Of a stretch of 64,000 nt of DNA, positions 1 through 64,000 are shown piece after piece; positions within the stretch are counted from its first letter, which is position 1, and every line of letters begins with the position of its first letter. The translations under genes and the position numbers were made by a program. Source of the DNA: Mobula hypostoma (lineage: Eukaryota). Below the pieces are notes generated by a model. It ran no database searches and was not told the origin of the DNA. It worked only from the letters and a program-made list of their open reading frames with translations. The stretch is from positions 116,252,001 through 116,316,000 of the forward strand of contig NC_086107.1 of the NCBI RefSeq assembly GCF_963921235.1, given 5' to 3'.

Positions 1-372
1 GACTTTATTCCTTAGAACCATAGAAGAATGAGAGGGGGTTTGATATAGGCATACAAAATTATGAGGGGTAGAGATGGCGTAAATGCAAGCCGGTTTTTTC
101 CACTGAGGTTGGGTGGGACTACAATTAGAGGCCATAGGTTAAGGGTGAAAGATGAAAAGTTTAAAGGGAACTTGAGGGAGACTTCTTCACTCAGAGGTGG
201 TGAGTGTGTGGAATAAGCTGCCAGCAGAAATAGTGGATGTGAGCTCAATTTGAACATTTAAGAGAAGTTTGGATAGCAACATGGATGTGAGGGCTATGGT
301 CAACGTATCGGTCAGCACGGACTAGATGGGCTGAAGGGTCTATTTCTGTGTTGTAGTGTTCCATGACTCTAT
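1..372 (+). mobile_element. CR1 LINE 3' end remnant
   Basis: Decayed CR1 ORF2 C-terminus (RMRG.LI.AYKIMRG...FFTQR..W.KLP) followed by a CR1-type 3' UTR. Confidence 0.75.
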
Positions 373-984
373 CACACCCTCCCTTCCCTACACCCTGTCT
401 CTGTCGCCCTCTCCCTCCCCTACACCCTGCTCATCTGTCACCTCTTCCCTTCCAGTGTCCATCAGCCCTCCCTCCCCTACATCCCTCACTGTCTCTCTGT
501 CACCCCTCTCCTCCCCGCCGCCATCAGCCCTCCGTGTCTCCGTCACCCCCCACCAAACACCTCTGTGTCCGTCCCCCCTCGCTGTGTTCATCTGCTCTCT
601 CCGTGTCTCTGTCACCCCCTCCCCATCTCCGTCCGTGCCTTCCTCCCCCTTTCGCCTGGCCCTGTGGGTGTCGGGTGTCGGCTGTCGGCTTGACCTTTGC
701 GCACTTGCCAGGAATGAGACGGTTAACAGCTGCCGGCTGATCCCACATTCCGGCTGTTGGCTCCACCTCGGATCACAGGCGTGTGTCAGCACAATCGCAA
801 GCTCACCAAGGTCACCTCAGGGGTCGGGGTACGGGGGCAGAGGGAAAGGAGGGTGGACGGGGAGCTCTGTGTTCAGCCTCACCTAATTGTACAGAGAACC
901 ATCTCTCAGCCACTGAGACCCCCCCCCCGGGAAATCCCGACCGCCCCCTCCCCAGGGAGGTCCCGGCAGAGCGGTTCTGAGCCG

Positions 985-1420
985 TCCCTGCCCTGCCCCT
1001 GCCCTGCCCTGCCCCTGCCCCTGCCCCTGCCTTCCCCTGCCCCGCCCCTACCCTGCCCCTACCCCTGACCCTGCCCTTGCCCCTGCCTTCCCCTGCCCCT
1101 ACCCCTGACTTCCCCTGCCCCTACCCCTGCCCTTGCCCCTGCCCCGCCCCTACCCCTGCCCCGTCCCTACCCCTGCCCCGTCCCTACCCCGCCCCTACCC
1201 CTGCCCCGTCCCTACCCCTGCCCCGTCCCTACCCCTGCTCCTGCCCTCCCCTGCCCCGCCCCGCCCCTACCCCTGCCCCGCCCCGCCCCTACCCCTGCCC
1301 TGCCCCTGCCCCTGACCCTGTCCTTGCCCCTGCCTTCCCCTGCCCCTAACCGTGCCCTTGCCCCTGCCTTCCCCTGCCCCTGCCCCTGCCCCGCCCCTGC
1401 CTCTCCCATCTCCCCAGCCC
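985..1420. repeat. C-rich hexamer repeat (CCCCTG/CCCCTA)n
   Basis: Tandem cccctg/ccccta/ccccgc units read directly; they explain the Pro/Cys-rich ORFs in the track. Confidence 0.9.
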
Positions 1421-1439
1421 CCACCCCGAGAGGGTTTTG

Positions 1440-1673
1440 CCGCAGTGTGGCTGCGCCTTTAAGAGGATCTCCGCAGTGTGCACTTCTGACGTCATGTGTA
1501 TCTGAGCCCGGTCACGTAGAGGGAGGAGGGACGGAGGGAGGAGGGAGGAGGGACGGAGGGAGGAGGGAGGAGGGACGGAGGGAGGGCTCTGCTCTGCTCT
1601 GCTCTGATCCGGCTCTCATTGCACACGGGAACGTCAGCGGGGACGGAAGCAAGAGGCAGGAGCAGCCGACACG
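1440..1673 (+). promoter_or_regulatory. Putative aldolase promoter and non-coding first exon
   Basis: Palindromic CRE TGACGTCA at 1487-1494, CACGTA (TACGTG on minus) at 1513-1518, CpG-rich sequence and a candidate donor ACG|gtaggg near 1673. The TSS cannot be determined from sequence. Confidence 0.5.
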
Positions 1674-1751
1674 GTAGGGAGGGGTGGGAGAGAGGATAGG
1701 TGAGGGTAGGTGGGTGAGTGGGGAGGGAGGGAGGGAGGGACATGCAGAGGG

Positions 1752-1775
1752 ACACACACACACACACACACACAC
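1752..1775. repeat. (CA)n microsatellite
   Basis: acacacac... run. Confidence 0.9.
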
Positions 1776-2124
1776 GCGAGGACACATGTAATACAGACTG
1801 GGACAGTCCCCACCCGGCCGCTCGGTGAGCGGGGAGATGCGGATTCGGAAGGGGGTGCCGGGGGCCCTGAGGCCTCTGATCTCTCCGGGCCCCGGTTCCA
1901 TGATACGAAACTTCCCGTCCGCATCTCCCTCTCCGAGCTCACTCTTGCGTGAAGGTGATTAGGCTGATCTTCGGTTTCTCCTCGTCCACGTCCGGCGTGT
2001 CTGTGAAGGAGCTTTAACGGGGAAGGCCGCAGTTTAAGCCGGCGTGATGGGAGTTCCCCTCAGCGGGGAGCCGGTATCGGGGCTGAGTAACGGAGGTGCT
2101 GTGTCCCCACAGACAGAAGCCAGC

Positions 2125-5100
2125 ATGCCGCACCACTATCCGCCCCTCACCACCGAGCAGAAGAAGGAGCTGTCGGACATCGCCCACCGGATCGTGGCCC
2201 CGGGCAAGGGCATCCTCGCCGCCGATGAGTCCACCGGTAGGTACAGCCACCCTTGCCCGTCCCTTCGTCCCTTCACTTCGCGGTCCCTCACATACTCGCT
2301 GGATCAAGAGTTATAACCAGTGTGTCTTCCATCCAACCCCTCACCCCGCTTCCTGCCCTCCCTCTCTTCCTGTCCATCTTTCCTTCCCTCTGCCCCTACC
2401 CCTCTTTCCCCCTCCCAGGAAGTATGGCCAAACGGATGACCAGTGTAGGCGCGGACAACTCGGAGGAGAATCGCCGTTTCTATCGCCAGATCTTGTTCAA
2501 GGCCACAGAGGATGTGAAACAGTATGTCGGTGGTATCATCTTCTTCCATGAGACCCTGTATCAGAAGACCGATGATGGGACCTCCTTCGTCAAGTTAATC
2601 AAGGACAAGGGTATCGTGGCTGGCATCAAGGTGATGTGGGGCAGAGGGTGCATCCCCCCCCCCGTGATCAACCTGCCTCCCTCCCTTGCCACCCTGTCAG
2701 CCTGTGTGGTCACCTTCAGGGAGCTGTAGACAGGGACCCCAAGATCCCTCTGTAGGTCAACACTGTTAAAGGTCCTGCCATTAACTGTGCCCTGTCCCTT
2801 TACATTTCACCTCCTAAAGTGTAACACCTCACACCTGTCCGGATTAAACTCCATCGGCCATTTCTCCGCCGTATCTGTAACTGATCTCTATCCTGCTGTG
2901 TCCTCAGACATCTTCACTGTCCACAGCTCCAACTGATTGCTGACTAACATGATGATTGCACTGTGCCAGGAGAGGGGTTGGTGCCTGTAGAAAGGGGACT
3001 CAACTTCTCCCTGTCTTCTCCTCCGCCCGCAGGTTGACCTTGGAGTGGTTCTGCTGCCTGGTACCAATGGTGAGACCACAACTCAAGGTAGGTCACTCCC
3101 TGGAGCCACCCCTTCCTCCTCCCTCTCCCGCACGCTGCATGCTTTCCTCCCCACCCCAATTCCTCGATTCCAAACTGAGGAGTGAGAAGGATAGAAGGAT
3201 GGAGGGGTGGGAGTGGGAGAATGAATGAGGGGAGCTGGGAAGAGAGAGAGAAGAGGTCGTAGTGTAGAGGGAAAATGTTACGGGAGAGAGGGAGAAGGTG
3301 TAAAGGGAGGAGGAGATGGGAGAGATGTTGCAGGAGAGTGAAGGGGAGATAGGAGAGGAGAGGTGTTGCAGAGAGCAGAGGGGGAGATGGGAAAGAGAAG
3401 GGAGGTGTTACAGTAGGGTGGATAAGGTGAGAGGGCGACAGAGAGATATTGCATGGGAGGGGGACAGAGGAGATGTTACAAGGAAGGGGAGAGCAGACGT
3501 TACTGGAGAATGAAAGGGGGAGAGAGGGAAATGTTACAGAGAACGTGGAGAGAGTCGAGATGTTACAGAAGAGGGGAAAGTGTATATAGGTCAGACTAAT
3601 GGTCCCCTCTTTGCCCCCACCCCAGGGCTGGATGGACTGAACGAGCGCTGTGCCCAATACAAGAAGGATGGGGCTGACTTTGCCAAGTGGCGGTGTGTGC
3701 TGAAGATCACCGAGACCACCCCGTCCCACCTCGCCATTATGGAGAACGCCAATGTCCTGGCCCGATACGCCAGCATCTGCCAGCATGTACGGCCGGGGGG
3801 AGGGGGAATGAGGGAATGAAGGTGGTGTTGGGGGAGAGAGGGGGAATGAGGGTGGTGTTGGGGGAGAGAGGGGGAATGAGGGTGGTGTTGGGAGAGAGGG
3901 GGAATGAGGGTGGTGTTGGGAGGAGAGGGGGAATGAGGGTGGTGGGAGAGAGGGGGAATGAGGGTGGTGTTGGGGGGGAGAGGAAATGAGGTTGGTGTTG
4001 GGAGAGGGGGAATGAGGGTGGTGTTGGGAGGGGGAATGAGGGTGGTGTTGGGGGAGAGGGGGAATGAGGGTGGTGTTGGGGAGAGGGGGAATGAGGGTGG
4101 TGTTGGGAGGAGAGGGGGAATGAGGGTGGTGTTGGGGAGAGGGGGAATGAGGGTGGTGTTGGGAGGAGAGGGGGAATGAGGGTGGTGTTGGGAGGAGAGG
4201 GGGAATGAGGGTGGTGTTGGGGGAGAGGGGGAATGAGGGTGGTGTTGGGGGAGAGGGGGAATGAGGGTGGTGTTGGGAGGGGAGGAGAGAGGGAATGAGG
4301 GTGGTGTTGGGAGACGGGGAATGAGGGTGCTGTTAGGGAGAGGGGGAATGAGGGTGGTGTTGGGAGGGGAGGAGAGGGGGAATGAGGGTGGTGTTGGGAG
4401 AGGGGGAATGAGGGTGGTGTTGGGGGGAGAGGGGGAATGAGGGTGGTGTTGGGAGAGGGGGGAATGAGAGTGGTGTTGGGAAAGAGGGGGAATGAGGGTG
4501 GTGGGGGGAGGAGGAATGAGGAACAGAGAGTGGGGTAGATGGGGAGAGAGTTGACAGAGGAAGGCGGGGTGACAAACAGCAGGGGAGGCAGATGCCCCAG
4601 GGAGGGGTAAGAACACTGTCTATTCAGCCCTGACGTTGTCGCTCCTTTCTCCCGTCTCCACCCACAGAATGGCATTGTCCCAATCGTCGAGCCCGAGATC
4701 CTTCCCGACGGCAATCATAACCTAAAGCGCTGTCAGTATATCACTGAGAAGGTAAGACGTCTGCTCAGCCCATTGGGGCCTGCTGGACGCCGATACGGTC
4801 CCCCCTGCTTGCCCCGTACTCACCCTGGACTCTCCCCCACCCAGGTGCTGGCTGCAGTCTACAAGGCCCTGAGTGACCACCACGTTTACCTGGAGGGAAC
4901 ACTGCTGAAACCCAACATGGTGACAGCCGGACACGCCTGTACGGAAAAGTACACCCCCGAGCAGATCGCCATGGCAACCGTTACTGCCCTGCGCCGCACC
5001 GTTCCTCCAGCTGTACCAGGTCAGTCTGACGCAGACAGCTCTGTGTGCATGTCCATGTAAGTGGGAGGGATGGGGGAGGCCCCAACCTCGCTCTTCTCTC

Positions 5101-6782
5101 CTTCCCTACCCCTAACTGTCTCTTGGTCTGGACTCTAGGTATCACCTTCCTGTCAGGCGGTCAGAGTGAGGAGGAGGCGTCCATCAATCTGAGTGCCATC
5201 AACCGCTGCCCGGATCTCAAGCCCTGGGCTCTGACCTTTTCGTACGGACGCGCTCTCCAAGCCTCTGCACTCAAGGCCTGGTCTGGCAAGAAGGAGAATG
5301 CCAAGGCAGCTGCCGCGGAGTTCGTCAAACGGGCCAAGGTGAGGGGAGCTCGGTGTCAGTGAGGGTGAGGGGAGCTCGGTGTTGGTGAAGGGAGGGGAAT
5401 CTCAGTGAGGGGAGCTCGGTGAGGGTGAGGGGGAGCTCGGTGTCAGTGAGGGTGAGGGGAGCTCGGTGAGGGTGAGGGGAGCTCGGTGAGGGGGAGCTCG
5501 GTGTCGGTGAGGGGGAGCTTGGTGTCAGTGTGGGTGAGGGGAGCTCGGTGAGGGGGAGCTCGGTGAGGGGAGCTCGGTGTCAGTGAGGGTGAGGGGAGCT
5601 CGGTGAGGGTGAGGGGAGCTCGGTGTCGGTGAGGGTGAGGGGAGCTTGGTGAGGGTGAGGGGGAGCTCGGTGTCGGTGAGGGGGAGCTTGGTGTCAGTGT
5701 GGGTGAGGGGAGCTCGGTGTCGGTGAGGGTGAGGGGAGCTCGGTGTCGGTGAGGGGAGGGGGAGTTCGGTGTTGGTGAGGGGAGCTCGGTGTCGGTGAGG
5801 GGGAGCTTTGTGTCGGTGAGGGTGAGGTTGAGGGGAGCTCGGTGTGGGTGAGGGGAGCTCGGTGTCGGTGAAGGTGAGGGGAGCTCGGTGAGGGGGAGCT
5901 CGGTGAGGGTGAGGGGAGCTCGGTGTCGGTGAGGGGAGGGGGAGCTCGGTGTCAGTGAGGGGGAGCTTTGTGTCGGTGAGGGGAGCAGTGTCGGTGAGGG
6001 TGAGGGGGAGCTCGGTGTCGGTGAGGGTGAGGGGGAGCTCGGTGTCGGTGAGGGTGAGGGGAGCTCGGTGTCGGTGAGGGTGAGGGGAGCTCGGTGTCGG
6101 TGAGGGGAGGGGGAGCTCGGTGTCAGTGAGGGGGAGCTTTGTGTCGGTGAGGGTGAGGGGAGCTCAGTGTCGGTGAGGGTGAGGGGGAGCTCGGTGTCGG
6201 TGAGGGTGAGGGGAGCTCGGTGTCGGTGAGGGGAGGGGGAGCTCGGTGTCAGTGAGGGGGAGCTTTGTGTCGGTGAGGGTGAGGGGAGCTCAGTGTCGGT
6301 GAGGGGGAGCTCGGTGTCGGTGACGGTGAGGGGAGCTCGGTGTCGGTGAGGGGAGGGGGAGCTCGGTGTCAGTGAGGGGGAGCTTTGTGTCGGTGAGGGT
6401 GAGGGGAGCTCAGTGTCGGTGAGGGTGAGGGGGAGCTCAGTGTCGGTGAGGGTGAGGGGGAGCTCGGTGTCGGTGAGGGTGAGGGGGAGCTCGGTGTTGG
6501 TGAGGGTGAGGGGAGCTCGGTGTCGGTGGGGGGGGGAGCTCGGTGTCAAGGGGATGAGGTAGTTCAGTGCGGGTGAGGGAACGACATCAGGATGTCCTCA
6601 TGCACGGGTGTGGAATGGTGTCTGGGATGCTCGTGGTTCGCATTGTACCCCTCACACTGACTCTGTACCCCCTCTCTCTCTTACAGACAAATGGATTGGC
6701 AGCCCAGGGCAAGTACTTACCCTCTGGGGAGACAGGAGCCGCAGCCGGACAATCTCTGTTTGTGGCCGGTCATGTGTACTGA
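2125..6782 (+). CDS. ALDOA: Fructose-bisphosphate aldolase, A type (364 aa, 8 coding exons)
   Basis: Exons 2125-2236, 2419-2630, 3033-3087, 3626-3786, 4668-4751, 4845-5019, 5139-5338 and 6687-6782 (112+212+55+161+84+175+200+96=1095 nt), all introns GT-AG. Motifs [39 protein letters not shown] and C-terminal Tyr. The A assignment rests on the N-terminus ([21 protein letters not shown]) and adjacency to PPP4C. Confidence 0.93.
3797..4520. repeat. G-rich intronic minisatellite (~27-32 bp; gggggaatgagggtggtgttgggaga)
   Basis: Tandem units fill most of the aldolase intron after exon 3626-3786. Confidence 0.92.
5339..6548. repeat. G-rich intronic minisatellite (gtgaggggagctcggtgtcg variants)
   Basis: The array starts at the donor GT (5339) of the last aldolase intron. 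Confidence 0.92.
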
Positions 6783-7131
6783 GATGTTGTGTACGTCCCT
6801 CCCTCCCCCCTGGACCCAGTGTTTTGTGTGTGTGCTTTTGTAAGCACGTGTCATCTACGTGCCCCACCCCCCCCGCGTCCTGCGTAGTGGCACCACCTCC
6901 CTGCTCTGTGTAACGGTTCCCCGCTACATCCTGCATCGGCAGGGGTGGGGATCGGCCCACACTGGAGTCGGCGTTTTCCTTCCGGGCTGCACTTTATCCC
7001 CCTCACCACCACCCCACCTCGAACTCTGCACAGGTCCCAGTGTGCCTGTGTCGTTGGGATGATCCCAGAGAAAACGCTCCTCTTTCTGCTGTCTCACTGG
7101 CAGAGTGACAACTCAGAACTAAACAGTAACT

Positions 7132-7137
7132 AATAAA
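7132..7137 (+). terminator. Aldolase polyadenylation signal AATAAA
   Basis: AATAAA 350 nt after the stop codon, followed by GT-rich sequence (tcgtcgtgtgtcttc). Confidence 0.75.
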
Positions 7138-7289
7138 AGACTTATCAAATGCTTTACCTCGTCGTGTGTCTTCATTACCATATAGTCAGGTCAGGCCATA
7201 GTGTTGTGTTGGCCCTCCCTCCTGCCTGCATAGTGTCCATCTCCCTACGTTCCCTACACATTCATGCGTCTGACAGCATCTGTCTCCAC

Positions 7290-7900
7290 TACCACCCCTA
7301 GCAGCACGTTCCAGGCACCCACCATCTCTGTTCAGCTCACCCCTCCCACCGTGAATGCAAATGTCTCAGATTTCCCCTCAGCCTCCGATGCTCCAGAGAA
7401 AGTAACCTGTGTTTGTCCAGCCTCTCCTTACAGCTCAGGCCTCTAATCCAGGCAGCACCCTGCTGAACCTCCTCTGCACCCTCTCCAAATCCCCCACACC
7501 CTCTCCAAACCCTCCCGCACCCTCTCTGAAGGCCCCGCACCCTCTCTGAAGGCCCCGCACCCTCTCCGAAGCCCCCCACACCCGTACTGTAATGGGGTGG
7601 CCAGAACTGTACGTAGTAATCCAGATGGGGCCTGACCAGAGTTTTATAAAGCTGCAAGGTGAATTCCTGACTCTTGAACTCGACAAATAAGGGCAAACAT
7701 GCCATGGCCCACCTTCGTCAGCCTGTCAACCTGTGCAGAAACTTTCATGGAGCTGTTGACATGGACACCTTGATTCCTCCATACATCAACACAGTTAGAG
7801 GTTCTGCTGTTAACAGTGCCCTCCCAAAGTACAACCCCTCACACTTGTCCAGGTTAAAACCCGTCTGCCATTTCCCTGCCTGTATCTATATCCCACTGTA
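7290..7900 (-). mobile_element. Decayed CR1 ORF2 3' fragment with internal ~21-bp tandem expansion
   Basis: Minus-strand translation [27 protein letters not shown]...[16 protein letters not shown]; caccctctctgaaggccccg repeats at ~7495-7580. Confidence 0.75.
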
Positions 7901-8329
7901 TCCTTTGGTAAATTGTCATGTACTGAGGTACAGTGAAAACCTTGTTTTGTACACCGTATATACAGATCAGTTTATCATGTCAGTACAAGAGAAATGCAGA
8001 ATAAAGTGCAGGCAGACAATAAGGAGCAATGTCATAGGGGTAAATTGTGAGGTCCTTTCAACAGTCTTTTTGTGCAGGGTGGAAGGTGTCCTTTAGTTAA
8101 TCTCCCCTCATTCCAGAGTGGAGTTTATTGTCAGGTCCAGGTGCGGGGAAAACTTACTTGGAGCAGCATCAGATACACAACTTTCACGGGATAAACATAA
8201 ATTATACCCAATTTTTCTGGCCAAAAAATGAAGACAATTAGAAGAAACTCCATCGTATCACAAAGTGGTCAGGGTGTTTCCGTTCGGGGACAGTGACTCA
8301 GATTGTGCTGTTGGTTCAAGAACTGAACG

Positions 8330-8600
8330 GTTGAAGGGAAGTCACCGTTCCTGAACCTGGTGGTGTGGAACATCAGGCTTCTGTACCTCCTGCCCGAGGG
8401 GAGCTGCAGGAAGATGGCATAGCCCGGGTGGTGGGGATTTTGATGGTGGATGTTGCCTTCCTGAGGCAGCCCCTCCTGTGAGGACTAGTGATGGTCGGGA
8501 GGGAAGAGCCTATGATGTACTGGGCTGAATTTGTTCTGCTCTGCAGCTTCCAACGTTCCTGCACATTTGAATCGATGTCCCAGACTGTGATGTGACTAGT
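8330..8600 (-). mobile_element. Rex1/Babar-like LINE 3' remnant
   Basis: Minus-strand WKLQ...AQYIIGSSLPTI...RGCLRKATSTIK.P resembles the C-terminal region of Rex/Babar ORFs. Confidence 0.5.
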
Positions 8601-9059
8601 GTAACCAGATGTAACCATGATGTGCCCATGATCCATCAGTAGCAGAACAGTCAGTGCAATCGCTTTCAAGGTCTCCAGTACACAAGTGTAAAGGAGAACA
8701 AAATAATTGTTAGAGTGCAGCTCATGCACAAAATACACAATAATAAATACATGAGATAGTTTATTATACATTGATTGTATGTGAATAGAGTGATGCTAGG
8801 CCCAGGAGTGCCTAAACATAAGGTGCCAGGAGATGATAAAGTAGTGGTGGTTGGCGGTGTTGATCAACTTTTTGAGTTACTGCTGGTCTGGGTGGGATCT
8901 TTCATGATGTTACTGGCCCTTTTCCCGCACCTTTCTGTATATATATCTGGTAGGCTGGTGCTGGGTAGTTTCGTAGAGCCTTCCTGTCGTCACAGTGAAC
9001 AGTGATGCAGCTTGTTGGGAAGCTCTGCTGTGCATCTATAGAACGACGTGAGTATGGAT

Positions 9060-9320
9060 GTACGCAGTTCGATTTACAATGTCAGCAATCACTGATCGCA
9101 GTTCGATTCCTCCTGATGTCTGTAAGGAGTTTGGATATTCTTGGCGTAACTGTGTGGGTGCTCTGGTTTCCTCCCACATTCCAAAGATGTACGGGTTAGG
9201 GTTACACACTGGAAGCATAGCGACACTTACAGGCTGCCCCAGCACAGCCTTGGAGCATGTTGGTTGTTGAGGCAAAAGATGGATTTTAATGTATGTGTGA
9301 CAAATGAAGCTAATCTTTAA
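9060..9320 (+). mobile_element. V-SINE-like element
   Basis: Box-B-like gttcgattcc at 9101 and V-domain-like ggtgctctggtttcctcccacattccaaagatgtacgggttagg. Confidence 0.55.
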
Positions 9321-10469
9321 AAAGATGCTGTCAAGAATCCACTGCTCCCTGCAGCTCGAAGGTATGCCTGCCGGTATTAGATATTTTCACCCTGGGGAAA
9401 AGATTCTGGCTGTCTACTCTATGCATCACATAATCTTATAAACCTCAACCTCCACCGTTCCAGAGAAAACAAGTTTGTCCAGCCTCTGCTTGCAGTTCAT
9501 GCCCTCCAATCCAGGCAGCACCCTGGTGAACCTTTCCAAAGTCCCCACACCCTTCCTGTAGAGGGGTGATCAGTTCTGCTCACCCCCCCTGAAGGAAAGA
9601 TTCCATTAACTTGCAAAAAGTGCATAGGAGATTTATGAGGATGTTCCAGGGACTGAGTTATGGAAAGAGGGTGGGCACGTTGGGACTTTATTAACAGTGT
9701 ACGAGACTGAGGGGTGAACTTACAGAGGTGTATAAAACCATGAGGGGCACAGATAGGGTGAACATGCAGTCTCTTTCCCCAGGGTTACAGTGAGAGGGGA
9801 GAGATTTAATAATAATAGCAATAATAACTTATTTATCGAGCACTTTTCATAGACTGGTCTATAGTGGAATATAAAAATAAAAAAGATGTCAGTGAAAATC
9901 AAGGTTAAGTAAATCGGTTTCGAGCTTAGTTTAAAATAACCGTTTAAAAATGACGACTAAGTCTGCATTCCATACAGATTTGGGGAATGAATTTCACAGT
10001 TTAGGAGCGTGGTTGAAAAGGCTGCCCTGCCACTTATCCACAGAGGGAGACTGATGATGGCAGCAGGCCTCACAGTTCCAGCAGGATTACAAAACCAAAG
10101 CGAGTCGGTGATGTTCTCCGGTCCCCGACCAGGAAGAGCTTTAAAAACAAGTAAGAGAACTTTAACATCAATTTCTAAAGGACACAGGATAGCAGCGGCG
10201 TTTGGAACGAGTTGAAGTTTGTTAAGAATTTTGAACAGGGAGCCGAGCGGTAACTTTTTCACCCAGAGGGCTGTGGACAAAGCCGTCAGAAATTGGTTCA
10301 GGCAGGTGCATCAACCACATTTAAAGGGCACTCGGGCGAGTACATGGGTAGGAAAGGTTTAGGGAAAGATGGGCCAAATGAGACTGGCCTAGAAGGGGGA
10401 ATCTGCGATCGCACCCACAGGATGGGCCGAAGGGTCCTATTGATCCTGTCCTGGTGCGGGGCAACAGGG

Positions 10470-11032
10470 AGTCCCATTGGCTCCACTTTGTGCCCCTCAA
10501 CAAGATGGCGTAGCCAGCCACAGTTAGATCATTGGCTCCAGTTTGCAGCCCTCAAGAAGATGTCCGGAACTGAGCGAGAATCATCAACTTTATCAGTCTC
10601 TTAAAGAGATGGCGCCGACCCACTTCACGGCTTCCATCCCCACTCCCTGTCTCGGTGTGGTTCGGCTTCATGGCCTGTCCCTCAACAACATGGCGCCGAC
10701 AAGCTGGCGTTCCCGTCTGCTTCTGTCCTCAAAAAGATGGCTCCGATCTGCAACCCAATTTCCAAAAGATGTTTCCTGCCCCTTAACGGGACGGAGCCAG
10801 CCTCCAGACCGGAATCTCATTGGCTGCCCCTTTCCTTCTGTCCTCAACAAGATGGCGGACACATATCACGTGATCGAACCGCTGCCCGGCGGAGTGCGGG
10901 AGCAGGCGCGCGGCCGGGAGCCGGAGCTGCGCCTGCGCAACGATCCTCCGGAACCGGCCGGAAGTGGCGCCGCCGCGCGGGTTGTTGGTGGTCGGAGGGA
11001 GCGGCGGTCGGGGAGGGAGCGGAGGGAGGGAG
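10470..11032 (+). promoter_or_regulatory. PPP4C CpG-island promoter and non-coding exon 1
   Basis: Repeated AAGATGGCG (YY1-type) and ATTGG boxes, ATCACGTGAT palindrome at 10865-10874, TGCGCCTGCGCA (NRF1-type) at 10928-10939, CCGGAAGTG (ETS/GABP-type) at 10958-10966, and a candidate donor AG|gtgagg at 11032/11033. Confidence 0.75.
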
Positions 11033-11179
11033 GTGAGGGAGCGCCTCGGGACAGGGAGCACGGAGGAAGGACTGAGGGATGGGACGTCAGGGAGGGTGGG
11101 GGAGCGTTTTAAGGAGGAGGGACCAGGAAGGGAGTCATTTGGGGGAAGCACTGCCTCAGGTAGCCGGAGAGACCCGACG

Positions 11180-11515
11180 GGGGAGGGGGGGGAGGGGGAG
11201 AGGGGGAGAGGGGGAGGGAGGGAGGGAGGGAGGGAGGGAGGGGGAGGGAGGGAGGGAGGGAGGGAGGGGGAGGGAGGGAGGGAGGGAGGGAGGGGGAGGG
11301 AGGGAGGGAGGGAGGGGGAGGGAGAGGGAGGGAGGGAGGGGGAGGGAGGGAGGGAGGGGGAGGGAGGGAGGGAGGGAGGGAGGAGAGAGGGGGAGGGGAG
11401 GAGGGGGGAGGGAGGGGGAGGGGGAGAGAGGGGGAGGGGAGGAGGGGGGAGGGGAGGAGGGGGGAGGGGAGGAGGGGGGAAGGGAGGAGGGGGGAGGGGA
11501 GAGAGGAGGGAGGGT
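11180..11515. repeat. (GGGA)n purine tract in PPP4C intron 1
   Basis: Almost pure G/A run. Confidence 0.9.
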
Positions 11516-11754
11516 GTGTTGTGCTAGTGGTCGGTGGGAAAGGGAAGGAGGGCTGAGGTAGGGGGAGGGGGGAGAGTTTGTGAAGGAGTTGAAGGAATTG
11601 GGGTGTGGGGAGGGAAGGGGGAGGGATGTCGAGTGGTATCTGTGATGGAAGGGTTCTGGGGAAAGGGGAGATGTTCCCGCCCTCTCCTCAGCTCCTCAGA
11701 CTCTTATCCCTGTCTAACCACTTCCCTCTTGTTCCCCAGGTCACTCTCTGCGCC

Positions 11755-14700
11755 ATGACTGAGATCAGTGACCTGGATCGCCAGATTGAACAACTCCGCC
11801 GCTGTGAACTCATCAAAGAAAATGAAGTCAAAGCCTTGTGTGCAAAGGCCAGGTACGTCCAACCCCGGGAGTGTGTGATGGGACGGTGTGGAGGGAGATT
11901 CACTCTGTGTCTGACCCCGGGAGTGTGTGATGGGACGGTGTGGAGGGAGATTCACTGTGTGTCTGACCCCGGGAGTGTGTGATGGGACGGTGTGGAGGGA
12001 GATTCACTCTGTGTCTGACCCCGGGAGTGTGTGATGGGACGGTGTGGAGGGAGATTCACTGTGTGTCTGACCCCGGGAGTGTGTGATGGGACGGTGTGGA
12101 GGGAGTTTCACTCTGTGTCTGACCCCGGGAGTGTGTGATGGGACGGTGTGGAGGGAGATTCACTCTGTGTCTGACCCCGGGAGTGTGTGATGGGACGGTC
12201 TGGAGGGAGATTCACTCTGTGTCTGATCCCGGGAGTGTGTGATGGGACGGTGTGGAGGGAGATTCACTCTGTGTCTGACCCCGGGAGTGTGTGATGGGAC
12301 GGTGTGGATGGAACTTCACTGTGTGTCTGACCCCGGGAGTGTGTGATGGGACGGTGTGGAGGGAGTTTCACTCTGTGTCTGACCCCGGGAGTGTGTGATG
12401 GGACGGTGTGGAGGGAGATTCACTCTGTGACTGACCCCGGGAGTGTGTGATGGGACGGTGTGGAGGGAGATTCACTCTGTGACTGACCCCGGGAGTGTGT
12501 GATGGGACGGTGTGGATGGAACTTCACTGTGTGTCTGACCCCGGGAGTGTGTGATGGGACGGTGTGGAGGGAACTTCACTGTGTGTCTGACCCCGGGAGT
12601 GTGTGATGGGACGGTGTGGATGGAACTTCACTGTGTGTCTGACCCCGGGAGTGTGTGATGGGACGGTGTGGAGGGAGATTCACTCTGTGTCTGACCCCGG
12701 GAGTGTGTGATGGGATGGTGTGGAGGGAGATTCACTCTGTGTCTGACCCCGGGAGTGTGTGATGGGACGGTGTGGAGAGAGATTCACTCTGTGTCTGACC
12801 CCGGGAGTGTGTGATGGGACGGTGTGGAGGGGGATTCACTCTGTGTCTGACCCCGGGAGTGTGTGATGGGACAGTGGGGATGGAGATTCGCTCTGTGTCT
12901 GACCCTGGGAGTGTGTGATGGGACGGTGTGGAGGGAGATTCACTCTGTGTCTGACCCTGGGAGTGTGCGATGGGACGGTGTGGAGGGAGTTTCACTCTGT
13001 GACTGACCCCGGGAGTGTGTGATGGGATGGTGTGGAGGGAGTTTCACTCTGTGTCTGACCCCGGGAGTGTGTGATGGGACGGTGTGGAGGGAGTTTCACT
13101 CTGTGTCTGACCCCGGGAGTGTGTGATGGGACGGTCTGGAGGGAGATTCACTCTGTGTCTGACCCCGGGAGTGTGTGATGGGACGGTGTGGAGGGAGTTT
13201 CACTCTGTGTCTGACCCCGGGAGTGTGTGATGGGACGGTGTGGAGGGAGTTTCACTCTGTGTCTGACCCCGGGAGTGTGTGATGGGACGGTGTGGAGGGA
13301 GCTTCACTCTGTGTCTGATCCCGGGAGTGTGTGATGGGATGGTGCGGAGGGAGATTCACTCTGTGTCTGACCCCGGGAGTGTGTGATGGGACGGTGTGGA
13401 GGGAGCTTCACTCTGTGTCTGATCCCGGGAGTGTGTGATGGGATGGTGCGGAGGGAGATTCACTCTGTGTCTGACCCCGGGAGTGTGTGATGGGACGGTG
13501 CGGAGGGAGATTCACTCTGTGTCTGACCCCGGGAGTGTGTGATGGAGGGTGTGTCACTCTGTGTCTGACCCCGGGAGTGTGTGATGGAGGGTGTGTCACT
13601 CTGTGTCTGACCCCGGGAGTGTGTGATGGGACGGTGTGGAGGGAGATTCACTCTGTGTCTGACCCCGGGAGTGTGTGATGGGACGGTGTGGAGGGAGTTT
13701 CACTCTGTGTCTGACCCCGGGAGTGTGTGATGGGACGGTGTGGAGGGAGATTCACTCTGTCTGACCCCGGGAGTGTGTGATGGGACGGTGTGGAGGGAGT
13801 TTCACTCTGTGTCTGACCCCGGGAGTGTGTGATGGAGGGTGTGGAGGGAGATTCACTCTGTGTCTGACCCCGGGAGTGTGTGATGGGACGGTGTGGAGGG
13901 TGTGTCACTCTGTGTCTGACCCCGGGAGTGTGTGATGGGACGGTGTGGAGGGAGATTCACTCTGTGTCTGACCCCGGGAGTGTGTGATGGGACGGTGTGG
14001 AGGGAGTTTCACTCTGTGTCTGACCCCGGGAGTGTGTGATGGGACGGTGTGGAGGGAGATTCACTCTGTCTGACCCCGGGAGTGTGTGATGGGACGGTGT
14101 GGAGGGAGTTTCACTCTGTGTCTGATCCCGGGAGTGTGTGATGGGACGGTGTGGAGGGAGTTTCACCCAGTGTCTGATTATTCATTCTGTCTGTTTGCAG
14201 GGAGATTCTGGTTGAAGAGAGTAACGTGCAACAGGTTGATTCCCCGGTCACTGTGAGTGAACTTCTTTGTCGATGTTTTTAATTGACGAGCAATTTGATG
14301 AAGGGTATCAAGAGGCTGAATGCTTACAGGCTTTTTCCGGAGGTTGGGTAAGAGTAGAACTAGTAGTCATATGTTCAGGATGAGAGGTGAAATATATAAA
14401 GGTCACCTGAGGGGGGAACTTCTTCATTCAGTGGGTGGTGAGATCGTGGATCAAACTGCTAACGCAAGTTTTCGATGTGGAATCGATTGAATTCGGGCTG
14501 GTATGGACTAGATGGGCTGAAGGACCAGTTGCTATGTAGCACTTTTTTTCTAGATTTCTACATGGCTGAACATGTTTATTGTTTATCAGAACTGCAAAGG
14601 GACTTGCGAGTCATCACGCAGGTTTCCCTTTCCTGCAAGTTGGGTTGGTGCTGAGGAGGGCAGATGTAAGATTTTCATTAATTATGAGAGGACTCAGATA

Positions 14701-17700
14701 TGAAACCAAGGATGTAATGTTGGGGCTTTATAAGGCATTGGTCAGACCACACGGAGCAGTTTTTGGCCGCTTATCTGAAAAAGGATTTGCTGGCGTTGGA
14801 GAGGGTCCGGAGGATTACAAGAATGATCCGGCAATGAAAGGTTAAGGTACGCGTTGCTTTTGATAGCTGTGGGCCTGTACTTGCCAGAGTTTAGAGGAAT
14901 CTTATTGAAACCTATTGAATTTTGGAAGGCCTAGATAGAGTGGATGTGGAGAGGATATTTCCTGTATTGGGGGGGTCTAGGACCCAGAGGGCACAGCATC
15001 ACAATGGAAGGATGTCTGTTTGGGACAAAGATAAGGAAATTCTTTAGCCAGAGAGTGGTGAATCTGTGGAATTTATTGTCACAGACAGCTGTGGAGTCCA
15101 AGTCATTGGGTATATTTAAAGTGCAGGTTAATACAGGGGTGGCCAACCTTTTGCATTCCATGCGTCAGTTTTTTCATGCACAAGTTCAGATGCGCCGTGC
15201 AACTCTTGTACCCCCATTCAGTTCTTGTAAGAATATGCTAATATAGAGATACGGGTGGCCCCCGTTTTCTGAACATTCGCTTTACGACACCTCGCTGTTA
15301 CAAAAGACCTACATTAGTTACCTGTTTTCGCTAACAGACGGTGTTTTCACTGTTACGAAAAAAGGCAGCGCACACCCGAACAGCCAAGCTCCTCCCTCGG
15401 AACTGCATTTTAGCTGCCATTGCTTAAATACGTGCTTTGTCTCGATTTATTTTGTGCATCCATTAACAAGATGAGTTCTAAGGTATCGGAAAAGTCTAAA
15501 AGAGCTCGTAAGGGTGTTACACTTAGCATAAAACTAGACAGAATTAAGCGTTTTGATTGTGGTGAACGAAGTAAGGACATTGTCTGTGTGTTGAACTTGC
15601 CTGCGTCCACCATTCACACTATTTATACACAGAAAGAATTTTGAAAGCTGCCGATGTTACTGTTGGTTCTGCTCGTAGCAAAGTGGTCTCTCTTAGTCGG
15701 CGTCTAATAATGGATAAAATGGTAAGTCTATTGCTTGAGTGGATTGATGGGTGTACAAAGCGTGGTGTTCTGTTAAGTATTCTTATACTTAAGGAGAAAT
15801 CAGCCAGTCTTTTTAATAAGCTGAAACAGAAAGCTCTGGACGATGGTGATGAAAGTGGAATTTAAAGGTAGTCATGGGTGGTTTGATCGGGTTCTGTGGC
15901 GAGGGCAGCTTCATAGTTTAAGCAGTGGTCCCCAACCTCCGCGAAGAACGCAGCGGTAGTCGGGACGCACACAGCACATCTTTAAGAAAAAAGGCGAAAT
16001 AAACAAGCTAATTAATTAGGTGCCACCCAGCACATAAATGTCAGCCCAGATCAGAGGCGATTGCTGATTGCATCAGGTGGTTATTCGTATAAGCAAGTGT
16101 TTAACTGTGACAAAACTGCAATTTATTGGAGTCTTCCCGATTCCGGTAAGTGAAACTACACTGTACACACATTATTTCTACTTTATATAGGCTGTGTATT
16201 TTTATGTGTTATTTGGTATGATTTGGCAGCTTCATAGTTTAAAGGTTACTGGAGAGAGTGTTTCTGCCGAGAGCGCTTGCGCCGTGTTTTTGCTGAGAAC
16301 ACTTCCGTGAGATTTTCGCTATACTAGACCAGCGGTCCCCAACTACCGGACCGCAAAGCATGCGTTACCGGGCTGCGAAGAAACGATATGATTTGACGAT
16401 ATGAGTCAGCTGCACCTTTCCTCATTCCCTGTCACGCCCACTGTTGAGCTTGAACGCACGCGAGGTCATTACCCGCTCGTCGTCCATGTCAGCACGGGAA
16501 GGAGATCAACTCCTCAAACTTGCAAATGACAGCGGGCTGAGGAGTATGTTTGACATAACATCTCTGCCGGCATTCTGGATCAAAGTCAAGGCTAAATATC
16601 CTGAGATAGCCACGAAAGCACCGAAAACATTGCTTCCATTTTCAACATATCTCTGCAATGAATGCAACGGAAACTAAATTGCGGAATAGACTGGACATAA
16701 GGAATCCCCTTCGAGTATCGCTGTCTCCCATCAGCCCTCGATAGGACCGTCTTGTTGCAGGGAAACAAGCCCAGGGCTCCCACTGGTTCAGCGATATTGG
16801 TGTGTTGCAATGATTTTATATGTTCATACAGGGAAAACGTGGTGTGTTTAATATCCAAACGTTACTTAAAATGTTATGATGCTACTGACTTACAAGTGAC
16901 TTATACAACCATATAACAATTACAGCACGGAAACGGGCCATCTCTGCCCTTCTAGTCCGTGCCGAACGCTAGTCTCACCTCGTCCCACCGACCTGCACTC
17001 AGCCCACAACCCTCCATTCCTTTCCTGTTCATATACCCATCCAGTTTTTCTTTAAATGATAATATCGAAGCTGCCTCTACCACTTCTACTGGAAGTTCGA
17101 TCAACACTTACTTCAAGCTCCCCTGTCCTCCCCGATAATTGACTTATCACTATATTCATGCGAGGAAAATATGCGCTGTGTGTTTAATATCAAATTCGTT
17201 AGATAAACCCTATTAGAAACAAAATTGAGTGTATTAGCCACTTATCACCTATATTGCGTTCGTGATTAACACCCCCCTGAACAGAATCACCAAAAACGAT
17301 TTGTAGAAAGAAAATTGGCATGTACACGCTTACGCAAATCACGCATGCGCACTGGTGCTTGTAGTCTTCCTCGGGGTAAACGCAATGTATTTGACTGCTA
17401 CTCTTGTTTGTTGGCAACCCTACCCCCCCCCACCCCCCCGGTCAGTCGGTCAGCAAGAATATTGTCAATATGAAACCGGTCCGCAGTGCGAGAAAGGTTG
17501 GGGACCCCTGCACTAGACAGTGCTGCAGAAAAGTATTTCTACTTTATATAGGCTGCGTATTTATCAAGTCATTCCTGCTTTTACTATATGTTTCTGTTAT
17601 TTTAGGTTTTATGTGTTATTTGGCATGATTTTGCAGGTTATTTTTTGGGTCTGGGAACGCTGAAAATTTTTTCCCATATTAATAAATGGTAATTGCTTCT

Positions 17701-20700
17701 TCACTTTACGACATTCCGGCTTACGAACCATTTCATAGGAATGCTCTACGTTCGGATAGCGGGGGAAACCTGTAATTATTGATTTAACATAAAAACAAGA
17801 CAAACATTACTTACCTTAATGAGACTTCTAACAAATATATTTTGTCTTCTTTTGATTTCTTCCTTTTTCTTAATCACATATTCTTTCTGTAACTCAGACC
17901 CAAGCACTAGCTTCAGTTTTCCTTTTATTTCAGTCTGATGTTGTGTTCTATTAAGATCATGTCTTCTATTATGTGAGAAAGTGCTTTCACAAATAATGTA
18001 CAATGGTTTTCCTGCTGGACCCGCTATAAATAAGAACTTATTTTCCCTCTGTTCATTGAATTCATGCTTACTATCGCTTTCTGCTTTTCTTTTGCTCATT
18101 TTCTTTTGCACTGATGGGTAACTGAATGTAAAAACAAGGGTTTATTTTCGAAAAAGTACAAAACTGCAGGTGTTCATGAAGGACGAACAAAGCACAACTC
18201 CGTAGCGCACGAGCGTCAATTGTAAACTGACTGGCAAAACCCTGCGACTCACCGCTGGTGCAGACGCCCGGCGCCTGAGGATCAATCAAGTATCAAACGT
18301 GTGTTGAACCGTTGTGGAACGACTGCAGAACAAACGTCCTTCTTTCCTAGTTTGACTGATTGAACAGTTTTTAAAATTGGAAACAGATTACTGTGAAAGA
18401 AGATAACATTTGCCAAAAGATGTCCAGGAAATAATAAAATCGCTAAAAATGATTGCTAAGTTTTAGATTTATTCTCAGTAAAACCCATTTCTAGCTCTAA
18501 GCTACTTGAATTCCTGTTATAGATTTTTTTTCTACAAATCGGTTTTTGGTTAATACTTTTTGCATGAGTAAGCTTACTTTTTTATTATTATCACTGGGGT
18601 GCAATACGCCACTTCTAGTCATCCAATGCGCCATAGGTTGGCCATCCCTGGGTTAATAGATTCTTGATTAATCAGGGTGTTAAAAGTTACAGACAGAAGG
18701 AGGGTTGAGAACAATAATAAATCGCTCATGATGGAATGGTGAAGCAGACTCGATGGGCTGAATGGCCTGATTCTCTTCCTCTGACTTGTGGTCTCAATGA
18801 AGCAACAACTGTACTAAGTGATGAAAGGGTTAACAAAACCACAGTCTAAAACAGTGCAGATGATGGAAATGGTAACAAGTCCCACACCCTTCTGGTGGTT
18901 GTGACTCCGATATAAGATGACTGCTTGGAATCTCTGACATAACTCCCCTCCCTCCTATTTTCTCCCTTCAATCACCTTAAAATGATGCCTCTTGGGAAAG
19001 TCTGGCTGTGCACTCTATTCTTCTTAGCATCTTGGGTCTCTGTTTTCTGCTGCCTGTTAACGCCGCATCTGCGTTCAGCTCTTCCTTCACGGTGTCGGTA
19101 TCTTCCTCTCGGTTTTCACTGCTGTCAGTCGTGGAGACTCAGGAATACAGTCGCACTCAGATGTGGAAGGATTCTTCATTGCTCTTTCTGTAACAATTTT
19201 GTTTCATCAGTCAGGGTTGTTGGCCCTGAACTGAAGCCCCGAACTTGGAGGACCGCTGGACCACTCCTAGTCTGACCTCTACCCTTTGACCTGTTTGGCA
19301 TGGATGACCGTACCAAGAGCCAAAGCATAAAGCCCTGACTCCAGCCAACATTGCTGTCTTGGGGCCGTTGAGGCACGCGAGCTTCCACACCCTGTGACAA
19401 GGTTAGGGTCCTATTGAGCACCATTATCGCATTCCTCCGGCATTTGTTCAGGCTGCTCCGGATTTCCAGCATCTGCAGATTCTCTTATGTTCATAGCTAC
19501 AAGACTACATCTGTTTCTTTACCATATCGTAACACAGTAAACAGCAGAGGAACCCAGCAGGACAGACAGCATCTATAAATGGTCACTATTTCTTCATGAG
19601 GGAGGATTTCATATTTTCCACTGAAATGGACCAACCTATTCCTGAAAAACCAGTTTCCTCCTTGCTGACAGTCAACTCACGGATGAGTGCTGTACTCTCT
19701 CTACACCTCTGTGTGGCTAGGCACAGCCTGAACACCATCTGTAAGTTTGCTGAGGACAGCACTGTTGGAGGGATTTCAGATGGCGTCAGGTGAGAGATAG
19801 ATCAGCTGGTTGATTGGTGTTGCAACAACAATCTCGCATCTAACGTCAGAAAGAGCAGGAGATTGTGGACGAGGAAGGGCAGACTGGGAGAACAAACACT
19901 AATCCTCACCAAGGGATCAATGGTGGAAAGGGCGAGCAGCTTCAAGTTCCCGGATGTGATCATTTCAGAGGATTTGTCCTGGGCTTAGTACATTGATCAC
20001 ATCACAGTGAAAGTCTGTGAGGCCTCTACTTCGTGAGGAGATTTGGTTTGTCATCCAGTAATACTGGATGAACAAACAGATCATCAATCTGCTGTGGGTC
20101 AGAACAGTGACTTCCAGGTCTGTCAACCAAGTCAATAGAAGAGGTCCAGGTATGACCTTTGGAAAGCTGTTTCACATGCAAGGTGGCAATTCCAGATCAA
20201 ACTTGAATCACGGAAGAACACTCGACGACTGTGGCTAGGTTTGAATCCATGCAAAGCATCCAGCCCAGGCCGTGTACCTGACTGAGGACTAAAGACCTGT
20301 GCTGATCGACTGGCTGGAGTGCTCATTGAGATCTTTAACCTCTGGCTTTGGCAGTCTGCAGGCTTCAATTATACCAGAGCCTAATAACACGGTGACCTGC
20401 CTCAGTGACTTGTCCAGCAGCGCTTACATCCACAGTGATGAAGTGCTTTGAGAGGTTGGTGATGGAACAGCCGGAGGAGTGGCTTTGATCCACGCCAGTT
20501 TGCCTACCGGTGCTACAGGTCCACCGCAGTTGCCATTTCACTGGCTCTTCACTCAACCCTGGGACATCCAGACAGTGAAGGGACATGCATCAGGATGCTC
20601 TTCATTGACTACAGCTCACCATTCAACACTATATTCCTCTTCAAAACTAATCAATAACCTCTTGTACAACTAGATCCTCAACCTCCTCACTTGCAGACCC

Positions 20701-23700
20701 AGTCAGCTTCGATTAGCAATGGCCACCACAAGGCTGTGTGCTTAGCCCCCGCTCTATTTGCTTTACACTTACGACTGTGAAGATAAGCACAGCTCCAACA
20801 GAACATAGAACATAGAATAGTACAGCACAGTACAGGCCCTTTGGCCCACAATGTTGTGCTGACCCTCAAACCCTGCCTCCCATATAATCCCCACCTTAAA
20901 TTCCTCCATATACCTGTCTAGTAGTCTCTTAAACTTCACTAGTGTATCTGCCTCCACCACTGACTCAGGCAGTGCATTCCACGCACCAACCACTCTCTGA
21001 GTAAAAAACCTTCCTCTAATATCCCCCTTGAACCTCCCACCCCTTACCTTAAAGCCATGTCCTCTTGTATTGAGCAGTGGTGCCCTGGGGAAGAGGCACT
21101 GGCTATCCACTCTATCTATTCCTCTTATTATCTTGTACACCTCTATCATGTCTCCTCTCATCCTCCTTCTCTCCAAAGAGTAAAGCCCTAGCTCCCTTAA
21201 TCTCTGGTCATAATGCATACTCTCTAAACCAGGCAGCACCCTAGTAAATCTCCTCTGTACCCTTTCCAATGCTTCCACATCCTTCCATGTTCGAGTTTGC
21301 TGATGACAGCACACTGTGGGCCAAATCAAAGATGGTGATGAACCAGCACAGGGGAGAGAGATTGGAAACCTGCCTGAGTGGTGCCATAACAACCACCTTG
21401 TCAATGACAATAAACGAGGACTAACTGTCCTCATAATCTAATCTAATCTATGTCAGCAAGACCAAAGAACTGATTATTGTCTTCCGGAGGAAGAAAGCAG
21501 AGGTCCATGAGTCAGTCCTCATCGAGGTGGAGAGGGTCAGTAAATTTCGATTCCTCGGTGTTATCATTTGAGGGCCCAGCATATAAGTGCCAATAGGAAG
21601 AAACTACAGCAGTGCCTCTACTTTCTTAAAAGTTTTCAAAGATTCAGCTTCTCATCTGAAACTTCAACAAACTTGTATAGATGTGTGGTGGAGAGTATGC
21701 TGACTGGCTCCATTACGGCCTGGTATGGAATCACCAATGCCCTTGCATGGAAAATCCTACAAAAAGTAGTGGATACGGCCCGGTCCATCATGGGTAAAGC
21801 TGTCCCCACCATTGAGTATGTCTGGACGGAGTGTTGTCACAGGAAAAAAACATCCGTTGTCAAGGAACCGCACCATCTTTTCTCACTGCTGCCATCGGGA
21901 AGGAGGTACAGGAGCCTCGGGGCCCTCACTACCAGGATCAGGAGCAGTGATTACCCCTCAACCATCAGACACTGGAACCAGAGGGGGGTCACTTCACTCC
22001 CCCAACACTGACCTGATTCCACAACCCATAGGCTCGACAACTCATAGTCTTAATATTTATAATTTATTAATGCATTATTATTTTGTATTTTCCCGTCTTG
22101 TATTTGTAAATTTTTTTTCCTTTTGTGAATTGGTTGTTTTTCTGTGTTTGTAGTTTCTCACTGATTCTATTTCCTTTGCCTGTACTGTAAATGCCTGCAA
22201 GGAAGTGACTCTCAGGGTTGTGTGTGCTGACATGTATGTGCTTGGGTAATAAATTCACTTTGAGCTTGGAAGACTGGCAAATTCCCGCAGACGTCCGGTG
22301 GAGAGCATTCTGACTGGTTGCAGGCTCGTCCAGCCAGCCGTGTCCTGTAACGAGGACGTCTTCACGAGGGACTAAAGACCCTCACCATCTGGGCCACGTC
22401 ACTGGGGAGGAGCCCGGACACCAACAGATTTCTAAATGGTCCATGAACAAACATTACCTCGTTAATTTGCTCTTTATTGATCCTGTTTATTTTTATATAT
22501 TCTTTTGGAATTTATTTTATTTTTTTGTGTACTGCACTGCATTGTTGCTGCAAAACAGCAAACCTCCATAAGATGTGGGAGCAAATTAGGCCAGTCGGCC
22601 ACGGAGTCTGTTCTGCCGTTTGATCATAGCTGAGCCTCGCTCTCCTGCCTTCTCACTGCAACGTGACTAATCATGAACCTCTGCTTTAAATATACCCACT
22701 GACTTGCCTGAGGCAACGAATTCAACACATTTCCTCAGCTCCATTCTAAAGCGACATCCCTCTATTAGAAGTTGTGGCCTCTGGTCCCAGACTTCCCCCC
22801 ACTATAGGAAACATCGGCTCGACATCCTCTCTATGTAAATTTCATGGTCACTTTATTGATTCCCTCCTGTACCTAATAAAGTGTCACTGAGTGTATGTTC
22901 ATGGTCTGCTGCTGTAGTCCATCCACTTCAAAGTTCAATGTGTTGTGCATTAAGGCATGCTGATCTGTACACCTCTGCTCTAACGTGTGGTTATTTGAGT
23001 TACTGTCACCTTCCTGTCAGCTTGAACCAGTCTGGCCATTTTCCTCTGATCTCTCTCATGAGCAAGGAGTTTTCTCCCACAGAACTGCCTCCTACCGAAT
23101 GTGTTTTTTGTTTCTCGCACCATTCTCTGTAAGCTTGAGAGACTGTTGTGTGTGAAAATCCCTGGAATTCATCAGTTTCTGAGATACTCAAAACACTCAT
23201 CTGACACCAACAATCATTCTACAGTCAAGGTCACTTAGATCACATTTCTTCCCCAATTCTGACATTTGGTCTGAACAACAACTGATCCTCTTGACCATGT
23301 CTGCATGCTTTTATGCATTGAGTTGCTGCCATGTGATTGGCTGATTAGATATTTATATTAATGAGTGGGTGTATGTAATAAAATGGCTACTGAGTGTATA
23401 ATCCTAATTAACAGGTTTGTTCATTATGAGAACTGAATAGACTAACCCTAACAGAAAAACGGGTCTTTTTTTAACCCTCTCTTCACTTTCACCCACAGGT
23501 CTGCGGAGACATTCATGGGCAGTTCTATGACCTGAAAGAGTTATTCCGGGTGAGTCCAGTATCCTTCCCTTTTGCCTGCAGTTTGACACCCACACCCCCT
23601 CCAAATTAAACTTCCCTTCCTCCGCCACCTCCTCTCACCCGCCATCCACCGTGCTTTGACCCCCACCCAGCCATCCAGGTCTCCCCCTTTCTCACTCCCA

Positions 23701-26700
23701 CTGCTCTCTCCCTGGACTCATCTCTCCAGAGTCTACACTGTACCTAGCCTCTGCCTCCGGTTCTCCGACCTGCGCTCACTCACCCTGATCGTCTCCGCGC
23801 TGCCCTCTGATTTCGGGTCTCCCCACCTCCGGAGACTCTACCCTCGCTCTTACCCTCTGGGTCCCCATGCTCACCCTCCCACACTCTGAACCCGCGGGTC
23901 TCCCCATTTTCCCTGTGTCTTACCTGTCTTCTCCCCAGCGGCTCCGTTGGCTCTCCCTCACCTTGTGTCCCCCCCCCACTACCTACTACCTGCCAGTCTG
24001 CCTCCCACTCTGTACCACCACAATACCCCAATGACATAGGGAGGAAAAGGGATGAGGTCCTGAAAGGAGAATATAGGGAGTTGAGAAAAAGGACCGCAAA
24101 GGTAGTAATCTCGGGATTACTGCCTGTGCCACGTGACAGTGAGAGTAGGAATGCGATGAGGTGGAGGATAGATGCGTGGCTGAGGGATTGGAGCAGGGGG
24201 CAGGGATTCAAGTTTTTGGATCATTGGGACCTCTTTTGGCGCAGGTGTGACCTGTACAAAAAGGACAGGTTACACTTGAATCCTAGGGGGACCAATATCC
24301 TGGCAGGGAGATTAGCGGGGGCTACTGAGGTGACTTTAAACTAGAATGGTTGGGGGGTGGGAATCAAATTAAAGAGGCTAGGCGTGAGGAGGTTAGTTCA
24401 CAACAGGGGGATGGGAACCAGTGCAGAGAGACAGAGGGGTGTAAAGTGAGGGTAGAAGCAAAAAGTACTAAGGAGAAAAGTAAAAGTGGCAGGCCGACAA
24501 ATCCAGGGCAAGCATTAAAAAGGGCCACTTTTCAACATAATTGTATAAGGGCTAAGAGAGTTGTAAAAGAGCGCCTGAAGGCTTTGTGTGTCAATGCAAG
24601 GAGCATTCGTAATAAGGTGGATGAATTGAAAGTGCAGATTGTTATTAATGATTATGATATAGTTGGGGTCACAGAGACATGGCTCCAGGGTGACCAAGGA
24701 TGGGAGCTCAATGTTCAGGGATATTCAATATTCAGCAGGGATAGACATAGAAACATAGAAAATAGGTGCAGGAGTAGGCCATTCGGCCCTTCGAGCCTGC
24801 ACTGCCATTTATTATGATCATGGCTGATCATCCAACTCAGAACCCCGCCCCAGCCTTCCCTCCATACCCCCTGATCCCTTTAGCCACAAGGGCCATATCT
24901 AACTCCCTCTTAAATATAGCCAATGAACTGGCCTCAACTGTTTCTTGTGGCAGGGAATTCCACAGATTCACCACTCTCTGTGTGAAGAAGTTTTTCCTAA
25001 TCTCGGTCCTAAAAGGCTTCCCCTCTATCCTCAAACTGTGGCCCCTTGTTCTGGACTTCCCCAACATCGGGATTTTATACGTTTCAATCAGATCCCCCCT
25101 CAATCTTCTAAATTCCAACGAGTACAAGCCCAGTTCATCCAGTCTTTCTTCATATGAAAGTCCTGCCATCCCAGGAATCAATCTGGTGAACCTTCTTTGT
25201 ACCCCCTCTATGGCAAGGATGTCTTTCCTCAGATTAGGGGACCAAAACTGCACACAATACTCCAGGTGTGGTCTCACCAAGGCCTTGTACAACTGCAGTA
25301 GTACCTCCCTGCTCCTGTACTCGAATCCTCTCGCTATAAATGCCAGCATACCATTCGCCTTTTTCACCGCCTGCTGTACCTGCATGCCCACTTTCAATGA
25401 CTGGTGTATAATGACACCCAGGTCTCGTTGCACCTCCCCTTTTCCTAATTGGCCACCATTCAGATAATAATCTGTTTTCCTGTTTTTGCCACCAAAGTGG
25501 ATAACTTCACATTTATCCACATTAAATCCACGTCTTCTGCCCCTTAGTGTTACGCAGCTCTACCCATATCGATTCCACATCTTCCCGGCTTATGTCCTTC
25601 CTTTCTATTGCGTTAATCTCTTCTTTAACCAGCAACGCCACCCCACCTTCCCTTCCTTCATGTCTATCCCTCCTGAATATTGAATATCCCTGAACGTTGA
25701 GCTCCCATCCCTGGTCACCCTGGAGCCATGTCTCTGTGATCCCAACTATATCATAATCATTAATAACAATCTGCACTTTTAATTCATCCACCCTGTTACG
25801 AATGCTCCTTGCATTGACACATAAAGCCTTCAGGTGCTCTTTTACAACTCTCTTAGCCCTTATACAATTATGTTGAAAAGTGGCCCTTTTTAATGCTTGC
25901 CCTGGATTTGTCGGCCTGCCACTTTTACTTTTCTCCTTAGTACTTTTTGCTTCTACCCTCACTTTACACCCCTCCGTCTCTCTGCACTGGTTCCCATCCC
26001 CCTGTTGTGAACTAACCTCCTCACGCCTAGCCTCTTTAATTTGATTCCCACCCCCCAACCATTCCAGTTTAAAGTCACCTGAGTAGCCCCCGCTAGTCTC
26101 CCTGCCAGGATATTGGTCCCCCTAGGATTCAAGTGTAACCCGTGAAGGAAGGGGAGGTGGGGTGGCGTTGCTGGGTAAAGAAGAGATTAACGCAATAGAA
26201 AGGAAGGACGTAAGCCGGGAAGATGTGGAATCGATATGGGTAGAGCTGCGTAACACTAAGGGGCAGAAGACGCTGGTGGGAGTTGTGTACAGGCCACCTA
26301 ACAGTAGTAGTGAGGTCGGAGATGGTATTAAACAGGAAATTAGAAATGTGTGCAATAAAGGAACAGCAGTTATAATGGGTGACTTCAATCTACATGTAGA
26401 TTGGGTGAACCAAATTGGTAAAGGTGCTGAGGAAGAGGATTTCTTGGAATGTATGCGGGATGGTTTTTTGAACCAACATGTCGAGGAACCAACTAGAGAG
26501 CAGGCTATTCTGGACTGCGTTTTGAACAGTGAGGAAGGGTTAATTATCAATCTTGTTGTGAGAGGCCCCTTGGGTAAGAGTGACCATAATATGGTGGAAT
26601 TCTTCATTAAGATGGAGACTGACATAGTTAATTCAGAAACAAAGGTTCTGTACTTAAAGAGGGGTAACTTTGAAGGTATGAGACGTGAATTAGCTAAGGT

Positions 26701-29700
26701 AGACTGGCAAATGACACTTAAAGGATTGACGGTGGATATGCAATGGCAGGCATTTAAAGGTTGCATGGATGAACTACAACAATTGTTCATCCCAGTTTGG
26801 CAAAAGAATAAATCAAGGAAGGTAGTGCACTCGTGGCTGACAAGAGAAATTAGGGATAGTATCAATTCCAAAGAAGAAGCATACAAATTAGCCAGAGAAA
26901 GTGGCTCACCTGAGGACTGGGAGGAATTCAGAGTTCAGCAGAGGAGGACAAAGGGCTTAATTAGGAAGGGGAAAAAAGATTATGAGAGAAAACTGGCAGG
27001 GAACATAAAAACGTAAAAGCTTTTATAGATATGTAAAAAGGAAAAGACTGGTAAAGACAAATGTAGGTCCCCTACAGACAGAAACAGGTGAATTGATTAT
27101 GGGGAGCAAGGACATGGCAGACCAATTGAATAATTACTTTGGTTCTGTCTTCACTAAGGAGGACATAAATAATCTTCCAGAAATAGTAAGGGACAGAGGG
27201 TCCAGTGAGATGGAGGAACTGAGTGAAATACATGTTAGTAGGGAAGTGGTGTTAGGTAAATTGAAGGGATTGAAGGCAGATAAATCCCCAGGACCAGATG
27301 GTCTGCATCCTGGAGTGCTTAAGGAAGTAGGCCAAGAAATAGTGGATGCATTAGTGATAATTTTTCAAAACTTGTTAGATTCTGGACTAGTTCCTGAGGA
27401 TTGGAGGGTGGCTAATGTAACCCCACTTTTTAAAAAAGGAGGGAGAGAGAAACTGGGGAATTATAGACCGGTTAGCCTAACGTCGGTGGTGGGGAAACTG
27501 CTGGAGTCAGTTATCAAGGATGTGATAACAGCACATTTGGAAAGTGGTGAAATGATCGGACAAAGTCAGCATGGATTTGTGAAAGGAACATCATGTCTGA
27601 CGAATCTCATAGAATTTTTTGAGGATGTAACTAGTAGAGTGGATAGGGGAGAACCAGTGGATGTGGTATATTTGGATTTTCAAAGGGCTTTTGACAAGGT
27701 CCCACACAGGAGATTAGTGTGTAAACTTAAAGCACACGGTATTGGGGGTAAGGTATTGGTGTGGGTGGAGAATTGGTTGGCAGACAGGAAGCAAAGAGTG
27801 GGAATAAACGGGACCTTTTCAGAATGGCAGGCAGTGACTAGTGGGGTACCACAAGGCTCAGTGCTGGGACCCCAGTTGTTTACAATATATATTAATGACT
27901 TGGATGAGGGAATTAAATGCAGCATCTCCAAGTTTGCGGATGACACGAAGCTGGGTGGCAGTGTTAGCTGTGAGGAGGATGCTAAGAGGATGCAGGGTGA
28001 CTTGGATAGGTTGGGTGAGTGGGCAAATTCATGGCAGATACAATTTAATGTGGATAAATGTGAAGTTATCCACTTTGGTGGCAAAAATAGGAAAAACAGA
28101 TTATTATCTGAATGGTGGCCGATTAGGAAAAGGGGAGGTGCAACGAGACCTGGGTGTCGTTATACACCAGTCATTGAAAGTGGGCATGCAGGTACAGCAG
28201 GCGGTGAAAAAGGCAGATGGTATGCTGGCATTTATAGCGAGAGGATTCGAGTACAGGAGCAGGGAGGTACTACTGCAGTTGTACAAGACCTTAGTGAGAC
28301 CACACCTGGAGTATTCCGCCACCTCCAACGGGATCCCACCACTAAGCATATCTTTCCCTCCCCCCCTCTCTCTGCATTCCGCAGGGATCGCTCCCTACAC
28401 AACTCCCTTGTCCATTCGTCCCCCCCATCCCTCCCCACTGATCTCCCTCCTGGCACTTATCCGTGTAAGCGGAACAAGTGCTACACATGCCCTTACACTT
28501 CCTCCCTTACCACCATTCAGGGCCCCAAACAGTCCTTCCAGGTGAGGCATCACTTCACCTGTGAGTTGACTGGGGTGATATACTGCATCCGGTGCTCCCG
28601 ATGTGGCCTTTTATATATTGGTGAGACCCGACGCAGACTGGGAGACCGCTTTGCTGAACATCTACGCTCTGTCCGCCAGAGAAAGCAGGATCTCCCAGTG
28701 GCCACACATTTTAATTCCACATCCCATTCCCATTCTGACATGTCTATCCACGGCCTCCTCTACTGTAAAGATGAAGCCACACTCAGGTTGGAGGAACAAC
28801 ACCTTATATTCCGTATGGGTAGCCTCCAACCTGATGGCATGAACATTGACTTCTCTAACTTCCGCTAGGCCCCACCTCCCCCTCGTACCCCATCTGTTAC
28901 TCTTTTTTATGCACACATTCTTTCTCTCACTCTCCTTTTTCTCCCTCTGTCCCTCTGAATATACCTCTTGCCCATCCTCTGGGTCACCCACCCCCCTTGT
29001 CTTTCTTCCCGGACCTCCTGTCCCATGATCCTCTCGTATCCCCTTCTGCCTATCACCTGTCCAGCTCTCGGCTCTATCCCTCTCCCTCCTGTCTTCTCCT
29101 ATCATTTTGCATCTCCCCCTCCCCCTCCAGCTTTCAAATCCCTTACTCACTCTTCCTTCAGTTAGTCCTGACGAAGGGTCTCGGCCTGAAACGTCGACTG
29201 TGCCTCTTCCTATAGATGCTTCCTGGCCTGCTGCATTCACCAGCAACTTTGATGTATGTTGCTGGAGTATTGTGTGCAGTTTTGGTCCCCTAATCTGAGG
29301 AAAGACATCCTTGCCATAGAGGGAGTACAAAGAAGGTTCAGCAGATTGATTCCTGGGATGGCAGGACTTTCATATGAAGAAAGACTGGATGAACTGGGCT
29401 TGTACTCGTTGGAATTTAGAAGATTGAGGGGGGATCTGATTGAAACGTATAAGATCCTAAAGGGATTGGACAGGCTAGATGCAGGAAGATTGTTCCCGAT
29501 GTTGGGGAAGTCCAGAACGAGGGGTCACAGTTTGAGGATAGAGGGGAAGCCTTTCAGGACCGAGATTAGGAAAAACTTCTTCACACAGAGAGTGGTGAAT
29601 CTGTGGAATTCTCTGCCACTGGAAACAGTTGAGGCCAGTTCATTGGCTATATTTAAGAGGGAGTTAGATATGGCCCTTGTGGCTACGGGGGTCAGGGGGT

Positions 29701-32700
29701 ATAGAGGGAGGGCTGGGGCGGGGTTCTGAGTTGGATGATCAGCCATGATCATAATAAATGGCGGTGCAGGCTCGAAGGGCCGAATGGCCTACTCCTGCAC
29801 CTATTTTCTATATCCTTTCCCTGCCCTCTCCCCAGCAGTACACTGGCTCCTACTGACCTGTCATTTGCTCTCTCTGTCTCTCTCTTGCCCTCCCTCCCTT
29901 AGGTTGGGGGAGATGTACCAGAAACAAACTATCTGTTCATGGGTGACTTTGTGGACCGAGGCTTCTACAGTGTAGAAACATTCCTCCTGCTCCTCGCTCT
30001 GAAGGTGAGGGAGCCTCGCCATGAGTCCGAGATCGGGAATGCGTGATGGGATGGTGTGGAGGGAGTTTCACTCTGTGTCTCACCCTGGGAGTGTATGATG
30101 GGACGGTGTGGAGGGAGTTCCACTCTGTGTCTGACCCCGGGAGTGTGTGATGGGACGGTGTGGAGGGAGTTTCACTCTGTGTCTGACCCCGGGAGTGTGT
30201 GATGGGACGGTGTAGAGGGAGATTCACTCTGTGTCTGACCCCGGGAGTGTGTGATGGGACGGTGTGGAGGGAGTTTCACTCTGTGTCTGACCCCGGGAGT
30301 GTGTGATGGGACGGTGTGGAGGGAGTTTCACTCTGTGTCTGACCCCGGGAGTGTGTGATGGGACGGTGTGGAGGGAGTTTCACTCTGTGTCTGACCCCGG
30401 GACTGTGTGATGGGACGGTGTGGAGGGAGATTCACTCTGTGTCTGACCCCGGGAGAGTGTGATGGGATGGTGTGGAGGGAGAGTCACTGTGTGTCTGATC
30501 CTTTTTTTTTAAACAAAATTCTTTATTACAATGTCAGTGCCATACAATATGTACAAAAAACAGTGACTAACACATTTACTTAACTACAAACAGACAATAC
30601 ATCTTAAGCCAATATATTGCCATCCTCATCAATGATGGCACTTACACCCCGCGGAGCCCAACGGTCCCGGAACACCTCTACGGTCGCCGTGGACTGTGCG
30701 TATTCCTTTTCAATGTTCACCCGGGCACGAACATACCCGCTAAACATAGCCAGGCAGTCCGTCTGGAGAGAACCTTCTGCCACCCTTTTCCATGAGCCAC
30801 GAATGGCAATTTTCGCCAGCCCCAGGAGCAAGTTGACAAGGACATCCTCATCCCTCTGTGCCCCCCTCCTTACTGGATGACCATATATGAATAGGGTGGG
30901 ACTGAAATGCAACCAGAAGGCGAGAAGCAGCCCACGCAAATACGCGAAAAGGGGCTGCAGCCTCACACACTCCACGTACATGTGGTACACGGTCTCCTCC
31001 AGCAGAAGTGACACGCGGCTGGGAGATCCGTGTACTGACTAAAGAACTTATTGCAGGGCACCGCTTTGTGCAGCACCCTCCAGCCGAGATCCCCAAGGTG
31101 CATGGGGAGGACTCCCTTGTAAAGGGACTTCCATTGGGGACCCCCCTCACCTCCAGGTGGAAAGACCGACCGCCATGGCGTGTCGGGACGGTGGACAAAG
31201 GCTAGGAAGTGGAGGGTGTGGAGCAGCAGCCCATAAAGGTACCTCCTGCCTGCATCCCTGAATGGGATTGTGGGTGTCGATGAAAGACGGCTCAAGTTGT
31301 GTGGATTCGTCTCTCGGGTAAGGCTGCGGGGCCTGGGCCCGACGAGCAGCTCAGCCTGAGTCGATCCACACACCTGAGCCGCACCGACATCTGCTGAGGT
31401 AGGGCAAGGGTCGGCCAGGACCCCACCCTCTGCCAGAGGAGGGGATTCCCGGCCTGAGGCAACCATGTTCCAGACTCTCAGTAGGTCCTGATAGAAGCCT
31501 GGCAGCCTCTGCAAAGCAGCACGGCTGACGCCTGCCGGTGGTAGCTGCATATCTTCGTGAAGGCAGCAGCCCCTCCGGAGGAAGAAAGTCGCCAACACGT
31601 GCCACCTGGGAGGGCGCTCGGCGTACAGGAATCTCTGCAGAGTCCTGAGGCGGAGAGCCGCCAGTCGTGTGCGTACACACACCAGCGACTGTCCGCCCTC
31701 TCCTACTGGGAGACTCAGAACCGCTGCAGAGACCCAGTGTTTCCTGTTTCCCCAGTAGAAGTCCACCAGCTTCCTCTGCATTCTCGCGACAAAAGGTGCG
31801 GGGGGGCCAAGGTGACCATCCGGTACCACAACATGGAGGCCACCAGCTGGTTTATGACCACCACCCTGCCTCGATAGGAAAGCACCCTGAGAAGGCCTGA
31901 CCAGCGCCCTAGCCGGACCATGACCTTTGTCTCCAGGTCCTGCCAGTTCGCCAGCCAGGTCTCCCCAGAAGGACTCAGGTAGACCCCCAGATAGAGAAGG
32001 CGTCTGGTGCTCCACTCAAAAGCTCTCATCTCCTCCGGCAGGGAGTCCACCTGCCACTGGCCGACTAAGAGTCCGGAACATTTCGCCCAGTTGATCCTCG
32101 CGGAGGATGCCGCCGAGAAAACATCTTGGCACTCGCGCATCCTCCGCAGGTCACAGGGGTCTGTCATCATGAGGAGTACGTCATCGGCGTAGGCCGAGAG
32201 GACGACCTCCATGTCCGGTTCGCGCAGAACCAGACCTGTCAGCCTTCACCGAAGAAGGCTGAGGAATGGCTCGACACAGATCACATACAGTTGACCGGAC
32301 ATGGGGCACCCTTGACGCACACCTCTTCGGAAGTGGATAGGTCCTGTCAGTGATCCGTTAATCTTAACTGGGCACTCTGCGGCAGAGTACAGGAGCCGAA
32401 CTCGGGCCACAAGTGTGGTCCGAGCCCAAAAGCCTGCAGGGTGCCCAGCAGGAAACTGTGGTCCACCCGGTCAAACGCCTTCTCCTGGTCAAGAGAAAGA
32501 AACGCTGCCGGGGTCCCAGTCTCCTGGAGTAGGTGGATCAGGTCCCGTACTAGGTGGACATTGTCCTGGATGGAGCGGCCCGGGACTGTGTAAGATTGGT
32601 CAGGATGGACCACCTGTCCAATTACCGAACCCAGACGGTTGGCCATTGCCCGGGCGAAGATCTTGTAGTCCGCGCACAAGAGGGAGACCGGCCGCCAGTT

Positions 32701-35700
32701 CTTTAGCAGGCGGAGGTCTCCCTTCTTGGGCAGTAGGACCACAACAGCTCTTCGCCATGAGAAGGGCATTTCTCCAGTGGCTAGGCTCTCCCCTAGGGCA
32801 AGGCTGTAATCATCCCCCAGGACATCCCAAAAAGCCTGATAAAACTCAACACTCAGTCCATCCAAACCAGGGGACTTGCCCCTCCGGAGTTGCCGAAGGG
32901 CAGTGGACAGCTCCTCCCGAGTCAGGGGGGCGTCCAGACGCACTGCGTCCTCTGGGCTGACCTTAGGCAAATCCTTCCAGACCTCATTACACGCCTCCGC
33001 ATTTGACGGATCAGGCGAGAATAAGGACCGATAGAATGAACGGACTTCGTTGTTAATTCCATCAGGGTCCGTGATGGAGGAGCCATCGGCAGCCAGCAGC
33101 TCCACTAGCTGCTTCTGAACTCCCCGCCACCTCTCCAACGAGTAGAAGAAGGGTGAGCCACGGTCCAAATCCTGCAGCATTTGGATCCGTGACCTCACGT
33201 ACGCACCTCGGGACTACTGAAGCTGCAGGTTCCTTAGTGCGTCCTTCTTCTCCTGGTATTCCTGCCACAGCTGCTGGTCTCCAGCGGTCGGACCGAGGCG
33301 GGACTCCAGGTCAAGCAACGCTCTCTCAAGCCACTCAACCTCAGAGCCCCGCCTCTTTGTCGACCCCCTAGTGTACTCCCGGCATAAAAACCAGATGTGG
33401 GCTTTGCCCACATCCCACCATAGCCGTAGGGAGCAGAACTCTCTCCGCCTCTCCTTCCAGGAGACCCAGAACGCTCGGAACGAATCCCGGAATCGGCTGT
33501 CCTCCAGCAGCCGGTTGTTAAAATGCCAATACCCGGATCCCACCCGAGGGTGTAGTGGAATAAATTCCATCCACACAAGGTGATGATCCGAGCACGACAC
33601 TGGCCGCATGGAGGACGCCGACACGCGGGAGGCATAGGCCCGAGAGATGTAAATGCGGTCTATCCTGGAACCTCCTTCTCTAGACCTTCTCGAGAAGGCG
33701 CTAGAGTTGGGGTGAAGATTCCGCCAGCTGTCCACCAAGTCAAAGGAGCCGACTAGCTCCTTTAACTTTTTTGCTGATGCTGGGTCACGTTGGAGGCCCG
33801 ATCGGTCCACCGCCTCGAGGGTGCAATTGAAGTCTCCCCCGAGGATGACGCAGTCCCCAGGATCGATGGAGCTCAGCAGGGTGGACAGCTGGCAGAATAG
33901 GCGTGTCTGCATCACACCGCGCCTGGGAGCGTACACATTGATAAAATGCAATGGTATGCCATCCAGGCGCACAACCAGGTGGAGCAGACAGCCGGGCACA
34001 ACGTCCTGGACTCTTTCAATTACTGGCTGGAAGGTCGGGGCCAACAGGATCGCCACCCCGCTAGAAATGGAGCTGAGGTGGCTCATGTAGACCCTGCCCT
34101 GCCACTCCAGGAGCCAAGCAGACTCGTCCCCAGGGATGGTATGGGTTTCCTGCAGGAAACTCACCGTATACTGCCCATCCCTGAGGACTGAGAGATTGTT
34201 ATGCCTGCGAAGAGGACCCCTGCTGCCGTTTACATTGAGACTAGCTATGGTAAGCTTCATGGCGGGAGCACACAAGGTCTCAGCAGCTGTGCCCATTCCG
34301 GTGAGAGCGGAGGCGCCTTCCACCACACTGTCCGGAAAGAAAGCAAGGATACCTTTTGCTTTCCGGGCTCGAGCGGTACCAGCAACACCCTGTGACCCAC
34401 CATCCCCCGTTGGAGCGAGGCTGCTTCTCCCTCTGATGTCCCTTACTAGGTCATCCAGGAAAGATTTTAGTTGCCGTCTGTCGTTCCCCACCACCGCATT
34501 CCTCTTTCCCTTTCCCTTTCGTCTGAGGATGACTCGCAGGGACCTCACCAGCCTCGGCATGCTGGGCCAGCGAAGCGAGGCTAGTTGAGGCCGGTGCTTG
34601 GCACCCTCAGAGGTGAGAATGAAATGCTTAATTTCCTCTACAGGTATCAATGGGGATTTCTCAGGAGGGGGAGGATGTCCATTGTTTCACTATGGAAGGA
34701 GTCCCCCTCCAACCCGTCACTGCAGACAGAATCCCCATCGGCCTCCCCGCATGTTCCAATAGATGGCTGCGCCTGTGACCCACACCGCGCAGCGGGCACC
34801 TCGCTCATACCTGCCCGCTCCACCGTCGCATCAGTCTCATCCACATTTGCGACAGTGGAGGGACAATCCCCAGGGACTCCCTGCAAGTCATTTATTGCTG
34901 GGGTCGACGTGCACAGAATATCGTCCTCCGCAGGGGGCAGGTATAGAGGGGAACCCGGCACCTTTGGTCCAGGGGATTCACAAGCAGTCTGGTGCTGAGA
35001 GTGAGAGAGCTTTGTCTCATCTCCTCTTACACTATTCGGTACACTTACCTACAGAGAGCCGCTGACTTGTAGGTCCTGGGTGGAGGCCTCCAGGGCTGCC
35101 TCATTTGTGCAAACAGGCCTATCACAAGCTTTTTGCACAACCACACCATCTACCCCAGGACTGGTGGCTACATCTGGGGACTCAGGTTTAGAACCAACCC
35201 CTACCCGGATTCCCACCCCTTCCTGGGACTCCCCCGCATCTACATCCGCTGCCCTCTAGCAGGAACGTTCCCTTCTCCTCTTCACGCCGGAGGAGCTCAC
35301 AGGTGCAGGATTCACCGATGGGGCGGTGCTCTCTGTTTCCATCGCCCCGTCTGCTTGCGCACCTCCCCGAGCCCCACGCTCCACTTCAGGCGAAATGGGC
35401 GTGAGCTCTGCGGCCTCAAAGGCTGGCTTCTTACTGTGTTTGGATTTCCCCTTTGCCTTCTTACTCCACACAGACTCCACCCCGTCCCCCACCTGAACCA
35501 CAGGGAGAGGAGCAGGGACCGACCCAACCGTAGGAGTAGGGACAGGGGTAGGGGTAGGGGCAGGGTGAGAGGCTGGGGCAGGATCATGGGCGGGGGCAGG
35601 GTCAGATGCAGCTGGGGCACTGGTGCCCGAAGTGGGCCCCCTCGGGTTCCGGGCGGCAGGACAGTCCCTCCGAAAGTGCCCCACCTCCCTGCACGCATGG

Positions 35701-38700
35701 CACCGTGGGCGCTCGGAGCTCCAGTACACCTGATAATCTACTCCCTCGTGCCAGACAGTAAACCGGCCCTCAACGTTGTCCTCCCTTTCCAGCTGCATGA
35801 ATACCTGACGCCGGAAAGAGATTACGGTGCGGACAGTGCGTCTCTTAAATTTGTGTCGGATGGCAGTGGTCTCCGACCTTACTTGCCCTAAACGGGCCAG
35901 TGGGGGAAGCAAGTCCTCATTTGGAATGAAAGGCTTAACATGCCCAAGCACGATACGTTGCGTGGGGGGCCGTCACCAGCTCCATCGGTAAAAAGATGTT
36001 GTCTACCGTGACTCCCCTGCTTAGGGCCCGGTGAACTAGCTCTTCATTCACCAGATAGAACACCGCCTTTCCGAACTCCTTCTCGGTGGCCAGAATACCA
36101 CCTTTCCCCACAAGGTCCTCCATTGCCTCCGTACACTTTTCTAGTGTCATTCCAGGGCGCAAAATACATTGCACCCCACGTTCCACCTTCACCAACCGAA
36201 ACAAGGCGTTGTCCGAGGCCGGGGAGGCAGCCGCCCGTGCGTAACTCCCCGAAGGCCCGCGACTCCCTGGAGACCGGTCCGGCATGCTGGCGCTCTTTCC
36301 AGTCCGAGAATCCTACAGCGGTGTCGGTTAGAAGTCCTGGAGCGAGTCGAATAACTGGCCGGGAAAGTTTGCAGTCGACAGTTCCTTGCTGGCTCGGCCC
36401 CAGGAAAGGCTCCGTTGAACTTTCAGAAACCCAGGCCGGGAGAGGTCGAAACGTCCTTCCAGATGCTCCGGCTCCGACACCGGACGAAAATCAGGAAAAC
36501 AATGGAGGAGGAACGTTGCCCCGATGTCAATGGGGGGAAAACGACGGCGTTTGCCTCCGGTTTTGGAGCGAACCGGCTTACTGGCGAGTTGCCAGCGGCC
36601 GCAGCTGGGAGCTACGCAGTTAGCAGCCGCCAACAAACCCAGCCCAAACCAGCAGTAAAACTCCACACCGAGCTTCCACACCAACACCGTCACTCACTCA
36701 GTTGTCCAAGAGACTTTTAGAGCCACCTCCAAAGTATTCCACGAACTTTATCCAGTACTTTTCCTTCGATTTCTCCCAGCTCAGCACAGCTCCTCTCTGT
36801 GTCTGACCCCGGGAGTGTGTGATGGGACAGTGTGGAGGGAGATTCACTCTGTGTCTGACCCCGGGAGTGTGTGATGAGACGGTACGGAGGGTGCTGGGGA
36901 TGCAGTTGTTGACACTGTGTGACAGGAGTGTCTGACAGCAGTACCCCTTCCCCAAACAGGTGCGTTACCCAGACAGGATCACACTGATCCGGGGTAACCA
37001 CGAGAGTCGACAGATCACCCAGGTGTACGGCTTCTACGACGAGTGTCTGCGCAAGTATGGCTCCGTGACCGTCTGGCGATACTGTACTGAAATCTTCGAC
37101 TATCTCAGTCTGTCAGCCATCATTGACGGCAAGGTGCGTGGGAGAGGGAGGGAGAGGGCAGGAGCTCATGGATCCGCGTTAAACTGTGGCATCTCTCTGC
37201 TTTGTGTTTACGTGGGAAGGAGAGGTGGGTCAGAGCGGTGGAGATTAGGTGACGGGTTTGTTGTAGGGGTACAGGGTGTGTTGAAGTCGGGGGTACGGGG
37301 TGTAGATCGGGCAGTGGGTGGGGGTACGGGGTGTAGATGGGGCAGTGGGTGGGGGGGTGTTGAAGTCGGGGGTACGGGGTGTAGATGGGGCAGTGGGTGG
37401 GGGTACGGGGTGTAGATGGGGCAGTGGGTGGGGGGGTGTTGAAGTCGGGGGTACGGGGTGTAGATGGGGCAGTGGGTGGGGGTACGGGGTGTTGAAGTCG
37501 GGGGGGGTACGGGGTGTAGATGGGGCAGTGGGTGGGGGTACAGGGTGTTGAAGTCGGGGGTACGGGGTGTAGATCGGGCAGTGGGTGGGGGGAGTGTTGA
37601 AGTCGGGGGTACGGGGTGTAGATGGGGCAGTGGGTGGGGGTACGGGGTGTTGAAGTCGGGGGTACGGGGTGTAGATGGGGCAGTGGGTGGGGGTACGGGG
37701 TGTTGAAGTCGGGGGGGTGTAGATCGGGCAGTGGGTGGGGGTACGGGGTGTAGATGGGGCAGTGGGTGGGGGGTGTTGAAGTCGGGGGTACGGGGTGTAG
37801 ATGGGGCAGTGGGTGGGGTACGGGGTGTAGATGGGGCAGTGGGTGGGGGGGTGTTGAAGTCGGGGGTACGGGGTGTAGATGGGGCAGTGGGTGGGGGGGT
37901 GTTGAAGTCGGGGGTACGGGGTGTAGATGGGGCAGTGGGTGGGGGTACGGGGTGTTGAAGTCGGGGGTACGGGGTGTAGATCGGGCAGTGGGTGGGGGGG
38001 TGTTGAAGTCGGGGGTACGGGGTGTAGATGGGGCAGTGGGTGGGGGTACGGGGTGTTGAAGTCGGGGGTACGGGGTGTAGATGGGGCAGTGGGTGGGGGT
38101 ACAGGGTGTTGAAGTTGGGGGTACGGGGTGTAGATCGGGCAGTGGGTGGGGGGAGTGTTGAAGTCGGGGGTACGGGGTGTAGATGGGGCAGTGGGTGGGG
38201 GTACGGGGTGTTGAAGTCGGGGGTACGGGGTGTAGATGGGGCAGTGGGTGGGGGTACGGGGTGTTGAAGTCGGGGGGGTGTAGATCGGGCAGTGGGTGGG
38301 GGTACGGGGTGTAGATGGGGCAGTGGGTGGGGGGTGTTGAAGTCGGGGGTACGGGGTGTAGATGGGGCAGTGGGTGGGGTACGGGGTGTAGATGGGGCAG
38401 TGGGTGGGGGGGTGTTGAAGTCGGGGGTACGGGGTGTAGATGGGGCAGTGGGTGGGGGGTGTTGAAGTCGGGGGTACGGGGTGTAGATGGGGCAGTGGGT
38501 GGGGGGGTGTTGAAGTCGGGGGTACGGGGTGTAGATGGGGCAGTGGGTGGGGGTACGGGGTGTTGAAGTCGGGGGTACGGGGTGTAGATCGGGCAGTGGG
38601 TGGGGGGGTGTTGAAGTCGGGGGTACGGGGTGTAGATGGGGCAGTGGGTGGGGGGGTGTTGAAGTCGGGGGTACGGGGTGTAGATGGGGCAGTGGGTGGG

Positions 38701-39781
38701 GGTACGGGGTGTTGAAGTCGGGGGTACGGGGTGTAGATCGGGCAGTGGGTGGGGGGGTGTTGAAGTTGGGGGTACGGGGTGTAGATGGGGCAGTGGGTGG
38801 GGGTACGGGGTGTTCTACTGAGGGGAGGTGTGGTGAGTGGAGAGAAGGGATTGTACAGGAATGGAGAGAGTACCAGATGAAGCTGATTACAGAGACTGTC
38901 CATGTGATATTTGTGTGACGCTCCCCCTCCCCCACACCCAGATATTCTGTGTACACGGGGGTCTGTCACCCTCCATCCAGACGCTGGACCAGATCCGCAC
39001 CATCGACCGGAAACAGGAGGTTCCGCACGACGGGCCCATGTGTGACCTGCTGTGGTCTGACCCCGAGGGTAGGAACTGACTGATAACCTTCTTCCTCCGT
39101 CGCCCAGTCCTCCCTTCCCCCCCCGCCTCGCGTTTCCTACCCCTGCTCACGCAGTCTTTGCCCCCCCCCAGACACGACGGGATGGGGTGTGAGCCCACGG
39201 GGTGCGGGTTACCTCTTTGGCAGCGACGTGGTGGCACAGTTCAACGCGGCCAACGACATCGACATGATCTGCCGTGCCCACCAGCTCGTCATGGAGGGTT
39301 ACAAATGGCATTTCAACGAGACCGTGCTCACCGTCTGGTCGGCACCCAACTACTGCTACAGGTGAGTCCTAACGGCCCCTCCATCCACCCAATCCCCCAA
39401 CCTGCCCCCCTCTTCTTCCAATCCTCTTCTTCCAATCCTCTTCCTTTCTACTACTCGCTGAGCTAAATCCACCTCCCTCCGTCTGTCTTCGAACAGCTGG
39501 TTCAGGGGAGGGTGGGGAGAGCAGAGCAGACTGGGTGGACCTGACTCCGTCCCCTCAGGTGTGGGAATGAGAGAGGGGAGGGTGGTGTAGGGACAGAGAG
39601 GGAGAGCGGACGCTGTTGTAGGTCTGAGTGGACTTGACTCTCTCTCCTCAGGTGTGGGAACGTGGCGGCCATCCTGGAGCTGGACGAGCATCTTCAGAAG
39701 GAGTTCATCATCTTCGAGGCAGCACCTCAGGAGACCCGAGGCATCCCCTCCAAAAAACCTGTGGCTGATTACTTCCTGTGA
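11755..39781 (+). CDS. PPP4C: Serine/threonine-protein phosphatase 4 catalytic subunit (307 aa, 8 coding exons)
   Basis: Exons 11755-11852, 14201-14252, 23499-23549, 29903-30004, 36960-37133, 38942-39068, 39172-39361 and 39652-39781 (98+52+51+102+174+127+190+130=924 nt), all introns [22 protein letters not shown] start, PPP motifs GDIHG, GDFVDRG, RGNHE and SAPNYC, C-terminus KPVADYFL. Confidence 0.97.
11862..14178. repeat. 52-bp satellite array (~44 copies; gaccccgggagtgtgtgatgggacggtgtggagggagattcactctgtgtct)
   Basis: Period of 52 measured between 11913 and 11965; the array fills essentially the whole intron 11853-14200. Confidence 0.95.
15252..17772 (+). mobile_element. Tigger/pogo-type DNA transposon remnant
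   Basis: TA flanks, degenerate TIRs (cgggtggcccccgttttctgaac / gttcggatagcgggggaaacctg), and CENP-B-type HTH remnants ([20 protein letters not shown]...[15 protein letters not shown]...[14 protein letters not shown]). Confidence 0.8.
16330..17510 (+). mobile_element. hAT (Charlie/Buster-type) deletion derivative inside the Tigger
   Basis: TIRs cagcggtccccaac / gttggggacccctg; 8-bp TSD tactagac/cactagac with one mismatch; dimerisation-domain remnant [29 protein letters not shown]. Confidence 0.8.
19690..22260 (+). mobile_element. Rex1/Babar-like LINE remnants (fragmented)
   Basis: KFAED/EFADD-like RT remnants and [10 protein letters not shown]...[18 protein letters not shown]...[14 protein letters not shown]; ends near an AATAAA at ~22248. 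Confidence 0.7.
20799..21287 (-). mobile_element. 5'-truncated CR1 inserted in the Rex/Babar remnant
   Basis: Clean ORF2 C-terminus ([15 protein letters not shown]...[14 protein letters not shown]) and an agaacat repeat tail at the left end. Confidence 0.85.
22845..23399 (-). mobile_element. Tc1-like non-autonomous element
   Basis: Terminal aataaa.tg.c.actgagtgTA motifs at ~22876-22894 and ~23377-23398; transposase N-terminal remnant (SISET...[20 protein letters not shown]). Confidence 0.6.
24746..26141 (-). mobile_element. Antisense, internally deleted CR1 of the same family inserted into the host CR1
   Basis: Tail atagaaacatagaaaatagg at 24746; 3' ORF2 part (~24746-25524) joined directly to a 5' part (~25525-26141). 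The host reads ggatagac|gtgaaggaagg across the insertion. Confidence 0.85.
28316..29261 (+). mobile_element. 5'-truncated Penelope-like element (GIY-YIG endonuclease domain plus 3' repeat region)
   Basis: [30 protein letters not shown]...[18 protein letters not shown], stop at 28868; 10-bp TSD ctggagtatt at 28306-28315 and 29262-29271. Confidence 0.92.
29163..29200 (+). ncRNA. Minimal type I hammerhead ribozyme motif
   Basis: tagtc-CTGACGA-agg-gtctcgg-cct-GAAAC-GTC-gactg: core boxes, helix II agg/cct, helix I tagtc/gactg and palindromic ACGT in place of helix III. Confidence 0.8.
30030..30501. repeat. 52-bp satellite array (second locus, left of Tx1)
   Basis: Same unit as 11862-14178, about 9 copies. 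Confidence 0.93.
30502..36794 (-). mobile_element. Full-length Tx1-clade non-LTR retrotransposon (mutated)
   Basis: ORF1 from 36285 with zinc knuckle [17 protein letters not shown]2 from 34260 ([57 protein letters not shown]) to 30604. AATAAA on minus at ~30522-30527, poly(A) at 30502-30510. One in-frame TAG at 33214-33216 and several frameshifts. Confidence 0.92.
36795..36892. repeat. 52-bp satellite units resuming right of Tx1
   Basis: About two units, ctctgtgtctgaccccgggag... Confidence 0.9.
37265..38813. repeat. G-rich compound minisatellite (ggggtacggggtgtagatggggcagtgggtggg / ggtgttgaagtc modules)
   Basis: Fills the PPP4C intron 37134-38941; two modules are shuffled in higher-order blocks. 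Confidence 0.93.
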
Positions 39782-40256
39782 CCTTCTGACCTTCGTCCTC
39801 CTCCTCATCTGTCCTCACCCCCTCCAAGAATCACATGTCCAATTGCTTCCTGTGACCGATCCCCCTCCACCACCCTGCTCCTCACTACCTTGGAGTCTTA
39901 CTACCCTCTCCTCCCTTCTCCATTCTCTTTCCCCCTTGACCCTCCCCACACTGATGTTAGCCTCCCACATTTCTTAAGGACACCCCTTCCTGCTGTTTCT
40001 CTCGACCGTGGGGAGGGGGAGGTGGAGAGGATGGTCACAATCGATCAGGGAAGCTTCCCCACCCCGACCTGCCTTAGCCGGGCTGACTTTACTCGTTCAG
40101 GCTTCACATTTCTTCTGTGCGGAGACGCCCCAGCGGCCTTCAACCATCCTCATCCCACCCCGTTTCCGTCGCTAAGCAGCTGCTCCGACCATGGCTTTGT
40201 TCTTTTACAAAGAGGAAAAGAAATTCCGTCTGGGGATTGAGAAACAAAAAAATTCC

Positions 40257-40262
40257 AATAAA
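40257..40262 (+). terminator. PPP4C polyadenylation signal AATAAA
   Basis: AATAAA ~475 nt after the stop codon, followed by T/GT-rich sequence. Confidence 0.75.
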
Positions 40263-40369
40263 AATAGTAAACGTTCTCTGTCTCTGTCTCCACCTGTGGT
40301 CTGTTCCCTGAACTTCCTCCAACTCCATCTCCACCTACACCTGTGGTCTGTTCCCTGGACGTTCTCCAT

Positions 40370-42865
40370 CAAATCAGTAGAAAGATATGAAGATGCGATT
40401 CTGTGGACACAGGAAAGTAACGTGGATGCCTCCCAGGTGCCAGGGTCTGGGATGTTTCTGATCACGTCCCAGATATCCTGAAGTGGAAAGGAGAACAGCC
40501 AGAGGTCGTGGTACATATTGGTACCAATGACATAGTTAGGAAAAGGGAGGAGGTCCCGAAAGCAGACTACAGGGAGTTAGGAAGGAAGTTGAGAAGTAGG
40601 ACCTCAAAGGTAGTAATCTCGGGATTACTGCCTGTGCCACACAACAGTGAGTATAGAATAGAGAGAGGTGGAGGATAAATGCGTGGCTGAGGGATTGGAG
40701 CTGTGGGTAGATATTCAGATTTCTAGATCATTGGGACCTCACCTGGGGCAGGAGTGACCTGTACAAAAAGGATGGGTTGCACTTGAATCTGAGGGGGACC
40801 GATATCCTGGTGGGGAGGTTTGCAAAGGATATTGGGGAGAGTTTAAACTAGAATTGTTGGGGGGTGGGAACTGAACTGAAGAGACGGAGGAAGTGGTGGA
40901 AAGCTTGGAGACAGTGTGAGAGGGAGGATAGGCAGGTGATAGAGAAGGGACGCACTCAGACTGATGGTTTGAGATGTCTATTTTAATGCGAGGAGCATTA
41001 TGAATAAGGCAGGTGGTGAGCTTAGAGCTATGACGTGCTGGTCGTTACAGGGACTTGGATTGTGCAGGGGCAGGAATGGCTACTTCAAGTGCCAAGTTTT
41101 AGATGTTTCAGAAAGGACAGGGAGGGAGGCAAAAGAGGTGGGGGCATGGCACTGTTGATCAGAAATAGTATCACAGCTGCAGAAAAGGCAGACACCATGG
41201 AGGGGTTGTCCACGGAGTCTCTGTGGGTGGGAGTTAGGAATAGGAAGGGGTCAATAACTCTACTGGGTGTTTTTTATAGACCACCCAATAGTAACAGGGA
41301 CATCAAGGAACAGATAGGGAGACAGATTCTGGAAAGGAATAATAATAACAGGGTGGGAGATTTTAATTTCCCAAATATTGATTGGCATCTCCCTAGAGTG
41401 GGGTTCTGCGTAGATATGTTCCAATGAAACAGGGAAAGGATGGTAGGGTACAGGAACCGTGGTGTACAAAGGCTGTTGTAAATCTAGTCAAGAAGAAAAG
41501 AAGAGCTTACAAAAGGTTCAAAAAACTAGGTAATGATAGAGATCTAGAAGATTATAAGGTGAGCAGGAAGGAGTTTAAGAATGAAATGAGGAGAGCCAGA
41601 AGGGGCCATGAGAAGGCCTTGGCGGTCAGGATTAAGGAAAACCCCAAGGCATTCTACAAGTATGTGAAGAGCAAGAGGATAAGATGTGAGAGAATAGGAT
41701 CAATCAAGTGTGACAGTGGAAAAGTGTGTATGGAACTGGAGGAGATGGCAATGTACTTAATGAGTACTTCAGTATTCACTACAGAAAAGGATATTGGCGA
41801 TTGTAGGGATGACTTGCAGTGGACTGAAGAGCTTGAGAATGTAGATATTAAGAAAGAGGATGTGCTGGAGCTTTTCGAAAGCATCAAGTTGGGTAAATCA
41901 CCAGGACTGGACAGGATGAACCCCAGGCTACTGTAGGAAGCGAGGGAGGAGATTGCTGAGCCTCTGGTGATGATCTTTGCATCATCAATGAGAATGGGAG
42001 AGGTTCTGAAGGATTGAAGGGTTGCAGATGTTGTTCCTTTATTCAAGAAAGGGAATAGAGATAGCCCAGGAAATTATAGACCAGTGAGTCTTACTTCAGT
42101 GGTTGGTAAGCTGATGGAAAAGATCCTGAGAGGCAGGACTTATGAACGTTGGAGAGGCATAATATGATTAGGAATATAGTCAGCATGGCTTTCTGAAAGG
42201 CAGGTCGTGCCTTACGAACCTGATTGAATTTTTTGAGGATGTGACTATAAACACATTGATGAAGGAAAAGCAGTAGATGTAGTGTATATGGATTTGAGCA
42301 AGGCATTTGATAAGGTTCCCCATGAGAAGGTAAGGAGGCATGGGATCCAAGGGGACATTGCTTTGTGGATCCAGAATTGGCTTGCTCACAGAAGCAAAGA
42401 GTGGTTGTAGACGGGTTATATTCTACATGGAGGTCGGTGACCAGTGTGAAGTGGTTCATTTTGGTAGGTCAAATATGATGGCAGAATGTTGTATTAATGG
42501 TAAGACTCTTGGCAGTGTGGACGATCAGAGGGATCTTGGGGTTCGAGTCCACAGGACACTCAAAGCTGCTATGCAGGTTGACGGTGGTTAAGAGAGCATA
42601 TGGTGCATTGGCCTTCATCAATCGTGGGATTGAGTTTAAGAGCCAAGAGGTAATGTTACGGCTACATAGGACCCTGGTCAGACCCCACTTGGAGTACTGT
42701 GCTCAATTCTGGTCGCCCCATTACAGGAAGGATGTGGAAACCATAGAAAAGGTGCAGAGGAGATTTACAATGATGTTGCCTGGATTGGAGAGCATGCCTT
42801 ATGAGAATAGGTTGAGTGAACTCGGCCTTTTCTCCTTGGAGCGATGGAAGATGAGAGGTGACCTG
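40370..42865 (+). mobile_element. Decayed CR1 (ORF1 SGNH plus ORF2 fragments with deletions)
   Basis: VVVHIGTND-like ORF1; [36 protein letters not shown] fragments. Confidence 0.85.
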
Positions 42866-45800
42866 TTGTGCTGTAGGTTTTCTATGTTGAATCCTTGTGG
42901 GTTGAGTTAAGAAACTACAATGGTAAAAGGACCCTGAGGGCAGTTATATACAGGTAGCTGGTATGTGGACCACAGATTACAATTGGAAATAGAAAAGGCG
43001 TGTCGAAGGGCGATGTTATGATAGTCATGGGAGATTTTAACATGTGGGGCAATTGGGAAAGTCAGGTTGGTAATGCATCTCAAGAGAGTGAGTTTTGTTG
43101 AATGCCTAAGAGATGGCTTTTCAGAGCAGTTTGTTGTTGAGCCTACTAGGGGATCAGCTATACTGGAATGGGTGTTATCTAATGAACCAGAGGTGATTAG
43201 GGAGATTAAGGTAAAAGAACCGTCTGGAACCCGTGATCACAATATGTTTAACTTGAAATTTGATGGAGAGAAAGTAAAGTCTGATGTTGCAGTATTTCAG
43301 TGGAATAAAGGAAATTACAGTGGTATGGGAGAGGAGTTGGCCAAAGTAAATTGGAAGGCGCTGCTGGCAGGGATGTCAGCAGAGCAGCAATGGCGCGTTT
43401 CTGGGAAAAATTAGGAAGGGGCAGGACGTGTGTATTCCAAAAATGAAGAAATACTCAAATAGTAAAATAGTACAACCGTGGCTGACAAGGGAAGTCAAAG
43501 CTATTGTAAAAGCAAAAGAGAGGGCATACAACAAAGCAAAAATTAGTGGGAAGACAGAGGAGTGGGAAGCTTTTAAAAACCTACAGACAGCAACTAAAAG
43601 AATCATTAGGAAGGTAAAAGTGAAATATGAAAGGAAGCTGGCAAACAATATCAAAGTGGATAGAAAAAGCTTTTCTCAAGAATGTTTAAGAAAAAAAGAG
43701 ATGACTGTGGATATGGGACCGCTAGAAAATGAGGCCATAGAAATAATAATGGGGTCAAGGAGATGGCAGATGAACTGAATATTTCGCATTTGTCTTTACT
43801 GTGGACTACACTATCAGTGTAGCAGATATTGAAGGGTGTGAGGGAAGAGAAGTGGGTGCAGTTATTATTACAAGAGAGAAGGTGCTCAAAAACTTGAAAG
43901 ACCTAAGGGTACATAAGTCAACTGACCAGATGAACTGTACCCTAGGGTTCTGAAAGAGGTGTCAGTACAGATTGTGGAGGGATTAATAATGATCTTTCAA
44001 AAATCATTGGACTCTGGTATGGTACCAGAGGACTGGAAAATTACAGATGTCACTCCACGTTAAGTAAGGAGGAAGGCAGCAGAAAGGAAAGGCCTCGGTG
44101 TTTGGGAAGATGTTGGAGTCAATAGTTAAGGATGAGGTGATGGAGTACTTGGTGATACAGGAGAAAATGGGACAAAATAAGCATGGATTTTTAGGGGCAA
44201 ATCTTGCCTAATGAGCCTGTTGGAATTCTTTGAGGAGATTACAGGTAGGATGGATAAAGGGGATGCAGTGGATGATATATATTTGGACTTTCAGAATGTC
44301 TTTGACAAGGTGCCACACGTGAGGCTGCTTACCAAGTTAAGAGCCCATGGTGTTACAGGAAAGTTACTGAAATGGTTAGCGCATTGGCTGATTGGTAGGA
44401 GGCAGCGAGAGGGATTAAAAGGATCCTTTTCTGGGTGGTTGCCAGTGACTAGTGGTGTTCCACGGGGGTCGGTGTTCGGACCACTTCTTTTTATGCTGTA
44501 TATGAATGATTTAGTTGATGGAATAGATGGCTTTGTTGCCAAATTTGCAGATGATATGAAGATTAGTGGAGGGCAGGTGCCGAGGAAATAGGTAGAATGT
44601 AGAAGGACTTAGATTAGGAGAATGGTCAAGAAAATGGCAAATGAGGGGGTTCCAGTGACATCATCGTCCAGAATGGCAGCTTAAATCAACAGCTCCTCCA
44701 GAAAAACACATATTTTGCCCCGTTAATCCATCAAGTACAAGATCTTCCAAAAATATCTGAATTGATAAGGGGGGGGGGGGAGAATGGAGATTTTAAAAAG
44801 CACCACTGCAGAGCCTATGGAAGAGAGAGGTACAACGCGCGGCTCCCCTACCTGTGCGCAGGGTGGCGAGGCGAAGCGGCGAATATGATAAGGATTCTGG
44901 AGGAGATAAGGGAAGTCCAAAAAATATATAAAACAGCAACTCAATGACATAAAGTCAGAGCTCGCCAACGTCAATCAGACAATAGCGGTGGCAGAGACTG
45001 GAATTGAGAAGGTGGAAGATCGCGTACAAAACGTGAAACAGATACTAAGTAAGGCAATAAAAATATTGAATCAAGAGGAAAGTAAATTGATTGACCAGGA
45101 GGGAAGGTTTGGCTAACTTTAAAAGTGCTGATAAATGGAAGCAAAAACAGACGGTGATATGCCTATCTCCAGAAATACGTATTATAATGCGGATTTTATA
45201 TTATTCAATTTTCTTTATTCATTCATTCACTCCTTTTCCCCCACCGAAATGAGAATATATATATTGGAGGAATACACAGGGAAATCATTTCTGTGTAATG
45301 GACATAGATTTTTTTACTTACTTTTATAGGTACTGCAGCGGGGGCCCTCAACTCACAGGTAGGAGGGACTATCCCCCACGGCTGGACTTTCCTTCTAGCC
45401 CAACCCAGGGTCATCTAGAGACCCCAGCCTTGGAATCACACTTTTGTTACCCTTTTTTTTTATTATTCGCGTTTCTTGGTTCTTATTTGTTCAGGGAGTA
45501 GATCAATTAAGTTATATTCTGCAAATTTCAAAGATATACTAACAGATAAATACACATGGCTAAGGACAAAGTAAAATTCATTTCTTTTAATGTCAATCAA
45601 ACGAAGTAAAATTCTATCAAAAATGAAAAAAGAACAAGTCCATGTAGTATATTTACAGGAAACTCACAAGTGATAATGAGCATGGAAAATTAAAGTGAAT
45701 CGGCTTCACTAATTTGTTTTTCTCCTCGTATAAATCAGGACATAGAAGAGGAGTTGCTATTCTCATCTCAAGCAAGCTAAATTTTGAAAAAGTGTTCGAA

Positions 45801-46129
45801 ATGGGAGATAAGGAGGGCGGATATACTCTGGTAAAGGGGAATATAGACGGAAATCCAGTTACTTTATTGAATATATACACACTCCTAGGAAGTGATATTA
45901 GTTTCTTCCAGAAAATTACTAATATTATGGTAATGGAAACAGAAGGTCTCTTGATATGTGGGGGAGACTTAAATTTACAATTACAACCAAAGTTAGACTC
46001 TTCCAATAGAAAAACCTATGAAACAAAATCCTTACATAAGAAAGGACTTGCCAAATCTTTTAGCATAATGATGCCCAGATATTTGGCAGACTCCATTTGC
46101 CATGAGGATGTTGGTCTACTTAATATATG

Positions 46130-46342
46130 ATGGATAGATAGATATACTTTATTAATCCCAAGGGAAATTTGTTTTGGTTACAGCCGCACCAACCAAGAAT
46201 AGAGCGTAAATATAGCAATACAAAAACCACAAACAATCAAACAACAAAATGCAAACTATGCCAGATGGAAAATAAGTCCAGGACCAGCCTATTGGCTCAG
46301 GGTGTCTGACCCTCCACAGAAGGAGCTGCACGTTTGATGGCC
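46130..46342 (-). mobile_element. Short 3' end of a LINE with (ATCT)n tail inserted in the L1 endonuclease region
   Basis: 5-bp TSD atatg at 46125-46129 and 46343-46347; aataaagtatatctatctatc tail on minus; the host frame resumes at WRDLFP. Confidence 0.65.
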
Positions 46343-47550
46343 ATATGGAGGGATCTTTTCCCCGAAAAAAGGGATTACACTTATTATTCTGCCCCCCCCC
46401 ATTCAGTATATACAAGAATAGACTATTTCATAACATTTGGAAAAGATAAAGACAAAATAATCACCTGTGGAATTGGGACAATAGATGTAAGTGACCATGC
46501 GCCTATATATTTATCTGTTGATCTTGACCTACAACTAAAGAATACTATTTGGAAACTAAATTCAAGTCTACTCAATGATTCCTATTTTAAGGAACAAATT
46601 AAAAAAGAAATTGGCCTTTACTTAGAATTCAATGATAATGGAGAGGTTTCACCTCCCATTCAATGGGATACTCTGAAGGCTGTCTTAAGAGGGAAAATTA
46701 TAGTGATATCTTCATATAAGAAAAAAAAAGGAATAAAACATTACAGGAATTACAAAATAAGCTGAAGGAACTAGAAAAAAAAACACAAATTGAATTTGGC
46801 ACGGGATACACTAGAGGAAATTTTAAAAATTAGGAATGAAATTAATAGTTTGGCTACACATAAAATTAGAAAAAAATTAATGTTTCTGAAACAGAGACAC
46901 TATGAAAGTGGATCTAAATCTATGAAAATTCTGGTGTGGAAACTGAAAAAAAAGATAGTAGAAAATACAATTCATAGAATTAGGGATTCAAGAACAAAAG
47001 TGAGAAGAAATAAGCTCAGTGAAATTCAAGAAGCTTTTGAAGCGTTTTACAAAACTCTATATTCCAAAATTCCAGGGGGAAGCTTAACCCGGACTGACAC
47101 CTTCCTGAATTCTTTAGAGTTACCCACTTTAAGCAAAGAACAAAATAGAACAATGACTGCTGACATAACTGAAGCTGAACTAAAAACTGCAATTTGTAGG
47201 CTTAAATTAAGCAAGTCACCAGGATCAGATGGATATATGGCAGAGTGGTATAAAGAATTTAGAAGTGAGTTAGCTCCTGTTTTGCTCACCACACTGAACT
47301 GGGTTCTAAGAAGTGCAAATGCCACCCAGCTGGAAGGAGGCGATAATCTCAGCTATACCGAAAGGCAAGGATAAAATGGAATGTGGGTCATTTAGACCAA
47401 TATCTGTTATTAATGTGGATTATAGAATATTTACCTCCATCATGGCCAAACGATTAGAAGAGTTTCTACCCACACTGATACATAATGATCAGACAGGTTT
47501 TATACAACAACGCCAAACACAAGACAATATATGAAGGACACTTCACATTA

Positions 47551-48796
47551 TAGAAACATAGAAACATAGAAAATAGGTGCAGGAGTAGGCCATTCGGCCC
47601 TTCGAGCCTGCACCGCCATTTATTATGATCATGGCTGATCATCCAACTCAGAACCCAGCCTTCCCTCCATACCCCCTGACCCCTGTAGCCACAAGGGCCA
47701 TATCTAACTTCCTTTTAAACATAGCTAATGAACTGGCCTCAACAGTTTGCTGTGGCAGAGAATTCCACAGATTCACCACTCTCTGTGTGAAGAAGTTTTT
47801 CCTAACCTCGGTCCTAAAAGGCTTCCCCTCTATCCTCAAACTGTGACCCCTCGTTCTAGACCTCCCCAACATCGGGAACAATCTTCCTGCATCTAGCCTG
47901 TCCAATCCCTTTAGGATCTTATACGTTTCAATCAGATCCCCCCTCAATCTTCTAAATTCCAACGAGTACAAGCCCAGTTCATCCAGTCTTTCTTCATATG
48001 AAAGACCTGCCATCCCAGGAATCAATCTGGTGAACCTTCTTTGTACTCCCTCTATGGCAAAGATGTCTTTCCTCAGATTAGGGGACCAAAACTGCACACA
48101 ATACTCCAGGTGTGGTCTCACCAAGGCCTTGTACAACTGCAGTAGTACCTCCCTGCTCCTGTACTCGAATCCTCTCGCTATAAATGCCAGCATACCGTTC
48201 GCCTTTTTCACCGCCTGCTGTACCTGCATGCCCACTTTCAATGACTGGTGTATAATGACACCCAGGTCTCGTTGCACCTCCCCTTTTCCTAATCGGCCAC
48301 CATTCAGATAATAATCTGTTTTCCTATTTTTGCCACCAAAGTGGATAACTTCACATTTATCCACATTAAATTGCATCTGCCATGAGTTTGCCCACTCACC
48401 CAACCTATCCAAGTCACCCTGCATCCTCTTAGCATCCTCCTCACTGCTAACACTGCCACCCAGCTTCGTGTCATCCGCAAACTTGGAGATGCTGCATTTA
48501 ATTCCCTCATCCAAGTCATTAATATATATTGTAAACAACTGGGGTCCCAGCACTGAGCCTTGCGGTACCCCACTAGTCACCGCCTGCCATTCTGAAAAGG
48601 TCCCGTTTATTCCCACTCTTTGCTTCCTGTCTGCTAACCAATTCTCCACCCACACCAATACCTTACCCCCAATACCGTGTGCTTTAAGTTTGCACACTAA
48701 TCTCCTATGTGGGACCTTGTCAAAAGCCTTTTGAAAATCCAAATATACCACATCCACTGGTTCTCCCCTATCCACTCTACTAGTTACATCCTCAAA
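47551..48796 (-). mobile_element. Young 5'-truncated CR1 (left arm of inverted pair)
   Basis: Uninterrupted 375-aa RT C-terminal ORF at 47648-48775; tagaaaca repeat tail at 47551. Confidence 0.93.
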
Positions 48797-48983
48797 TATG
48801 TATCATATTTAAAAAATGAAATTGAAGCAATAGTGATCAGCATGGACGCTTGATTTGGTTAATTGGAACTTTCTTTACAGAGTTTTACATAGATTTGGTC
48901 TACATGACACAATTATTAAAACTATACAGGCACTGTATGACAATCCTACTGCTAGGATTAAAATCAATGGATATTTATCTAAT

Positions 48984-50731
48984 GGCAGACCAATTGAATA
49001 ATTACTTTGGTTCTGTCTTCACTAAGGAGGACATAAATAATCTTCCAGAAATAGTAAGGGACAGAGGGTCCAGTGAGATGGAGGAACTGAGCGAAATACA
49101 TGTTAGTAGGGAAGTGGTGTTAGGTAAATTGAAGGGATTGAAGGCAGATAAATCCCCAGGGCCAGATGGTCTGCATCCCAGAGTGCTTAAGGAAGTGGCC
49201 CAAGAAATAGTGGATGCATTAGTGATAATTTTTCAAAACTCGTTAGATTCTGGACTAGTTCCTGAGGATTGGAGGGTGGCTAATGTAACCCCACTTTTTA
49301 AAAAAGGAGGGAGAGAGAAACCGGGGAATTATAGGCCGGTTAGCCTAACGTCGGTGGTGGGGAAACTGCTGGAGTCAGTTATCAAGGATGTGATAACAGC
49401 ACATTTGGAAAGCGGTGAAATGATCGGACAAAGTCAGCATGGATTTGTGAAAGGAAAATCATGTCTGACGAATCTCATAGAATTTTTTGAGGATGTAACT
49501 AGTAGAGTGGATAGGGGAGAACCAGTGGATGTGGTATATTTGGATTTTCAAAAGGCTTTTGACAAGGTCCCACACAGGAGATTAGTGTGCAAACTTAAAG
49601 CACACGGTATTGGGGGTATGGTATTGGTGTGGGTGGAGAATTGGTTAGCAGACAGGAAGCAAAGAGTGGGAATAAACGGGACCTTTTCAGAATGGCAGGC
49701 AGTGACTAGTGGGGTACCGCAAGGCTCAGTGCTGGGACCCCAGTTGTTTACAATATATATTAATGACTTGGATGAGGGAATTAAATGCAGCATCTCCAAG
49801 TTTGCGGATGACACGAAGCTGGGTGGCAGTGTTAGCAGTGAGGAGGATGCTAAGAGGATGCAGGGTGACTTGGATAGGTTGGGTGAGTGGGCAAACTCAT
49901 GGCAGATGCAATTTAATGTGGATAAATGTGAAGTTATCCACTTTGGTGGCAAAAATAGGAAAACAGATTATTATCTGAATGGTGGCCGATTAGGAAAAGG
50001 GGAGGTGCAACGAGACCTGGGTGTCATTATACACCAGTCATTGAAAGTGGGCATGCAGGTACAGCAGGCGGTGAAAAAGGCGAACGGTATGCTGGCATTT
50101 ATAGCGAGAGGATTCGAGTACAGGAGCAGGGAGGTACTACTGCAGTTGTACAAGGCCTTGGTGAGACCACACCTGGAGTATTGTGTGCAGTTTTGGTCCC
50201 CTAATCTGAGGAAAGACATCTTTGCCATAGAGGGAGTACAAAGAAGGTTCACCAGATTGATTCCTGGGATGGCAGGTCTTTCATATGAAGAAAGACTGGA
50301 TGAACTGGGCTTGTACTCGTTGGAATTTAGAAGATTGAGGGGGGATCTGATTGAAACGTATAAGATCCTAAAGGGATTGGACAGGCTAGATGCAGGAAGA
50401 TTGTTCCCGATGTTGGGGAGGTCTAGAACGAGGGGTCACAGTTTGAGGATAGAGGGGAAGCCTTTTAGGACCGAGGTTAGGAAAAACTTCTTCACACAGA
50501 GAGTGGTGAATCTGTGGAATTCTCTGCCACAGCAAACTGTTGAGGCCAGTTCATTAGCTATGTTTAAAAGGAAGTTAGATATGGCCCTTGTGGCTACAGG
50601 GGTCAGGGGGTATGGAGGGAAGGCTGGGTTCTGAGTTGGATGATCAGCCATGATCATAATAAATGGCGGTGCAGGCTCGAAGGGCCGAATGGCCTACTCC
50701 TGCACCTATTTTCTATGTTTCTATGTTTCTA
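48984..50731 (+). mobile_element. Young 5'-truncated CR1 (contains right arm of inverted pair)
   Basis: Uninterrupted RT ORF to 50634; tail ttctatgtttctatgtttcta; tctaat duplicated at 48978-48983 and 50728-50733. Confidence 0.93.
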
Positions 50732-52249
50732 ATAGTTTTACCCTAGAAAGGGGCACGAGACAGGGTTGTGCATGGTCACCGCTACTCTTCACATTATATC
50801 TGGAATCATTAGCTCAATACATCAGACAAAATGAAGGTATCAGGGGAATTACCATTAAGGGACAGAGCATTAATTGGCCTGTTACGTGGATGACATTTTG
50901 ATCTATCTAGAACAACCAACATACTCTTTACCTAAATTGATGCAATCCTTTGAACAATATGGCCAATTATCAGGATACAGGATCAACATAGATAAAACCC
51001 AACTACTTTCATATAACTATAGCCCACCAAGAGAAATTGAAAGTAGATATCCTTGGGCATGGCAAACAAGAGTCTGTCAAATATTTGGGCATCATTAATT
51101 ATTCTCACAAGTCAATGAATATGTTGTAAAACAAGATCACTCCCTACTCTGTATGTAGTTTTCTTCTTTCGATTGTTCTTTCTTTCCTCTCCTTTCTATA
51201 TGTGTATACTTCAGATAAATATTATGTGGAGATTTGTGACAAATATGATTATATGATATATATGTACAGTATCTGAAATACATCTTATGGAAAGTTTTGT
51301 TTGATGATGAACTTCAATAAAAAATAAATGACAAAAGAAAATGGCAAATGAAATACAAAATTGAAAAAAAATGTGCAACTATTTTCTAAAGGGGAGAAAA
51401 TGCAAAAGTCTGAGATGCAAATGGAATTGGGGAGTCCTTGTGCAGAACTTGCAGGCTGAGTCGGTGGTGAGGAAGGCAAATGCAATGTTGGCATTCATTT
51501 GAAGAGGTCTAGAATACAAGAGCAGGGATGTGATACTGAGTATTTATGAGACATTGGTGAGGCCTCACCTCGAGTATTGTGAACAGTTTTGGGCTCCTCA
51601 TCTTGGAAAAGATGTGCTGGTATTGGAGAGGGTCCAGCGGAGGTTCTCAAGGATGATTCCAGGAATTAAAAGGTTATCATACGAGGAACGTTTGATAGAT
51701 CTGGGTCTGTAACCGTTGGAATTCAGAAGGATGAGGGGGGATCTCATTGAAACCTTTCGAATGTTGAAAGGCCTGGACAGAGAAGAGGTGGAAAAGATGT
51801 TTCCCATGGTGGGGGAGTCTAGGACAAGAGGGCACAGCCTCAGGATAAAGGGGCGTCCATTTAAAACAGAGATGCGGAGAAGGTTCTTTAGCCAGAGGGG
51901 GCGAATTTGTGGAATTTCTTGCCATAGATAGCTGTGGGTGTATTTAAGGCAGAGATTGATGGGTTCTCGATTGGGCACGGCATCAATGGTTACGGGGAGT
52001 GGGGCTGAGGAGGGGTAGAGCGATCAGCCAGATGGTCTAATTCTGCTCCTGTGTCTATGGTTTTATTTATTTTTCCCTCTCAGCTCTATTCTCCCGCCTT
52101 AGTACAGCCACAATGTTTCACCGAACGAATTAATTTAGTAATCCACTGGCCACCTAATCTCCTCTGCCTACTCCATCTCTGCACCAGCCCCGTCTCTGCC
52201 CGCCCGGTGTCACAACGGTTCGCAGTTCCCCAGCGGCGGCCTGACTGGA

Positions 52250-52693
52250 CCTGACATGATTCCCCGGCGCTCGGCCGCTGCCCGGACCGATGAAGGCGAA
52301 CTCGCCCTGCGAACGACCCTCATCAGCCCGCCATCCGAACCGGTCCCGCCCCCGCCCCCGCCGTCTCCACCCAATTGGCCAGTCCCGCAGAGTGACGGCT
52401 TCCTCTCGCCGTCTATTGGCTCTTTCCGTCACTTTAACCCTATCCTACCATTGGTACGTTCATCCCGCTCACTCCAATTGGCTGAAGCTTCTGCATTCCG
52501 ATTGGTCTAATCGGCCATGACAGCCAAACGATAGATTCAATTGGACGCCCTACTTCCGCTGTCTCCAATGCGATTGGCTGCAGTTCGGGCCGTTCCCCGA
52601 TGGGCGGGAGCAGTTGCCCCGGTGATGGTGTCAGAGTTGACGGTTTTCCTTCTCTCCCCCTCGGGAGGTGCCGCATCGCAGACGAGAGAGATG
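52250..52693 (+). promoter_or_regulatory. CpG-island promoter of the third gene (GC boxes, CCAAT cluster, X-box-like motif)
   Basis: cccgcccccgcccccgcc at ~52345-52362; at least 8 CCAAT/ATTGG motifs at 52371-52577; GTTGCCCCGGTGAT at 52613-52626; followed by a G-rich tract like the first introns of the other genes. Confidence 0.75.
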
Positions 52694-53530
52694 GTGGGGA
52701 GAGGGTGGGGAGAGGGAGAGAGAGAGGGAGAGGGAGAGGGAGAGGGAGGGAGGGAGAGGGGGATGGGGAGGGGGATGGGGAGGGGGATGGGGAGGGGGAG
52801 GGGGATGGGGAGGGGGAGGGGGTGAGGGTGAGGGAGGGGAGAGGGTGAGGGTGAGGGTGAGGGTGAGGGAGGGGAGAGGGTGAGGGTGAGGGTGAGGGAG
52901 GGGAGAGGGTGAGGGAGGGGAGAGGGTGAGGGAGGGGAGAGGGTGGGGAGAGGGAGGGGAGAGGGAGAGGAGGGGGAGGAGGAGGGGGAGGAGGAGGGAG
53001 AGGGGGAGAGGGAGAGGAGGGGGAGAGTGAGAGGAGGGGGAGGGGAGAGGGTGAGGAGGGGGAGAGGGTGGGGAGGGGAGGGGGAGAGGGTGGGGAGGGG
53101 GAGGGGGAGGGGAGGGGGAGAGGGTGGGGAGGGGGAGAGGGAGAGGGTGGGGAGGGGGAGAGGGAGGGGGAGAGGGTGGGGAGGGAGGGAGAGGGTGGGG
53201 AGGGGGGAGAGGGAGGGGGAGAGGGTGAGGGGGGAGAGGGGGAGGGGGAGGGAGGGTGGGAGAGGGGGAGGGAGAGGGAGGGTGGGAGGGGGAGGGGAGA
53301 GGGTGGGGGGGAGGGGGAGGGGAGAGGGTGGGGGGAGGGAGAAGGAGAAGAGAGGGTGGAGAAGGAGGGGTGAGGGTGGGGAGGGAGAAGGAGGGGAGAG
53401 GGTGGGGAGGGAGAAGGAGGGAGAGGGTGGGGAGGGAAAAGGAGGGGAGAGGGCGGGGAGGGAGAAGGAGGGGAGAGGGTGGGGAGGGAGAATGAGGGGA
53501 GAGAGTGGGGAGGGGGAAGTGGGAGTAGGG
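52694..53530. repeat. G/A-rich low-complexity tract (ggggagagggt variants)
   Basis: Read directly; explains the long Pro-rich minus-strand ORF. Confidence 0.9.
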
Positions 53531-54113
53531 AATGAAGGGGGTAGTGAGGGAAAGGGAGTGGGGAGGGATTGTGTGGGCTAGTGGAGTAGAGGGAGAGGTG
53601 AGGAAGGGGAAAGGAATGCAGGGGAGAGGATGGGTGATCTGGAGGGGGATAGGGTGGTGGGGAGAGGGTGAGATTAGGTGTGATGGTGAGGGGCAGAGGA
53701 GGAGGTGGTGGGGGGGAAGGGGAAATGAGGGTAGTAGGGAGGAGGAAGGGGAGATTTGGTGTGATCGGGAAAGGAGGGATGATGGTGAGGGGTAAAGAAG
53801 GGGTGTTGGGGAGAGGAATGGGTAGTAGAGGAGGGCTGCTGGAGGAGTGGGAGGGGACTGTTGGGGGTAGTGGGATTTGGTGTGTTGGGGAGAGGGGGGA
53901 TGATGGTGGAGGGGGAGAGGAAGGGGGTAATTGTGGGCTGTTCAGGACAGAGGGAGGGGACAGTTGGTGGTGGGGAGTGGAGGGCTGGTGGTGGAGGGAA
54001 GACGCAGGAGACAGGCGCGAGAAGAAGAGGGAGATGTTACTGGTACCTGGGAACATTTCTCTCCCTCCCTGCCACAGAGACCCTGCCGATCGATGAAGGC
54101 CTGACCCCCTGTG

Positions 54114-57100
54114 ATGAGCAGGGCCACCCACCCTTCAATGGCGGTGAGGATTGTAACTCCCCTTCCCTCATTTCTTTCCTTCCTTCAGGCTAGGGTACCA
54201 TTGAAAAGCTTGTTGTGGACACTGTTCATACAGATCATATCGTTACACAGTGCATTCAGGTAGAACAAGGTCAAACAACAACAGAACATAGAATAAATTG
54301 TAACAGCTATAGAGAAACTACAGGCAAACAGTAAGATGCGACTGTCACAACGAGGTAGATTGGGAGATGAAGGGTACATCTTATCAAACTACAGAATCAT
54401 TTAGTCTTGTAGCCATCCTTGTGCCTAGTGGATGGATGTGCATAAGACATAGGGGCAGAATTTGGCCATTTGGTCCATTGAGTCTGCTCCACTATTTAAC
54501 CACGGCTGATCCATTTCCCTCTCAGCCCCAATCTCCTGCCTGCTCCCTGTATCCCTTCATGCCCTGACTAATCAATAATCTATCAACCTCTGCCTTAAAT
54601 ATACCCAAAGACCTGGCCTCCACAGCCGCCTGTGGCAACAAATTCCACAGATTCACCACTCTCTGGATAGAGAAATTCCTCCTCCTCTCCATTCTAAATG
54701 GGCATCTTTCTATTTTAAAGCTGTGTCCACTGGTTCTAGGCTCCCCCACCATTGGAAGCATCCTCTCCACATCCACTCTGTCTTTCAACATTTGATGGGT
54801 TTCAATCAGATTTCCCCCTAATTTTTCTGAATTCCAGTCAGTAGATGCCCAGAGCCATCATGTTCCTCATATGACATGCCTTTCAATCCCTGAATAATTG
54901 TCAGGAACCTCCTATGTCAACACATCCTTTCTTAGATAAGGGCCCAAAATTGCTCACAAACTCCAGAGAGGCCTCACTAGTTCTTTATAAAGCTTCAACA
55001 TTACATCCTTGCTTTTATATTCCAGTCCTCTTGAAATGAATGCTAACATTGCATTTGCCTTCCTCACCACCAACTCAACCTGCAAATGAACCTTTAGGGA
55101 ATCCTGCACAAGGTCTCCCAAGTCCATTTGCACCTCAGCTTCTTGAATTTACTCTCCATTTAGAAAATGGTCTACACTTTTATTTCTTCCGCCAAAGTGC
55201 ACGACCATTCACTTCCAGACACTGTATTCCATCTGCCACTCCTTTGCCTATTCTCCCAACCTGTAGCCTCTCTACTTCTGAGAAACTACCTGGCCCTCCA
55301 CCTGTCTTTGTATCGTACACAAACTCGGCCACAAAGCCATCAATTCTATCATCCAAATTATTGATATATAATGTAAAAGGAAGTGGACCCATCACACAGC
55401 CCTGTGGAACACCACTAATTAAAGTCAAAGTACCAGAAAGGCTTCCGTTCTTCACACATTCTGCCCCCTGCCAATCAGCCAATGCTCCATCCATAAGCAG
55501 CCTCATGCGTGGCCAGAAAATCCAACTACACAACATCCTTCGATTTTCCTTTGTCTGTCCTGCTGGTTTCAAGGGGAGTAGAATATGAGAGCAGGGAGGT
55601 AATGCTGAGGCTTTGTAAGACACTAGTCAAGAGTACCATAGAACCATAGAAACTACAGCACAGAAACAGGCCCTTTGGCCCTTCTTGGCTGTGCTGAACC
55701 ATTTTCTGCCTAGTCCCACTGACCTGCACACGGACCATATCCCTCCATACACCTCCCATCCATGTATCTGTCCAATTTATTCTTAAATGTTAAAAAAGAA
55801 CCCGCATTTACCACCTCGTCTGGCAGCTCATTCCATACTCCCACCACTCTCTGTGTGAAGAAGCCCCCCCCCAATGTTCTCTTTAAACTTTCCCCCCCTC
55901 ACCCTTAACCCATGTCCTCTGGTTTTTTTCTCCCCTAGCCTCAGCGGAAAAAGCCTGCTTGCATTCACTCTATCTATACCCATCATAATTTTATATACCT
56001 CTATCAAATCTCCCCTCATTCTTCTACACTCCAGGGAATAAAGTCCTAACCTATTCAACCTTTCTCTGTAACTGAGTTTCTCAAGTCCTGGCAACATACT
56101 TGTAAACCTTCTCTGCACTCTTTCAACCTTATTTATATCCTTCCTGCAATTTGGTGACCAAAACTGAACACAATACTCCAGATTCAGCCTCACCAATGCC
56201 TTATACAACCTCATCATAACATTCTAGCTCTTATACTCAATACTTCGATTAATAAAGACCAATGTACCAAAAGCTCTCTTTACGACCCTATCTACCTGTG
56301 ACGACACTTTTAGGGAATTTTGTATCTGTATTCCCAGATCCCTCTGTTCCACTGCACTCCTCAGTGCCTTACCATTAACCCTGTATGTTCTACCTTGGTT
56401 TGTCCTTCCAACGTGCAATACCTCACACTTGTCTGTAGTAAACTCCATCTGCCATTTTTCAGCCCATTTTTCCAGCTGGTCCAAGTCCCTCTGCAGGCTC
56501 TGAAAACCTTCCTCACTGTCTACTACACCTCCAATCTTTGTATCATCAGCAAACTTGCTGATCCAATTTACCACATTATTATCCAGATCATTGATATAGA
56601 TGACAAATAACATTGGACCCAGCACTGATCCCTATGGCACACCACTAGTCACAGGCCTCCACTCAGAGAAGCAATTCTCTACCACCACTCTCTGGCTTCT
56701 TCCATTGAGCCAATGTCTAATCCAATTTACCACCTCTCCATGTATACCTAGCGACTGAATTTTCCTAACTAACCTCCCATGCGGGACCTTGTCAAAGGCC
56801 TTACTGAAGTCCATGTAGACAATATCCACTGCCTTCCCTTCATCCACTTTCCTGGTAACCTCCTCGAAAAACTCCAACAGATTGGTCAGACATGACCTAC
56901 CACGCACAAAGCCATGTTGACTCTCCCTAATAAGCCCCTGTCTATCCAAATGCTTGTAGATTCTGTGTCTTAGTACTCCCTCCAATAACTTACCTACTAC
57001 TGACGTTAAACTCACCGGCCTATAATTTCCCGGATTACTTTTCGATCGTTTTTTAAACAACGGAACAACATGAGCCACTCTCCAATCCTCCGGCACTTCA

Positions 57101-60100
57101 CCCGTAGACTGCAACATTTTAAATATTTCTGCCATGGCCCCGGCAATTTCAACACTAGTCTCCTTCAAGGTCCGAGGGAACACTCTGTCAGGTCCCGGGG
57201 ATTTATCCACTTTAATTTTCCTCAAGACAGCAAGCACCTCCTCCTTTTCAATCTGTATTGGAGCATTGTCAACAGTTTCGGGGGCCATATATTAGAAAGG
57301 ATGTGTTGGCATTGGAAGGAGTCCAGAGGAGGTTTACGTGGATGATTCCAGGAAGTAAAGGATTAACATATGAGGAGCATTTGCACCGTTGCGCCTGTAC
57401 TCACTGAAATTTAGAGGAATGTGGGGGGTCTCATTGAAACCTACCGAATGTTGAAAAGACTTGGTCGGGTAGGTGTGGAGAGGATGTACCCTGTGGTGGG
57501 GCTATCCAGAACTAGAGGGCACAGCCTCAAAATTGAGGGGTGACCTTTTAGAACAGAAGTAAGGATGAATTATTTTCTCCAGAGGGTAGTGAATTTGTGG
57601 AATGCTCTGCCACAGACTGCAGTGGAGGCCAAGCTGTGGGTATAGTTAAAGGATGGTCAGGATATGGCAAGAAGACAGGTGTATGGGGTTGAGTGGGATC
57701 TGGGATCAGCCATGATGGAATGGCAGAGCATACTCGATGGGCTGAATGGCCTCACTGTGCTCCTATGTCTTAAGGTCTTCTTCTTTCTTCAAAGAATTCC
57801 AACAGATTTAGGAGGCAAATTTTCCCCTTAAGGAAACCATGCTGACCGGCCTATTTTTTCATCTGCCTCCAAGTACCCCAAAACCACATCCTTGGTTATA
57901 AAGGGATCTGGTCCAGTCACCCCAGGTTAATGATGGTATGGACTGGTTCCTGAGTAGGTCATGGATTGGGCAGGTTATTGTTGGTGTGGATTGGTTAACC
58001 TGCCTGCCTTGTTTAATGGGGCCCCTGTTCTCTCTGCCCGCAGCCCCTGACGATGAGAAGCCCAGTGCTGGTGACCGTTGCCCCCCCACAACTGCTGATT
58101 CCCCTCCCCGCCATCATTATTCTGGTGGTCGGCGTCTACCTGGTGCTGGTAGTGATGGCAGTCATCGTTCGTCAGTGGCTGCTGGTGAGGGGGAGAGGAG
58201 GGGGGAACGAGGGATGGTTTGGAATCGTTCGTCAGTGGCTGCTGGTGAGGGGGAGAGGAGGGGGGAACGAGGGATGGTTTGGAATCGTTCGTCAGTGGCT
58301 GCTGGTGAGGGGGGAACGAGGGATGGTTTGGAATCGTTCGTCAGTGGCTGCTGGTGAGGGGGGAACGAGGGATGGTTTGGAATTGTTTGTCAGTGGCTGC
58401 TGGTGAGGGGGGAACGAGGGATGGTTTGGAATCGTTCGTCAGTGGCTGCTGGTGAGGGGGGAACGAGGGATGGTTTGGAACCATTCGTCAGTGGCTGCTG
58501 GTGAGGGGGAGAGGAGGGGGGAACGAGAGACGGTTTGGAATCGTTCATCAGTGGCTGCTGGTGAGGGGGGAACGAGGGATGGTTTGGAGAGGGCTGAGGG
58601 TTGAGGGAGAGGGAAGAGTGGTGGCCAAGGGAGAGGGAAGAGGGATATTGCGGGGAGGTGGTGGAGAGGAGGAGGGAGTACAAGGAGGAGCAGGGTAGGG
58701 AGGGAGAGGAGGAGGGGGGCATGAGAATGGGTTAGGGGAGGGAAGTTGGGAAGAGCAGAAAAGGAGGATGGGAGGAGGGAAGGGAGAGGTGCTGGATGGG
58801 TGGAGCAGGGCAATGAGGGAGAGGGAAGAGAAGAAAGGGAGAGAATTGAGGGGTGGTGGGATAGGAGGGGGGAGGGTTGGAGGTGGGAGAGGAGGGGTGG
58901 TGGGGTGGTGGGATAGGAGGGGTGGAGATGGGTTAGGAATAATTGAGGGGTTGGGGTGGGGGTTTATAAGGTACCTGGTGCCATATTGACACTTCCTCCT
59001 CTCTGTAGGCACAAGGGGTGTGTGGAGAGAGCAACTGTGGGGGTCTGGGTGAGGACAGTCCGTGTGGCCAGTGTCTGCTGACTCTGGCCCAGAGTTGTGA
59101 CTGTCGCCTGCCCACCCTCACCAAGTGTATGGACCATTGCTGTCCTCGCTCGCTGGTGAGTGTCCATTACATCCTTCCCCAGTTCCTGTCTCCCATCTCC
59201 CACCGTCTGCCCCTTTCTCCCCATGTCATGTCTCACCCCACTAACATGAGAACATAAGAAATAGGAGCAGGAGTCGGCCATCTGGCCCGTCGAGCCTGCT
59301 CCGCCATTCAATAAGATTGTGGCTGATCTGACCACGGACTCATCTCCACCTGCCTGCCTTTTCCACATAACCCTTAATTCCCCCCCTACTATGCAAAAAT
59401 GTTAAATATATTTACTGAGGTAGCCTCCACTGCTTCATTGGGCAGAGAATTCCACAGACTCACCACCCTCTGGGAAAAGCAGTTCCTTCCCGTCTCCATT
59501 ATAAATCTACTCCCCTGAATCTTGAGCCTTTCATAATTTCATTATTCTATAAGATCTCCTCTTAGTCTTCTGAATTCCAGAGAGTACAGTCCCAGGCGAC
59601 TCAATCTCTCCTCATAGTCTAACCCCTTCATCTCTGCAATCAATCTGCACCACCTCCAAACCCAGTATATCCTTCCTCAAGTAAGGAGACCAGAACTGCA
59701 CGCAGTACTCCAGGTGCGGAATCTTGTACAGTTGTAGCATAACCTCCCTGCTCTTAAATTCAACCCCTCTCGCAATGAAGGCCAACATTCCATTTGCCTT
59801 CTCGATAGCCTCCTGCACTTGCAAACCAACCTTTTGTGATTCATGCACAAGCACTCCTAGTCCCTCTGCATAGCAGCATGCTGCAATCTTTTACCATTTA
59901 AATAATAATCTGCTCTTTCATTTTTTCCTTCCAAAGTGGATGACCTCACATTTACCAACGTTGTACTCCGTCTGCCAGACCCTTGCCCACTCACTTATCT
60001 ATTATCTCTCTGCTGACTCTCTGTATCTTCTGCACAATTTGCTTTTCCAAATTTAGTATCATCAGCAAACTTAGATAAACTACACTCGGCCCCCCTTCCA

Positions 60101-63100
60101 GATCATGAATGTATATTGTGAACAGTTGTGGGCCCAGCACACCACTCACCACTGATTGCCAACCAGAGTAACACCCATGTATCCCAACTCTCTGCTTTCT
60201 GTTACTTAACCAATCCTCTATCCACGCTAATGCATCACCCCCAACTCTATGCATCCTTATCTTATGGATAAGTCTTTTATGTGGCACCTTATCAAATGCC
60301 TTCTGGAAATCCAAGAAATCCATGCTGCATCTGCCTGATGGATCCATTTCTTTCCAGAAGCCTCGCTATTTCTTCTTTAATGATAGCTTCAAGCATTTTC
60401 CCAACTGCAAATGTTAAAATAACTGTCCTTTCGTTACCTGCCTTTTGCCTACATCCTTTGTTGAACAGTGGCGTGACATTCACTGTCTTCTAATCCTCCG
60501 GAACCTGCCCAGAATCCAGAGAATTTTAGTCAATCATCACCAAAGCCTCTACTATAACTTCTGCCATTTCTTTCAGTGCCCTGGGATGCATTCCATCAGG
60601 ACCAGGGGACTTACCTGTCTTCAGGCCCACAAGTTTGCTCAGCGCTACCTCTTTAGTGATAGCAATTGATCGAGGTCATCATCTCCCATCGCATCCATAA
60701 CATCTCTCTTTGGCACGTTAGATGTGTCCTCCACCATGAAGACAGGCACAAAAAAGTAATTCAAAGCCAATATCAATTCTCCAAGGGACCTATATTCACT
60801 TTAGCCACCCTTAGATAAAACAGATAAAAAATGTTTATTATCTGTTTTTATATTTTGTGCTAGTTTATTTTCATAATATAGCTTCCCTTTCTTTCTTGCT
60901 TGCTTAGTGTTTCTTTGTTGCTTTTTAAAGTTTTCCCAAACTTCCAGTTTCCCATTACTCTTGGTGACTTTGTATGCACGAGCTTTTAGTTTGATCCCTT
61001 CTTTTATTTCCTTGGATGTCCACAAGGCTGGCTCTCCCCACCCTTACTGTCCTTGCTTTTAACTGGAATATACCTTTGTTGAGCATGTGAAAAATCCCTT
61101 TGAAAAGTCTTCCACTGTTCCTCAACCATCCCACCATATAGTCTGTATTCCCGGTCTACACTAGCCAAATCCTCCTTCATCCCATTGTTTAGGCATAACA
61201 CACTGGTTTTAGATTGCACCCTCCATGTGTGAGAAATTCAGTCATACTGTGATCACTCTTTCCAAGAGGATCCCTAACTGCAAGATCACTAATTTTACCT
61301 GTCTCATTACACAGGACCAGATCTAAGATAACACGTTCCCTTGTAGGTTCAGTAACATGCTGTTCAAGAAAGCCATCATGGATGCATACTATGAAGTCCT
61401 CCTCAGGACTGCCTCGACCAGCTTGGTTCACCCAATCTATGAGCAAGTTAAAGTCCCCCACGATAACTGTTGTTCCATTCTGTCATGCCTCAGATATTTC
61501 TCTGTTTATTGCCTGTACCACTGTAATGTTGTTATTCGGTGGCTGATAGACAACGCCCGCCAGTGATTTTTTTCCCTTTACTGTTCCTAATCTCTACCCA
61601 AATAGATTCAATGTTCTGCTCCTTGGATCTGATATCTTCTCTCACCATCACCCTGATCTCATCTTTAATTAAGAGCGCTACCCCACCTCCCTTACCTTCC
61701 TGCCTATCCTTCCGTATTACCAGATATCCTTGGATATTTAATTCCCAATCCTTTCCACCCTGCAACCACGTCTCTGTAAGAGCCACTAAATCATACCTCT
61801 TTGTACTGATTTGTGCCACAAGTTCACTGACCTTGTTTCGAATACTACGGGCATTCAGATAAAGGGCCCTTACACTCACTGTGCTTTTAAATTCTTGTAA
61901 TGTTTTGCGCTTGACCTTTCTTCACTCCATTCTTAACTTTTTTTTTTAATCTTTTGCCTTTTTCTTTATCTTTATTCACACTTTTCTTTTTTACTTTATC
62001 CACACTTCTCCAATCTGTTGACCCTCCCCCAATTATTCAGTTTAATGCCCTATCCACAGCCCTAGTTAGCGATTCGCTGGGATCCAGGCCCCATCCCGGT
62101 TCAGGTGGAGCCTGCCCCATTGGTACAGCTTCCTCCTTCCCCAATACTGGTGCCAATTTCCCATGAATTCAAACCCACTTTTCCCACACCGATCCCTAAG
62201 CCACACATTTAATTCTCTAATCTTTTTGACCCTAAACCAATTTGCATGTGGCTCAGGTAGTAATCCAGAGATTGTCACCATTTTGGTTTTGCTTTTTAGT
62301 TTAGTCCCTAGCTGCTCCAATTCCCTCAGCAGAACCTCTTTCCTCGTTCTACCTATGTCATTGGTACCCACATGGACCATGACAACTGGATCTTTCCCCT
62401 CCCACTGCAAATTCCTCTGCAGGTCACGTAAGATGTCCCGAATCCGGACATCAGGCAGGCAACACAGCCTTTGGCACGCTGTATCCTCGTGACAGAGAAC
62501 TCTGTCTACTCCCCTGACTATACTATCCCCAATTACCACTAAATTTCTCTTCTCTCCCGCCTCAGGAATGGCTCCCTGAACCACAGTGCCACAGTTAGGC
62601 TGCTCATCCTTCCTACAGCCCCACCCTCATCCACACAGGGAGCAAGAATCTCAGACCTGCTGGACAAGCTCAAGGGCTGAGACTCCTCTTGGATCCCACT
62701 CCCCACCCCACTCGCAGTCACACCCTCTAGTCCCTGACCACAGACTGAATTTGAAGCAGCTGATCTAACAGGTGTGACTACCTCCTGAAACAGAGAATCC
62801 AGGTAACTCTCCCCCTCCCTGATGTGCTGCAGTGTTTGAAGCTCAGATTCCAGGTCATCAACTTTGAGTCTGAGTTCCTCGAGCCGCCAACACTTGCTGC
62901 AGATGTGGTCACCAGGAACCACAGTGGGGTCCACCAGCTCCCACATGATGCAGCTACAGCACATCACCTGATCCTACATCATCCCTACTTTAGTTAATTA
63001 GCTGTAATTTAGTGACTTTTTATTCAAGCCTTACCTGTGCCTCCTCACTGAAGCACTTCAGCCAAAGCCTCGAGTTCCCACTCCGACACTGGTCCATTCA

Positions 63101-64000
63101 CACAATGGCCGCTCTGCTTTACTTTTATTTGCTCCTCTAATGAATCACGAATCGATTGGTCTGCTGCTAATGCGCTGATCCCCATGAAACGCTCCATTTT
63201 TAAACACTCCTCCCCAACCTGCGCAAAGCTCTCTCTGTGAATTGATTGGCCCACCACTATTGCACCAAGCCCGCAAAATGCTCCCTTTTCAAACTCTTCT
63301 TCTTGACCTGTGCGAAGCGCTCCGTCTCTCTCTCTTTGCGAATTGATTGGTCCATCGCTATTGCCATCTCTCCACCTTCACCCAGTGTTGTCCTTGCCCA
63401 CACTCCCACAATATCTCCATGTCTCGTGATTGCCTGCCCCTTTCTTGAGGTGTTTTGTCTCTCTCGTCTCACCAATTCCCGTCTCCCCATCTCCAATCTC
63501 CCACCTTCACCCATTTCCCATCTCCCACCAGTGAATCTGTACCACTCCCCCCCCATCTCCTGTCTCCCCACTGTCTGTCCCTTTATCCCGTGCCCTGTCT
63601 CTTCCTCATCACCCCCCACCCCCATCTACTGTCTTCACCCATCTGTCTCCTGTCTCGCTTGTCTCACCCTGTCACATCCCATCTCTCGTCTTTACTTGTC
63701 TCCTCTTACCCCGACTCCTGTCTCCCCCTCATCTCCCTGCCCTCCCCCGTATCCCCACCTGACCCCATTTCCCGCGTGTCCTGTCTCTTCCTTGTTTCAC
63801 CGTCTCTGTCATCTTCTGTCTCCGTCTCCACTTCATCACTCCCATCGTCTCCTTGTCTCCCCAGCAGCACTCTGCAGATTTCCTTACTGTAACTTTTCAT
63901 TCTCTGCCTCCCTCCCCAGGACTGTGGACGGGGCAACTGCCCTTGCTGCCCCCTCTGTGACTGTGCCTGTGCCTTCCAGCTGCCCGACTGTGAGACCACC
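54114..64000 (+). CDS. Uncharacterised single-pass membrane protein with Cys-rich tail (partial, 3' end outside the window)
   Basis: Exons 54078-54143 (in-frame ATG at 54114 after an in-frame TGA), 58044-58184 (alternative ATG at 58053), 59009-59155 and 63920->64000. All have polypyrimidine-AG acceptors, the first three have GTGAG donors, and the joins are phase 0. Product: [133 protein letters not shown]... Confidence 0.78.
54440..57895 (-). mobile_element. Nest of decayed CR1 fragments (outer minus copy, plus-strand fragment ~55560-55636 + 57260-57780)
   Basis: Minus-strand [11 protein letters not shown] and [15 protein letters not shown]; plus-strand 3' UTR at ~57700-57775. Confidence 0.7.
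55637..57259 (-). mobile_element. 5'-truncated CR1, innermost of the nest
   Basis: [31 protein letters not shown] with a few stops; ccatagaa repeat tail at 55637. Confidence 0.85.
58164..58588 (+). repeat. 60/49-bp tandem array containing the exon end and splice donor (8 copies)
   Basis: Unit atcgttcgtcagtggctgctg|GTGAGG...aacgagggatggtttgga; GT at 58185, 58245, 58305, 58354, 58403, 58452, 58501 and 58561. Confidence 0.92.
59244..63360 (-). mobile_element. Near full-length decayed CR1 (5' UTR, ORF1 zinc-finger/coiled-coil/SGNH, ORF2 APE-RT)
   Basis: CCSCIMWEL...[59 protein letters not shown]; tail agaacataagaaataggagc at ~59250. Confidence 0.88.

Follow-up and report, generated by a model that had tools for sequence, protein, structure and literature searches.

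The 64,000-nucleotide stretch of Mobula hypostoma DNA analyzed here (the window) holds, all on the + strand, aldolase from position 2125, PPP4C at 11755-39781, and the gene studied here from about 52140. A sequence-only reading had proposed for the latter a four-exon gene spliced in phase 0, and this was borne out, as the spliced frame reproduces 133 of 133 residues of RefSeq XP_062919498.1 (Mobula hypostoma, si:ch211-198p11.6, 143 aa); the last 10 codons of the coding sequence (CDS) fall outside the 64-kb window. Each of the three introns (54143^58044, 58184^59009, and 59155^63920) runs from GT to AG in phase 0, with junctions exactly where they had been placed. Likewise, the 17 Cys in 76 residues (exons 3 and 4, with CxC, CC, and CxxC motifs) and the hydrophobic stretch with a terminal RQW (exon 2) were found as described. 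The proposed start at 52250 did not hold: this position is non-coding and belongs to a CpG island in which CCAAT boxes cluster. The gene had also been called unannotated, which the existing RefSeq model contradicts. The features are as follows:

52140..52660, no strand assigned: CpG island and CCAAT-box cluster, candidate promoter and putative non-coding first exon (from base composition)
54078..54143, + strand: first coding exon, with a candidate acceptor at 54077 and a GT donor; CDS start at ATG 54114 (RefSeq model, 10 codons) or ATG 54138 (2 codons)
54093..54104, + strand: upstream open reading frame in the CDS frame, ATG 54093 and a stop after 3 codons
58044..58184, + strand: coding exon 2, spanning residues 11-57, with a Pro/Ser/Thr-rich stalk, a transmembrane helix, and juxtamembrane Arg53
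about 58104-58184, + strand: part of exon 2 coding for the transmembrane helix (AlphaFold helix 31-58)
58165..58588, + strand: tandem repeat of 49-60-bp units, in which the end of exon 2 and its GT donor are copied 8 times
59009..59155, + strand: coding exon 3, residues 58-106; 9 Cys, with amphipathic helices predicted at about 76-86 and 94-101
63920..64000, + strand: coding exon 4, of whose 37 codons the first 27 lie in the window and the rest beyond its end; 8 Cys and an alternating CxCxC stretch

Of the two possible start codons, ATG 54138 agrees with the beginning of the amphibian and coelacanth proteins. Copies 2 and 3 of the tandem repeat keep the frame and would add 20 and 40 aa, respectively. 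The upstream island has a CpG observed/expected ratio of 0.94 and a GC content of 0.61, and its 10 CCAAT boxes at 52371-52577 form the densest 300-bp CCAAT window within the 64 kb (background of 2.3 per kb). Sequencing data were considered as well. Exon 3 was contained, whole or in part, in 16 run rows, with no RNA among those listed, which is neutral evidence. The read comparison covered contigs of 4 of the 16 runs over 54000-64000 at a likeness of 85 and was dominated by LINE copies; among the 15 joints listed from it (1087 further joints lay beyond these), none was an exon junction. In 4 of 4 runs, depth was seen in the bins of exons 2 and 4, against 0-3.2 in the adjoining unique intron bins (contigs, run type guessed), which was not counted as evidence, and one contig was continuous and unspliced across 54114-54464.

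A homologue search with the spliced peptide, suggested earlier as a check, returned 25 of 51 candidates at E<=0.001. The majority of these (16 of 25) are named mammalian proteins, some as 'LOC112694756 homolog', with E values as low as 4e-25, and the macaque protein shares 47% identity with the ray protein over 132 aa (pairwise E of 1e-32). By this comparison, the ray gene is the orthologue of human LOC112694756/ENSG00000285043, which disposes of the suggestion that the gene was lost in mammals. For the human gene, Mudge et al. (2019, PMC6886504) report a CDS of 139 aa, uncharacterised and located in the ALDOA 5' UTR, with 4 coding exons, a last PhyloCSF region of 111 nt, and a PhyloCSF rank of 226, and the supplement row on it gives no peptide support. 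The four coding exons and the 37-codon last exon of the RefSeq ray model match this human pattern (111 nt). The same source lists mouse ENSMUSG00000114515 and zebrafish si:ch211-198p11.6/ENSDARG00000097765 as further orthologues, the latter in line with the earlier suggestion of uncharacterised fish relatives; the human gene is described as always co-transcribed with ALDOA, while the zebrafish gene adjoins aldoaa yet is separate (PMC6886504). The AC093512.2 named in one further paper may be a different gene label.

The human gene lies inside the 16p11.2 BP4-BP5 copy number variant (CNV) and is listed there in clinical papers; the proposed membership of a 16p11.2-syntenic block was correct. Linkage to aldolase and PPP4C is common to ray and human, but the order differs: in human the gene precedes ALDOA, whereas the ray gene is located about 47 kb downstream of aldolase, after PPP4C and behind the CpG/CCAAT island. 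Unlike in the human arrangement, the ray gene has its own candidate promoter. The sequence-only reading had recognised no mammalian counterpart after PPP4C; it missed the mammalian gene because the human copy is found upstream of ALDOA instead.

The family reaches further than the conservation among vertebrates reported by Mudge et al. (PMC6886504), as it extends to protostomes, with members in lamprey, tunicate, hemichordate, priapulid, chelicerates (spiders included), and molluscs. Among the 19 of 44 matches that were looked up (7 of the 19 nameless), none of the named members came from a cnidarian, sponge, insect, nematode, or bird, or from outside the animals. In principle, unique islands could have been joined into this frame by chance, or the frame could belong to a fish-lineage gene lost in mammals. 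The missing junction-spanning record among the joints listed above speaks for chance; however, RefSeq models exist in three rays, mammals possess orthologues, and the human CDS has been ranked by PhyloCSF. Since 25 of 51 candidates match and conservation spans all three exon junctions, the ray frame is not a chance one, and both ideas were rejected as having practically no probability left. Taken jointly, gene structure, annotation, orthology, and bilaterian spread are virtually certain.

Searches for known families and folds were largely empty. Pfam gave nothing meaningful among 35 members at E<=0.1, which includes zinc-binding families and metallothionein (the latter also absent in 8 of 8 members at E<=10), and neither a keratin-associated family nor the I-mfa (MDFI) domain was found in these 35 members, the latter being absent also from a scallop protein automatically named MDFIC-like. 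A PDB profile search returned nothing at E<=1. Foldseek yielded no rows in PDB, where mainly residues 12-68 were probed, and none at E<=0.001 in viral structures, and VIA-align, covering mainly the same residues and barely the tail, reached a best Z of 3.4 with single-helix matches only. In the ESM Atlas, only family-like clusters were found at >=0.9, with no usable named match for the tail. These null results do not establish a new fold.

The ray protein was modeled by AlphaFold with a helix at residues 31-58 (block pLDDT of 95-98 across residues 31-50), whereas the tail helices reached a pLDDT of only about 45-54 without a confident globular tail, and a second run with 48 sequences brought no improvement. 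Among 40 family sequences, the C-terminal flank of the helix is more basic in 31, equal in 7, and reversed in 2, the ray protein alone having a net charge of 0 on both flanks. Glycosylation sequons are enriched on the N-terminal side (14 vs. 4.5 expected) but not on the C-terminal side (23 vs. 24.9 expected); 7 of the 12 sequon-bearing sequences belong to one spider-containing clade. Because of the flank charges and the sequon pattern, the tail is likely cytosolic, as had been proposed. In 39 of 40 members, no Cys precedes the helix, and juxtamembrane Cys columns occur at 55 and 62, where the ray protein has Trp and Cys, respectively. With high confidence, we therefore predict a single-pass protein of N-out/C-in type III topology without a signal peptide.

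The tail holds 25 Cys columns, whose replacements are informative. F/W/Y account for 93 of 234 replacements, or 36% weighted, compared to 8.6% implied by BLOSUM62, a generic control, and to 6.5% in the tail background. A further 76 replacements are aliphatic and 3 are Asp, and none of the 234 is His. After collapsing clades, 54 of 160 replacement events were aromatic, with p-values that are nominal since the events are not fully independent; among the one-base neighbours of Cys codons, F/Y/W numbered 58 and S/G/R 22. Moreover, the Cys face of segment 76-89 lies 38 degrees from the hydrophobic and 173 degrees from the polar face, and that of segment 93-102 lies 7 and 133 degrees away, respectively. 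The replacement pattern and the one-faced Cys in the helices favor multiple S-acylation over metallothionein-like metal binding, which we consider the more probable use of these residues. With slightly more assurance, we propose multiple S-acylation for the Cys on one face of the two short amphipathic helices and the alternating CxCxC strand. For influenza M2, a comparable exchange has been described: at the acylated Cys50 on its amphiphilic helix, the substitutes are mostly Phe or Tyr (PMC8227752). PMC4488726 offered no support for a Cys-to-Phe exchange. Burial of the Cys within a small hydrophobic core would also be compatible with their exchange for aromatic residues.

The best explanation is, with a probability of roughly 0.6, a single-pass protein with a multiply S-acylated cytosolic tail. 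The Cys-rich tail would be acylated at many sites and lie flat against the inner membrane leaflet, and the protein would likely assist another membrane protein as its auxiliary subunit or lipid-anchored adaptor. For the conserved C-terminal PxCxxxNCxCFEI motif, a role as partner-binding surface is conceivable, though we propose it tentatively. Conservation is uneven: it reaches 90% or more in 7 of the 25 Cys columns, C102 and C137 are shared without exception by all 40 sequences, and D99, P92, and N134 are highly conserved as well. Such columns, including C102/C137, could be metal ligands. In a hybrid of both ideas, most Cys would be lipidated or membrane-facing, and a few near-invariant ones (62, 102, 135, 137, and neighbours) would hold a single structural zinc around which the tail folds, as Cys do in LITAF domains. 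The conserved non-Cys residues suggest a defined local fold, but the lack of His in all Cys columns, of any Pfam zinc-binding family among 35 members at E<=0.1, and of a confident globular tail in AlphaFold makes the hybrid unlikely.

Still less probable is a membrane-tethered chelator of the metallothionein type that would buffer multiple ions of Zn, Cu, or Cd close to a membrane. The Cys density and motifs and the probably cytosol-facing tail would suit it, yet the Cys columns exchange with F/L/I/Y/W and never with His, the Cys number over the aligned tail ranges from 14 to 33, and no metallothionein matched in Pfam. The earlier label 'metallothionein-like' is apt for composition alone, and the substitution pattern speaks against general metal ligation; of the pair 'metal binding or palmitoylation', the second part was a good guess. 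An unlikely reading, ranking between the hybrid and the chelator, places the tail in the lumen or extracellular space with disulfide bonds, or makes the protein a disulfide-cross-linked structural sperm protein. Automatic names of some orthologues ('keratin-associated protein', 'sperm mitochondrial-associated cysteine-rich protein') point that way; the positive-inside and sequon patterns speak against it, no more than 21 of 40 sequences have an even number of tail Cys, no pair of columns is lost strictly together (best phi of 0.71 with 5 single losses), and no keratin-associated Pfam family matched. Compared with these alternatives, the S-acylated single-pass protein remains our preferred reading.

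The gene is already annotated and not new; yet its function appears untouched. Among the 9 papers found outside subscription journals to name LOC112694756, none on function was recognised; a 2024 gene-by-gene review of 27 16p11.2 genes and a 2012 zebrafish 16p11.2 screen contain 0 mentions of the gene and of its zebrafish name, respectively. A little-studied gene sits within the recurrent autism-linked 16p11.2 BP4-BP5 deletion, and its retention in animals as distant as rays, spiders, and molluscs implies that it does something old and basic. As the mammalian gene shares a transcript with ALDOA according to PMC6886504, expression values of the two may be confounded. The gene is a separate unit in zebrafish, and probably also in this ray, which would permit clean knock-out and dosage tests. 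In a speculative and rather improbable extension, the 16p11.2 CNV would contain a 28th protein-coding gene that has been overlooked, encoding a bilaterian-wide, heavily palmitoylated auxiliary subunit of a membrane channel or receptor (neuronal or sperm) that acts as MDFIC does on PIEZO without being related to it; its dosage would add to 16p11.2 phenotypes, with part of the mammalian RNA and genetic signal credited to ALDOA.

Regarding known systems, the ray protein is similar over its full length to the LOC112694756/si:ch211-198p11.6 family, with four coding exons and an equal last-exon length. Metallothioneins are soluble, have no transmembrane helix, and are not known to exchange Cys for aromatics; they and the ray protein are both dense in Cys and carry CxC, CC, and CxxC motifs, but the ray protein differs by helix 31-58, aromatic or aliphatic residues at Cys columns, variable Cys number, and the missing Pfam match. 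Keratin-associated and sperm mitochondrial Cys-rich proteins consist of repetitive Cys-Pro units without a transmembrane helix, whereas the ray family shows a non-repetitive conserved alignment, one hydrophobic helix, and no Pfam row. The type III transmembrane adaptors LAT, PAG, and LIME have a single helix behind a short ectodomain, carry juxtamembrane Cys, and lack a signal peptide. The ray protein is predicted to share the short N-terminal ectodomain, single helix, cytosolic tail, and juxtamembrane Cys, but tyrosine signalling motifs are absent, with no Tyr after residue 53. These adaptors and S-acylated viral proteins (influenza M2, NB) carry 1-3 Cys compared to about 20, and no sequence homology was found; separately, an ESM feature match at 0.75 to glycoprotein NB serves as no more than a lead. 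The ray protein has its own transmembrane helix, whereas MDFIC is not known to have one. For MDFI/MDFIC/MDFIC2, regulation of PIEZO via a palmitoylated Cys-rich C terminus is described in PMC13080014. A Cys-rich C terminus is common to them and the ray protein, although no tested member matched the MDFI family in Pfam or by sequence in PDB. MDFI/MDFIC may thus be a system that works alike, of which the ray protein is not a member.

The gene is real, annotated and ancient. Its spliced product within the window is identical to residues 1-133 of the 143-residue RefSeq protein XP_062919498.1 of Mobula hypostoma (P0001; cluster mates M. birostris and Hypanus sabinus), named 'uncharacterized protein si:ch211-198p11.6', and the gene, which the sequence-only reading had called unannotated, is therefore already annotated. 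With exon 3 alone as query, two proteins were matched among two candidates, both from Mobula. All three junctions proposed previously (54143^58044, 58184^59009 and 59155^63920) proved exact, with GT...AG ends, a pyrimidine tract before the AG and phase 0 for each intron. From ATG 54114 to the window edge, the frame comprises 133 open codons over four spliced exons, and it encodes the single hydrophobic helix and Cys-rich tail as described (17 Cys in the final 76 residues). An alternative start, ATG 54138, agrees with the N-terminal beginnings of the amphibian and coelacanth proteins, and an upstream ORF of 3 codons starts at ATG 54093. At 58165-58588 the exon-2/intron-2 boundary has expanded into a minisatellite that holds 8 copies of the splice donor; its donors 58244 and 58304, if used, would add 20 or 40 in-frame residues directly after the helix.

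Two features of the surroundings of the gene:

52140-52660, CpG island with CCAAT cluster (CpG o/e 0.94; 10 CCAAT boxes in about 210 bp)
2125 to about 6760, + strand, aldolase in the place syntenic to ALDOA (an A/C mosaic when scored on PDB sequences)

Position 52250, formerly taken as the gene start, had to be abandoned, as it falls into the non-coding CpG/CCAAT region. The ten boxes (52371-52577) occur in both orientations and are denser than anywhere else in the window. Promoters with multiple CCAAT boxes are known from cell-cycle and testis genes. The region 52140-52660 is the putative promoter of the ray gene. The end of PPP4C lies at 39781 and an AATAAA follows at 40257, so read-through from PPP4C is unnecessary. 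Within a PPP4C intron, a long and fairly intact non-LTR retrotransposon (about 30600-36300, - strand), presumably Tx1/L1-like, carries a zinc-knuckle ORF and endonuclease/reverse-transcriptase frames. Several CR1/L2-like LINE copies (about 24300-29700 and 47600-50650) are near-identical and have long open reverse-transcriptase frames of up to 619 aa, which suggests recent activity.

When 1.84 billion representatives were searched exhaustively with phmmer, 44 matched at E<=0.001; 19 of these were looked up, and 12 were named members: frog, lamprey, smelt, tunicate and hemichordate among the deuterostomes, and additionally priapulid, horseshoe crab, spider, pearl oyster, scallop, abalone and argonaut. 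Searching with a profile (41 of 4672 candidates) brought in coelacanth and additional spiders. As members were found in both groups, the family is older than the protostome-deuterostome split, and this bilaterian spread exceeds the range of 'vertebrates' stated in 2019 (PMC6886504). No Pfam family fitted the members, and a PDB sequence search gave no match. Where members had been named automatically, for example as keratin-associated protein or MDFIC-like, Cys composition is the most likely reason. A divergent clade of the family (ENA records P0048, P0099, P0100 and P0101) has fewer Cys (14-20), with the tail end still conserved.

The suggested loss in mammals was refuted by the homology search with P0001, in which 25 of 51 candidates passed E<=0.001. 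Sixteen were named mammalian proteins with 39-48% identity, several bearing the name 'LOC112694756 homolog'; the macaque protein (P0104) shares 47% pairwise identity across 132 aa. Two clinical papers put LOC112694756 within the 16p11.2 BP4-BP5 interval, with TLCD3B and ALDOA on either side (PMC11354020, PMC11781945). In Mudge et al. (2019, PMC6886504) it appears as ENSG00000285043, a still uncharacterised CDS of 139 aa and four exons within the ALDOA 5' UTR, with a PhyloCSF rank of 226. Human, and probably mouse, transcribe it together with ALDOA, while the zebrafish orthologue is adjacent to aldolase but a separate unit. Their table gives expression in cerebral cortex and brain and no peptide support, whereas a figure legend names testis and cancer cell lines. 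By eye, about 5 of 139 positions differ between the ENSG00000285043 sequence and P0104. In a table of PMC8848773, LOC112694756 is counted with the highly expressed genes in a carcinoma cell line, a level that may stem from ALDOA reads misassigned via shared exons. LOC112694756 does not occur in a 2024 review covering 27 16p11.2 genes (PMC11211608), nor the zebrafish name in a 2012 zebrafish screen (PMC3484866), and no functional work was found in the open-access literature.

With regard to synteny, the link to aldolase and PPP4C is kept, but the order is not that of human: the ray + strand reads aldolase, PPP4C, gene under study (2125-64000), a permutation of the human LOC112694756, ALDOA, PPP4C. 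Local transposition, or tandem duplication with reciprocal loss, could account for this, and a second aldolase past the window end is possible. Aldolase C is the best match of exon 2421-2633 (95 vs 83 bits) and aldolase A that of exon 5141-5338 (111 vs 100 bits), and another exon gives a near tie with B and C ahead (107 vs 105 bits). The gene itself is already known; what remains of interest is an uncharacterised coding gene within a major neurodevelopmental CNV, and sequence evidence that yields a testable biochemical model.

Topology and Cys patterns were analyzed in 40 full-length, diverse proteins chosen from roughly 120, after exclusion of fragments, aberrant isoforms and near-duplicates. 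The post-helix flank was more basic than the pre-helix flank in 31 of 40; the two were equal in 7, and the order was reversed in 2. N-terminal sequons exceeded expectation by shuffling (14 vs 4.5; 7 of 12 carriers belong to one clade), C-terminal sequons were at chance level (23 vs 24.9), and 39 of 40 lacked pre-helix Cys. Taken together, these patterns suggest a type III protein whose Cys-rich tail would face the cytosol, as proposed earlier for the tail, although the ray protein alone has neutral flanks. AlphaFold was highly confident of the helix (31-58), and in both runs it added two short helices, at about 76-86 and 94-101, at low confidence. Both segments carry Cys on the same face as hydrophobic residues, and Cys alternate at residues 119-126.

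In general, metal-ligand Cys are near-invariant or exchanged for His/Asp, disulfide partners disappear as pairs and leave an even number, and bulky hydrophobic residues can stand in for acylated Cys. Over 25 Cys columns, the 234 replacements included 93 aromatic and 76 aliphatic residues, 3 Asp and no His, which argues against a metallothionein-like metal-binding tail, the least probable of the graded readings of the tail. A disulfide-bonded or structural tail is a little less improbable; an even tail Cys count in only 21 of 40 proteins and the lack of any strictly co-lost column pair among them argue against it. Cys conservation held for seven columns (>=90%, two invariant); these columns would suit an acylated tail with one structural zinc, unlikely overall yet ahead of both. 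The weighted aromatic share was 36% vs 8.6% implied by BLOSUM62, the comparison used here in place of a control family, as the test was run on the studied family alone. Aromatic residues made up 54 of 160 clade-collapsed events, and of the residues that a single base change in a Cys codon can give, F/Y/W outnumbered S/G/R (58 vs 22), which is evidence against simple mutational drift. A buried hydrophobic core could yield the same Cys-to-hydrophobic pattern. For acylated Cys50 of influenza M2, Phe or Tyr are reported as predominant substitutes (PMC8227752).

We favor an acylated tail, with a probability of roughly 0.6. The short stalk would lie outside or in the lumen after insertion, DHHC enzymes would acylate many tail Cys, and the tail would then lie along the inner leaflet and offer its conserved C-terminal motif to a partner, this putative adaptor step being the weakest part of the mechanism. 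The closest functional parallel is offered by MDFI/MDFIC/MDFIC2, which act on PIEZO through a palmitoylated, Cys-rich C terminus (PMC13080014), although Pfam gave no match that would make the protein a member of their family.
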